Source: an uncultured Hungatella sp. (GTDB taxonomy: Bacteria > Bacillota > Clostridia > Lachnospirales > Lachnospiraceae). Taken from it: a stretch of DNA of 64,000 bases. A program made the translations under genes and the position numbers. The notes under the pieces are model-generated. The model did not search any database, was not told the DNA's origin, and worked only from the letters and a program-made list of their open reading frames with translations. Positions 1 to 64,000 of the stretch are shown one piece after another (positions within the stretch are counted from its first letter, which is position 1; every line of letters starts with the position of its first letter). The stretch lies in NCBI GenBank assembly GCA_910585645.1, contig CAJUFP010000002.1, forward strand, positions 23,170-87,169, read 5' to 3'.

Positions 1-65
1 TCCAAAAACTCCAGAAATCCCTCCTTCTCCGGAAAAGCCGCCGAAAAATCATCCCGATAATTCAT
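1..65 (-). CDS. Hypothetical protein, N-terminal fragment (runs off the left edge)
   Basis: ATG at 65-63 preceded by GGAGGG. Reads MNYRDDFSAAFPEKEGFLEFL... and stays open to position 1. Confidence 0.35.
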   Translation of the reverse strand, partial: MNYRDDFSAAFPEKEGFLEFL

Positions 66-79
66 GCCATTCCCTCCGC

Positions 80-304
80 TTAAAAGTCCACCAGCACCGC
101 AACCACATGGCCTGCCTGGACAACGAACTCATAACCGTCCTCATACATTTCCATGATCTCCTGCAAAGAAAGCCCATCTCTCCCAGGGTTCTCCCATTTT
201 GCTTCCCGCTTCATTCGTTTTCCCTTCCTTTCTTTTGTTTGATATGGTTTTTCAAGGACATATCCCAGGCTATGAAATATGTCCAAAACACCCTCTCTAA
301 TCAA
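80..304 (-). CDS. Small hypothetical ICE protein (74 aa)
   Basis: ORF overlaps the stop of the upstream DUF5688-like gene by 8 nt, which suggests translational coupling. No motif recognised. Confidence 0.4.
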   Translation of the reverse strand: MIREGVLDIFHSLGYVLEKPYQTKERKGKRMKREAKWENPGRDGLSLQEIMEMYEDGYEFVVQAGHVVAVLVDF

Positions 305-1244
305 AAATCATCTTGTAGTCATCCGTTGCAATGCACAGCTTCCCCTCCTTATGGTCATAAAAATAGACACTGTCCGACAGTGCCATCTCTTTTTGAGTTT
401 CCTCCTGATTCATTTCCTTAATAATCTCCCTCCACTGCTGTATGGTTTTTGTGCTTCCACAGGCGGGAACGATCATCACCTCATTGATACTGCTTGGAAT
501 CACAAGGACATCATCCCTCCATGCCCAGGCAATCCGTTCCAAAAGACCGTCATACAGAATCGCGGAAGCCCCATAAAATCCATACTGATTGGTGAGAACA
601 AAGGCTGAGACTCCCTTATAGGTATGTTTCAGCAGATACCCTTCCATATCTTTTAAGGATTCTTCCTCCCCCTCTTTATTCTCCCCAACCGCGTCCTCCG
701 GGGTCAGAAGTAGAGGCACACCAAGCCTGGATGTATTCTCCCTGGCAATCTGAAAAATTTCCTCCTTGCTCACCTTCCACACCTCCAGGTCACGATTGCT
801 GATCACACGGTAATTGGTCTCCCCTCCCGGTGTCTCCACAAGGTAAAATACGATTGCCATATCCAGGTATGGCTCCCACGGAATATGCTTCAGGGCCTCC
901 TCATTTCCTTCCCTTCTCTCCAGGGCATAGACAATCCGTTCCTTCATCCTTTCAAACCATTGGCCAGCCAGCAGTTCCTTACACAGCACGCTCCGCTTCT
1001 CCAAGTATCTTTCCACAAGGAAACCAACCTCTTCCTCCAGGCCGATTCCAGTCTTAAGCCGCTGTACCTTTCCCGGCTCCAGATTCAGAAGAATCCCGGT
1101 GCGCTCCCCGTTTTTCACAATGCCGATCTGGACTTTGCCCGCAGAGTTCAGCGCCGGCTTATCTACCTTTGTTACCTGATACTCCTCTCCCAAACGTTCC
1201 CGGAGCTTGTTAAACAGCTCCTGTAACCATTTCTCTGATTCCAT
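297..1244 (-). CDS. DUF5688-like conjugative-element protein
   Basis: 315-aa ORF. Overall resemblance to DUF5688 proteins seen in Lachnospiraceae ICEs, recognised from memory and not verified. Confidence 0.5.
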   Translation of the reverse strand: MESEKWLQELFNKLRERLGEEYQVTKVDKPALNSAGKVQIGIVKNGERTGILLNLEPGKVQRLKTGIGLEEEVGFLVERYLEKRSVLCKELLAGQWFERMKERIVYALERREGNEEALKHIPWEPYLDMAIVFYLVETPGGETNYRVISNRDLEVWKVSKEEIFQIARENTSRLGVPLLLTPEDAVGENKEGEEESLKDMEGYLLKHTYKGVSAFVLTNQYGFYGASAILYDGLLERIAWAWRDDVLVIPSSINEVMIVPACGSTKTIQQWREIIKEMNQEETQKEMALSDSVYFYDHKEGKLCIATDDYKMIFD

Positions 1245-1507
1245 TTCTTCTCCCCTTTCTTATTAGCGCAAAAAAATAAGGCACCAGAAACTCATAAAAA
1301 TTTCTGATACCTTACTTAACAGGCAGACTTTCTGCCTGGTTTGCACATATGTAGGCTCTTTGCCTGAAATTTTGACTTCCGGCGTTTTACCGGAACAAAA
1401 GCATTTGGTGTGGTTCTTGTGAACGCACAGAAATCAATGTCAGGTTTATTGTAACACTATATATTGTGTTTGTCAATTTTATTTTTCTATATATTGTGCT
1501 TTCTTGT

Positions 1508-2110
1508 TTATAAAGTTCCTACAATTCCTGTTCCTACACTAATAATGTCACTAACCGAAACGCCTTTAATTTTTTCAAGGAATTTTTCTTTCTTCAACTT
1601 CATTAATACTGTCTTAACATCGAACTCCTGTCCACATGTATCAGTTAACCACTCCATAATAGTACGAATCGAACATAAGTCTTTATCTAAATTGCTCTCC
1701 AAATCTATTCTAAAAGACTCCCCAAAATGTAAATCGCCATTATAATAATTGACAAGTACTAATTCAATATGATCTTTATAGTGCTGACCTAATGTTTTAA
1801 ATAATTCATTCTTAATTGTACTAAAGGCAAGTGAATCATAATAAACACGATCTCTATTACCATCAAAATCTACAATGATTTTTTCATCTGATTCTTTGTC
1901 TGGCGGCAAATAAGCTCCGTAGCCTGCCCAAAATATATCCAAGCGCTTTCCCGTATTATTATTCCAATATCGGTAATTCTCTTTAATTAATTTCTGTGTC
2001 TTTAACAACTCATATCTAGCAAGCATTATTCCAACAATACATCTTTGGTCTATATCATATTTATCCTTTACAGAATTCCTCAATAACTCTAAAGAAAGTG
2101 CTTGCACCAT
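1508..2110 (-). CDS. Hypothetical protein (200 aa), downstream gene of an unknown two-gene cassette
   Basis: Clean ORF in the AT-rich island, 85 nt downstream of the 138-aa ORF on the same strand. No catalytic motif recognised. Confidence 0.5.
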   Translation of the reverse strand: MVQALSLELLRNSVKDKYDIDQRCIVGIMLARYELLKTQKLIKENYRYWNNNTGKRLDIFWAGYGAYLPPDKESDEKIIVDFDGNRDRVYYDSLAFSTIKNELFKTLGQHYKDHIELVLVNYYNGDLHFGESFRIDLESNLDKDLCSIRTIMEWLTDTCGQEFDVKTVLMKLKKEKFLEKIKGVSVSDIISVGTGIVGTL

Positions 2111-2195
2111 CTTCCAATTCCTCCAATCCTCTTAATACGTTTCTATTTCTGAAACAATCTGGTTATATTAATCATACTTCATCCCATTATTATTC

Positions 2196-2612
2196 TTATA
2201 TATTTGCATCTGAGCTGAATTTGTCTATCATCATTTTACAAAGTCCAGCACATTTTGCATTATTCTGCTTTTCTTCATTCGATTTGGCCGATAAATTTAC
2301 TACTTCCTCTAACACATCAACCGCCAATTTTAATTCTTCTTTTTTCAATGGCACTATCTGTTTATTTGCCAATATCATTTTCACAGCATTAAATACTTTT
2401 CTTGCTTTCTTATAAGAATCTGCTGGAGGAAAATGGATTGAAATTATACTTAAAATATAATCTAAAGCATCATTTATCATCGATACAGAAATTTTACTGT
2501 GCTCATTTTCAAATAATATTGTGTTTGGCCGAAAATATTTTATATTACTATTTACCTTGTACCCCATAATATATCTATTATTCATATTAATCTCCATCTC
2601 ACCATCCTTCAT
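2196..2612 (-). CDS. Hypothetical protein (138 aa), upstream gene of an unknown two-gene cassette
   Basis: ORF in the AT-rich island, co-oriented with 1508-2110. No motif recognised. Confidence 0.45.
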   Translation of the reverse strand: MKDGEMEINMNNRYIMGYKVNSNIKYFRPNTILFENEHSKISVSMINDALDYILSIISIHFPPADSYKKARKVFNAVKMILANKQIVPLKKEELKLAVDVLEEVVNLSAKSNEEKQNNAKCAGLCKMMIDKFSSDANI

Positions 2613-2735
2613 TTAGTAAAACAAACAATAAATGAAACCTCTATTTCTTTTCATAACAATTTCCTTACATAAAACACTTCTTTCTATTAAAAAATTATAC
2701 CTTCCACGAATTAAAAGTTATTCCAATTATGTATT

Positions 2736-3458
2736 TTATCCAATCACTTTTACAATTGTTTTCTCGAATGCGGTCGAAAAGTTTTGCCGCAACTGCCGAA
2801 AAATCTTATCTTTTGATTCCTCTGGTTCTTCCTTATAAGCCGCAGAAACCACATCATATCCCCACAAACTCTCCGGCGTAGAATACACCGACACCGGCCA
2901 CCCATATTCTTCGCCTCTTTTATTCATCTTACGTCTGAAATCCCTCTGAATAAGATAGGTCTGCATCTGCAGTTCTGTCACAATACCTTCAAAGTTCTTT
3001 TCTCCATTCTTCCCAAATCCCGCAGCCTTCTTTAACTCAAAAGAATACAGTTCCTTCTGCTGTTCAAACTGATCCATGATCTTCTTACAGCGGATACTGG
3101 CTAGTTCATCCTCCCACCGGCTGTCAAAATCATACCCCTGCCTTCTGTAATTGGCAAAATACGGAAACCATTTCTTAGAAATAAATCCCGCCTTTTTGTT
3201 AAAAAACTTCCCATAGGCCACCGTGCCCGTCCTTGCAATGATCTCCCGCCATTCCCAGGGGTCCTGCTCCCTGTCTCCCGTCCACCAAAACCGAGGAGAC
3301 GTATGTTCTTACGCTGAAAAGCCCTCAATCTCATTTCTAAACAGCGGAAGAAATCCCACCTCATTAATCCAGTTGATCAACTCCTGGTAACTGCGGATTC
3401 GATAAGGATTGTCCCAATCCAGTCCATACATAACCCACTCACCATTCTCTACTGCCAT
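2736..3458 (-). pseudogene. AlkZ-related-like protein gene interrupted by an in-frame TAA
   Basis: ATG at 3458 gives MAVENGEWVMYGLDWDNPYRIRSYQELINWINEVGFLPLFRNEIEGFSA, then TAA at 3311-3309. The same frame continues EEHTSPRFWWTGDREQDPWEWREIIARTGTVAYGKFFNKKAGFISKKWFPYFANYRR... into the 161-aa track ORF. The total of 723 nt is a multiple of 3. Confidence 0.55.
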
Positions 3459-3488
3459 GTAACCTCTCCCTAATCCTGTCCGTCCCTG

Positions 3489-3815
3489 TCAGACAGCAGA
3501 CTTCATTCTTTCTAATATTGTCATATATTTCCCTGTCATGGCATCTATCTCTGTTAGTTCCGCTTCTGTCGCATCCTCCAAATCATGTTCCGTGTCCTGC
3601 AAAACATCCATGACGATCTCCTCTTTCAGACATTGAAGCAGTTCTTCCGGCGTTTCAATAACCTCCGGTATATAGGCAAAATCACCTGCAGCCGGGTCAT
3701 AATGAAGGATCACATATCCAAACTTTGTATTGCAGATATCTATATACTTATTCTCAGTAATATACTCACTAAATGTATTGATAATCTCCGAAAAAGTCCA
3801 ATCCATATTTACCAT
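3489..3815 (-). CDS. Small strongly acidic hypothetical protein (108 aa)
   Basis: ORF rich in D/E (for example DVLQDTEHDLEDATEAELTEID). No signal peptide. Confidence 0.5.
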   Translation of the reverse strand: MVNMDWTFSEIINTFSEYITENKYIDICNTKFGYVILHYDPAAGDFAYIPEVIETPEELLQCLKEEIVMDVLQDTEHDLEDATEAELTEIDAMTGKYMTILERMKSAV

Positions 3816-4119
3816 CTTCTCTTTGCAAACATATGTTCTATTTGAATTATCTTATCACAGGGAACTAAAAGTGTCAATATACAGAATTTATACAACGGTG
3901 ATAACAATAGCTATTTTCTACCTTCCGTATTTAAACTTTTATATGCTTCCCACATCTAGACAGCTGCTTCATTTTTCTCACTAATAAAAAGGGGGGGGTG
4001 AATCCCCCTTCAATTGTGTTATATTTTTTAGACATAAGGAACGCAACCGCCCACAAAGTGGTTGACCTCTGCTATAGACTAAAGCCTACCTGCATCCGCC
4101 AAGAAACAAGATAGGCTTG

Positions 4120-4215
4120 TTATTTTCGCTTATGATTCCTATCAATATAGGCAAGCAGTGCAACTAAAAAAGTACCACCCAGAAATAACAGGCTTAACTC
4201 TTCATATGTAGTCAT
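4120..4215 (-). CDS. Putative holin-like small toxin (31 aa), type I TA-like
   Basis: Not in the ORF track. ATG 4215 to TAA 4122-4120 encodes MTTYEELSLLFLGGTFLVALLAYIDRNHKRK: an MTTYE..L start, one hydrophobic helix and a basic tail, as in Firmicutes Hol_Tox-type peptides. Confidence 0.5.
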   Translation of the reverse strand: MTTYEELSLLFLGGTFLVALLAYIDRNHKRK

Positions 4216-4244
4216 TTATCAACAGTTCCTTAAATTAGTTTTAT

Positions 4245-4703
4245 CTACTTTAATCTTTTCTTTTCGTCCCCTAAATGTATTCCTCCACCCAACCATTCTC
4301 CTGTAGCAAGCCATAGTTCAAAATAATAAAGCCATAAACATGTCCATGGCACCAAAGTTTCTGCCCATGAATCTTGATAGCTCCATTCATGATATTTAGG
4401 ATAATATAAGCACAGTGATCCATTTGAATACAGATGAGGAATTTTATTTTCTCCAGCTATTTTTTTAAGATTAGGTTTTACTACAAATATATCCACATTA
4501 GTGCTTCCTTGCTGGGTGACAATTTTTACCATATAGTCATACGAATCTTCTGTTGGTTGTAACTTAATATATATTTCCATATTATCCCTGTTTATCTTAT
4601 ATGAAACATTTGAATACTCTTTCTTTATTTCTATATAATGAGACATCATATCCAGAAATGATCCATCTTTATGTTTAAAATGTCTTTTATAATTACTCGC
4701 CAT
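4245..4703 (-). CDS. E2 (UBC-like) protein, Cap2-short type CBASS accessory
   Basis: IPHLYSNGSLCLYYP...W matches the E2 HPN-x-G-x-ICL active-site block. Overlaps the stop of the nucleotidyltransferase gene by 11 nt. No E1 or JAB gene is nearby. Confidence 0.7.
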   Translation of the reverse strand: MASNYKRHFKHKDGSFLDMMSHYIEIKKEYSNVSYKINRDNMEIYIKLQPTEDSYDYMVKIVTQQGSTNVDIFVVKPNLKKIAGENKIPHLYSNGSLCLYYPKYHEWSYQDSWAETLVPWTCLWLYYFELWLATGEWLGGGIHLGDEKKRLK

Positions 4704-5802
4704 AAAATGTATTCTTCCTAACTGCTACTCCGACTTGCATTGTGTTAAAATGCCCTGTTTCTCCTATAGATAAAAGTCCTGCTGCACGGGCAGTGTTCAT
4801 AGCATCTGCTGCTTCTTTCACAACTTCGTTTGTAATTTTTTCACCAAACATAGATTGTACCTGCGTAATAATCTCTATATTATTTTTTACAGCTTTTAAT
4901 TTTGCAATATCTTTCGTGAATTTCTGCATCATATCGACAAAATCTATATAATTCCGTGGATTCTCTTCCCATTTTTCCGTCAACACTTCATCTACAACTG
5001 GGTTATTTACCTCAAAAGGGATTCCATCTGCGTTAATAATAAGTTTATTAACATATGTACAAAAATCCGACATAATATCAAGTTCAGTAGAATACTGGCT
5101 ACTTATCTTTCCCATTAATGTACACAATACAATACTTCTCACAGGTTCTGTATTGTTTTTCTCACAGTAAAGATCACGGTACCTTTTTATTAGTTGAACA
5201 GCTCTTCTTAATGGTTCAAGATGTGCTACGATTTCTTGATTATCAATAAGTTCTGTACTTTCACATATCTGTCCACTCTCATAAACAGCATGTAAAATTT
5301 TCGTTCTAGCTTGATCTTCGAACCAATCTGCATAACCAATCGGATTGCTATGATGATACCATCCTTTCAGTTCGCGATCTGGAACAATTATTTCATTTGA
5401 TATTCTATCAACTGCCTGTCCTGGCATTATATCTATATGAAAATCATTTGCATAGTTTACTCTAATACATCTGGTTTTCTTTTCGATCATATCACTATGG
5501 TTTTTATCTGTTGATAATATTCTATAAATATGATTATACAGTTGTCGCGGAGTCATATCTGAATTTACTGGAATTTCAGCGACAAAATCAAGATCATATT
5601 CATTTCTCCCAATCGGTCTTACTGTCGTTTTTAGCTTAAAAGATCCATGCGGATAAATTCTAAGTTCAATATTACTAAAAGCATCATCTTCTTGAATTAT
5701 ATCTGCAATCACTCCATATCGTTTTTCAGCCAATTTGTATAAATGGGGTTGTAACTGTAACTTATCGCAAATACCTAAAAGCAATTTATCTTTATAGGCC
5801 AT
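4693..5802 (-). CDS. CD-NTase / SMODS-family nucleotidyltransferase (CBASS cyclase)
   Basis: Pol-beta NTase motifs HGSFKLKTT...YDLDFV and a third acidic motif, HIDIMPG. About 370 aa with a helical C-terminal half. ATG at 5802 with GGAGAAAGG upstream is preferred over the track's TTG at 5820. Sits between the effector and E2 genes. Confidence 0.7.
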   Translation of the reverse strand: MAYKDKLLLGICDKLQLQPHLYKLAEKRYGVIADIIQEDDAFSNIELRIYPHGSFKLKTTVRPIGRNEYDLDFVAEIPVNSDMTPRQLYNHIYRILSTDKNHSDMIEKKTRCIRVNYANDFHIDIMPGQAVDRISNEIIVPDRELKGWYHHSNPIGYADWFEDQARTKILHAVYESGQICESTELIDNQEIVAHLEPLRRAVQLIKRYRDLYCEKNNTEPVRSIVLCTLMGKISSQYSTELDIMSDFCTYVNKLIINADGIPFEVNNPVVDEVLTEKWEENPRNYIDFVDMMQKFTKDIAKLKAVKNNIEIITQVQSMFGEKITNEVVKEAADAMNTARAAGLLSIGETGHFNTMQVGVAVRKNTFYGE

Positions 5803-5806
5803 ATAC

Positions 5807-6724
5807 TTACCTTTCTCCAATTATCCAAGGAACATTACTTCCTAAATTCATTGTCACAGAACCATTATAACGCCGACTATGGATTTCATCTATCGATGCA
5901 AGACAAATACTATCTGGTTTATCATCTACCGCTTCTTTTATAATACGCTTCTGTTCGTTTGATAGAATCATTTCAAAAATATCAGCATATATAAATTCTG
6001 GTCTCTCTTTTTTCTTTCCTTCAGCCCCCACAAAATATGTGAATCCAACATTATGTGTACCCACTTTGCGGTATTGAATTTTTTGGAATTTGTCCTTGGG
6101 CAATATACCTGTTTCTAAAACTTCTTCTATAAATTCTCTTGTTGGATCATATTCACGATTTTCCATCTTACTAAACCACTCTATAAATTTCAAGACATTT
6201 TTTCCAGATATATATAACCTTAAGTCATCCGTTTCATCCGTATTCCCCATCACAGTACTTGGCTTACATTTTAATTCATCTAGTGCTGGTTTTGCCTCTC
6301 TATAATATTTATAGACACCTCCGATTGGTTGATATCTATCCTTCATTCGATTTCCACGAATAAGAAGATACTTACCATCTATTTCAATTTTATAAGAATA
6401 CGCAAAAGACAAATAAACATCTTTATTTCTATAAAGAATCTGCGACTTAAACCAAGTTAAAAAACTTTGTCCTTTCGTATCTACATATTCATATAAACAA
6501 GCCACAGTTGCACTAACCACACCAGAACCAATAATATAAATTAATTGTACGATTGCTTTATTAGACTTTGCTGCGAAAGCAGTAATTCCAGCGAAAAATA
6601 CTGTTTCAGTAATAACTCTAATAATTTTTCCCACGCTAATCCCACCCTTTCGCCTTTCTATAATGGCTCCACTATTTTTCTCAATTCTATCCTCATTTAG
6701 AATATATGTTATATATCGAAACAA
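5807..6724 (-). CDS. CBASS effector candidate: N-terminal 2TM (SLATT-like) + SMODS-associated NUDIX-like domain
   Basis: Two predicted TM helices (ITETVFFAGITAFAA, LIYIIGSGVVSATVACLY), then a soluble domain with a degenerate Nudix-box-like REFIEEVLETGI. Stop lies 4 nt before the cyclase start. Confidence 0.55.
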   Translation of the reverse strand: MFRYITYILNEDRIEKNSGAIIERRKGGISVGKIIRVITETVFFAGITAFAAKSNKAIVQLIYIIGSGVVSATVACLYEYVDTKGQSFLTWFKSQILYRNKDVYLSFAYSYKIEIDGKYLLIRGNRMKDRYQPIGGVYKYYREAKPALDELKCKPSTVMGNTDETDDLRLYISGKNVLKFIEWFSKMENREYDPTREFIEEVLETGILPKDKFQKIQYRKVGTHNVGFTYFVGAEGKKKERPEFIYADIFEMILSNEQKRIIKEAVDDKPDSICLASIDEIHSRRYNGSVTMNLGSNVPWIIGER

Positions 6725-6855
6725 GTCTATATATAAATACGCTTCAAAGATACTACATTAATTTCTGTAATACCCACTTTCATATTAATACTATAAATAT
6801 AAGAACTTTTTGTAAACAGCCAATGAAAGTTGCTCCCATTTCGCATTAAAAAATA

Positions 6856-7071
6856 CTACTTAATATAGCTATATATTTCCAATGTTCTTTTTGTAACATA
6901 AAAGAAGGTTAAATCTTCTGCAATATATTCTTTACGTTTTAATGATCTAATAATTGGCAGCAGTTCCAAATCGCCTACCTGTAAATAGTTCATTACGTCC
7001 TTTGGATCGCATTCTCCTTTTTCATTTGCGCATTCGACGATAACTTTTACTACATCATTCTCAGAAATCAT
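6856..7071 (-). CDS. Small hypothetical protein (71 aa), possible winged-helix regulator
   Basis: ORF between the TIR gene and the CBASS operon. The helix-rich, basic C-terminal half (IIRSLKRKEYI) suggests a wHTH, but this is weak. Confidence 0.35.
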   Translation of the reverse strand: MISENDVVKVIVECANEKGECDPKDVMNYLQVGDLELLPIIRSLKRKEYIAEDLTFFYVTKRTLEIYSYIK

Positions 7072-7227
7072 TTCTTGATTTGATTTTATTTTGATAATTC
7101 TTTTAATATATCTATAGTACTTTTTTAGTAGTTAAAACAATAGTTAAAATATTTAAATTATATTGGATAACATAATACCGATTTTCTTTACATTTCCAAA
7201 AATTCGTGGGTTTCTAATCCCAGTATT

Positions 7228-8091
7228 TTACTTATATCGTTTAATCAATTCCTTTGCCAGAAGTATCGTAATTTCTTTTTTGTCATAATCTTTTGAATTA
7301 ATACACTGAATATCTACTAATTCCGGATAATTCTTTTGTAATTCTTCAAGTGTGATTCCGTGTAATAATGGCAATACAATTTTTTGTCCACTTTCGTTTT
7401 GCTGATTTAAAAATTCATTAAGTTCTCTTTCTGTCCATTCCCTACCAAAAAAATTTCGTGATATAACTATTATTGCAAACTCTGAATTTGATGTACCATC
7501 TAAAATAACTTTTTTCCAATTATCTCCCCATGACAATACATCTGTATCATAAAATACATTAATGCCTAGTCTTCTTACTGCTATATTAAGTAAATCAACA
7601 TAATCACTTTTATCTTTACTTGCGTGAGAAATAAAAACATCATATTTCTTACGTATACCTTTTTCTATCTTAATTATATCTTCATCTTTCTTTTGTTGTT
7701 CCTCAGCTCGCTTATATGCTTTTTCTTTATCTGAAAAGTATTGTTTTCCACTTTCAGATAATGTAATCATTGCCCCTGTTACATAATTTCTTACAGAAGA
7801 TAACATTCCATACATTTGAAGTTTTTCACACTCTAATAAAAAAGAATCGCACAAATAGCGGGGTAGTTTTTCTACCTCAAAGCTAATATAATTTCTCTCA
7901 TTGCCATCATATTGATCTAAGATAGCTTGTAACATATTTTCTGATTCTCTATCCATTACACGAAAACCACTTACAATTTCGGACCCTTTTATAATTTCTG
8001 ATGCTCTATCACGCAATTGTGCTTCTTGAGCCGCTTTTTGTGCTTCTTTTCTTTGCTTTTCTATAGCTTTCTCAAGTGGCGATTTAGCCAT
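7228..8091 (-). CDS. TIR-domain protein (unknown N-terminal domain + C-terminal TIR)
   Basis: YDVFISHASKDK start of the TIR domain, and IVISRNFFGREWTERELNEF carrying the conserved Glu. Starts 27 nt after the PIN gene stop. Confidence 0.75.
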   Translation of the reverse strand: MAKSPLEKAIEKQRKEAQKAAQEAQLRDRASEIIKGSEIVSGFRVMDRESENMLQAILDQYDGNERNYISFEVEKLPRYLCDSFLLECEKLQMYGMLSSVRNYVTGAMITLSESGKQYFSDKEKAYKRAEEQQKKDEDIIKIEKGIRKKYDVFISHASKDKSDYVDLLNIAVRRLGINVFYDTDVLSWGDNWKKVILDGTSNSEFAIIVISRNFFGREWTERELNEFLNQQNESGQKIVLPLLHGITLEELQKNYPELVDIQCINSKDYDKKEITILLAKELIKRYK

Positions 8092-8118
8092 TTATATTTT
8101 CCATCCTTCTTTTTATTT

Positions 8119-8532
8119 CTATTTGCCTTCCTCAATAATATCCAGCATTTCTCGTGGTGTAACAATATATGTTTGTATCGGGAAGTGCTTTATATTTCCT
8201 GTTACGAGATAAGCATCTTCTTCTTTACGCTTTTCCATTAGCACTGCATAAAACACGATGTCTTTTGGATCTGGTATTTCATCCTCAATTAGTCCATAGT
8301 CAGAATAGACAGCTCTTTTCTTAAGTTCATCCAAAAGAACTTTTACCGCCCCTTTATCAAAGCGAAACTTTGGTCGTCTTAGAACGTCCTCATATTCTGC
8401 AATAATTTCATTATTGAGGACAGGAATAATATCACCATTCAATGCCTCCGCTGCAACCTGTCCGGGTACCGAGCCGGTTTTAAGCATAGCGGAGACAAGG
8501 ACATTTGTATCCAATACTGCATAATATTTCAT
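8119..8532 (-). CDS. PIN-domain toxin (type II TA)
   Basis: N-terminal AVLDTNVLVSA acidic motif, 137 aa, 4-nt overlap with the upstream antitoxin gene. Confidence 0.75.
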   Translation of the reverse strand: MKYYAVLDTNVLVSAMLKTGSVPGQVAAEALNGDIIPVLNNEIIAEYEDVLRRPKFRFDKGAVKVLLDELKKRAVYSDYGLIEDEIPDPKDIVFYAVLMEKRKEEDAYLVTGNIKHFPIQTYIVTPREMLDIIEEGK

Positions 8533-8837
8533 TGGCTAGATGCCCGCCGTTCACTTCTGGAGGCTTCAATCTCGGCATTGATCTCATCTAGTGTCATATC
8601 TGACAGGCCATTCTTTTTAGAGGCTTCTCCAATTTCGACCATAGCACGGTATCCTCGCTCAGCATTATAAGGAGCTTTCGGAAGTGTCATTCTGAAAGGA
8701 ATACCATTTTCCATAACTGCCCGTTTTAAAAACATTCTTACAGCAGTAGAAGTATCAATTCCTAAACGTTCAAAGACCTGGGCAGCCTCGTCCTTCAATG
8801 AATCTTCTACACGAACCTGCAATAGCGAAGTAGCCAT
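8529..8837 (-). CDS. RelB/DinJ-family antitoxin
   Basis: ATSLLQVRVEDSLKDEAAQVFERLGIDTSTAVRMFLKRAV is the typical RelB/DinJ ribbon-helix-helix region. ATG at 8837 has AGGGGG 7 nt upstream, so it is preferred over the track start at 8867. Confidence 0.7.
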   Translation of the reverse strand: MATSLLQVRVEDSLKDEAAQVFERLGIDTSTAVRMFLKRAVMENGIPFRMTLPKAPYNAERGYRAMVEIGEASKKNGLSDMTLDEINAEIEASRSERRASSQ

Positions 8838-8908
8838 GATAAATCCCCCTTTTCTCTTGTAAGACAATTATATTACACCGTCAGTTAAAAATCAATATTT
8901 TTTCCATT

Positions 8909-9430
8909 CTAGTTATGATATTCTTTTATTTCTCTTGATACCTTTTCCTCAATCTTCTCATACAGCACACCAAATTTTCCCCTATCATACCCCTCCGAAC
9001 TAACAAATATCACCCTCCCCCGTTCTTTCCTCTGCACCACACTCCTCCCCTCCCCAGAAATCCTCACATAAAATCCCTTCCCTTTCTTCCCTTCAATCAT
9101 CCCCTCAATCTCCTCAAAATAAATCCTGCAAGACTCATACTCCCCATCCCGAAACGGCTGCACCGCCACAAAGCAGTCCCTCTGAACCTCTAAAAAGCAG
9201 TTTACAATCGGCATAATCCGCCGCTGAATCCCCCGATACACCACCCAGATAACCATCAAAGCACCAACAGCCAGCCCCACAACAACCACCCCATATCCCC
9301 TCCAGCGCCCAGACCCAATCATCAACAGTCCCACAGACGCCAAAATCCCCAATAACGGAAAAAGAAGGAGCAGCCGCTCCTTCCAGTCCATCCTCCTATA
9401 CATCATTTCTTCAGACGGTTCCAATCTCAT
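8909..9430 (-). CDS. Hypothetical membrane protein
   Basis: Two TM helices (LLLLFPLLGILASVGLLMI, VVVVGLAVGALMVIWVV). ATG at 9430 with a GGAGGAG RBS removes the overlap with the upstream gene. Confidence 0.45.
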   Translation of the reverse strand: MRLEPSEEMMYRRMDWKERLLLLFPLLGILASVGLLMIGSGRWRGYGVVVVGLAVGALMVIWVVYRGIQRRIMPIVNCFLEVQRDCFVAVQPFRDGEYESCRIYFEEIEGMIEGKKGKGFYVRISGEGRSVVQRKERGRVIFVSSEGYDRGKFGVLYEKIEEKVSREIKEYHN

Positions 9431-9446
9431 TCGTTTCTCTCCTCCC

Positions 9447-9935
9447 TCACGCTGCTCTCCCTCCCCGGTCCCCATTCCAGTTCTCCATCACCTTCTCACA
9501 CTCCCTGATCGTCTCCTCACACAGATAATCCGAAAAATACCCGATATGGGTCTCCTCATACGGCAGATTCAGCCTCCCCGAAAGCCACACATATACCCCA
9601 TCCCTGCTCATACACCCAGCCTTCACGATCCGGTCAATGGCCCTGTGGGCACGAATCCTCTTATTCCGAAGCTCCGAATCCGCCAACGTCCCCTTAGGCT
9701 TTTTTGTTCCCTCATGAACCCCCACATAAGCCCCACACGCCGGATAGCCGCTGCACACATACAAAAGGCTCCCCTCCACAATGGTATTCTCCCCATACAC
9801 ATACTCCGCCGGCCGCAAAACCGACACCCTTCCGCAATAAGGACAAACCGGAGCCCTCACCGCTTTTGCCTCCTTCTTCCGTCCATACCCACTCTTATAT
9901 CCGCTGATCCTAGCTCCATTTCTCCTGTTCTTCAT
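9447..9935 (-). CDS. Zinc-finger protein (DUF3268-like) common on mobile elements
   Basis: CPYCG ... CSGYPACGAYVGVH Cys clusters followed by LRNKRIRAHRAIDRI. Confidence 0.5.
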   Translation of the reverse strand: MKNRRNGARISGYKSGYGRKKEAKAVRAPVCPYCGRVSVLRPAEYVYGENTIVEGSLLYVCSGYPACGAYVGVHEGTKKPKGTLADSELRNKRIRAHRAIDRIVKAGCMSRDGVYVWLSGRLNLPYEETHIGYFSDYLCEETIRECEKVMENWNGDRGGRAA

Positions 9936-10074
9936 TCCGCACTTCCCCTTTCCTTATAAACAATCACAGCCCTCTGCCAGCCCCTTCCCACATCACCAGA
10001 TCCGTCAGAACAGCCTTCTCCCTGTCACCTAATTCCATTCTAAAAAATCCCCCTTCCAAATTTCAAGGGCATTT

Positions 10075-10290
10075 CCAAAAAACTTTCCAGCTGTGCGGTT
10101 GGATGATCCAAGGATCATCCAACCCACTTATCCATTCGCAAAAACCGTGCTGACGCACTTTTACGTCTGCTAACGCAGCCGATTTTTGCTCATTGATAAG
10201 TGGGCTGCTGATTCGGAAGGTCATTTGCATTGCCATAAATCGCATGCAAATGACCTTCCGAATCGCAACCGCACAGTTGGAAAAACTTTT
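10075..10290. repeat. Nested inverted-repeat element A (three hairpins closed by an outer stem)
   Basis: Outer arms 10086-10100 ccagctgtgcggttg and 10266-10280 caaccgcacagttgg. Palindrome 10098-10121. Arms 10122-10131 and 10195-10204. Perfect 20-bp hairpin 10211-10230 / 10244-10263. Confidence 0.8.
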
Positions 10291-10354
10291 TAAACTTTCC
10301 TTACAGGGAGAAAGCCCCTCTTCCCCGGCTCCCTCCCTCCTATCAAATCACTTA

Positions 10355-13300
10355 TCAGGCAGCACCCATCCGCCTCTTTTTTCTATAATGGACATATCCA
10401 GCCGTCCCAGCCCCAGCACCCACACCGGTAATCCCGATCACCGCCGCCAGCGCCATTCCGTTCCCCTTTTTCGGCACATACACCCCTACCGCTTTCATGG
10501 TATACTGCACCGTCCCTGTCTCACTCCCCCCTTCCTTTACATAAGCAGAAACATACCGTGCCCCCATTTCCTCCGGGAATACCGCACGCCCCACATAAGT
10601 CACCGTACAGTCCCGCACCAGCTTCTTTCCCTTAGCCACCGCATTCCTGCACCGTATCCCATTTCCGTCCTCATAAGCCTCCCCGTCCCAGGAAACCGAG
10701 TCCACCTGATAATCCTCCTCACTGGCCCCAATCAATGCCAGAAGCTCCTTCTCATACCCCGTAAAATCAGGAACATCCCCATCCAGCGTGAACACTCTGT
10801 CCCCAAGCCAGTAACCTTCCAAACCATACTCATGAAATGTAACCGGAAATGAAAACGTATCCTCCCAGCGCTCCTCCCCCGACACCTGCCGGTCAGCCGC
10901 TGCCACCACTTCCATTTCCTGCCCCGTACCCTCATCCGTCACGGTAACTGAAATCTTAGAAGGAATCCGATCCAACGCCTCCACAGCCTCATACACCACT
11001 TCTTCTGTCACCGGAACCTCATGAGCCGGAATCGCCATTTCCTCAATCCAGCTTCCCTCCAGGCGATAAACCACCCCGTCCTTCTCATAAGTCTCCCCCG
11101 GCTTGTACGTCTCCGCCACATCCTTCAAAAACGGGCTGCTGGTAACTTCCAACGTCTCCTCACTTCCCCTGGCCTGCTCTTCCTTCACCACCTCCGTGCG
11201 GATCTCCGAGAGACGGTAAGCCGTACCGTCCCTCTCAATCTCCTTCTCAAACAGCTTCTGAGCCTCATCCGAATCCGGATTCTCCGTAACATACTGGTGC
11301 TCCTCATACAGATTCTCCAAAACCTCACCCTCTGTATTAGAAGCTGCCTTCACCGTAAAAGCCGGAACGCCTGCCGCCAGGAATACCGCCAGAAGAAATG
11401 CCCCGGAACGCCTTATAAACTCCCCTGCCCTTCCCACATTTCCCATTTCTTTCTTAGCAAACTCACCCAGCCCACTATTCCTTCTCTTACCAGCCTGATT
11501 GCCATGTTTCTCACAATCCTTTCCACGGTTCCCTTTCTTCCCTATCTCTTTCCATCTCCGGCCCAAACCATCGGACGCTCCGCCGCCTCCCGGCGGCGTC
11601 CCATCATCCCCTTTCTTCCTTTTCCTTCTCCAAAGCACCATTCCGACAAGCCCAGCCACAGAAGCCAGCCATACCACAAACAGCCCTGCCAGCCCGCTGG
11701 TATCCCCGGTCTTCGGCGCATGCAGAAGTTCTCCCACAGCCACATCACCGTCACCTTTCCGCTTTGTCTCATAGGAAGCCGTAATCCTGCCATAATGCTT
11801 CCGGTCAGTTATAGTACAATCCCCTATGATCGTTCCATCCTCAAAGACTGTAAAAGTAAAGACCGTCTCATTTAACTCATATCCCTCCGGAGCCACTACT
11901 TCCCTGAAATGGTATTCCCCAGGCTCCGGAACCTCAAAATACACCTTCCCGTTCTCATCACTGGTTCCCTCAAAGACCTTATTCCCATCCTTATCCGTGA
12001 TCTCAATCTCCGCTCCCGGCAGTTCCTCCGATGTGGTCACATCCTCCTTGGAAATAATCACCGTGGTTTTCTTATAGTCAGGAACCGTATCCTCCCCGGC
12101 CACCTTCCCGTCTGTCCCAACCACAAACTGATACACATTCCCATTCAGATAATACCCCTCCGGCGCCTTCGTCTCTTTGAATACATAACTCCCGCTTCCA
12201 GGCTTTTTAAACCTAACCGTTCCGTCCGCACCCGTCACGCCCTCAAAATACACGCTGCCGTCCGGCTTATAAACCGTAATCGTGGCCCCTGCTAACTGCT
12301 TCCCCGTAGCCCCGTCCACCTTATACAGTTCCATGTACTCCCTCTCCGGCTTCGGCCTGTCTCCGCCTCCACCGCCGCCTGAATGGCGGATCTTATAATT
12401 CTTCACCACAAACTCCTGAACCCCTTCCGTTTCCTTCACCTCAATCTCCTGAGGCTCCATTTTCCGGTATCCAGAAGGCGCTTTCAACTCTCTCACCGTA
12501 TACCGCCCACTCTCCAGGCCCTTAAACGCTTCCGCCTGTCCTTCCCTGGACACCCATTCCCGGATCACCTTTCCGTCCCGGTTACGCACCAACTGAAGGG
12601 TCGCCCCGCCTAACAGCTTCCCGCTGTCGCCGTCCGACTTCCCAATCTCCGCCTGAATAGGCTGGTTCCGAATCACAACCGTCTGCACCGCCTGATCTTC
12701 CCGAATCTCAACCACCAGATCCTTCATCAGCACAAATCCAACCGGTGCTTTCTTCTCCCGAATCACATAAGTCCCCGCATGGAGTCCCACAAACCGCTCC
12801 GGCTCCTTCCCGGAAACCCATTCCCGGATCACCGTCTCATCCTTGGTCCCGGCCTTCTCAACCAGCTGCAGCACAGCCCCTTCTAAGGGTTCCCCACTCA
12901 CTCCGTCCGTCTTCCGGAAATCCACCGTAATCCTCTCATCTTCCACGACCACCTCTTTCTTCGCCTCCGTCTCCGTCACCTCAAAGGTCAGGCTCTTCGC
13001 AACCGCATACCCCTCCGGCGCTTTCCTCTCCTCCAGAGTGTAACTTCCAGGCGCTAACCCCTGAAACACCTCCGGCACCTGGCCGCTGACCCACTCCCGG
13101 ATCACCGCCTGGTCCGAATTTCTCACCAGCCTCATGGAAGCACCCGTAAGAAGCTTCCCGCTCTCCTTATCCTTCTTCACCACATCCACTTCCAGCTTCT
13201 GATTCACAACCACAAAGGTCTGCACACCCGGAACATTGGTCACCACGATCTCCTGAGGCTTAGAAAGAACCAGATACCCTTCCGGCGCCTTCACTTCTTT

Positions 13301-16300
13301 CAGCATATATTTCCCTGGCATAAGCCCCAGAATCTTCTCCGGCTTCTCACCTGTAGTCCAGCCCGCAACCTTTTCCCCCTTCTCATTCCAAAGTTCCAGG
13401 ACCGCCCCGGCCACAAACTCCCTGGTCTCCATGTCCCGCTTCTCCATCGACACTTCGATCTTCCTGTTCTCCAGAGTAAACGTCTGAACCCTGTAATCCT
13501 TAACCACCGTCAGCTTAAACGGCTCCTTCGGCAGCTGATACCCCTCCGGCGCCTCCAACTCCTTCACCAGATACTCCCCGGCAGGAAGCCCCAAAAATTC
13601 CTTGGTTCCCGTCTCATCCGTCACCCATTCCCGGATCACCTTACCATCCACTACAGAAATCAACTGCAGCTTCGCTCCCGCCAAAGGCTCCTTACTCTCC
13701 GAATCCGCCTTCACAATCTCCGTCTTCGTATCATCGTCAAACATTTCCACCAGCGGAATCTCCTCCACGGTCATGTTCTCCTTCACCGTAAAATACACCT
13801 TCTCCGCCACCAGATACCCCTCCGGCGCCCTGGTTTCAATCAGCACGTACTCCCCGGGCATCAGGTATTCGATCTCATGAGGCTCATCCGTGGAAACCCA
13901 TGCTTCTACCACATCTCCCTCAACCTTCACGATCTCCCCGTCTTCCCCGGAAGTCTCCGTCACCTTCCGCACCTCCAAACTGGCTCCCAGAAGTTCCTCC
14001 TTGGTAGTCAGCGCTTTTTTAGAAATAATCACCTTGCTGGGAGCGTCCAAAGCCTGATACTCATAAGTCAGTCTGCGATACCGGTCCGTATTCACATTAA
14101 ACTGGAAGGTATGTACCCTTGTATCCAGCAGATATCCTTCCGGTGCCTTCACCTCCTGGACGCTGAAACGGTACAGACTCACAGCCCCATCCTCTCCTAT
14201 TGAACCTACAGGAACCTCACTGCTCACCGCCTGGCCCTCGTTATCCGTAATCAAAATCACCGACACGTTAGTATCCAGATTGGTAAACTTAAACCTGGCC
14301 CCTTCCAGCTTCTCCTCCGTCCTCTTCTCATCCGCCTTCACAATCTCAATCCGCCCCATAACCAGCTCATCCACCAGTTCAAACCGCTGCACCTCCATGG
14401 TATCCACAATGGCAAACGGCAGCTCCACGGCACGCACATACCCAAAAGGCGTCTGCTCCTCCACAAAATAATAAGAGCCAGCCACCGGATTCTGAAGCTC
14501 ATGAGGCCTTAAATCCCCCACTTCATACCCATCCGGAATCCGTCCCTCTTCCAGATCTTTTTTCGTATATCTTCCGTCAGCCCCGGAAATCCACCGGTCC
14601 ACCAGGTAAGCCTCATCATACTCCATGGCCGGAATCAGTTCCCCCTTATCATCCCTCAAAAGGTTCCCCTCCGTATCCGTCACAAACAGAAGATTCCCGG
14701 CTTCATCCTTCATCTGCTCTTTAGGAATGCCGCCGTCCTCCTTTGCCCGGTAAACCGACACCGTAGCTCCGGCCAGTTCCTTTCCGCCTGCCACATTCAC
14801 CTTGGAAAGCAGCACCCGGATCGGCTTATCCTCCATGGTAAAGGACTGCACTCGTTCCTTAGCCCCCACATCCAGAACCGGCACATACACCGGGTCTGCC
14901 AGAAGATACCCCACAGGCGCCTTCTCCTCCACTAGCACATATTTCCCCACCGGCAGATACTCAAACCGCAGGGCCCCGGTCTCCGTCACATAGCACACCG
15001 CTTGTTTCGTCCCAGGAATCCGCTCCACCTCATAATCATAAGCCGTATAACTGTGGCCTCCCGGAACCGTAACCGAATGGGCCGTTTTCCTCACCTCACT
15101 GCCGTCATCCGTCTGCCATTTATAAACCGCTTTCTCCCCGTCATACCGAATTTTCCCATTTTCATCATACAACGGCTCCCCGGCCTCATTCAGCACAGCC
15201 GGATAAAGGGCCAGTTCCGCCCTGTGTTCATTGTCCATGGCCTTCCCCGTAACAGCGTCCGTTTTCAGCACCTCCACCGCCGTATGGTCATCCTCCATGG
15301 CAAATCCCTGTACCTCTCCAGTCTCCAGAATGGTCACTTCCACATCCTCCGAAGTCACATACCCGGCCTCCGTGGGAACCCTTATCTCCCGCAGAATGTA
15401 ATCCCCCGGCATGATATGGTCAATCCAGTGAGGCTTACCGCCCTCCGAAACCCAGGTCTCCGCCACAATCTCCTTTCCGTCCATGTCCCGGAGAATCTCC
15501 AAATGCCATCCTCTGTCCGAATCGTCATACACCCGGTACGCCTCATATAGCGTAAGTGCAGCCCCTTCAATCTCCTCCCTGGAAGTCATATCCAGCTTGG
15601 ACACCTCCAGCTTCGTATAATCATCCTCCATGGTAAAAGACTGTAGCTCCCCGGTATCCCTCACAATCAGCCCCAAAGCCACGGACTGGACATACCCGTC
15701 TGCCAATGGAGCCGCCGTCTCCTCCAGGATATAAGCCCCCTGCTTCACCCTGGCGATCTCAAAAGCTCCCTCTTCCGGCGTTACCCACTCATTTTCCAGC
15801 CAAATGACACCGCCGTCCTCATAATAAACCGGCAGCCCGTTCTCATCCGCCACCGGCTTCAAGTCCGTATTAATGGTCTGCTTCCCATTCTCATCCACAA
15901 ACACTTCCACAGACTGGGAAATAATCTTGTCCCCGTTTTCATCCAGCGGCCACACGATCACAGCCCCATTACTGTCCGTCACATAAGCCATGCCCGTCTC
16001 CGAATCCACCATACACAGCCGGTTCCCCCAGTCGTCCAGACCGTATAAAATCCCGGTCTCCGTATCCAGCTCCGTTGGGTCATAATCCAGATCAAACCGC
16101 CACAGCTTCACCGGCGGGTTCTTCTCCTGGGTAATGTCCCATTCCTCCCGCTTATTCTTATCCGTTCCGGTCTTCCTTATATCCGTATCCACCCCGGTCT
16201 CATATGCCGTGATGTCCGTCACCGAATCAAACAGGTTCCGGGTAACCTTCACGCCCTCATACCCATGTTCCCCTGTCCGTTTCACTTCCAGTCCCTCATA

Positions 16301-19300
16301 CAAGGTAAGAGTAGCATTCGCCACATAGGGATTCCCCTTCTCCTCCAGCCGTTTCGTCACAAACCCAACCCCGGCAAACTCCCCGTTGGGCCGGTACTGA
16401 AGCTCCACATCCCCTCTGGCCTTTAACTGCTCCTCCGTCCCCTCCACCCGGTAAGTCAGGCTGTCCTGCCTCTTTTCCACCTTGTGGATCTCAATCCTGG
16501 TAGGAGCGTCCTTCACAACAATCTGGTGCATGTCCTCCGCCACGGTCTTCCCATCCGCCCCAACGGGACGCATGTACTGGTACTTCACCGCCTGAACCTT
16601 CTTGTCTTTATTTCCTTCCTCATAATACTCCACCTTATCGCTGTACACCGTAAAGGCAATGGGCTTGGACTTCACATACCCGGCCGGCGCTTCCACCTCC
16701 ACCAGCACATAGGCCCCGGCCCCAAGAGGCTGATAGGTCTCCAGATACCCCACCGTCTGTTTCTCCGTGTGGACACTCCCGTCCGGCCCGGTCACTTCCC
16801 CGTCCCGAACCGTAGAGTAAGCCTTAAAAATGCCAACCTCCGCCCCGGTATCATCCTGCATGAAAATCTGCTCCTTTTCATCATAGAGAGGCACCCCATT
16901 CCCATCAAACAGGATATCCCCGCTTCCCGTCACGCCATCGGCTCCGTCCCCGCTGACATCACGCTTTGCCGCATAAATCTTAAACAAGGCCCCGTCATGG
17001 AGAATGTTCTCCCCGGTCTCCGAATCCAGCTTCTCAATCCGCAGCCTGGAGCTGTAAAGCTCATTTTCAAAATCCGTATTGGAAAAGGAAACGAAATTAA
17101 ACCCGCCGTTCCCCTCATGCCCCGGCTCCCGGTTCCCAATGTCCCCATTGTCATTGATAACCTCTCCATACCTGGGGTCCAAAACGCTCCAGGGAATCAG
17201 GGCCTTTGCAAACTTCCGGTCAACCGCCGTGGATTTCCCGGTCATGGTCTCCACCCCGTCCAGGGTCACGCCGTAATCCGTAATCTTCCCGTCCCGGTCA
17301 TAATAAGTCTCATAATACACCCCGTCTTTCGTTCCTGCGTCCTCACTGACCGAACCATAGTGGTAGTAAGCTGCCACCGTCTCATTCTGGCAGTCCCTCA
17401 CACGGTCCGGCTCCAGCCCATACTTAAACACTTCAAAATCCCCGTCATGGTTGTGGGCGTAAATGATGTGGCTCTCCTCATTGAACCGGATCTGGTAACG
17501 CTCCATAAGCTGCTCCGGCGTCAGCCTGGAATCGTAGAGATATGACCGGTCCGGAACCTTGTCATGAACCGTCCCGTCTTTATCCACCTGGGGAATAAAG
17601 GGAATCTCCACTTCCTTGGGAGAATCAATGGCATAAGCCTTCTGAGGAATCGCCGTTGGCTGCTGCTCTACCAGCACATACACACCGTAAGGCAGCATAC
17701 GGCTCTGCCCCCAGTAATCATCCGAACCGCCGCCCCGGCTGGCATGAACCGTTGTCATATCCCCGTCCACGTCATACTTCTCCATATCCCATTCCAGGGC
17801 CAGGTCAGAAGCAAAGATCGGATTCTCCTTAAAGAATCCCTCATAGTCATAGGAGCCGTCCTCCTTCTCCTTCAGCTTCCCCGTCTTTTCCAAATCAGAA
17901 CGCAGATACAGTTTAAAATAGAACCCCGGCAGCGTCTTTGTCTCCTGCTTTCCGTTGTAGCCCCCAAACAGCACCGTAAATGGGTCCCTGTGAATCTCAT
18001 AAGTATTATGCTCATAGGAATCCAGAGCAATATCCTTGGTCACTTTGATCGCCTGCTTGATAACCCTCTCCAAAACGACAATCGGACTCACCCTGGTATC
18101 CGAATCCTCATAAACCTGGTACTGTCCCGGATAAAGGAGCACCGCATATTTCACATAGGAACCCTCATCCAGTTCCTCCTTCCGGGTACTCACATTCACC
18201 GCCGCTTCCCGATACCGGCTGATCTCCCCGTCAACCACAACCCGGAAGGTCTTTTTGCTGTTTTCCGTGCCAAAGTTCTCCCCTGATGTATCCACATGAA
18301 CCACGGAACACTTCCTGTCTCTATCATAAGATACCTTCACTGGCGTCAGAATCTCCTCAAAGGTCAGCGTCTCCTGGGTGGTGTACTGGGGCACTGTCTC
18401 CATAACCGGAACCTTCTGCCCCTGGGAATCCAGAATAAACTCCCCTTCCATATAAGTTTCATACACAGGGCTGTATACCGTCTTTAATCGGATTTCCCCG
18501 GCTTCAAGGGCTTCCCTGTCCAGTTCCCTCTTCTCCACTGTAAACCGGTATCCGTCCCTCTCATACTGATCCGCTTCATAAACCACGTAGTAATAACCAT
18601 TCTCATACTCCCTGCGGACCACCAGACGGCCAGTCCCCTTATCATAGATTGCATTCCGGTTCCCAATCCCTTTATAGCCATAGCGGATTTTTGCGTACCA
18701 GCTTCCGCCCCTCTGGCTAATCTCATCCACCTCATAAGCGTCCCAAAAGCTGTCCGAAGCACAGTACTGAAGAACTTCCTCAATTCTCTCCCCATTGGTC
18801 TGCCCCGACAGCTTTAAAAGAGTCCACGGTCCATCCGTCAGGCCGCCTTTATACCCGGAATTTAAAAGAGCCGAAGACACTTCCTGCAGGATATAATTCT
18901 GATTCATAGCCCCCGATTCCTCCAGGCCCATGTCGGAAGGGGCCTCCCTCTCAATCGCAGACACATACCGGTTCAGCCGGTTGACCGCAGTAACCGTTTC
19001 CATAAAAGGCTTGTCCGAATAAACAACATTCTCCTGGGAATCCTTCTTTATGATCTTGTTCCCATCGCCGTCCAGCTTATACTCCCCGCCTTTCGCTGTC
19101 TGGTAGATAATATTTCCCGCAGAATCCCGTTTCTCCACCCGGCTGCTCCCAGTGGCTACCTGCTCCGTCTTTGTGCCCTCTTTCTCCGTCACCTCATAAA
19201 CCGTCACTCCCTCCGGCAGCCCGGACAAAAACACATCAAAGCCCTTGGTATTAAAATAATCCACCGTAAAGTCATAGGAATTTCCCTCCCACTCATTAAT

Positions 19301-22300
19301 CCGGTGGAAGAATCCTTCCGTATGGGCACTTCCTGACTCCGCAAGCACCACCGGCTTTCCCGTGCGGTTGCTCTCTGATAAGTTCTTCCCTGTCCTGGAA
19401 AGTTCGTACCCTTCGGAACGGGAAATCTCCTCCACATAATAACTGCCAAGCAGCAGGGGCCGCCCAATCCAACCATTCCCGTTCTTCTCTACGTTGTCAG
19501 AATAGAGATTCGGCACATCCTTAGAGGTCTCCGAAGTCTCCGTGATAACCACAAAAGAAGCGTCCCCGTTTTTGTCCGTAGCAGCAATGGAGACCAGCTC
19601 TCCCGCCGAGAACACTTTCCCGGTCTTCCCATCCGGGTGGATGATGTCCTCCACTGCATAAAGCCCGTACACGGCTCCCTCCAAAGTAGCGTCTGCCTGG
19701 GATTTCCCGTAGCTGTCCTCCCCATCCTGCTCATAAAGCTCCATATCCCGCTTATTAATATGAAGCTCTCCCTCTGTTCGGTGGTCCCTTACCACATAGG
19801 AATATCCGGTGTAATCAGACGGATAAGACGACTGACTAATAGGCGGCACTTCGCTTTCCTCCTGGACTCCGTCCCACTCCCAGCTTCCGCCGGAGCCGTC
19901 CCCCTCTTCGTCATCATCCTCTGATATCCCCATAGGACGGTTCACAGCAAAGAATGAGGGAACCGCATTGGAAGGCGTGGCAAAGTCAAACCATTCCCTG
20001 GCATTAGAAGCTGTAGCAGGAACCAAGTCATTGATTAACTCCATGTCCTGTTCTTCATCCTGCCACTCCGGTTCCTCCATTTCCTTCTCAGATGTTTCCT
20101 GGGAATCCTTGCCCTTATCAGCGCTTCCTGGCTGAACCTGGCCGGATTCTTCCGGCTCCGCTTCTGTTGGCATGATCTCCGGTTCTGTTTCCTCTATGGA
20201 TTCCTCCTCTGCCTTTTCCGATTCCTCCTGTTCTGCTTTATCTGCCTCATCTTTCTCCAATTCCTCATTACCAAAGTTCGGAGTGCCGGATTGGGATTCA
20301 TTTGCTACCGTTCCCTTCTCTTCAGTCTTATCCAGCTGTTCACTGCCTTCCTGCCGTTCCTCCTTCTGAGTTGATTTTACCTTTACTGCTTCTGACTCAA
20401 CTGTTTTCGCTTTATCATCCGCGATTCTTCCCGGCTCTGATTCCATTTCACCTGATTTTATTCCCATTCTCTTTGTCTCATCAGGCTCCATTTCTCCCGT
20501 CTCTGATTTCGTTCCGCCGCTTTCCCTTTTCTCCATGGCCCCGGCGTCATTTCTTTTCCCCAAATCCATTCTTTCTTTTTCAGAACCTGTTTCCGAAGAT
20601 TCCACGGCCGCCTGAACCAGTTTCCGTTCCTTCAAAGACAGACTCACCTTCGGAGTTTCCAGAGTTTCTGCCGATTCCGCACCATTTCTCCCATTTTCCT
20701 CTTTCTTATTCCCCGGATAATGGCCGGTAATCTCCCCGTCTCCCTCCGCCTGGGAAGACATAAACTCCACAATCTCAACAGGAAGATCATCATTGTGCAG
20801 GTCATGAAGAATATAGCCCTTCCTTGCCTGAATCTCCCGCACCGTATAAATCCTCTTTAAATGGATAAACGTCTCCCACGCCTGATTCCGGTCAGCCTCC
20901 ATATCATCCCTGGCTGCGCCCTCATCAATAGAGTGGAAATCACAGTTCTGCTCACACCAGTCCACACACTTCTGCCAGGCCTCCCAGGCTTCCCGTTCCA
21001 GACGTTCATTTTCCTCATCCGCCTCATCATCCTCCCCATCACTCTCCACATAATGAATGATTGGGTCCGGGTGGCCGCCGCAATAGGTTTTCGTGTAGTC
21101 ATAGGTCTTCTGATCCGAATGCTCAAAGTGGCCGTTGCCGTCCGTGGTAATCTCACTCTGGCACACACTTAAACTTTCAAATCCCCCTTCCGATGTAGCC
21201 ACACTTTTACGAAACTGTTCTTCCTCCAGGTTCGTCCCGTCAAGCTGGGAAAAATCAAACTGCTCCAGAATCTCAAAGGCAGAATCCTCCAGGGTCTTCC
21301 CCGTCTCATCGCACTGCTTTTCCAGCTCTATCTTATAATCCCTTTTAAAAGTCTCCTCATGAAGATACTGGGTATAAGGAATCTCATAGCTTCCGTCCCC
21401 GGTTTCCGTATGGGTATTCCCTTTTCCAAAGGACAGCCATACCTCCCAGGTCTGCTGCTCCCCAGCCATGGTGATCATAGCCTGCTTTCCCTCCACCGCG
21501 CTGCCCTCTGTCCAGCCATCGGGATACCAGATCTTAAAGGTATTGGGCTTCACCCAGTATTTCGCGCCTCCGGAACCCTCCTCAAAATGCCCCTTCACCA
21601 GACCAATATCCGGGTTTCCAGTGGTACAGATGAATGTCACCCCGTCTGTCTCCCTTGTAAAACTCCACCCTTCCGGCAGATCGTAGACTAAGGTAGACTG
21701 CCGCCAGTCAAAACCCTCACCATATTTCAATGAAATGTTGTAGGTTCCGTCATCATTCTGAGTCATCTCATGTACAGGAGCCGTACTCTTATATTTAGAG
21801 GCAAACGGCGGTACAGCCCCTTCCTCCACCGCTCCATTGGTCTGGTTAAAAAACTGCTCCAAGGCCCCTCTTGTCTGTGCCGCCAGAACCGGACTTTTCA
21901 GATTCGCCATAAGAACTTCCATCTGATTTCTGAAATCATCCAGCCCTGCCCAGTTCCCGGACATAATCGCCCAGGTAGCACACTGGCCAAGGATATAATG
22001 GCCCTGCCCCACTTTTCCCACGTTACTCTGATAGCCCTCAAAGTTTCCCGAAGAGGACAAGGCATACCACAAAATCTCCGCCTCCTCCCTGGTTAACCCA
22101 AGTGGCAGGTTATCCCCATCCAAATCCAGGTCATAGGTTACAAGAGTTCCTCCTGTCCCGGTACGCATAGACTTGTTTGGTTCCAGACAATAGCCAGGAG
22201 CCGGCCGGCCTCCCTCCACATTCGTCAAGCCATAGGGCCATAAACCCACCCGGTTATGGTTTTTTCCGTAGAAAGGAAAACTGGCTCCCGGCTTTAACAG

Positions 22301-22471
22301 GTTGCTGGAATCATAATAAGCAAAGCTGCTGCTCCTTCCCTGTGTCTCCGCCCCAAAAGCAGAGATAGAACCTAAATCCAGACCCAAAAAAGGCTGAACC
22401 GTAAGAATCACTGCCAATAAAAAGGCGATTCCACGTTTCAGCCTCTGAAAAAGATGATTAAATCGTGTCAT
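10355..22471 (-). CDS. Giant cell-surface adhesin: thioester domain + acidic linker + SpaA/CnaB-type isopeptide-domain array + internal sortase signal, read through into a second secreted module
   Basis: ATG at 22471 (MTRFNHLFQRLKRG, GAGGGA RBS). Signal peptide present. Thioester-type Cys in GYCLEP (about 22189) and Gln in GQCATWAI (about 21985). D/E-rich region. At least 14 units with L.GA.(F/L).L ... Y.L.E..AP.GY. LHAPKTGD + TM + RRKRKK at 11609-11725, then 417 further in-frame codons to the stop at 10355. Confidence 0.85.
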   Translation of the reverse strand: MTRFNHLFQRLKRGIAFLLAVILTVQPFLGLDLGSISAFGAETQGRSSSFAYYDSSNLLKPGASFPFYGKNHNRVGLWPYGLTNVEGGRPAPGYCLEPNKSMRTGTGGTLVTYDLDLDGDNLPLGLTREEAEILWYALSSSGNFEGYQSNVGKVGQGHYILGQCATWAIMSGNWAGLDDFRNQMEVLMANLKSPVLAAQTRGALEQFFNQTNGAVEEGAVPPFASKYKSTAPVHEMTQNDDGTYNISLKYGEGFDWRQSTLVYDLPEGWSFTRETDGVTFICTTGNPDIGLVKGHFEEGSGGAKYWVKPNTFKIWYPDGWTEGSAVEGKQAMITMAGEQQTWEVWLSFGKGNTHTETGDGSYEIPYTQYLHEETFKRDYKIELEKQCDETGKTLEDSAFEILEQFDFSQLDGTNLEEEQFRKSVATSEGGFESLSVCQSEITTDGNGHFEHSDQKTYDYTKTYCGGHPDPIIHYVESDGEDDEADEENERLEREAWEAWQKCVDWCEQNCDFHSIDEGAARDDMEADRNQAWETFIHLKRIYTVREIQARKGYILHDLHNDDLPVEIVEFMSSQAEGDGEITGHYPGNKKEENGRNGAESAETLETPKVSLSLKERKLVQAAVESSETGSEKERMDLGKRNDAGAMEKRESGGTKSETGEMEPDETKRMGIKSGEMESEPGRIADDKAKTVESEAVKVKSTQKEERQEGSEQLDKTEEKGTVANESQSGTPNFGNEELEKDEADKAEQEESEKAEEESIEETEPEIMPTEAEPEESGQVQPGSADKGKDSQETSEKEMEEPEWQDEEQDMELINDLVPATASNAREWFDFATPSNAVPSFFAVNRPMGISEDDDEEGDGSGGSWEWDGVQEESEVPPISQSSYPSDYTGYSYVVRDHRTEGELHINKRDMELYEQDGEDSYGKSQADATLEGAVYGLYAVEDIIHPDGKTGKVFSAGELVSIAATDKNGDASFVVITETSETSKDVPNLYSDNVEKNGNGWIGRPLLLGSYYVEEISRSEGYELSRTGKNLSESNRTGKPVVLAESGSAHTEGFFHRINEWEGNSYDFTVDYFNTKGFDVFLSGLPEGVTVYEVTEKEGTKTEQVATGSSRVEKRDSAGNIIYQTAKGGEYKLDGDGNKIIKKDSQENVVYSDKPFMETVTAVNRLNRYVSAIEREAPSDMGLEESGAMNQNYILQEVSSALLNSGYKGGLTDGPWTLLKLSGQTNGERIEEVLQYCASDSFWDAYEVDEISQRGGSWYAKIRYGYKGIGNRNAIYDKGTGRLVVRREYENGYYYVVYEADQYERDGYRFTVEKRELDREALEAGEIRLKTVYSPVYETYMEGEFILDSQGQKVPVMETVPQYTTQETLTFEEILTPVKVSYDRDRKCSVVHVDTSGENFGTENSKKTFRVVVDGEISRYREAAVNVSTRKEELDEGSYVKYAVLLYPGQYQVYEDSDTRVSPIVVLERVIKQAIKVTKDIALDSYEHNTYEIHRDPFTVLFGGYNGKQETKTLPGFYFKLYLRSDLEKTGKLKEKEDGSYDYEGFFKENPIFASDLALEWDMEKYDVDGDMTTVHASRGGGSDDYWGQSRMLPYGVYVLVEQQPTAIPQKAYAIDSPKEVEIPFIPQVDKDGTVHDKVPDRSYLYDSRLTPEQLMERYQIRFNEESHIIYAHNHDGDFEVFKYGLEPDRVRDCQNETVAAYYHYGSVSEDAGTKDGVYYETYYDRDGKITDYGVTLDGVETMTGKSTAVDRKFAKALIPWSVLDPRYGEVINDNGDIGNREPGHEGNGGFNFVSFSNTDFENELYSSRLRIEKLDSETGENILHDGALFKIYAAKRDVSGDGADGVTGSGDILFDGNGVPLYDEKEQIFMQDDTGAEVGIFKAYSTVRDGEVTGPDGSVHTEKQTVGYLETYQPLGAGAYVLVEVEAPAGYVKSKPIAFTVYSDKVEYYEEGNKDKKVQAVKYQYMRPVGADGKTVAEDMHQIVVKDAPTRIEIHKVEKRQDSLTYRVEGTEEQLKARGDVELQYRPNGEFAGVGFVTKRLEEKGNPYVANATLTLYEGLEVKRTGEHGYEGVKVTRNLFDSVTDITAYETGVDTDIRKTGTDKNKREEWDITQEKNPPVKLWRFDLDYDPTELDTETGILYGLDDWGNRLCMVDSETGMAYVTDSNGAVIVWPLDENGDKIISQSVEVFVDENGKQTINTDLKPVADENGLPVYYEDGGVIWLENEWVTPEEGAFEIARVKQGAYILEETAAPLADGYVQSVALGLIVRDTGELQSFTMEDDYTKLEVSKLDMTSREEIEGAALTLYEAYRVYDDSDRGWHLEILRDMDGKEIVAETWVSEGGKPHWIDHIMPGDYILREIRVPTEAGYVTSEDVEVTILETGEVQGFAMEDDHTAVEVLKTDAVTGKAMDNEHRAELALYPAVLNEAGEPLYDENGKIRYDGEKAVYKWQTDDGSEVRKTAHSVTVPGGHSYTAYDYEVERIPGTKQAVCYVTETGALRFEYLPVGKYVLVEEKAPVGYLLADPVYVPVLDVGAKERVQSFTMEDKPIRVLLSKVNVAGGKELAGATVSVYRAKEDGGIPKEQMKDEAGNLLFVTDTEGNLLRDDKGELIPAMEYDEAYLVDRWISGADGRYTKKDLEEGRIPDGYEVGDLRPHELQNPVAGSYYFVEEQTPFGYVRAVELPFAIVDTMEVQRFELVDELVMGRIEIVKADEKRTEEKLEGARFKFTNLDTNVSVILITDNEGQAVSSEVPVGSIGEDGAVSLYRFSVQEVKAPEGYLLDTRVHTFQFNVNTDRYRRLTYEYQALDAPSKVIISKKALTTKEELLGASLEVRKVTETSGEDGEIVKVEGDVVEAWVSTDEPHEIEYLMPGEYVLIETRAPEGYLVAEKVYFTVKENMTVEEIPLVEMFDDDTKTEIVKADSESKEPLAGAKLQLISVVDGKVIREWVTDETGTKEFLGLPAGEYLVKELEAPEGYQLPKEPFKLTVVKDYRVQTFTLENRKIEVSMEKRDMETREFVAGAVLELWNEKGEKVAGWTTGEKPEKILGLMPGKYMLKEVKAPEGYLVLSKPQEIVVTNVPGVQTFVVVNQKLEVDVVKKDKESGKLLTGASMRLVRNSDQAVIREWVSGQVPEVFQGLAPGSYTLEERKAPEGYAVAKSLTFEVTETEAKKEVVVEDERITVDFRKTDGVSGEPLEGAVLQLVEKAGTKDETVIREWVSGKEPERFVGLHAGTYVIREKKAPVGFVLMKDLVVEIREDQAVQTVVIRNQPIQAEIGKSDGDSGKLLGGATLQLVRNRDGKVIREWVSREGQAEAFKGLESGRYTVRELKAPSGYRKMEPQEIEVKETEGVQEFVVKNYKIRHSGGGGGGDRPKPEREYMELYKVDGATGKQLAGATITVYKPDGSVYFEGVTGADGTVRFKKPGSGSYVFKETKAPEGYYLNGNVYQFVVGTDGKVAGEDTVPDYKKTTVIISKEDVTTSEELPGAEIEITDKDGNKVFEGTSDENGKVYFEVPEPGEYHFREVVAPEGYELNETVFTFTVFEDGTIIGDCTITDRKHYGRITASYETKRKGDGDVAVGELLHAPKTGDTSGLAGLFVVWLASVAGLVGMVLWRRKRKKGDDGTPPGGGGASDGLGRRWKEIGKKGNRGKDCEKHGNQAGKRRNSGLGEFAKKEMGNVGRAGEFIRRSGAFLLAVFLAAGVPAFTVKAASNTEGEVLENLYEEHQYVTENPDSDEAQKLFEKEIERDGTAYRLSEIRTEVVKEEQARGSEETLEVTSSPFLKDVAETYKPGETYEKDGVVYRLEGSWIEEMAIPAHEVPVTEEVVYEAVEALDRIPSKISVTVTDEGTGQEMEVVAAADRQVSGEERWEDTFSFPVTFHEYGLEGYWLGDRVFTLDGDVPDFTGYEKELLALIGASEEDYQVDSVSWDGEAYEDGNGIRCRNAVAKGKKLVRDCTVTYVGRAVFPEEMGARYVSAYVKEGGSETGTVQYTMKAVGVYVPKKGNGMALAAVIGITGVGAGAGTAGYVHYRKKRRMGAA
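11609..11725 (-). other. Internal cell-wall sorting signal (APKTG motif + TM helix + RRKRKK)
   Basis: Codons 3595-3633 of the track ORF: LHAPKTGDTSGLAGLFVVWLASVAGLVGMVLWRRKRKKG. (S/P)PXTG-like motifs are class B sortase substrates in clostridia. Confidence 0.7.
11830..17060 (-). repeat. Protein-level tandem array of SpaA/CnaB-like domains within the adhesin
   Basis: Recurrent ~75-100-aa units. The five most similar lie at about 12400-13740, for example ...GK(L)L.GA.(L/M)(Q/R)LV....VIREWVSG..PE.F.GL..G.Y...E.KAP.GY. Confidence 0.7.
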
Positions 22472-22567
22472 ATTTTCCCTCATTTCCAAAAGAAAAGGCA
22501 CACCCACGTCCGCAGATGTGCCTGATCACTATATTTTATTTTTTGATTCCCCACTCCATGGAGTGGT

Positions 22568-23458
22568 TTAATTATATTTCGGATTCTGAATCTGAATCCC
22601 ACAGTTTGCACAAGGCCGCCCTGTCTCCCGGTTTCCGAAGGTATTTTTATGCCCACAATACGGACATTCCGCCTTCTGCCTCCCAAGGTAAAAATCTGCA
22701 GAAGTCCCAATGGTAGAAGCGTCAATCACCATGTCCTCTCCGTCCACATAAACCGCATTCCACATATGGGCTCCATCCTCCCGGATTCCACATTTCAGGC
22801 CCACCACATTGGCAAGCAGCTTATAGGTCCTGGCAAAACCAACACATTTTCCGGTTCCTGTAACAAGGATACTGTATGCCTCATCATCCGCCTGCACATA
22901 TTTTCCCTCATGATAGACTGCCCTGCCTGTGATCTCCTCATAAACCTTCTTTGCCTTTTCATAATCACTGGCTCCATAGTCGAATCCGGTCAAAAACCTG
23001 CAGACTTCCTCATATACGGCCTTATTCTTTTCGGAAAGCTCTGAAACAGGAATAATTCCCCTGACCGCCGACATCACCAGAGTATCATTTACCCCGGCAT
23101 AATCTGTTGTTTCATCAAAGATAAACGTCTGCCACTTCGGGTCATAAAAATACGGACAGTTATCATAAGGCGTTCTCACATACCCTCCCGTAACCTGTTT
23201 CTCCGTCACCCAGCTTCCATCCCTGCCTACCAGATACCCGTCCGGCGTGGTAGTATCCGCCATCATAATCCCGTTCCCATCCAGATAATAATACACGCCC
23301 TGATCCAGAACCCACTCCGACCTGGCATAATTCCCCTCATCCTTCCGATAACGCCATCCCGAAGACGTCTCCTCAAAGGTTTCCGCAAACACAGATATTG
23401 GACACCCAAACACCAGCAGACAAAGAATCACCAGACTCCATAAATTCCTTTTGTTCAT
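22568..23458 (-). CDS. Secreted transglutaminase-like cysteine protease-fold protein with cell-wall-binding repeats
   Basis: Signal peptide. GW/YYYLDGNG choline-binding-type repeats. GTGKCVGFA (Cys) ... HMWNAV (His) ... D core. ATG at 23458 with a GGAGG RBS. Confidence 0.65.
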   Translation of the reverse strand: MNKRNLWSLVILCLLVFGCPISVFAETFEETSSGWRYRKDEGNYARSEWVLDQGVYYYLDGNGIMMADTTTPDGYLVGRDGSWVTEKQVTGGYVRTPYDNCPYFYDPKWQTFIFDETTDYAGVNDTLVMSAVRGIIPVSELSEKNKAVYEEVCRFLTGFDYGASDYEKAKKVYEEITGRAVYHEGKYVQADDEAYSILVTGTGKCVGFARTYKLLANVVGLKCGIREDGAHMWNAVYVDGEDMVIDASTIGTSADFYLGRQKAECPYCGHKNTFGNRETGRPCANCGIQIQNPKYN

Positions 23459-23550
23459 GCAAAACACCTCCTTCTGTAATCATCATATCGAATCCGGTCA
23501 TTCAATGTCGAGGGCATTCCAGATTTATTTTCTTACGGAAGTCTTAAGAT

Positions 23551-23600
23551 TAAAAAGAGGAAAGCTCAACCCTCACAAGTTAAGACTTCCCTCTTTTCAT
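23551..23600 (-). terminator. Putative intrinsic terminator after the zeta-like toxin gene
   Basis: Minus strand reads aaagagggaag...ctttcctcttttt. It is embedded in a larger inverted repeat, 23537-23547 / 23580-23590. Confidence 0.45.
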
Positions 23601-23665
23601 CAAATACTATGCCTTTTCCCATCCTACTTCATGACAAGCTTACACCACATAATCTGCTGCTCTGC

Positions 23666-24346
23666 TTACTGGTTTTCCTTTCTCATTTCCTTAATCATCT
23701 CCACGACATCCTGTTCATCTCTCAGGCCAGCCTTCTCAGCCTCACCCCAGAATGCTTCCTGTGTCTCCTGCCAAATAGCCATAAACCCATCATCCAGCCA
23801 CTTCCTATACCACATCGGGACATTCCGGGATACTTTTATGGCCTCACCATTTTTATATATGGCAAATCTCCTGAACTGGGCCGTATTGTCATATAACGCT
23901 GCCAGATCACAGAATCCCAAAACCTTTTTCAGATTCTTCAGACTCTCTTCATACCGCCTGTCAACATCCTGGTCAGGAATCCCATGGCCTCCCATTTTTA
24001 CCCGCTGGGCAATGCGCTGCTTAGCAATCTGCGAGGAATCCACTCCCACATAATGCATTTCGATCATATATCCGGCCTCTTTTGCCCTCTGTATGGTTTT
24101 TATAATTGAATGGCCACATAGGGTTGTCTCCTGATTAAAAGCAACCCCCTGCAATAAATAATCATTAAGACGGGCCACCGCGATTTTGCCCGCCTTCATC
24201 AAATCAGAAGTATTCCTCCAGTCCCCAAACTCCCGAAGAATCTCATCCGTGTTAATCCTGGGCATGCTGTTTTTATATCGGGTAGTCCGGTATAATGTGG
24301 ATTTTCCGACGCCATTTACTCCAGCATATAAAATATACCGCTTCAT
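23666..24346 (-). CDS. Zeta-toxin-family P-loop kinase
   Basis: Walker A GVNGVGKST at the N-terminus and an NQETTLCG motif. Starts immediately after the stop of a 61-aa ORF. Confidence 0.65.
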   Translation of the reverse strand: MKRYILYAGVNGVGKSTLYRTTRYKNSMPRINTDEILREFGDWRNTSDLMKAGKIAVARLNDYLLQGVAFNQETTLCGHSIIKTIQRAKEAGYMIEMHYVGVDSSQIAKQRIAQRVKMGGHGIPDQDVDRRYEESLKNLKKVLGFCDLAALYDNTAQFRRFAIYKNGEAIKVSRNVPMWYRKWLDDGFMAIWQETQEAFWGEAEKAGLRDEQDVVEMIKEMRKENQ

Positions 24347-24532
24347 TTAGAACTCCTTCTGGGCAATGACTTCTCTCTGCTTCCTCTGAAGAATGAAATC
24401 ACTTAACAGTGAAAAGAACTCTCCCTCTTCCTCTGTCTCCGCATTCAGCACCAGTTCCATGGTTTCCTCTATATCCATATCCCTGCATGTATTGTATAAT
24501 TTTTTTGCTGCCTCTATCCCGGACATAACCAC
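24347..24532 (-). CDS. Putative cognate antitoxin (epsilon-like position, 61 aa, acidic)
   Basis: Directly abuts the zeta-like gene (stop at 24347, toxin ATG at 24346). Small and acidic. Assigned by position only. Confidence 0.45.
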   Translation of the reverse strand: MVMSGIEAAKKLYNTCRDMDIEETMELVLNAETEEEGEFFSLLSDFILQRKQREVIAQKEF

Positions 24533-24621
24533 ACCTCCTCATATCCAACAGCCATTCACCATACCACTTCTTAACCTATTATACACAAAACAGGGCCAAA
24601 TGAAAAGTACCGGTTAACATG

Positions 24622-27600
24622 TTACTGCACCCACACCCCCTTCCCATCCACCTGATACCCGTCCGGCGTCTTCCGGTTCACAAACATGGCTCCCCTGGTC
24701 CCGTCAGAAACCGTATTAAAATAATACCATTTCCCTTCAATCAGGTTCCACCCCGTAACCATGCGCCCCTTCGTGCCGTCACTCACAGGGTTCAAATAAT
24801 ACACATGCCTGTCCGTATCCGTAAACCACCCGGTCTCCATATACCCACGCTCATCAAAATGATACCACTCCAGCACGCCATTATAGCTCAACTGCTTCCA
24901 GCAGGCCTTCGGATAGCTTCCGTCCTGATACTGATACCACCAGCCTGTAGAATCCTGCTTCCAGCTCCCCTGTACCTGTCCCACAGCCCCCGGACCACCT
25001 GACGCAGTTGACGATCCTCTATAAGAACTGCCGGAACCTCTTCCGGAAGAACTCCCTCCGGAGCTTCCTCCTGAACTGCCTCCGGAAGAAGTACCAGGAC
25101 GTGTGGTCTGGTCTGTCGTCTTAAACTCTACCTTCACCTTACACTGGGCCGTCTTCTGCCCGTCCTCCGTAGTCACCGTCACCACGGTCTCCTTGCTCCC
25201 GGCCGCCGTAGACAAGGCATAACGGTTCTTTGCCAGATTGGCTGCGTCCTTAGCCTCCAGATCAAGAATCCATTTGCCGTCCCGCTTAACCGTCACCGCA
25301 CCGTCTGCCGAGACAGAAGCCACCGTACTGTCCGCCACACTGTATTTCACTGCCTTGTTCTGGGCCTCTGCCGGCGCCACCACAGCCCCGATCCTCTGAG
25401 CCCCTGTCACCTTGTACTCAACCTTGGGGCTGGTCCGGCTCCCGGTTAGAACCTTCTCCACAGAAAAATTCAACTCCGCCTGATTTACCGACACCTTCTC
25501 CACACGAACCACCGTCCGGTCCACAGTCTTAAAAGACAAGTTCACCGCACACACCGCCTGCTTCTCCCCGTCTTTAGTGGTAACCGTCACATAAGACGAC
25601 CGACTGCCCGCCGCCTCCTGTTTCGCGTAAGGATTCTCCTTGTTCTTCTCCTTCTCCGCCTCAATCAGATCCCCAATCCACTTGGCATTCTCCCTGGCGC
25701 TCACCATGCCCTCCTGGTCCACACGCAGCACATCCGAATCCCCTGGGCTCCAGATCACTTCCTTATTATCCGCATACTCCGGCGAAATAGTTTCATACAA
25801 CCGCCTGGAAGGAGTAACCGTATAACTTTCCTTCGGATTCCTCCGGTCCCCCTCCAGAGTTCTGGTAATCTCAAAAGCCAGTTCCGCCTGGTCCAGCTTC
25901 ACATCCGCCACCGGAACCACCGTATCATCCGTGATCCTAAAATCCACCGTCACAAACGCGCTTGCCCTTTTCTGCCCTGCCTCCGTTGTCACGGTCACTG
26001 TGGCATAATCCTTTGCTTCCGTAGTAATCTTCTTAGACGGATACAATTCCTGATTGGCCACCCCGGCCTTAATCAGTTCCTGAATCCATTTGGCCGACTG
26101 ATTGACAGATACCTCCCCATTCTCATCCACCTTGATGATATCTGTGGAAGAACCATCCGTATCCTTCACATTCCAGACCACGTTCTTATTAGCCGCCGAA
26201 TCTGGAATAATGGCAGCGGTCAGCCTCTGCGGGTCCGTCACCTTCCAGCCGATCTGGGGATTCCACCGGGAACCGCTCCGAATCTGCTCCACCTCAAAGA
26301 CCAGTTCCCCCTTGTCCAGCACCACGCCATTCGTCATGGCACGATACTGAGCCGAAATGGTAATGTTCTCCTCCGGCATAGTAAATGCCACCTCCGAAGC
26401 ATTGGCAGGAATCAGCTCCTTCGTGTCAAAATCATCCGCCGTCCACATCAAAGAATCCGGCACCAGTTCATAGTAAACCGGCGGCTCCGCCTCCCCCTGA
26501 TTCACCGGGCTTGTGTACACCAGAACCTTGGTCCCCGCTGCCACTGCCCCCGGATTAGCCCAGTCAATCTCCTTAGCAAAGTTATTCTGCGCCTCCAGAA
26601 CCGAAAGCTTCCCATGGTCAATGGCAGGAACAGACACCAGATACCCTCTTACCGGGTCCCCCGTCTTGCTTGAGGCCACATGGTGAACGTTCTCCTTCCC
26701 AATTCCCAGAACCCCTTCCTCCAGCTCCTCATAAAAATACCGGCTGGTCTGCTTGGTAAATCCCCCCATCTGATAAAGGCTGAAATCCCTCTGGTTAGAA
26801 TAATAAGCCCCAATATGGTGTTCCAGGCGGATCTGGGGCGTCAGCTTGTTCCCAAAGGGATTCAGGGAATACTTGTCCTCACTGTCCGTATACAGATAGG
26901 CCAGGTCATCCCCTAATTCCACTGTCCCACTCTCAATGAATCCCACAAACAGCCCCGCTGTCTTCAAGGTACTGGAAGTAGAAGCCCCAATGGTTCCCGC
27001 AAACCTCCCGTTCTTCACCTGACCGCTCTGGAGCCTTCCAACCAAACCTCCGATGTAATCCGCAGAAGTGCTTCCCACCTTGCCTTCCACATAGGAGTTG
27101 TACACCTCCGTTTCATAAATATTTCCCGCAATACCCCCTACATATCCTTCCGAATACAGGGCGCTGTAGCTGTCCGTGGTATCGCTGGTACAGTCACTGA
27201 TAAAAGAGCCCTGGGCCGACCCACAGATTCCCCCTGCAAATGCCTCTTCACTTCCGCTGGTATCCGTACCACCCAAAACTCCCGCTGTATTGACACACTC
27301 CAGAATCGCGCTGTCATAGGCCTCCCCCACAACACCGCCCATAACGCCGGTTCCCCGGACCTGCCCTTTCACGCTGCAGTTTCGGATTGTGCTGTCATTA
27401 CTTTCCCCGGCCAGAACCCCTGCCTTGCTGCGGGCGTTCACCTGTCCGTCCACCACCAGATTCTCAACCGTGGCCCCATGAAGACTTCCAAAGAGCCCCG
27501 CATAATCCTGGGTCGTATCACTGATCTTCAGATTGTACACCCGGTATCCCTGGCCGTCAAAATTCCCCTTAAACGGCTTCGGCTCCGAATCTCCCAGTTC

Positions 27601-28308
27601 CGTAAAATATCCAATGGGCAGCCATGAGGCCGAATCACTCAAAGAAATATCCCTGGACAGAGCGAAATAACACCCTTCATACCCGTCCACTTCCTCATTA
27701 GCCACGTTGTAGGCCAGGAGCTTTAAATCCTTGACAGAGTTGATCTGATAGGGATTCTCCTTAGTCCCCTCCCCATCAAAATGGTCGCTCATCTCCATGC
27801 CGCCCCAGATACTGGCCCTGCCAAGCGACATCACGGCATTGGAAGCCGTTGCCACCCGAAGTTCCGTCTCCGATTCCGTTTCCTCCGCCGCCTCTTTATA
27901 AGAACTGCCAAAAACAGCAGACCCTGGAATCCTCTCCCCTATGCCGTCCAAGGCCTCCTTTTCATCTGGTTCCCCTTCTTGTCCGGCTCCCGTCTTAGGC
28001 TCTGCCTGGGAAGGCGTGGCAGTCCTTACCGGATTCTTCCACTCCGGACTTCTGCCGCTTTCCTTTTCCCATTCTCCTTCTCTGTCGCTACCGCTGTCAC
28101 TATGCCCCGGCAGGCTGCCTGCCAAAATCCCATCCTGCCCCACATTCTCACCGGCATAGACACCACTTGTCCCTAAAACCAGTTCACTTCCATACACAAC
28201 ACCATTTCCCGCGATTCCCACCGCTGAAAATACCGGGCTCATGCCCATAGCCGCAATCAACACCCAGGCCGGCACCGCCGCCTGATATCTTGTCCTCTTT
28301 TTCATCAT
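24622..28308 (-). CDS. Large secreted surface protein: GLUG-motif region + Big_2 Ig-like domains + Ser/Gly linker + cell-wall-binding repeats
   Basis: Signal peptide. Repeated GG(I/V/L)(A/V/C)G...N GLUG-type units. Four VTVTTEDG/EAG-type Ig-like repeats. SSGGSSGGSSGG linker. C-terminal GWWYQY.../YYLNPVSDGTKG repeats. Confidence 0.7.
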   Translation of the reverse strand: MMKKRTRYQAAVPAWVLIAAMGMSPVFSAVGIAGNGVVYGSELVLGTSGVYAGENVGQDGILAGSLPGHSDSGSDREGEWEKESGRSPEWKNPVRTATPSQAEPKTGAGQEGEPDEKEALDGIGERIPGSAVFGSSYKEAAEETESETELRVATASNAVMSLGRASIWGGMEMSDHFDGEGTKENPYQINSVKDLKLLAYNVANEEVDGYEGCYFALSRDISLSDSASWLPIGYFTELGDSEPKPFKGNFDGQGYRVYNLKISDTTQDYAGLFGSLHGATVENLVVDGQVNARSKAGVLAGESNDSTIRNCSVKGQVRGTGVMGGVVGEAYDSAILECVNTAGVLGGTDTSGSEEAFAGGICGSAQGSFISDCTSDTTDSYSALYSEGYVGGIAGNIYETEVYNSYVEGKVGSTSADYIGGLVGRLQSGQVKNGRFAGTIGASTSSTLKTAGLFVGFIESGTVELGDDLAYLYTDSEDKYSLNPFGNKLTPQIRLEHHIGAYYSNQRDFSLYQMGGFTKQTSRYFYEELEEGVLGIGKENVHHVASSKTGDPVRGYLVSVPAIDHGKLSVLEAQNNFAKEIDWANPGAVAAGTKVLVYTSPVNQGEAEPPVYYELVPDSLMWTADDFDTKELIPANASEVAFTMPEENITISAQYRAMTNGVVLDKGELVFEVEQIRSGSRWNPQIGWKVTDPQRLTAAIIPDSAANKNVVWNVKDTDGSSTDIIKVDENGEVSVNQSAKWIQELIKAGVANQELYPSKKITTEAKDYATVTVTTEAGQKRASAFVTVDFRITDDTVVPVADVKLDQAELAFEITRTLEGDRRNPKESYTVTPSRRLYETISPEYADNKEVIWSPGDSDVLRVDQEGMVSARENAKWIGDLIEAEKEKNKENPYAKQEAAGSRSSYVTVTTKDGEKQAVCAVNLSFKTVDRTVVRVEKVSVNQAELNFSVEKVLTGSRTSPKVEYKVTGAQRIGAVVAPAEAQNKAVKYSVADSTVASVSADGAVTVKRDGKWILDLEAKDAANLAKNRYALSTAAGSKETVVTVTTEDGQKTAQCKVKVEFKTTDQTTRPGTSSGGSSGGSSGGSSSGRGSGSSYRGSSTASGGPGAVGQVQGSWKQDSTGWWYQYQDGSYPKACWKQLSYNGVLEWYHFDERGYMETGWFTDTDRHVYYLNPVSDGTKGRMVTGWNLIEGKWYYFNTVSDGTRGAMFVNRKTPDGYQVDGKGVWVQ

Positions 28309-28582
28309 ATACTCCTTTTACTTTCTATTTTTTATTTTCCTGCCCCAAATAACCCAGAAGCCAGGATTTGTCCCAAAACACTCACCATCTTTGGTGCCTC
28401 ACACTCTCACCCCATAACTCTGTATAGGCCGATTGTCCCACACCATTAGCACACTCTCAGAAATGTCCAGGCAATTCTTTCATTCCAGATTCTCAATAGA
28501 CAAGAAAAATGAGCCGCCCTCAAAAGACAGCCCATTTCCTTCATTTATTATCAAGTACCCCCGGACTCTCACTCCCGAACTC

Positions 28583-29824
28583 TCACTCCTGCACCGCCAC
28601 AAATGCAGGCCGGTTCCCAATCCGGTCATTGTCCACCTGCTCCGGGGCCACTCTCCCGTCATAGGTCACCGCGTAACACAGCTTCCCGTCCCTGGCTGCC
28701 GAGGTTCTCAACCAATACCCCATAACATGGCTTCCTGCCAAGGTAAAATTATCCGTCTCCGAGCCATCCAGTTTCCACAGATACTTCCCATACCGGATCG
28801 CCTCCTCTAAAGACAGACAAAACAACATATCCTCCGTCTTACTTCCCGGCTGCCTCCGTTTGGTAAACTTCCGCTCCGAAATCATGTAATCAGAGCTTTT
28901 CCCCGCATAAGTATACCCGGCCGTGGTCTCTGCCCTGGCTATCCCTTCCGAATCCGCCAGCCCTTCCTTAAGCCAGCCTCTTAAATCAGAAGCCTCCCAG
29001 CCATTGTGATTTTCGTCAAACACACTCTCATCACCGCCGATAATGGAATCACACAGAAACAAAGCCCCGGCCCGGTTCATCCCAGCGTCACAGTAGTTAG
29101 GGTCCACACACCGGAAGGGGAAGGTATAAGACTTCCCGTGAATCACCCTCTCCTGGGTATCCCCCTCATACCAGATCTTTCCCTGCCCGGTATCCGCCTT
29201 CTCTCTCCCAAACACAAAAGCCGGACGGATTCCCGCTTCGGTCAGAGAGACCCGGCTGGAAGCAATATGCCCGTTGTACTGCACAAGATACGCCTGGTTG
29301 GCGGTATTCTCCCGCTTGGAACGTGTCCAGTAATACCTCATTCCCCTCCTTGGCGTCCATACCTTCCGGACAATCTCCTTATAAGCCGGATTCTTCACCT
29401 CATCGATAGACAGACAGAATACCTTATCCGAAACCGAATCCCCGGTCTCCGGCAGGTTCACCGCCACAAGCTCCTCCGCCACGGAAAGGGTGTCGGCAAA
29501 ATACTGGTTCAGCCATGTCCTCACATCAGACGTTCCATAATCATTATCCGACAGCCCGTACCGGACAGAAAGGGCATAAGGAATCACCTCATCCGCCACA
29601 AACAGATATCCGCCCTGATAATCCGAATCCAGGCAGGTAAACTCCATGGTCTCAAATCCATCGGAAAGCCCGGTCTCCACCTGCAGCCCATCCCCTTTCC
29701 TGTACCGGTCTGCCTCTCTGGTCTCCGCATGAGCAGAAAACCCTAAAAGAAAACTGACCGCAGAACAGGTAAGAAATACCGCCGCCAACGCATGCTTTCT
29801 TTTCATGCGTATCACCGGCCTCAT
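28583..29824 (-). CDS. Secreted DUF6273-like repeat protein
   Basis: Signal peptide. Two copies of a (T/S)D(V/L)R(T/G)WL...FCLS(I/L)(D/E)E...YW(T/L)R(S/T)...(I/N)RPAFV module. ATG overlaps the csp-like stop (ATGA). Confidence 0.55.
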
Positions 29825-30303
29825 GCCATCTCCTCCGTATTTTCGACATCCTTATCCTCTGCCCTGGCTTTCCGTCTGCCGCCCCTGGCTCCCTTTGCCT
29901 TTTCGCTCTCACTCCCTTCCGGTCCTCCGGCCTCATCTTCCATGCCAGGCCCTTCTGTTTCCTGATCTTCTGTCCCTAACCCTTCAAGTTCCGTATCTTC
30001 CCATCCCGGTTCTCCCGTATTCTGGCCGCTGCCATATGCCGCCGCTTCTCCGTCTCCACTGCTTTCCCCGGTTCCCAGTCCTTCCTCTCCGGATTCGTTC
30101 GCCACAGACACAAACCTGGCAAGGCACCGTCCCTTTCCATCCTCTCCCGGCGTAAAGGACACCGTCTGCCCGTCACGGAGCTTCTTAAACCCTTCCCCCT
30201 GAATATCCGAATAGTGGACAAAATAATCCATGCCTTCCTCATCCGTAATAAATCCAAAACCCTTTCTCACATCAAACCACTTTACAATTCCTCTCATTTC
30301 CAT
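29821..30303 (-). CDS. Cold-shock-domain protein with a long acidic Gly/Glu-rich C-terminal tail
   Basis: [34 protein letters not shown] is the CspA RNP1/RNP2 core. ATG at 30303 with GAGGAG 10 nt upstream. The track's upstream extension lacks an RBS. Confidence 0.7.
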
Positions 30304-30424
30304 ATGACAAGTTCTCCTCTCAAAAATTGTTTTCTTGTTAAATTTCGTTTTCTGCTTCACTGCACAGAAAAAGGCAGATTTTCCAAACCCCATAAGTCCC
30401 GAAAAACCTGCCCTTTCCCTAATC

Positions 30425-31390
30425 TTATCCCCGCTTAATAATCCTGGTAATGATCCCTTCGGCCACCTCCCTCTCCTCATTAATCCTGGTCACCAGAAAT
30501 CCCACTTCATCCCCCTGCCCCGGCAGACTGGCCGTGTTGCAGGAGTGGGCCACCGCATTCACCCGGCAGTTCAGACAGAGAAAGAAGGTTCCCCGGTAAA
30601 CATCCGTCACCCTTCCCACATACTTTCCCTGCTTTTTAAGCCGCATTAAGTTCTCTTTGTTAACATTGGCCTTAGCTTCCTTGGCGCTGACCTCTACCTT
30701 CATAGCCTCAACCGAATCCCCGGAAACCTTCTTTACCATAACATTTACCACGTCCCCTGTGGCAAACTTCTCATTGGCATCCGACAGCCATTCCCAGGTC
30801 ATGTCCCTGGCCTTTAACGAACACTCAATGCCAAACACCTCCAGCCGGACCGCCTTCGGAGCCACGGCAATCACCCTGGCCTCTACCACACGTCCCGGCG
30901 TGATCATAGGCGGCCCGTCCTGGGAAGGCATGTAGAACTGCTGCCTCTTCCGAAGCATGGCCTCCCTCCTGGAAGCCGCCACGCTGCCGGACCGTTCATC
31001 CAAATCCCGGACAATAAAATCAAGCTCCGCCCCCAGCATGTTGTTGGCAAGCCTGGTCTGCCGGTTCACCGGATCGGAATTTTCCCGCCCGTCCCCTTCC
31101 AGGTTAATCATCATCTCCTCCATAGGAATCAGAACCCGGCAGCCTTTGTAGTAGATCACAGCCACCACCCAGCCGCCCTCCAGCCTTTCAATCCCGCTTA
31201 AAGGCCCGGACAGAATCTTCCTTGTCCTCTGGGCATTCATCAACTCATGCCACACCAGGTCCTCCTGGTTTCTCATTTCTGCCGCAGCACCTCCTGCGTC
31301 CACAGTCAGAATCCCTGCCGGACGGCTCCTGGAGCGTACAACGCCATCCTGCACTCCCTCCGCCACACGGCTTTTACTCTCTTCCTTCAT
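30425..31390 (-). CDS. S1 RNA-binding-domain protein
   Basis: Several S1-like segments ([41 protein letters not shown]). Start is ambiguous between 31396 and 31390. The GGTGG spacing favours 31390. Confidence 0.55.
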
Positions 31391-31450
31391 GGGCATACCA
31401 CCTTTCTTTTTTTCATTCCAAATCCCCGGCTTCTCCTAAACTGCCTGAAA

Positions 31451-31485
31451 ACACAAAAAGAGCAGCCTTGTAAAAAGCTGCTCTC
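31451..31485 (-). terminator. Intrinsic terminator
   Basis: Minus strand: agagcagc / gctgctct 8-bp stem followed by tttttgtgt, downstream of the 68-aa gene. Confidence 0.6.
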
Positions 31486-31572
31486 CGTGAACCCGTTGAT
31501 TCAGAAATCTGATGATACCATTATAAAACATCTGAAATTGCAAGTCAATTCTTCAGGAAATGCAATGTGGTT

Positions 31573-31779
31573 TCATTTCCGTCCCAATTTCGTCTCTTTT
31601 ATATGAAACCCTTCAATACAACGCAAAAATGTTATGGACAATTCCTGAAATAAGTCCTCGCAAAACCGCCCTTCTATCATGGAACGGCTAATGAGTAACG
31701 GACGATACTGCAAGAACAGTTCCTCCTTCGCCTTCTCATTTCCCGATTTTGCCAGACGCAGCAATACTTCCGTTTCCAT
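31573..31779 (-). CDS. Small sigma-region-2-like / HTH protein of conjugative-transposon regulatory modules
   Basis: 68 aa. Overlaps the stop of the sigma-like gene. Position is analogous to Tn916-type orf7/orf8 pairs. Confidence 0.4.
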   Translation of the reverse strand: METEVLLRLAKSGNEKAKEELFLQYRPLLISRSMIEGRFCEDLFQELSITFLRCIEGFHIKETKLGRK

Positions 31780-32212
31780 TCTTTTTCCACTCCTTCCTTA
31801 TCTTTTTACGGGCATACGAATACGAGTCTGCAATCTTCTTCGGTTTCTGCCCTATAATATTACCAATCTCCACAAACGTAAGCTGTCGGAACGCTTTGGC
31901 AAACACCACTTGAAGCTCTAAATCCGTCAAAATATCCATACTTTTCCAAAGCCTCATATCCAGCCATTCCTTTAACTGCTGTCTGATCACTTCCGGTTCC
32001 CAAGAGACTCTTTCTATTTCTTCCATCCAGTCTGCCACACACGCCATATCTGTCTCCTCCAACTGGTATTCAACAATTTCCGTCTCCTTTGGCACCTCCT
32101 TCCAGGTATGCTCCTGCTCTTTTCTTAAATAATCCCTCCTGGAGCGCTCCACTGCCTTCTCCAGATATTTGGTAAAACGTCCCTTAACAAAATCTTCATT
32201 GGTTCCTTTCAT
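31736..32212 (-). CDS. Sigma-70 region-4-like transcription factor (Tn916 Orf7-like)
   Basis: LTDLELQVVFAKAFRQLTFVEIGNIIGQKPKKIADSYSYARKKIRK resembles the sigma-70 region 4 HTH. Confidence 0.55.
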   Translation of the reverse strand: MKGTNEDFVKGRFTKYLEKAVERSRRDYLRKEQEHTWKEVPKETEIVEYQLEETDMACVADWMEEIERVSWEPEVIRQQLKEWLDMRLWKSMDILTDLELQVVFAKAFRQLTFVEIGNIIGQKPKKIADSYSYARKKIRKEWKKNGNGSIAASGKIGK

Positions 32213-32518
32213 CTTCTCCTCCGGATATCAGATTTGCTTGATTTCCGAAGAATGCGGCGGACCGCGAACCCATTTTTTGATAACCACAGCTTTACTGGGG
32301 TATATAGTATGGTTTTATGAACAAAAAAGAGGCAGTACGTTTCTGCCCCCCTTACATAAAATTTTGTATATTCTGTTTTACTTCTTTTCCATATCTTCCA
32401 ATGTCTATGCGGTTATCTTTCAATTGTATCTATTATTACCCCTGATTTATAAAGGGTTATAGTTTATGTTGTTTCTGTTGATTTCCGTTTAAACTTAAAA
32501 GAAAAGGTGATAACTAAC

Positions 32519-32842
32519 ATGAAAGCTCCTGATCATAAACTTGGCAACCGAATAAAATCTGCCCGCAAAGCAAAAAAGCTGACCCAGGAAAAACTTGCTG
32601 AACAGATCAATATATCCACCAGCTACATAGCAGAAATCGAAAACAAAAGAACTATCCCAAGTTTTGAAATCATGTGTTCCTTATGTAAAATTTTGAATCT
32701 TTCCCTGGACAATATCATTTTTGATACGGAGTCCGACTCCATAAAGCAGATCAATCTGCTTTTAAGTCAATGCAGTGAGAAACAGCTTTCCGTTATCCAT
32801 GCCATGATTGAAGCCATGCTCCAGGCAGAAGCCAGCATATAA
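32519..32842 (+). CDS. XRE-family HTH transcriptional regulator
   Basis: LGNRIKSARKAKKLTQEKLAEQINISTSYIAEIENKRTIPS is a Cro/C1-type HTH. ATG at 32519 with an AAGGTGA RBS. Divergent from the sigma-like gene. Confidence 0.75.
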   Translation: MKAPDHKLGNRIKSARKAKKLTQEKLAEQINISTSYIAEIENKRTIPSFEIMCSLCKILNLSLDNIIFDTESDSIKQINLLLSQCSEKQLSVIHAMIEAMLQAEASI

Positions 32843-32884
32843 AATGTAATTACTCTACCCATCCGTTTTGCCAGACAGCCCATT

Positions 32885-32927
32885 AAAAACTCCCCGTTCC
32901 GCTAACCTGCGAACCGGGGAGTTTTCA
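32885..32927. terminator. Bidirectional intrinsic terminator between the XRE gene and the Dlt-like operon
   Basis: aaaactccccgttc ... gaaccggggagtttt stem with A/T runs on both sides. Confidence 0.65.
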
Positions 32928-32991
32928 TATCCTTTATCCATTTTCCTTTCCCAGACGGCTACCCCCATTTTAACCAGGGTTCCTTAATCAT

Positions 32992-34044
32992 TCATGAAAG
33001 ACACCTTAATCTTTCTGAATCGCCACCTCCTTCCGTCTTCTCACACCTTTCAAAGTCCTTCCACCACCTTTTTGCCCCTTCTTCCTTTTTGCGATCCGTC
33101 AGCCCATAATTCGCCTTCAGATAATCTCCCAGATACCGGCTTACCTTTTCCGCCCCATAAGTATTCAAATGATCCCCCTCATCCCTGGAATCCCTGTCCC
33201 AATCTATATTCAGCTCCTTCTCCAAAAGATTCATATCCAGAAACGGAAGTTTCTTCTTGGCGGCATAATCACTCACCCCATTATGCCTCCTGTAATCCCA
33301 GTTTTTAGGAGTAGGAGTTCCCACTAACAGCAGATAAATCCCTTCCTTCCGGCACAGTTCCACCAGCCTGTCCGTCCAAAAGGTCACCGTACCCTTCAAA
33401 GCCTCCCTGTCCTCCGTTTTCACCATATAGGGACCGCCTTTATACGGCCGAATATCCCCGCTGGGCAAAAAACCTTTGTTGACATCCCTCCTTCCCTCAA
33501 ACGGCAGCCCCTTCCAGTCTCCCGCCGTCAGACCTTTCCACCGGTTATGGTACTGAACCATAGGAAAATAATATCTGGCCGTCCTCTCAATGGCAAGGTT
33601 CCACTCCCTCTGCCACTCCCTGCTGTGGTAAAATAAATCCGTTTCCAGAATCACCACCTTAGGCCTTTGCATTGTCAGCACCTTTTTCATCATATAATAA
33701 GCCTCCACAGCCCTCTGCCCAGACTGGCCGCACACAAAAGAGGTAATGCCATGGTTTTTCCATAGTACCATGGGAGAGACTGCAGAATGACTCTCACTGT
33801 CCCCAAGAACAATCACATCCAGAGAACCCTCCGGTTCCGCCATGACTCCCGCAGACGGGATATCCCTTCCCTCCATACCGGCCTCTGCCGTATTGGACTT
33901 TGGAGCCGTTACCACAGACCCGCCATAAAGAAGAAACACAAATATCCCCCAGAACACCACCATTCTCCCCATCCTTACTACCCTGTCTCTGTTCTCAAAA
34001 ACCACACCCACCTCCTGACAATCCATCTTTTCCGGGAAAAGCAA
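32992..34044 (-). CDS. DltD-like / SGNH-fold extracytoplasmic acyl(aminoacyl)transferase
   Basis: N-terminal TM anchor, GDSES block-I motif, and C-terminal GDHLN (D-x-x-H). Last gene of the Dlt-like operon. The exact start is uncertain (the track start is TTG). Confidence 0.6.
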   Translation of the reverse strand: MLFPEKMDCQEVGVVFENRDRVVRMGRMVVFWGIFVFLLYGGSVVTAPKSNTAEAGMEGRDIPSAGVMAEPEGSLDVIVLGDSESHSAVSPMVLWKNHGITSFVCGQSGQRAVEAYYMMKKVLTMQRPKVVILETDLFYHSREWQREWNLAIERTARYYFPMVQYHNRWKGLTAGDWKGLPFEGRRDVNKGFLPSGDIRPYKGGPYMVKTEDREALKGTVTFWTDRLVELCRKEGIYLLLVGTPTPKNWDYRRHNGVSDYAAKKKLPFLDMNLLEKELNIDWDRDSRDEGDHLNTYGAEKVSRYLGDYLKANYGLTDRKKEEGAKRWWKDFERCEKTEGGGDSERLRCLS

Positions 34045-34065
34045 TACTCCGGCACTTACCAGCCA

Positions 34066-35598
34066 TCAAAAATTTGCGTAGATCAAATCTACCGGCACAT
34101 ACCCTTCCCCATACGCGCCAAACACACAGATTCCAAGTAAAACCCCATAATATACGCCCCACCTAAAGGGCAGAGGCAGCCTTCCAACCTCCTGACGCAC
34201 ATCCTTTCCTCTCTCCAGCAGAATACTCACAAGAACCACCATCCCGATCATTACCCCTGTCACCAAAAAATCCATCCAGTCCAGTCCCAGCTTCATAAGG
34301 CTTCCGTCCCACATCTGAGAAAACTGCCATCCCTTTATCATAGACCAGAACATTCCGATTCCCTGCTTAAGTCCTTCTGCCCTGAAAAACAGTTCCCCTA
34401 TAACCACCAGAACCCAGGTACGCAGGATCTGGAACCCGGCAAACACCCTGCTGTTTCCCACAATGGGAATCCTGGCCTTCCACTTCTCCACCCAGGGTTC
34501 CACCCCAATAGACAAAAGAATCAGCGCAAAATAATACATTCCAAAAAACAGAAAGCTCCACCGTGGCCCATGCCACAGTCCGTTGCACAGCCATACGGGA
34601 AACAAAGCCCCTGCCGACACTCCAAGCCTTGCCAGGTACCGCCCTTTTCCTGACAACCTTCTGCCAAATTTCCTCAAAGCAGAAGACATAGAGACCGGGT
34701 AAAACATATAATCCTTAAACCAGGCTCCCAGCGTAATATGCCACCGCCTCCAAAACTCCGGCACAGACTTAGAAAAAAAGGGCTGGCGAAAATTTTCCGG
34801 CAGACAAATTCCAAAAATTTCCCCGCTTCCCGCCACCATATCCATACACCCCGAAAACTCCATGTACAGCTGAATTGTATAACAGCAGGCAGCAACGCCG
34901 ATCACCACACCGCTGTAGCTCTCATAATTTCCATACACGGTCTGAACCAGGATATTCAGCCGGTCCGCCACCACCATTTTTTTCGCCAGCCCCCATAAGA
35001 TTCTTTGTACCCCCTTCGTCAGATTCTCCCAGGTAATAGGCCGTCCCTCCCACAGCACCAGCCCTGTCTGTCCGTAACGGCAAATAGGGCCCTCCATGAT
35101 ACAGGGAAAAAAGGTCAAAAACAGCCCCAGCCTTTCAACCCCCCGTTCCGCAGGAATCCGCTTATACCACACATCCACAAGATACCCCACAGCCTGGAGC
35201 GTATAAAAAGAAATCCCTATGGGAAGCAGCGCGGGCACGGCAGAAAAAAAGGGGCCCATACCAAACAGTTGGAGCACACGGTTCCCATTGGCCGCCAGAA
35301 AACTCCCGTACTTCTTCCATACTAAAATGCCCAAAAGACCAGCCAGTCCCCACACCAGAGCCCCCCTTCTCTGCTTTTCCTCCTTCTCTCTCCCTGCCGT
35401 CTCCATCCATATCCCCACATCATGAATGAGCAAAACCGCCACAAGAGGATAAATCATCAGGGTCCCGCTGATACACCAGTAAAAAACAAGACTTGCCGCA
35501 AGCAGAATCCATGGACGAAATCTGACTCCCACAAGCTGATAGATCAGACAGACTGCCGGGAGAAACAAAAACAGATACAGCGCTGTATGATAAGCCAT
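34066..35598 (-). CDS. MBOAT-family membrane O-acyltransferase (DltB/AlgI-like)
   Basis: Polytopic membrane protein with the MBOAT His motif FWRRWHITLGAWFKDYMFYP. Confidence 0.8.
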   Translation of the reverse strand: MAYHTALYLFLFLPAVCLIYQLVGVRFRPWILLAASLVFYWCISGTLMIYPLVAVLLIHDVGIWMETAGREKEEKQRRGALVWGLAGLLGILVWKKYGSFLAANGNRVLQLFGMGPFFSAVPALLPIGISFYTLQAVGYLVDVWYKRIPAERGVERLGLFLTFFPCIMEGPICRYGQTGLVLWEGRPITWENLTKGVQRILWGLAKKMVVADRLNILVQTVYGNYESYSGVVIGVAACCYTIQLYMEFSGCMDMVAGSGEIFGICLPENFRQPFFSKSVPEFWRRWHITLGAWFKDYMFYPVSMSSALRKFGRRLSGKGRYLARLGVSAGALFPVWLCNGLWHGPRWSFLFFGMYYFALILLSIGVEPWVEKWKARIPIVGNSRVFAGFQILRTWVLVVIGELFFRAEGLKQGIGMFWSMIKGWQFSQMWDGSLMKLGLDWMDFLVTGVMIGMVVLVSILLERGKDVRQEVGRLPLPFRWGVYYGVLLGICVFGAYGEGYVPVDLIYANF

Positions 35599-35599
35599 C

Positions 35600-35830
35600 C
35601 TACTCCCCTTGCTTAAGCCGCTGCACCATATTCCATATGCTCCGGACAGAATTAAAATTGGCGGCCGTTACCTCTCCCGGCGAAATACGGATCTCAAAAT
35701 AATCCTCCAGTCTCCCGATGAGCTCCAGAACCGAAAAAGAATCCAGGATTCTCCCATCTATCAAATCCTCACAATTAATATCATCCACACCCGGCTCTAC
35801 CTGCCGTAAAATAATCCACACGTCTTCCAT
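35600..35830 (-). CDS. Acyl/aminoacyl carrier protein (DltC-like)
   Basis: 76 aa with the phosphopantetheine-attachment motif LDSFSVLELI. Stop abuts the MBOAT start. Confidence 0.75.
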   Translation of the reverse strand: MEDVWIILRQVEPGVDDINCEDLIDGRILDSFSVLELIGRLEDYFEIRISPGEVTAANFNSVRSIWNMVQRLKQGE

Positions 35831-35838
35831 AAAATCCT

Positions 35839-36004
35839 CCTATGCCAACTTTCCACTGAAATGGCAACCGTTCATACAGCCCGAACGGTTGGGACATCTG
35901 CCTATGAAAATCGCTTCGCGATGAGGCAGATGTCTTCCTCCTTTATGTTTCCATACGGCCAGCGCAGCAAGTGCACGGGCCTATGCCAACTTTCCACTGA
36001 AATG
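35839..36004. repeat. 25-bp perfect direct repeat flanking a 116-bp hairpin-rich insert
   Basis: cctatgccaactttccactgaaatg occurs at 35839-35863 and 35980-36004. Between the copies are hairpins caaccgtt/aacggttg and gacatctgcct/aggcagatgtc. The repeat is the 3-prime end of the decarboxylase gene. Confidence 0.85.
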
Positions 36005-37207
36005 CTCCTTTAATTTCCCATAATTTTCTCTTACAATAGGCAGATTCAGGCAATAAGTATCCATATGCCCTCTCACCTTCAAAAGCCCCCGCTCCGTACC
36101 CCATACCACCACAGCCGGAAGCTCCCTGCTCAAAAACACAGACATCCCCTCTGTCATGGAGTAAGCTCCTGTCCGTTCAAAAACCAGCAGATCTCCCGGA
36201 GACGCTGCCACAAGGGGCTGTTTCCTTGCCAGAATATCATTCATTGTACACAAAGCCCCGCAGATCTCCCACTCCTCACACGCCCCCTGGACGTCTTTTG
36301 GAAGCTTTCTCACATAGGGCTGTTTCATGGCCATGAGCTGCCCATCATAGTGCAGGTGATGTATCCCTCCGTCTACCATGGCATAGGATTCCCCTCCGTT
36401 CCTCTTTAACTCCTGTATCTCCGTCACATAATATCCGCAGGAAGCCGTCAGGAAACGCCCCATTTCAAATACCATCTTCCCCTGAAATTTCATGGAATCC
36501 ACACAGTCCCGAATCTCCTTTAAAAGCTCCTGTCCTCTGTCTTTCTCCCCCTGGAAATAATCCACAGGCAGCCCAGGCCCATACTCCAGATGTTCCATAT
36601 CATACCCCAGAGACTGCTCCATAGCTCTGCACAACTCATCCAGGTAAAGCAGCTCATGAACAATACGCTGGGCATTCCTTTTCTGTGTCCCGGAAAAAAA
36701 GTGGATACCCAGAAAATGAATCCACGGTTCTGTTTGGCACCCAGCAGCCATCTCCTCCAACTGTCCCACGGACATTCCAAACTGGTTCCTGCTGGTAAGA
36801 CGCAGCACCAGAGAAACCTTCCGTTTTTCCCTTTCTGCCAGGGCCCGCAGCATTTGAAACTGGGGAACCGATTCCACTGTAAAGACCGGAAGTTCTCCCT
36901 TTTCCCCCAAAATCTTTTCTATTTCCTCCTCCCTTTTCAAAACCCCGGACACAATGATCCGTTCCGGCAAAATTCCACAAGCCCTGCATATCCTGTACTC
37001 CCCATAAGAGCATGCCTCTATCCGCCCCAGCCCCTGAGGCAGAAACGGCACAAGAAACGGATTCGCCTTCATGGCATAGCACAGAGAAACCCTTTCCCCC
37101 AGTGCCTGCCCCGTCTCCCGGACCTTCCTGTAAAACTCATCTAAATCAAACAAATAAAATGGCGTGCCGTAACTAGCAGCTGCCTGAATCAAAACGCGGT
37201 CTTCCAA
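35981..37207 (-). CDS. Fold-type III PLP-dependent decarboxylase (Orn/DAP/Arg decarboxylase family)
   Basis: GTPFYLFD...SLCYAMKANPF (PLP-Lys), and the EICGALCTMND and ERTGAYS motifs. TTG start at 37207 with a GGAGGAG RBS, overlapping the adenylase gene end by 35 nt. Confidence 0.75.
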   Translation of the reverse strand: MEDRVLIQAAASYGTPFYLFDLDEFYRKVRETGQALGERVSLCYAMKANPFLVPFLPQGLGRIEACSYGEYRICRACGILPERIIVSGVLKREEEIEKILGEKGELPVFTVESVPQFQMLRALAEREKRKVSLVLRLTSRNQFGMSVGQLEEMAAGCQTEPWIHFLGIHFFSGTQKRNAQRIVHELLYLDELCRAMEQSLGYDMEHLEYGPGLPVDYFQGEKDRGQELLKEIRDCVDSMKFQGKMVFEMGRFLTASCGYYVTEIQELKRNGGESYAMVDGGIHHLHYDGQLMAMKQPYVRKLPKDVQGACEEWEICGALCTMNDILARKQPLVAASPGDLLVFERTGAYSMTEGMSVFLSRELPAVVVWGTERGLLKVRGHMDTYCLNLPIVRENYGKLKEHFSGKLA

Positions 37208-38720
37208 AACAGATCTCCTCCCTCATTCGATATTGTTCCAAACTGCCCCTGTCTATCTTTCCGTTTTTATTAAGAGGCATAAATTTCAACCGGATAAACT
37301 CATTGGGACACATATAAGCAGGAAGCCGTTCCCTACCCAGCCTGCGAAGCTCACCTGGTGAGGCAGTTCCCACATAGTAGGCCGTCAACCTCTTTGTACG
37401 GGAATCATACAAACAGCAAACCCTGTCCATCCCCTCCATACATCCCAGCTCCCACTCCACCTCCTCCAGCTCAATCCGGTGTCCCATCCGCTTGATCTGA
37501 TGATCCGTCCTTCCATCAAAACACAGCTGCCGGTTTTCATCATAATGCCCCATATCCCCAGTGCGGTAAATAATCCCTCCGCCCGGCTCCTCAAAAACAT
37601 TCCTCACAAACCGTTTCTCTGTCTCCTTCTTGTTGCGGTAATACCCCGAAGACAAAGCCTTTCCGCCCACACAGATTTCCCCGGTCACGCCAACCGCCTC
37701 AATTCTCCTGTCTCCCTCATCTGCCAGAAACACTTCCCGGTTGGAAAACGCTCTCCCAATGGGAATCACCCCATCCTCCGTCCCGTCCACACGATAATAA
37801 GTGCAGTTGCAGGTAATCTCCGTAGGACCGTACAGATTTACAAACTCTGTCTCCGGCAGCGCCTCCCTCCAAAGCTTCAAATGATAGAACGGCATAATCT
37901 CCCCGCTGAAAAAAATCTTCCGTATTTCTTTGGGAACCCTGTATTCCAGCCCCCTGGCAGCAGACACTACACACAGGGCAGAAGCAGCCCAGATCAGAAC
38001 TGTCACCTGATTTTCACAGAGATAATCAAGCAATGCCGGCGGCGTGGCAAACATGACGCTGGGAATCAGCACCAGCCTGGCCCCGCAAAAAACGGAAACC
38101 AGCAGATCCTTCACCGAAACATCAAAATCAAAAGGAGCCTGGTTTCCGATCACATCCTGCGAACCAAAAGAAAACGTGCGGATAAATTCCTCTCCAAACT
38201 CCACCGCAGCACCTCCGCTGACTGCCACCAGTTTGGGAACTCCCGTAGAGCCGGATGTAAACATCCCATACAGATAGTCCTCCGGCCTCATCTGCAGCCG
38301 GTAAAACCCAAGAACCTCCAGGTCAGCCGCTTTCTCCTTAATCTCCCCAAATCCCAAAACCCTTCCCGCAAATCCATCCTCCTTAAGCCGTCTTGCCAAA
38401 TCCCCTTCCGCAATCACCACATCCGCTTCCAGAAACTCCAAACGCTCCCTTATCCTTTTTTGCGGAAGTTCCGGATTCATGTACACATAAAAACAACCGG
38501 CATATGCCGCACCGAAAAACGCCCCAATGGTCTCAGACCGCTTCTCCATAAAAACCGGCACAGGGCTCCTCTGCCTGCACACCCTTGTAAGAAAGCTTCC
38601 CACCCTTCGGGAAATTTCAAGAAGTTCCCCAAAGGTGTAGCCCCGCCTTCCGTCATATACCGCCTCTTTCTCCGGGTATCGGAGCGCCGTCTCCTCCAAA
38701 TAATCTAAAACGGATTTCAA
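37173..38720 (-). CDS. DltA-like amino-acid adenylation enzyme (carrier-protein ligase)
   Basis: AMP-binding motifs FTSGSTGVPK, YGPTE and YRTGD, plus a DltA-like FDFDVSVKDL. TTG start at 38720 with a GAGGTGGA RBS. Confidence 0.8.
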   Translation of the reverse strand: MKSVLDYLEETALRYPEKEAVYDGRRGYTFGELLEISRRVGSFLTRVCRQRSPVPVFMEKRSETIGAFFGAAYAGCFYVYMNPELPQKRIRERLEFLEADVVIAEGDLARRLKEDGFAGRVLGFGEIKEKAADLEVLGFYRLQMRPEDYLYGMFTSGSTGVPKLVAVSGGAAVEFGEEFIRTFSFGSQDVIGNQAPFDFDVSVKDLLVSVFCGARLVLIPSVMFATPPALLDYLCENQVTVLIWAASALCVVSAARGLEYRVPKEIRKIFFSGEIMPFYHLKLWREALPETEFVNLYGPTEITCNCTYYRVDGTEDGVIPIGRAFSNREVFLADEGDRRIEAVGVTGEICVGGKALSSGYYRNKKETEKRFVRNVFEEPGGGIIYRTGDMGHYDENRQLCFDGRTDHQIKRMGHRIELEEVEWELGCMEGMDRVCCLYDSRTKRLTAYYVGTASPGELRRLGRERLPAYMCPNEFIRLKFMPLNKNGKIDRGSLEQYRMREEICFGRPRFDSGSC

Positions 38721-38752
38721 CCTTATCCACCTCTCTTACCTTTTCTAATGGT

Positions 38753-38786
38753 TCAGGCGGCATTCCTCTTAAGAAGTGCCGCCTGA
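38753..38786 (-). other. Intercistronic 10-bp perfect hairpin between the lipoprotein gene and the DltA-like gene
   Basis: tcaggcggca (38753-38762) pairs with tgccgcctga (38777-38786). No U-tract follows, so it looks more like a processing or stability element than a terminator. Confidence 0.5.
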
Positions 38787-38804
38787 TACCCCTTCCTATT
38801 TGCC

Positions 38805-39458
38805 TTAAGCTGCCGGTTTCCCCTTCTGGCCGTCCCCATCTTTCCCGCTGTTCTTGGCCTGTTTCCCATCGGATTTCTTCTCTGCCAGTTTCCTTTTCAG
38901 CTTGCTGTCCGACTTTTTCTGAGAAAGCCTTGTCTTTTCCCCATTCTCTTTCTTTTTATTGACTGCTGATTTCTTCCCATCCTTCTTGGTATCCCGTTCC
39001 TTTGCTCCCTCCGAAGCCTTAGGCGCATTATCTCCGGTCTGATCTTTGGACGGTTCCGTAGACGATTTCACCGCAGCATTGCCTGCCGGAGCTTTGGGAG
39101 CCGTCTCCTGAATTCCAGGTCCCTGGGCTGGCCCGGCTGCCGGACCCTTTGCCTCCTGCTTTGGCGCCTCTGCCTCCTTACCAGGACCTTCCACCGCCTT
39201 CACCGGTGCCTTGGCTGCCTTACCAGGCCCTTCCGCTGCCTTCACCTGCGCCTCTGTTTCCCCCTTCTCCTTCTTCTTTCCAGGCGCTTTCGTCTTATCC
39301 TTCTTCACTTTCTCCTTAGACGCCTTGGCCTGAACCGTTGTCTCTGTCTGGGTTTTTCCCCCTCCCTTCTTATCCTGAGGTGTACAGGCTGCAACAGACG
39401 CTGCTATAGCAGCTGCCATCATAAATACAGATACTCTTGCTAATCCTTTTTTCATCAT
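38805..39458 (-). CDS. Lys-rich low-complexity lipoprotein
   Basis: MMKKGLARVSVFMMAAAIAASVAAC lipobox. ATG at 39458 with a GAGGA RBS. The mature part is K/A/E/G/P-rich with EGPGK(A/E)A(K/E)AP repeats. Confidence 0.65.
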   Translation of the reverse strand: MMKKGLARVSVFMMAAAIAASVAACTPQDKKGGGKTQTETTVQAKASKEKVKKDKTKAPGKKKEKGETEAQVKAAEGPGKAAKAPVKAVEGPGKEAEAPKQEAKGPAAGPAQGPGIQETAPKAPAGNAAVKSSTEPSKDQTGDNAPKASEGAKERDTKKDGKKSAVNKKKENGEKTRLSQKKSDSKLKRKLAEKKSDGKQAKNSGKDGDGQKGKPAA

Positions 39459-39510
39459 TTTATATTCCTCGCTTTCTGAATTTTCAAAGTTCCTTTCCTT
39501 TGATGATTTC

Positions 39511-39564
39511 ATTCTAGCGATTGTTCCTTAATAAAACCTAAAAGACATCTTAACGATTCTGAAG
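39511..39564 (-). promoter_or_regulatory. Regulon promoter 1 (lipoprotein + Dlt-like operon): 4 x TTMAG array + -10 TAGAAT
   Basis: Coding strand reads cTTCAGaatcgTTAAGatgtcttTTAGGttttaTTAAGgaacaatcgcTAGAAT. The -10 lies 52 nt upstream of the start at 39458. Confidence 0.65.
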
Positions 39565-39678
39565 AACAAATTCTGCACACTTCTCCTTAACTGACAATCC
39601 AACAAAACACGTCACTGGCGCATTTTGCTGGATACTCTGTAAGACAAAAGGCAACCTCCGGCTGCCCAAGCTGTCGAA

Positions 39679-41094
39679 TTATTTTATTTGCTGCTCTCCT
39701 TCAGGAAACAGAATCCTGATTCGGTATATCCCACCTCCGGTCTCCTCCTCACAACTGCCTCCCATATCGCTCATCATAGCCCGCACATTTTCCAGGCCGA
39801 TTTTTGTGCTGGGAATCCCTTCCTGAAATTCTCTCACCCGATTGTGGATTTCAATTCCCACCATTCCTTTTTCATACACCGTTTTCAGATAAACCGGCTC
39901 CCCGGCATCCGCATATTTCACAAGATTCATGCCAAGGTTATCCACGATTCTTCCGATATAATCCATTCGGACCCGTATCTTCTCCCTTTTCCATTCCAGA
40001 TCCGCCTCTACCATGTATCCCTGATTTTCCAGGAACATAGCCATCTCCGAGAGACAGTCCTCAAAAACACTCTGAAACAGCCTGGGTTCTTCCAATATCT
40101 CTTCTTTCTTCCTGTCCCCAATCTGGCTGCATTCAAACAGACAATCGGACAGTTCCTTCATCTGCACTGCCTTGGCCATCATTTTCTTCAGATAGTAGTC
40201 CCTCTCCTCCTGGCTGTCACATACCTCAGACTGCATGACCTGTATGTAAACGGTCAATGCCGTAAGGGGCGTCCTCAGATCATGGGCCATCCCTACAATC
40301 AGGTTCTGGTTTGCCTGCCTCAATTCCTGTTCCTTTTCTATATTCTCTTTCAGAGACTGCCTCAGCTGATTTAAACCCTCTGCCAGCTCTGCCAGTTCAT
40401 CCTTTCCTTTTACCAGTATGGAGTGGTCCAGACATCCGCCCTCCATAATCCCGATCTCCTGATGCAGTTCCTGGATATAAGAAATCCTTTTTCGGACGCC
40501 CCAGATAAAACATACCAAAAAGACCAGAAAGCTGGCCAGAATCTCCCCAACCATAACATACATCTGATACCGGTAAGCAAATGCTCCTGTTAAGAATACC
40601 TCTGCTGTCCCATCAGCAAAAAGCACCTCATAATAGCTTTCCCGGTAATAGGGCACCTCCAGATCCTCATAAAAGTCCTCATTTTCTGTCTTATCTGAAA
40701 CATATACCAGCAAATCACCCCGGTAAATCTCCAAATACACAATGGAATTCTTTTTCACCCATGACGACAGCAGTGTACTGTCCGAAGTCCTGATTCCATT
40801 CTCAATCACATAATCCTGCAGCTCCTGAACCATATCTCCTTCCGCCTCTTCCAGATAAGAGGATTCTTCCAGATAACGGTCAAGCCCTCTGTCAGCCAAT
40901 GTCCCAAAAACACAAAAGAAAAGACCTGCGGTTATCCCACTGGCCAGGACCATGGCCACCAGCTCTCCTACCAGGCTCCATCTCCTGCCCTGAAACCGCC
41001 TTTTCCCCCATACTCTCCCTGTCAGATCACCCAATCCGATACCCCTTTCCCCACACGGTACAGATTCTCTTCGGTTCCTGGGGATCTTTCTCAA
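39679..41094 (-). CDS. Sensor histidine kinase (2 TM, extracytoplasmic loop, HisKA + HATPase)
   Basis: H-box MAHDLRTPLTAL and a C-terminal ATPase region. The track start overlaps the regulator gene by 68 nt. An in-frame TTG at 41034 (AAGGGG RBS, 8-nt overlap) is a plausible true start. Confidence 0.8.
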   Translation of the reverse strand: MRKIPRNRRESVPCGERGIGLGDLTGRVWGKRRFQGRRWSLVGELVAMVLASGITAGLFFCVFGTLADRGLDRYLEESSYLEEAEGDMVQELQDYVIENGIRTSDSTLLSSWVKKNSIVYLEIYRGDLLVYVSDKTENEDFYEDLEVPYYRESYYEVLFADGTAEVFLTGAFAYRYQMYVMVGEILASFLVFLVCFIWGVRKRISYIQELHQEIGIMEGGCLDHSILVKGKDELAELAEGLNQLRQSLKENIEKEQELRQANQNLIVGMAHDLRTPLTALTVYIQVMQSEVCDSQEERDYYLKKMMAKAVQMKELSDCLFECSQIGDRKKEEILEEPRLFQSVFEDCLSEMAMFLENQGYMVEADLEWKREKIRVRMDYIGRIVDNLGMNLVKYADAGEPVYLKTVYEKGMVGIEIHNRVREFQEGIPSTKIGLENVRAMMSDMGGSCEEETGGGIYRIRILFPEGEQQIK

Positions 41095-41731
41095 TCTTTA
41101 CCCGAAGCTTGCGTATATGTACCATAACCGTATTGTTAGAACCGTAAAAATAAGGCTCCTGCCATACGCTTTCATAGATATTCTGTGCGGAAAATATTTT
41201 ATTGGGGTATTGAATCAGAAGACGGAGAATCCGGTATTCAATTTCTGACAAATCCACCTCTTTTCCCTCCACTTTCACCTGGTTGCAGGAAACATCCAGG
41301 CTAATTTCCTTCCACTGTATCCAGGAAGCCTCCTCAATAGAACTTCCTGAATCCTTCCCCCGGTATACCTGGTATCTTCTCACAAGAGCCTTTACCCGCC
41401 CTAACAGTTCCCCGTAGGAAAACGGTTTTGGCAGATAATCATCCCCTCCTGCCATAAGCCCTAAAAGTTTATCCGACTCCCTGGCTTTTGCAGTCAAAAA
41501 CAGGATAGGCACATTGGAGAACTTTCTGATCTCCTCACAAGTCTTAATCCCTGATATTCCAGGCATCATAATATCCAGAATCACAAGATCTGTCTCCCTG
41601 CCCATCATCCCAAGAGCCTGACTGCCGGACTGTGCTTCCCTCACCTGAAATCCTTCACTTTCCAAAAGCACCCGGACACCCTCCCGGATATCCCCGTCAT
41701 CCTCTACCAGCAGAATCAATCCCTTCTCCAT
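41027..41731 (-). CDS. OmpR/PhoB-family response regulator
   Basis: Receiver domain LLVEDD...LDIMMPG...K, and a winged-helix output domain ...VMVHIRKLRVKIE...TVWGKGYRIG. Confidence 0.85.
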   Translation of the reverse strand: MEKGLILLVEDDGDIREGVRVLLESEGFQVREAQSGSQALGMMGRETDLVILDIMMPGISGIKTCEEIRKFSNVPILFLTAKARESDKLLGLMAGGDDYLPKPFSYGELLGRVKALVRRYQVYRGKDSGSSIEEASWIQWKEISLDVSCNQVKVEGKEVDLSEIEYRILRLLIQYPNKIFSAQNIYESVWQEPYFYGSNNTVMVHIRKLRVKIEKDPQEPKRICTVWGKGYRIG

Positions 41732-41784
41732 CCAGTCTCACCTTCTCCCTTTCCATGACAGTCCTTCCCTTTGCCTATATAGAC

Positions 41785-41838
41785 ATGATACCTGATTCCA
41801 TACGAAAAATCCTCAAAATAATTCTTAAACTTTCTTAA
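41785..41838 (-). promoter_or_regulatory. Regulon promoter 2 (two-component system, autoregulatory): pentamer array + -10 TATCAT
   Basis: Coding strand reads TTAAGaaagtTTAAGaattattTTGAGgatttTTCGTatggaatcaggTATCAT. Confidence 0.55.
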
Positions 41839-41844
41839 CTCCGC

Positions 41845-41995
41845 GTAACAGTTCAGACGGCGGGGAATTTGACCAGAATTTTAGGCGTCAAGCTTGCTTG
41901 TAAGCTAAAATTTTGGTCAAATTCCACATCGGATATACATCCGATGCTTCTTGTCCGGCGTAGACGGGCAAGAAGATACCCGTCTGAACTGTTAC
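41845..41995. repeat. Nested inverted-repeat element B (three hairpins closed by a 16-bp perfect stem)
   Basis: Outer arms gtaacagttcagacgg (41845-41860) and ccgtctgaactgttac (41980-41995). Hairpins at 41864-41925 (21 bp), 41927-41946 (8 bp) and 41947-41975 (11 bp). Confidence 0.8.
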
Positions 41996-42024
41996 AAACC
42001 TCGATAAAAATTGTCTGAAGGCTC

Positions 42025-42053
42025 TTGACTATCCTAAAGGTTTCGTTTATACT
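42025..42053 (+). promoter_or_regulatory. Sigma-70-type promoter of the GNAT leader
   Basis: TTGACT (42025-42030), 17-nt spacer, TATACT (42048-42053). Confidence 0.6.
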
Positions 42054-42059
42054 ATTGTC

Positions 42060-42195
42060 CAATATACAAGTCATACACAACAACATAGGTCATCGGAGGA
42101 CAGTACACCGTAGTGTAGGGGTTTCGTACCGCCTGTCAGATAAGATGTCGAATGAGTTCGGTTATTACTTTTAGGTAATGGCCGGACTCTTTTTT
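42060..42195 (+). ncRNA. Structured 5-prime leader with intrinsic terminator (candidate riboswitch or attenuator) upstream of the GNAT gene
   Basis: Predicted transcript start is about 42060. Local helices tacac/gtgta and gacag..gtac / gtac..ctgtc. Terminator stem 42154-42168 / 42175-42189 followed by T6 (42190-42195). The GNAT ATG is at 42302. Confidence 0.45.
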
Positions 42196-42301
42196 ATGCA
42201 CAAGCCTGTGCAGAGGAAGTCTTTTCCTCTATATCCATTGATTTCAGTTACATCTGTCAGTGGCTGGTCCTCCATATTAATATTTCAGGAGGTAATTATC
42301 C

Positions 42302-42856
42302 ATGCAAACAAAACCACAGATTACTCTGGTTCCCCTTTTAGACCAGGAAAAAGAATCATTTATCCATGATGTTCAGGCTGCTTTTAAAATAGCGGTTGAA
42401 AAAGAATGGGGAGATACCGGTGAGGAAGTCATACCAAGGCAGGATATTGAAGAAGCATTTCATGCTCAGGGGGCAGAAAGCTACCATATTGTACACGAAG
42501 GCCGGATTGTAGGCGGAACCGTACTTACTATTGACCCGGAGACCAACCATAATGAACTGTCCATTTTATTCATCAAAGGCAGCTGCCACAGCAGGGGCTT
42601 GGGATTTGCCGCCTGGCAGGCCATCGAAAATCTCCACCCGGAAACCGAAGTATGGGAAACCTGTACCCCATATTTTGAAAAACGCAACATCCACTTTTAT
42701 GTCAACAAATGCGGCTTTCATGTAGTAGAATTTTTCAACCCCTGTCACCCGGAGCCCGATTACCATGAGACCCAGGGACAGGACATTCCAGGCGGTGATT
42801 ATTTCCTGCGCTTTGAAAAGAACATGAAAGAAAAAACCAGTCTTCAGAATTGTTAA
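42302..42856 (+). CDS. GNAT-family N-acetyltransferase
   Basis: RGLGFAAWQAIE (acetyl-CoA P-loop-like Q/R-x-x-G-x-G/A) and NIHFYVNKCGF. RBS AGGAGG sits 8 nt upstream. Confidence 0.7.
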   Translation: MQTKPQITLVPLLDQEKESFIHDVQAAFKIAVEKEWGDTGEEVIPRQDIEEAFHAQGAESYHIVHEGRIVGGTVLTIDPETNHNELSILFIKGSCHSRGLGFAAWQAIENLHPETEVWETCTPYFEKRNIHFYVNKCGFHVVEFFNPCHPEPDYHETQGQDIPGGDYFLRFEKNMKEKTSLQNC

Positions 42857-42895
42857 GATTCCCTTCAGAAAACTTTCAGCTTTTCATGGGATAAT
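42843..42895 (+). promoter_or_regulatory. Regulon promoter 3 (TVP38-pssA-psd-PAP2 operon): pentamer array + extended -10
   Basis: TTCAGaattgTTAAGattcccTTCAGaaaactTTCAGcttttcatggGATAAT. Overlaps the GNAT stop codon. Confidence 0.6.
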
Positions 42896-43074
42896 GGCCG
42901 TAACGGAGAGAATCCAAACATTTTTAAAAAAGAAACCTGTTAAGAGGAGGTATATAATTATGCATAAAAATAAACTGATCGAACTGATAAAAAAACAAAT
43001 TCAAAAAGACAACAATAAGCAAACAGGGAGAGAAAAAAATCCCTCCCCCGCCGGTTTTCAGGGAGCCCCCCGTT

Positions 43075-43668
43075 ATGACGGATAAAGCCGGCTCTTTGTG
43101 GGAAACAGGCTGGAAGCGGATTACATCCATAGCCTTTCTGGCTGCCATGCTCTTCATCTCCATCCTGTTTATAAAAGCTTATATGCAGGGGCAGTTCCAT
43201 TCCCTTGACTCTCTCCGGGATTATATCAAGGGCTTTGGAATTCTGGCTCCCGCGGTCCTCACCCTGTTTCAAGCCTTCCAGGTAATTCTTCCGGTGCTGC
43301 CGGGATTCTTAGGCTGCGCTGTGGGCGCTGTGCTGTTCGGCGCCTCCGGCGGCTTCTGGTATAACTATATTGGAATCAGCACAGGCTCCATCATCGCTTT
43401 CTTCCTGGCCAGACAGTATGGAACAAGTCTTGTAGAGGCTTTATTTCCCGGAGAAAGCTATGGAAAATGGTCCAACTGGCTGGGAAAGAGCCGGTATTTT
43501 ACCCTGGCCTTATTTGCCGCCATTCTGCTGCCTCTGTTTCCGGACGATTATCTCTGCTATTTTTCCGGCCTCACCAAAATGAGCGCAAAAAAATTCATAT
43601 GGATTATCATTCTGGCAAAGCCCTGGTGCATTCTGGTTTACAGCCTTGCTTTCGCTGGTGTACTGTAG
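43075..43668 (+). CDS. TVP38/TMEM64 (DedA-related) family membrane protein
   Basis: Multi-TM protein with the motif GFLGCAVGAVLFG...FPDDYLCYFSGLT. A 41-aa ORF with a strong RBS (42960-43085) lies upstream in another frame. Confidence 0.65.
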   Translation: MTDKAGSLWETGWKRITSIAFLAAMLFISILFIKAYMQGQFHSLDSLRDYIKGFGILAPAVLTLFQAFQVILPVLPGFLGCAVGAVLFGASGGFWYNYIGISTGSIIAFFLARQYGTSLVEALFPGESYGKWSNWLGKSRYFTLALFAAILLPLFPDDYLCYFSGLTKMSAKKFIWIIILAKPWCILVYSLAFAGVL

Positions 43669-43717
43669 TCAAATATGCATGCCCGCCTGGCTCCTTGCCT
43701 GCGGGAATAAAAAATAA

Positions 43718-44365
43718 ATGAAGGAGAATAAAAAAATGTTACGCAAACATCTCTTGGGCTTTTATGATTACACCGTAATCCTCACATACGCAGGCACCCT
43801 GTCCGCGTTTCATGGAATCCTGTCTCTCATGAACGGGAGACCCAGACAGGCTGTCCTGTGCCTTATGGCCGCTGGCCTCTGTGACATGTTTGACGGAACC
43901 GTGGCCGCGACCAAAGACCGGAACCGTCAGGAAAAACGCTTCGGAATCCAGATTGATTCCTTAAATGATGTAGTTGCTTTCGGCGTCTTTCCCGCCCTCT
44001 TTGTATATATTATGTGCCAGGGAACCCCTTTTTCCGTTCTGGCCTCCTGCGCCTATCTGCTGTGCGCCCTGATCCGTCTGGCTTATTTTAATGTTCTGGA
44101 AGAAGACCGGCAGGACTCCTCATCCGAAAAACGGACCGAATACTTAGGTCTCCCTGTGACGGTTTCCGCTCTCATTCTCCCTGCTGCCTACGGATTCTGC
44201 AGTCTGGCCCCCGGCCTGAATCCTCACGTTTACTCCTTTGTCCTTGCCGCCATGGCCCTGCTCTTTGTGTCCCCCATAAGGATTCCAAAGCCCCGGCTTA
44301 AAGGTATCATCGGACTTGCCGCTGCCGGCACGGCTCTCTTTTTGGGAATGGTTCTGGAGGTGTAA
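43718..44365 (+). CDS. pssA: CDP-alcohol phosphatidyltransferase: phosphatidylserine synthase
   Basis: D-x2-DG-x2-A-x8-G-x3-D-x3-D motif (CDMFDGTVAATKDRNRQEKRFGIQIDSLNDVV). The start may be the ATG at 43736 (AAGGAG RBS). Immediately followed by psd. Confidence 0.75.
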   Translation: MKENKKMLRKHLLGFYDYTVILTYAGTLSAFHGILSLMNGRPRQAVLCLMAAGLCDMFDGTVAATKDRNRQEKRFGIQIDSLNDVVAFGVFPALFVYIMCQGTPFSVLASCAYLLCALIRLAYFNVLEEDRQDSSSEKRTEYLGLPVTVSALILPAAYGFCSLAPGLNPHVYSFVLAAMALLFVSPIRIPKPRLKGIIGLAAAGTALFLGMVLEV

Positions 44366-44369
44366 ACAC

Positions 44370-45206
44370 ATGGCAAAAGACCCTTTTTATGTGCGTTTTC
44401 TCTATGGAACCAAACCTGGACGCACTCTGCTGAAAACACTGGCCCGGCCCCTCTTTTCCAGGCGGGCCGCTTTATTTTTGGATTCCCCCTGGTCCCGGTG
44501 GCTGATTCCCTTATACATCAGGCTCCACCACATCCCCATGGGCTCCTATATTCCGGAACATTACCGTTCCTTCAATCACTTTTTCACCCGGAAAAGGAAC
44601 CATCTGCACATAAACCTGGATCTGGAACCCTCCCATTTCATCAGTCCCTGTGACGGATACTTAAGGGTACATCCTATTACCAGAGAACGCCGGTTTTGCA
44701 TCAAACACATAGATTACTCCCTGGAAAAGCTTCTCCGTGACCCAGTCCTGGCGGGCAGATACGAAAACGGCCTCTGCCTCATTTTCCGTCTGGCCCCCCA
44801 CAACTACCACCGCTACTGTTATCCCGACAGCGGCCTGGCAGTCAAACAGGTATCCATTCCCGGCCTTCTCCACTCCGTAAGGCCCGCTGCCTTAAAAACC
44901 CGCCCCGTCTTCCTGGAAAATGCCAGACAGTACACGATCATTGACTCCGAACATTTCGGTCTTCTGGTCCAAATGGAAGTAGGTGCTCTCCTGGTAGGAA
45001 AAATCCATAATCACAGCGACAGGCTTATTATAGATCGAGGTACGGAAAAAGGCTACTTTGAATTTGGCGGCTCCACCATACTGATACTTGCAGAACAGGG
45101 AATCCTGGATATAGATCCACCTATCCTGAATGCCTCCCAAAAAGGTCTGGAAACCACCGTAACTTATGGAGAAAAAATCGCCGCCAGAAGGCTGGAGCGT
45201 GTTTGA
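44370..45206 (+). CDS. psd: Phosphatidylserine decarboxylase proenzyme
   Basis: Self-cleavage motif FGGSTI near the C-terminus and the length fit Psd. ATG at 44370 with GGAGG 9 nt upstream. Confidence 0.75.
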   Translation: MAKDPFYVRFLYGTKPGRTLLKTLARPLFSRRAALFLDSPWSRWLIPLYIRLHHIPMGSYIPEHYRSFNHFFTRKRNHLHINLDLEPSHFISPCDGYLRVHPITRERRFCIKHIDYSLEKLLRDPVLAGRYENGLCLIFRLAPHNYHRYCYPDSGLAVKQVSIPGLLHSVRPAALKTRPVFLENARQYTIIDSEHFGLLVQMEVGALLVGKIHNHSDRLIIDRGTEKGYFEFGGSTILILAEQGILDIDPPILNASQKGLETTVTYGEKIAARRLERV

Positions 45207-45260
45207 AAATTCACTGATCATCCTTAAATATGCAGACAAAAAAGAAAGGGGAAAACCTTC

Positions 45261-63702: not shown

Positions 63703-64000
63703 ATGGTATTTTCAGCCAATCAATCACAGAACATTGTCCCTATTACACAATTCGACTGTGGCAAGGCTCCCCAGATTTTCGATCAGCTTCACTCCAAGCG
63801 TCATTTAACTGTACTAAAAAATGATCAGCCCGTTGCAGTCATTCTCTCCCTTGAAGAATATACCCGCCTAATGGAGATTGAGGAAAACTACTCACTCCTT
63901 CTGGAAGCCAACAGGCGCATGGAAGAAGGCCGTGGAAAACGTACCCTCTCTTTCCAATCAGTCATGGACGCTTTAGGACTTAGCGAAGCAGAACTTGAAG
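63703..64000 (+). CDS. Phd/YefM-family antitoxin (3-prime end outside the window)
   Basis: ATG at 63703 with an AGGAGA RBS. Reads ...HLTVLKNDQPVAVILSLEEYTRLMEIEENYSLLLEA..., the typical Phd/YefM core. The frame is open to the window end. Confidence 0.65.
   Translation, partial: MVFSANQSQNIVPITQFDCGKAPQIFDQLHSKRHLTVLKNDQPVAVILSLEEYTRLMEIEENYSLLLEANRRMEEGRGKRTLSFQSVMDALGLSEAELE

Follow-up and report, generated by a model that had tools for sequence, protein, structure and literature searches.

What group is transferred by a Dlt-like operon that also encodes a PLP-dependent decarboxylase? This question is raised by a locus in the window (the whole 64,000-nucleotide stretch of DNA that was analysed), where an initial annotation described six minus-strand genes encoding a Lys-rich lipoprotein, a DltA-like adenylase, a decarboxylase, a DltC-like carrier protein, a DltB-like MBOAT and a DltD-like SGNH protein. 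All six, with their motifs, were recovered in place in the list of open reading frames. Pfam and NCBIfam analysis revealed AMP-binding, Orn_Arg_deC_N plus Orn_DAP_Arg_deC, PP-binding and MBOAT matches, and none for the SGNH protein. The Dlt-like logic held, in that an adenylase, a carrier, an MBOAT and an extracytoplasmic SGNH protein are all encoded. None of the proteins reached the curated NCBIfam thresholds for DltA, DltB, DltC, DltD or LysA.

The genes had been described as tightly packed or overlapping. This is the case for adenylase/decarboxylase (35-nt overlap), carrier/MBOAT (1-nt gap) and MBOAT/SGNH (21-nt gap), and 84 nt separate the lipoprotein and adenylase genes. It is not the case for decarboxylase/carrier: their 150-nt separation is due to a 141-nt insert with one copy of a perfect 25-nt direct repeat on each side (35839-35863 and 35980-36004). 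The repeat copies form the edges of a structured intergenic spacer (35831..35980, minus strand) with an RNA fold of -57.6 kcal/mol (z = -3.1). The spacer matched no Rfam family; it is also found in an 89%-identical relative (L085) and is missing in Hungatella.

A gene-neighbourhood survey, as proposed in the initial annotation, found the core five genes (adenylase, decarboxylase, carrier, MBOAT and SGNH) complete in 71 of the 80 species-representative loci, so the arrangement is not due to chance. Four of the nine incomplete loci are cut by contig ends, and L007 and L060 carry adenylase, decarboxylase and carrier only, with no MBOAT or SGNH gene adjacent. The architecture is therefore widely conserved and not peculiar to one genome, a possibility that had been raised. 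At least 542 genomes encode relatives of the decarboxylase, and look-ups that start from the SGNH protein retrieve the same cassette. Its hosts are Lachnospiraceae, Oscillospiraceae, Clostridium, Erysipelotrichaceae and Coriobacteriia, and its flanks vary between genomes. No characterised system of this composition had been known to the first annotator, and our literature search found no published description of the cassette or of such an envelope modification.

The adenylase (37173..38720, minus strand; FTSGSTGVPK and YRTGD motifs) is a stand-alone NRPS-type amino-acid adenylation enzyme (AMP-binding, 192 bits; TIGR01733, 295 bits) and, judged from its sequence, is the predicted loader of the carrier protein. 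Its best PDB matches are NRPS A domains (up to 188 bits per domain, compared with 153 for DltA), and it scored 224 bits against the DltA equivalog, for which the cut-off is 560. The specificity positions, numbered on a GrsA segment that reproduces the published DAWTIAAICK code, read DVKIFSLCNK here and DVK(I/T/V)(L/M/F)SLCNK, near-invariantly, across the family; all 83 of 83 relatives have D235, V236, K239, S301, C330, N331 and K517. The specificity positions are unlike those of DltA. Together with the low DltA score, this supports the earlier proposal that the transferred group is not D-Ala.

The invariant Lys239 suggests that the loaded substrate retains a free carboxylate. Large residues (I278, L/M299 and L322) flank it, and the pocket can be read as shallow. 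Because of this reading, and because V236 and S301 are shared with beta-amino-acid adenylases (PMC11253843), our tentative best guess for the acyl group is beta-alanyl, derived from Asp. A gamma-aminobutyryl group from Glu is an unlikely alternative; Asp is preferred since a thioester of GABA would be prone to lactamisation, and no enzyme that would protect it is encoded. The adenylase nevertheless lacks two hallmarks of side-chain or beta-amino-acid loading found in VinN: its beta13-beta14 loop is not shortened, aligning gap-free to the alpha-amino-acid domains LgrA A1 and A2, and residues 330/331 are Cys/Asn instead of Lys/Arg (PMC11253843). The canonical Asp235 and Lys517 are kept, which would fit an alpha-tethered substrate, and hence diaminopimelate (DAP), no less well than beta-tethered Asp.

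A lysyl group is accordingly a possible, if rather unlikely, alternative. The same machinery would bind meso-DAP canonically, as the retention of all canonical alpha-amino-acid features (D235, K517 and the unshortened loop) would allow, and take off its distal carboxylate while it is on the carrier, leaving lysyl on the polymer. K239 could bind that carboxylate; Lys-specific domains place their acidic residue at this position. If the D-centre of meso-DAP were tethered, a D-lysyl group would be possible, which is a D-aminoacyl group without a racemase. However, I278, L/M299 and L322 are large where Lys-type pockets use small residues, and free Lys is plentiful, so that the detour would need a special rationale.

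The decarboxylase (35981..37207, minus strand; YAMKANPF motif) is a fold-type III PLP enzyme of the BtrK/SbnH kind, with an invariant K47. Its best PDB match is BtrK (131.7 bits; best LysA, 96), and the family HMM scored BtrK at 190, LysA at 169 and SbnH at 167 bits, a moderate margin of BtrK over LysA. Further inspection revealed DGG(I/M)HH and LCT motifs as in BtrK, where LysA has AGMNDLIRP and ICE, in line with the BtrK analogy drawn initially. The enzyme scored 167 bits against the lysA equivalog (cut-off, 298), so that by the NCBI threshold it is not a LysA. A route in which meso-DAP is converted to Lys before loading is disfavoured. In favour of the on-carrier meso-DAP route, the enzyme descends from the DAP decarboxylase family and has lost the RPxLY Arg, which in LysA binds the carboxylate of the non-reacting centre; on the carrier, that carboxylate would now be a thioester. 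Against it, the CE(S/T)GD Glu, by which LysA contacts the second amino group, is lost as well and is replaced by Thr321.

The decarboxylase gene is always linked to other cassette genes, as expected of an integral component, and in two independent assemblies (P0013/P0014) it is fused to the carrier, with no separate carrier gene in either. We propose that the enzyme acts on a carrier-bound substrate, because BtrK is its closest solved relative, it shares BtrK/SbnH motifs, the adenylase has Lys239, the adenylase and decarboxylase genes overlap, decarboxylase-carrier fusions occur, and there are precedents: BtrJIK, CtaDEF, VinNLO and FlvNLO decarboxylate tethered Glu or Asp to GABA- or beta-alanyl-type thioesters (PMC11350588, PMC7183216, PMC11284099). 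Fold-type III decarboxylases do act mostly on free amino acids, some homologues carry the annotation diaminopimelate decarboxylase, and the lysA model scores 167 bits. The enzyme might thus act first on a free metabolite (making Lys from DAP, beta-Ala from Asp or GABA from Glu), with the adenylase loading the product of a co-expressed supply enzyme. We consider this quite unlikely, as the lysA cut-off is missed, the LysA substrate motifs are replaced, an invariant Lys239 would be unexpected for Lys, beta-Ala or GABA, and the fusions occur. In addition, the related CtaF cannot use free substrate (PMC7183216), and BtrK is named for carrier-bound Glu.

Another reading is that the locus is an ordinary D-alanylation variant in which the PLP enzyme is a racemase supplying a D-amino acid. 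There is a weak, below-cut-off Ala_racemase_N match (E, 2e-4), NCBI calls some homologues "alanine racemase", and the gene logic overall resembles dltABCD. Both decarboxylase domains far outscore the racemase domain, however, the closest solved structures are, without exception, decarboxylases, and the invariant Cys320 coincides with a Cys in BtrK, SbnH and LysA. With all four Dlt equivalog cut-offs missed, DltD having no match, and an adenylase pocket unlike that of DltA, this explanation is very improbable.

The carrier (35600..35830, minus strand) is a 76-aa phosphopantetheine protein whose attachment residue, Ser31 within LDSF, is invariant in 73/73 relatives; it scored 25.7 bits against the DltC model (cut-off, 68). 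The MBOAT acyltransferase (34066..35598, minus strand; RWHITL motif) has DltB as its sole sequence and fold relative in the PDB. It is not a DltB equivalent as first described (146.6 bits; cut-off, 375), and it appears to carry, fused at its C terminus, the Tyr acyl shuttle that the Dlt system supplies in trans as DltX. No DltX gene was found at the cassette. H287 (RWH) and H343 (WHG) are invariant, and two extra transmembrane helices (amino acids 441 to 462 and 476 to 494) precede a tail, disordered in the AF2 model at residues 503 to 510, with the terminal hexapeptide LIYANF (nt 34069-34086). Among relatives the motif is x-I/M-Y-A-x-F, with Tyr in 75/75 and a final Phe in 74/75 (Tyr in the other). 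The C-terminal Tyr motif is an acyl shuttle by a mechanism established for DltBXD and PatAB (PMC12148441). The two invariant His residues, the extra helices and the conserved Tyr argue for Tyr-shuttle transfer of the kind seen in PatA/AlgI-type MBOATs.

The SGNH open reading frame spans 32992-34044, and the true start is likely at 33972 (protein, 32992..33972, minus strand; GDSES and GDHLN motifs). The protein matched no Pfam, NCBIfam or PDB sequence, and with no DltD NCBIfam match it falls outside the DltD family to which it had been likened. Its AlphaFold model (pLDDT, 92.9) has an N-terminal transmembrane helix and an SGNH fold, and Foldseek placed GDSL acylhydrolases and TesA first, with DltD at ranks 16 to 27. 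Ser83 (GDS) and His292 (GDH) are invariant, and the family comprises 3553 50%-identity clusters at E<=1e-30. Given its N-terminal anchor and its invariant Ser and His, we propose that it may be the last transferase, functionally analogous to DltD/PatB. It could instead be a releasing hydrolase or lipid acyltransferase, if the product of the cassette is a small molecule, secreted or located in the membrane, such as an aminoacylated lipid head group. The known adenylase/ATP-grasp-carrier-decarboxylase triads all come from natural-product pathways, the triad stands alone in L007 and L060, and the lipid genes VTT/DedA, PssA and Psd adjoin the cassette in the window, L085/L086, L006, L008 and L089. 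These are a minority of loci, however, the neighbourhoods surveyed show no linked PKS, NRPS, condensation or transacylase genes, and Tyr-shuttle MBOAT-SGNH pairs are so far known for envelope polymer acylation only (PMC12148441). A small-molecule product is therefore improbable. No teichoic-acid genes were found linked to the cassette in its neighbourhoods.

The lipoprotein (38805..39458, minus strand; VAAC lipobox) had been counted as part of the operon. Its open reading frame extends over 38805-39512, with 39458 marking an internal start (MMKKG); the low-complexity mature part is 24% Lys with a net charge of +22 and matched nothing in Pfam or NCBIfam. Only 6 loci have similar K-rich lipoproteins upstream of the adenylase, and the lipoprotein is better regarded as a clade-specific accessory outside the conserved core. 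The only recurrent neighbour is a co-oriented two-component system, present at about half of the loci. The OmpR-type response regulator (41027..41731, minus strand; Response_reg and Trans_reg_C) has co-oriented homologues in 39 loci (identity up to 68%) and likely regulates the cassette. The sensor histidine kinase (39679..41094, minus strand; two transmembrane helices, an extracytoplasmic loop of ~115 aa, HAMP and HisKA) has homologues directly adjoining the cassette in 37 loci, at a median distance of 51 bp. A terminator-like hairpin (39667-39649) and a promoter-like site (39597-39570), both consensus matches only, separate the kinase and lipoprotein genes.

By analogy, the cassette looks like a hybrid of a Dlt-type carrier donor, Btr/Cta/Vin-type on-carrier decarboxylation and PatAB-type MBOAT-SGNH transfer. 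With DltABCD/DltX it shares a stand-alone adenylase loading a small carrier, outward acyl movement by an MBOAT, a membrane-anchored SGNH-fold protein as last enzyme and an adjacent two-component system; dltRS reportedly adjoins the dlt operon in Streptococcus agalactiae. It differs in the additional decarboxylase, the adenylase pocket, the FXYXXF Tyr shuttle and two helices fused to the MBOAT in place of a DltX microprotein, and an SGNH protein of ~320 aa. TIGR03098 and TIGR03099 describe an uncharacterised exosortase-A-associated ligase and PLP decarboxylase from proteobacterial EPS loci. They match the adenylase (155 bits; cut-off, 592) and, as its best NCBIfam match, the decarboxylase (171 bits; cut-off, 478), and share the surface-polymer context. 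The cassette has no exosortase or PEP-CTERM genes, and we know of no link between that pair and an MBOAT-SGNH pair. PatA/PatB, AlgI/AlgJ/AlgX, WssH/WssI and PatA1/PatB1 resemble the cassette in combining an MBOAT, with two added C-terminal helices ending in a Tyr hexapeptide, and an extracytoplasmic SGNH partner that is a separate protein and has a catalytic Ser. PatA/PatB-type O-acetyltransferases use acetyl-CoA without a carrier (PMC12148441), whereas the cassette encodes an adenylase, carrier and decarboxylase, and an aminoacyl donor is therefore implied. BtrJ/BtrI/BtrK (butirosin), CtaD/CtaE/CtaF (closthioamide), and VinN/VinL/VinO and FlvN/FlvL/FlvO (macrolactams) share an ATP-dependent loader, a stand-alone carrier and a fold-type III PLP decarboxylase. 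The Vin and Flv loaders are adenylation enzymes, as here, and those of Btr and Cta are ATP-grasp enzymes. These cytoplasmic secondary-metabolite systems feed PKS, NRPS or transacylases, whereas the cassette output would pass to an MBOAT-SGNH export pair.

The genes present, their conservation and homologies, the invariant residues and the decarboxylase-carrier fusion were observed; from these we infer the chemical steps, substrate, acceptor and physiological role as follows. The adenylase would activate an amino-dicarboxylic acid and thioesterify the carrier with it, the alpha-amino/alpha-carboxylate end staying free, and the BtrK-like decarboxylase would strip the free carboxylate on the carrier to give an omega-aminoacyl thioester. 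His287 of the MBOAT would move the acyl group from the phosphopantetheine arm to the invariant Tyr of its own xIYAxF tail on the extracytoplasmic side of the membrane. The tail would hand it to Ser83 of the SGNH protein, which would esterify a teichoic-acid-like polymer, another glycopolymer, peptidoglycan or a glycolipid. The cassette is present in hundreds of gut Firmicutes and in some species of Coriobacteriia, and a two-component system dedicated to it is often in control. Leaving aside the identity of the acyl group, it is probably a self-contained, horizontally mobile cassette that aminoacylates an extracytoplasmic envelope molecule, a modification that would add positive charge.

The initial annotation described six co-directional genes on the minus strand, and the ORF listing bore this out (32992-39512). 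The most upstream encodes a Lys-rich lipoprotein with a VAAC lipobox, and its probable start (MMKKG...) lies at 39458, where the initial annotation had placed the end of the operon. The mature part of this protein is of low complexity, with 24% Lys and a net charge of +22. It is followed on the same strand by genes for the adenylase (37173-38720; Pfam AMP-binding), the decarboxylase (35981-37207; both Orn/DAP/Arg decarboxylase family domains in Pfam), the carrier (35600-35830; PP-binding), the MBOAT (34066-35598; Pfam MBOAT) and, last in the run, the SGNH protein, which had zero sequence matches in Pfam, NCBIfam and the PDB and was recognized by the SGNH/GDSL fold of its predicted structure. 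The genes had been called tightly packed. This holds for the adenylase and decarboxylase genes, which overlap by 35 nt, and for the carrier-MBOAT junction (1 nt), but the decarboxylase and carrier genes are separated by 150 nt. In the interval 35831-36004 (minus strand), a 141-nt insert lies between the decarboxylase stop and the carrier start, with a perfect 25-nt direct repeat on either side (35839-35863 and 35980-36004); the repeat copies the 3' end of the decarboxylase gene. Several hairpins are predicted in the insert RNA (-57.6 kcal/mol, z = -3.1), which matches no Rfam family; an Rfam scan of 32 to 42.5 kb of the window gave zero matches. The insert is present in a relative that is 89% identical (locus L085), with diverged repeats, and in Hungatella the decarboxylase and carrier genes overlap instead.

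The same architecture was found in other genomes. A scan for relatives of the decarboxylase, covering one genome per GTDB species, returned at least 542 genomes, and all five core genes were detected with HMMs built from the family in 71 of the 80 best loci. Among the other nine, four were cut by contig ends, two held the adenylase-decarboxylase-carrier triad only, two had no detectable carrier and one had no detectable SGNH protein. Among the taxa are Lachnospiraceae, Oscillospiraceae/Ruminococcaceae, Clostridium cadaveris and Erysipelotrichaceae, together with two actinobacterial genera, Collinsella and Gordonibacter. Flanking genes vary between genomes, and the five core genes therefore move as a unit. 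When look-ups were anchored on the SGNH protein (in Blautia hominis and another abundant lineage), they recovered the same cassette. The SGNH family comprises 3553 clusters at 50% identity (E<=1e-30) among 1.84 billion representatives, and for P0150, a single member of it, the index of the collection lists 454 blocks. An MBOAT search for cousins lacking the decarboxylase did not reach distant contexts, all 120 matches listed being at least 47% identical.

Although the operon had been described as Dlt-like, its proteins scored well below the cut-offs of the models that define the Dlt families. The adenylase reached 224 bits against the DltA equivalog TIGR01734 (cut-off, 559.85) and 240 bits against NF003417 (cut-off, 476), and in the PDB it matched NRPS A domains at up to 188 bits per domain, compared with 153 bits for DltA. 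A 327-bit match to LgrA was considered as a pointer to Gly specificity and rejected, because two A domains (137 and 188 bits) add up to this score, which reflects ordinary NRPS-level similarity. The carrier, a PP-binding protein with an invariant Ser, scored 25.7 bits against the DltC model NF003464 (cut-off, 68), and other ACP models scored higher. The description of the MBOAT as DltB-like had to be given up: the protein scored 146.6 bits against the DltB equivalog TIGR04091 (cut-off, 375), and it has 510 aa, two extra helices and a fused xIYAxF tail. DltB is still its closest solved fold (TM-score of 0.68 to 0.73 on DltB) and the sole PDB protein related to it in sequence (70 bits). For the SGNH protein, described as DltD-like, the predicted structure supports the fold, but no DltD model matched and the protein falls outside that family. 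No conserved DltX-like microprotein was found when ORFs of at least 25 aa within 1.5 kb upstream of the adenylase were clustered across all loci; the clusters obtained were the histidine kinase, frame-shadow ORFs and the K-rich lipoprotein.

By the curated threshold, the decarboxylase also is distinct from housekeeping LysA, which the initial annotation had named as a refuting alternative. It scored 167 bits against the lysA model TIGR01048 (cut-off, 297.9), and the LysA motifs RPxLY and CE[ST]GD are replaced in its family by GG(I/M)HH...YxGQ and LCT. The family shares DGG(I/M)HH with BtrK, where LysA has AGMNDLIRP, and LCT with BtrK and SbnH, where LysA has ICE. In LysA structures, the segments at these sites bind the nonreacting end of DAP. 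The PLP lysine, K47, is invariant, as is Cys320, a residue shared with the decarboxylases BtrK, SbnH and LysA. The idea that the PLP enzyme is a racemase was rejected on domain content and closest structures. The best PDB matches were two entries for BtrK, the L-glutamyl-[BtrI carrier protein] decarboxylase (131.7 bits), with the best LysA at 96 bits; a profile built from 85 family members gave 190 bits for BtrK, 169 for LysA and 167 for SbnH. The leaning toward BtrK in these comparisons is real but moderate.

The analogy with BtrK, which the initial annotation had drawn, is strengthened by gene order and by gene fusion. The order adenylase-decarboxylase-carrier is conserved, and a BtrK-related fold-type III PLP decarboxylase beside a loading enzyme and a stand-alone carrier is what the Btr, Cta, Vin and Flv triads also present. 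In two independent metagenome assemblies, the decarboxylase and carrier are fused in frame into a 479-aa protein that includes the Ser motif (P0013 and P0014, two distinct sequences, at L087:6001-7440 and L088:1912-3351). These loci consist of four genes, encoding the adenylase, the fusion, the MBOAT and the SGNH protein, and have no separate carrier gene. Such a fusion is what one would expect of an enzyme that decarboxylates carrier-bound cargo. VinO needs prior thioester formation (PMC11284099), CtaF is unable to decarboxylate free substrates (PMC7183216), and a review describes BtrK, CtaF and FlvO as acting on Glu or Asp tethered through the side chain (PMC11350588).

In order to read the adenylase pocket, specificity positions were anchored on the core motifs in GrsA numbering; the GrsA segment used reproduces the published code DAWTIAAICK. 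The ten positions of the cassette adenylase are D V K I F S L C N K. Across 83 homologues that share only 38 to 54% identity overall, D235, V236, K239, S301, C330, N331 and K517 are invariant and the other three vary conservatively, which points to a single substrate across the adenylase family. In known specificity codes, K239 marks a Glu-activating domain, and we read it here as the probable partner of a free carboxylate on the loaded substrate. In the VinN-type beta-amino-acid adenylases, the beta13-beta14 loop is one residue shorter, positions 236 and 301 are bulky, and basic residues at 330/331 serve the free carboxylate (PMC11253843). The invariant V236 and S301 of the cassette adenylase fit the 236/301 signature, but its loop is unshortened (the alignment to LgrA A1 and A2 is free of gaps) and positions 330/331 are Cys/Asn rather than basic; K239 may replace the basic pair.

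The lysine and the fusion bear on whether the amino acid is decarboxylated as a free metabolite before loading, for example meso-DAP to Lys, a route that the initial annotation had entertained. This route is disfavored: K239 and the decarboxylase-carrier fusion both count against it, as do the lost LysA motifs and the inactivity of CtaF on free substrates (PMC7183216).

Decarboxylation on the carrier has a consequence for the tether. PLP-dependent alpha-decarboxylation requires a free alpha-amino group and alpha-carboxylate, so that a decarboxylase acting on a carrier-bound species would need its substrate to be attached through another carboxyl. I278, L/M299 and L322 are large, which suggests that the pocket is shallow and so favors Asp. 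We infer the order Asp, DAP, Glu for the substrate. A beta-alanyl group made from Asp tethered by its beta-carboxyl is the tentative first candidate, and CtaDEF and FlvNLO carry out this same conversion. A lysyl group made from DAP tethered at one centre, which would be a variant of the same mechanism, is a less probable alternative. Least probable among the three is a gamma-aminobutyryl group made from Glu tethered by its gamma-carboxyl, as in BtrJIK; a GABA thioester would tend to lactamize, and the protecting enzyme is absent from the cassette.

We then considered the export half. The MBOAT is 500 to 541 aa across the family, approximately 100 aa longer than DltB, and His287 (RWH) and His343 (WHG) are invariant. 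Its extra C-terminal part forms helices at 441-462 and 476-494 and then a disordered tail. The C termini read x-(I/M)-Y-A-x-F, with Tyr in 75 of 75 homologues and a final residue that is Phe in 74 and Tyr in 1; the tail of the window protein is LIYANF. This hexapeptide corresponds to the FXYXXF "acyl shuttle" motif. Dlt has the motif on the separate microprotein DltX, while the MBOATs PatA, AlgI and WssH carry it themselves, on two additional helices, and the shuttle Tyr conveys the acyl group between the MBOAT and the Ser of the SGNH protein, which receives it (PMC12148441). Among MBOAT-SGNH pathways, Dlt relies on a carrier protein, and the others do without one because acyl-CoA is the donor (PMC12148441). 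With invariant His residues and a Tyr shuttle on two extra helices, the cassette MBOAT is of the PatAB/AlgIJ type and differs from Dlt in having the shuttle at its own C terminus. Unlike the PatAB/AlgIJ systems, the cassette encodes an adenylase and a carrier (75 of 80 loci).

The structure of the SGNH protein was predicted with AF2 from 36 homologues. In the model (pLDDT of 92.9), a transmembrane helix at the N terminus precedes an SGNH/GDSL fold, and Ser83 (GDS) and His292 (GDH) are invariant, in line with a predicted extracytoplasmic partner of the PatAB/AlgIJ kind. In a Foldseek search, acylhydrolases and TesA came first and DltD (6pfx and 6o93) ranked 16 to 27, with TM-scores of about 0.31 to 0.38. 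The top match to the SGNH profile, the 924-aa protein P0361, is merely a tandem duplication of the SGNH domain. Where the family has GDS and GDH, its motifs are GNS/GHS and GNH, so that the Ser and His alone are strictly kept. The cassette would work in the manner of Dlt and PatAB, yet it belongs to neither system under the present definitions.

To our knowledge, on-carrier decarboxylation has so far been seen only in antibiotic biosynthesis. A small-molecule or lipid product is less likely for the cassette: PKS, NRPS and transacylase genes are not linked to it, and polymer acylation is the typical role of an MBOAT-SGNH pair of the shuttle type.

Ten loci (L012, L018, L034, L040, L054, L070, L077, L079, L080 and L084) form a second subtype with the same triad and the same specificity positions. 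Its MBOAT is about 35% identical and ends in GGFIYAQF, and its SGNH protein is a remote homologue (HHalign probability of 99%, 21% identity) with GSSHG for GDSES. The two subtypes may differ in acceptor. Loci L007 and L060 have the triad with no adjoining MBOAT or SGNH gene; the neighbors include a class-III aminotransferase in the former and ribosomal protein genes in the latter. It may be that these genomes encode the transfer proteins at another site, or that the triad serves a different pathway.

When the flanking ORFs of 84 loci were clustered, the only recurrent neighbors were a response regulator and a histidine kinase. A co-oriented OmpR-type regulator is present in 39 loci and a HAMP/HisKA kinase in 37, at a median distance of 51 bp; the pair lies at 39679-41731 in the window. 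The other clusters (amidase, MBL-fold, AIM24, aminotransferase, ABC and MFS genes) reflect clade synteny. The frequency of the two-component system beside the cassette suggests induction by an envelope signal, and dlt operons of other Firmicutes are induced likewise. The lipoprotein, listed initially with the operon, was considered as a core component or acceptor and rejected as a core gene, since it lies upstream of the adenylase in 6 loci only. Divergent from the two-component system, on the plus strand (42302-45956), are genes for a GNAT acetyltransferase, a VTT/DedA protein, a PssA-like CDP-alcohol phosphatidyltransferase, a phosphatidylserine decarboxylase and a PAP2 phosphatase. VTT-PssA(-Psd) genes lie directly beside the cassette in L006, L008, L085/L086 and L089, and VTT alone does so in L087. 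The lineages with the VTT/DedA-PssA-Psd set are those of the window, L085, Lachnospiraceae M18-1, Sporofaciens and Blautia hominis, and most loci lack it. These lipid genes may belong to a coregulated membrane-charge program or may point to a lipid acceptor.

An XRE repressor (32507-32842, plus strand) lies next to two small ORFs on the minus strand (31736-32212 and 31573-31779), the smaller of which has an equivalent in L085 that carries HTH_16. This layout resembles the orf9/orf7/orf8 regulatory region of Tn916. Farther along, the window also encodes a sortase (53234-54046), a T4SS coupling protein (54314-56344), DUF6017 and DUF6100 proteins and a TraG/VirB4-like ATPase (60353-63184), and the cassette may be cargo of, or a neighbor to, an integrative conjugative element. 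A low-GC island (4693-8091, minus strand; 30 to 37% GC against approximately 50% elsewhere) encodes a SMODS/DncV-like nucleotidyltransferase, a SMODS-associated NUDIX protein and a TIR-domain protein and looks like a CBASS-like antiphage defense locus. Very large surface proteins are encoded at 10355-28308 (minus strand): a 4050-aa ORF contains 12 SpaA prealbumin-fold repeats (10355-22507), and a 1228-aa protein (24622-28308) combines Big_2, GLUG and choline-binding repeats. The region also holds a choline-binding transglutaminase-like protein (22568-23467) and a zeta-toxin-like kinase (23666-24346). In L087 and L088, too, the cassette has proteins with choline-binding repeats at its flanks. 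GC skew is strongly negative across the window (-0.2 to -0.48 per 2 kb) except at about 42 to 44 kb, and the minus strand carries nearly all long ORFs, a strand bias typical of Clostridia.

Taken together, the donor half would be a Dlt-type adenylase and carrier, the acyl group would be made by on-carrier decarboxylation of the Btr/Cta/Vin type, and transfer would be carried out by a PatAB-type MBOAT (with its Tyr shuttle) and SGNH protein, the predicted outcome being an amine-bearing ester on an extracytoplasmic acceptor. We infer all of this chemistry from homology, invariant residues and gene fusion. The literature search did not return a description of the cassette, and we could not find this combination of three modules described anywhere in the literature searched; subscription papers were mostly outside its coverage, so this absence is not proof.

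D-Alanylation by Dlt is the textbook means by which Gram-positive bacteria tune surface charge, antimicrobial peptide resistance and host signaling. The cassette would be a second carrier-dependent MBOAT-SGNH pathway, with chemistry unlike that of Dlt, and it would offer a natural test of how MBOATs use carrier-protein donors without DltX. It is, in our view, an evenly balanced proposal that gut Clostridia, Erysipelotrichaceae and Coriobacteriia possess a second, unrecognized carrier-dependent envelope aminoacylation, in which a non-alpha or nonalanine cationic acyl group (beta-alanyl, gamma-aminobutyryl or, from meso-DAP, (D-)lysyl) is installed by on-carrier decarboxylation and a self-shuttling MBOAT under a dedicated envelope-stress two-component system, thereby setting both the surface charge of abundant commensals and their resistance to host cationic peptides. 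The interest of the system rests on its spread in gut commensals and its direct testability: it predicts an undescribed envelope modification in dominant commensals of the human and animal gut, including Blautia, Roseburia, Lacrimispora, Hungatella, Mediterraneibacter and Collinsella.
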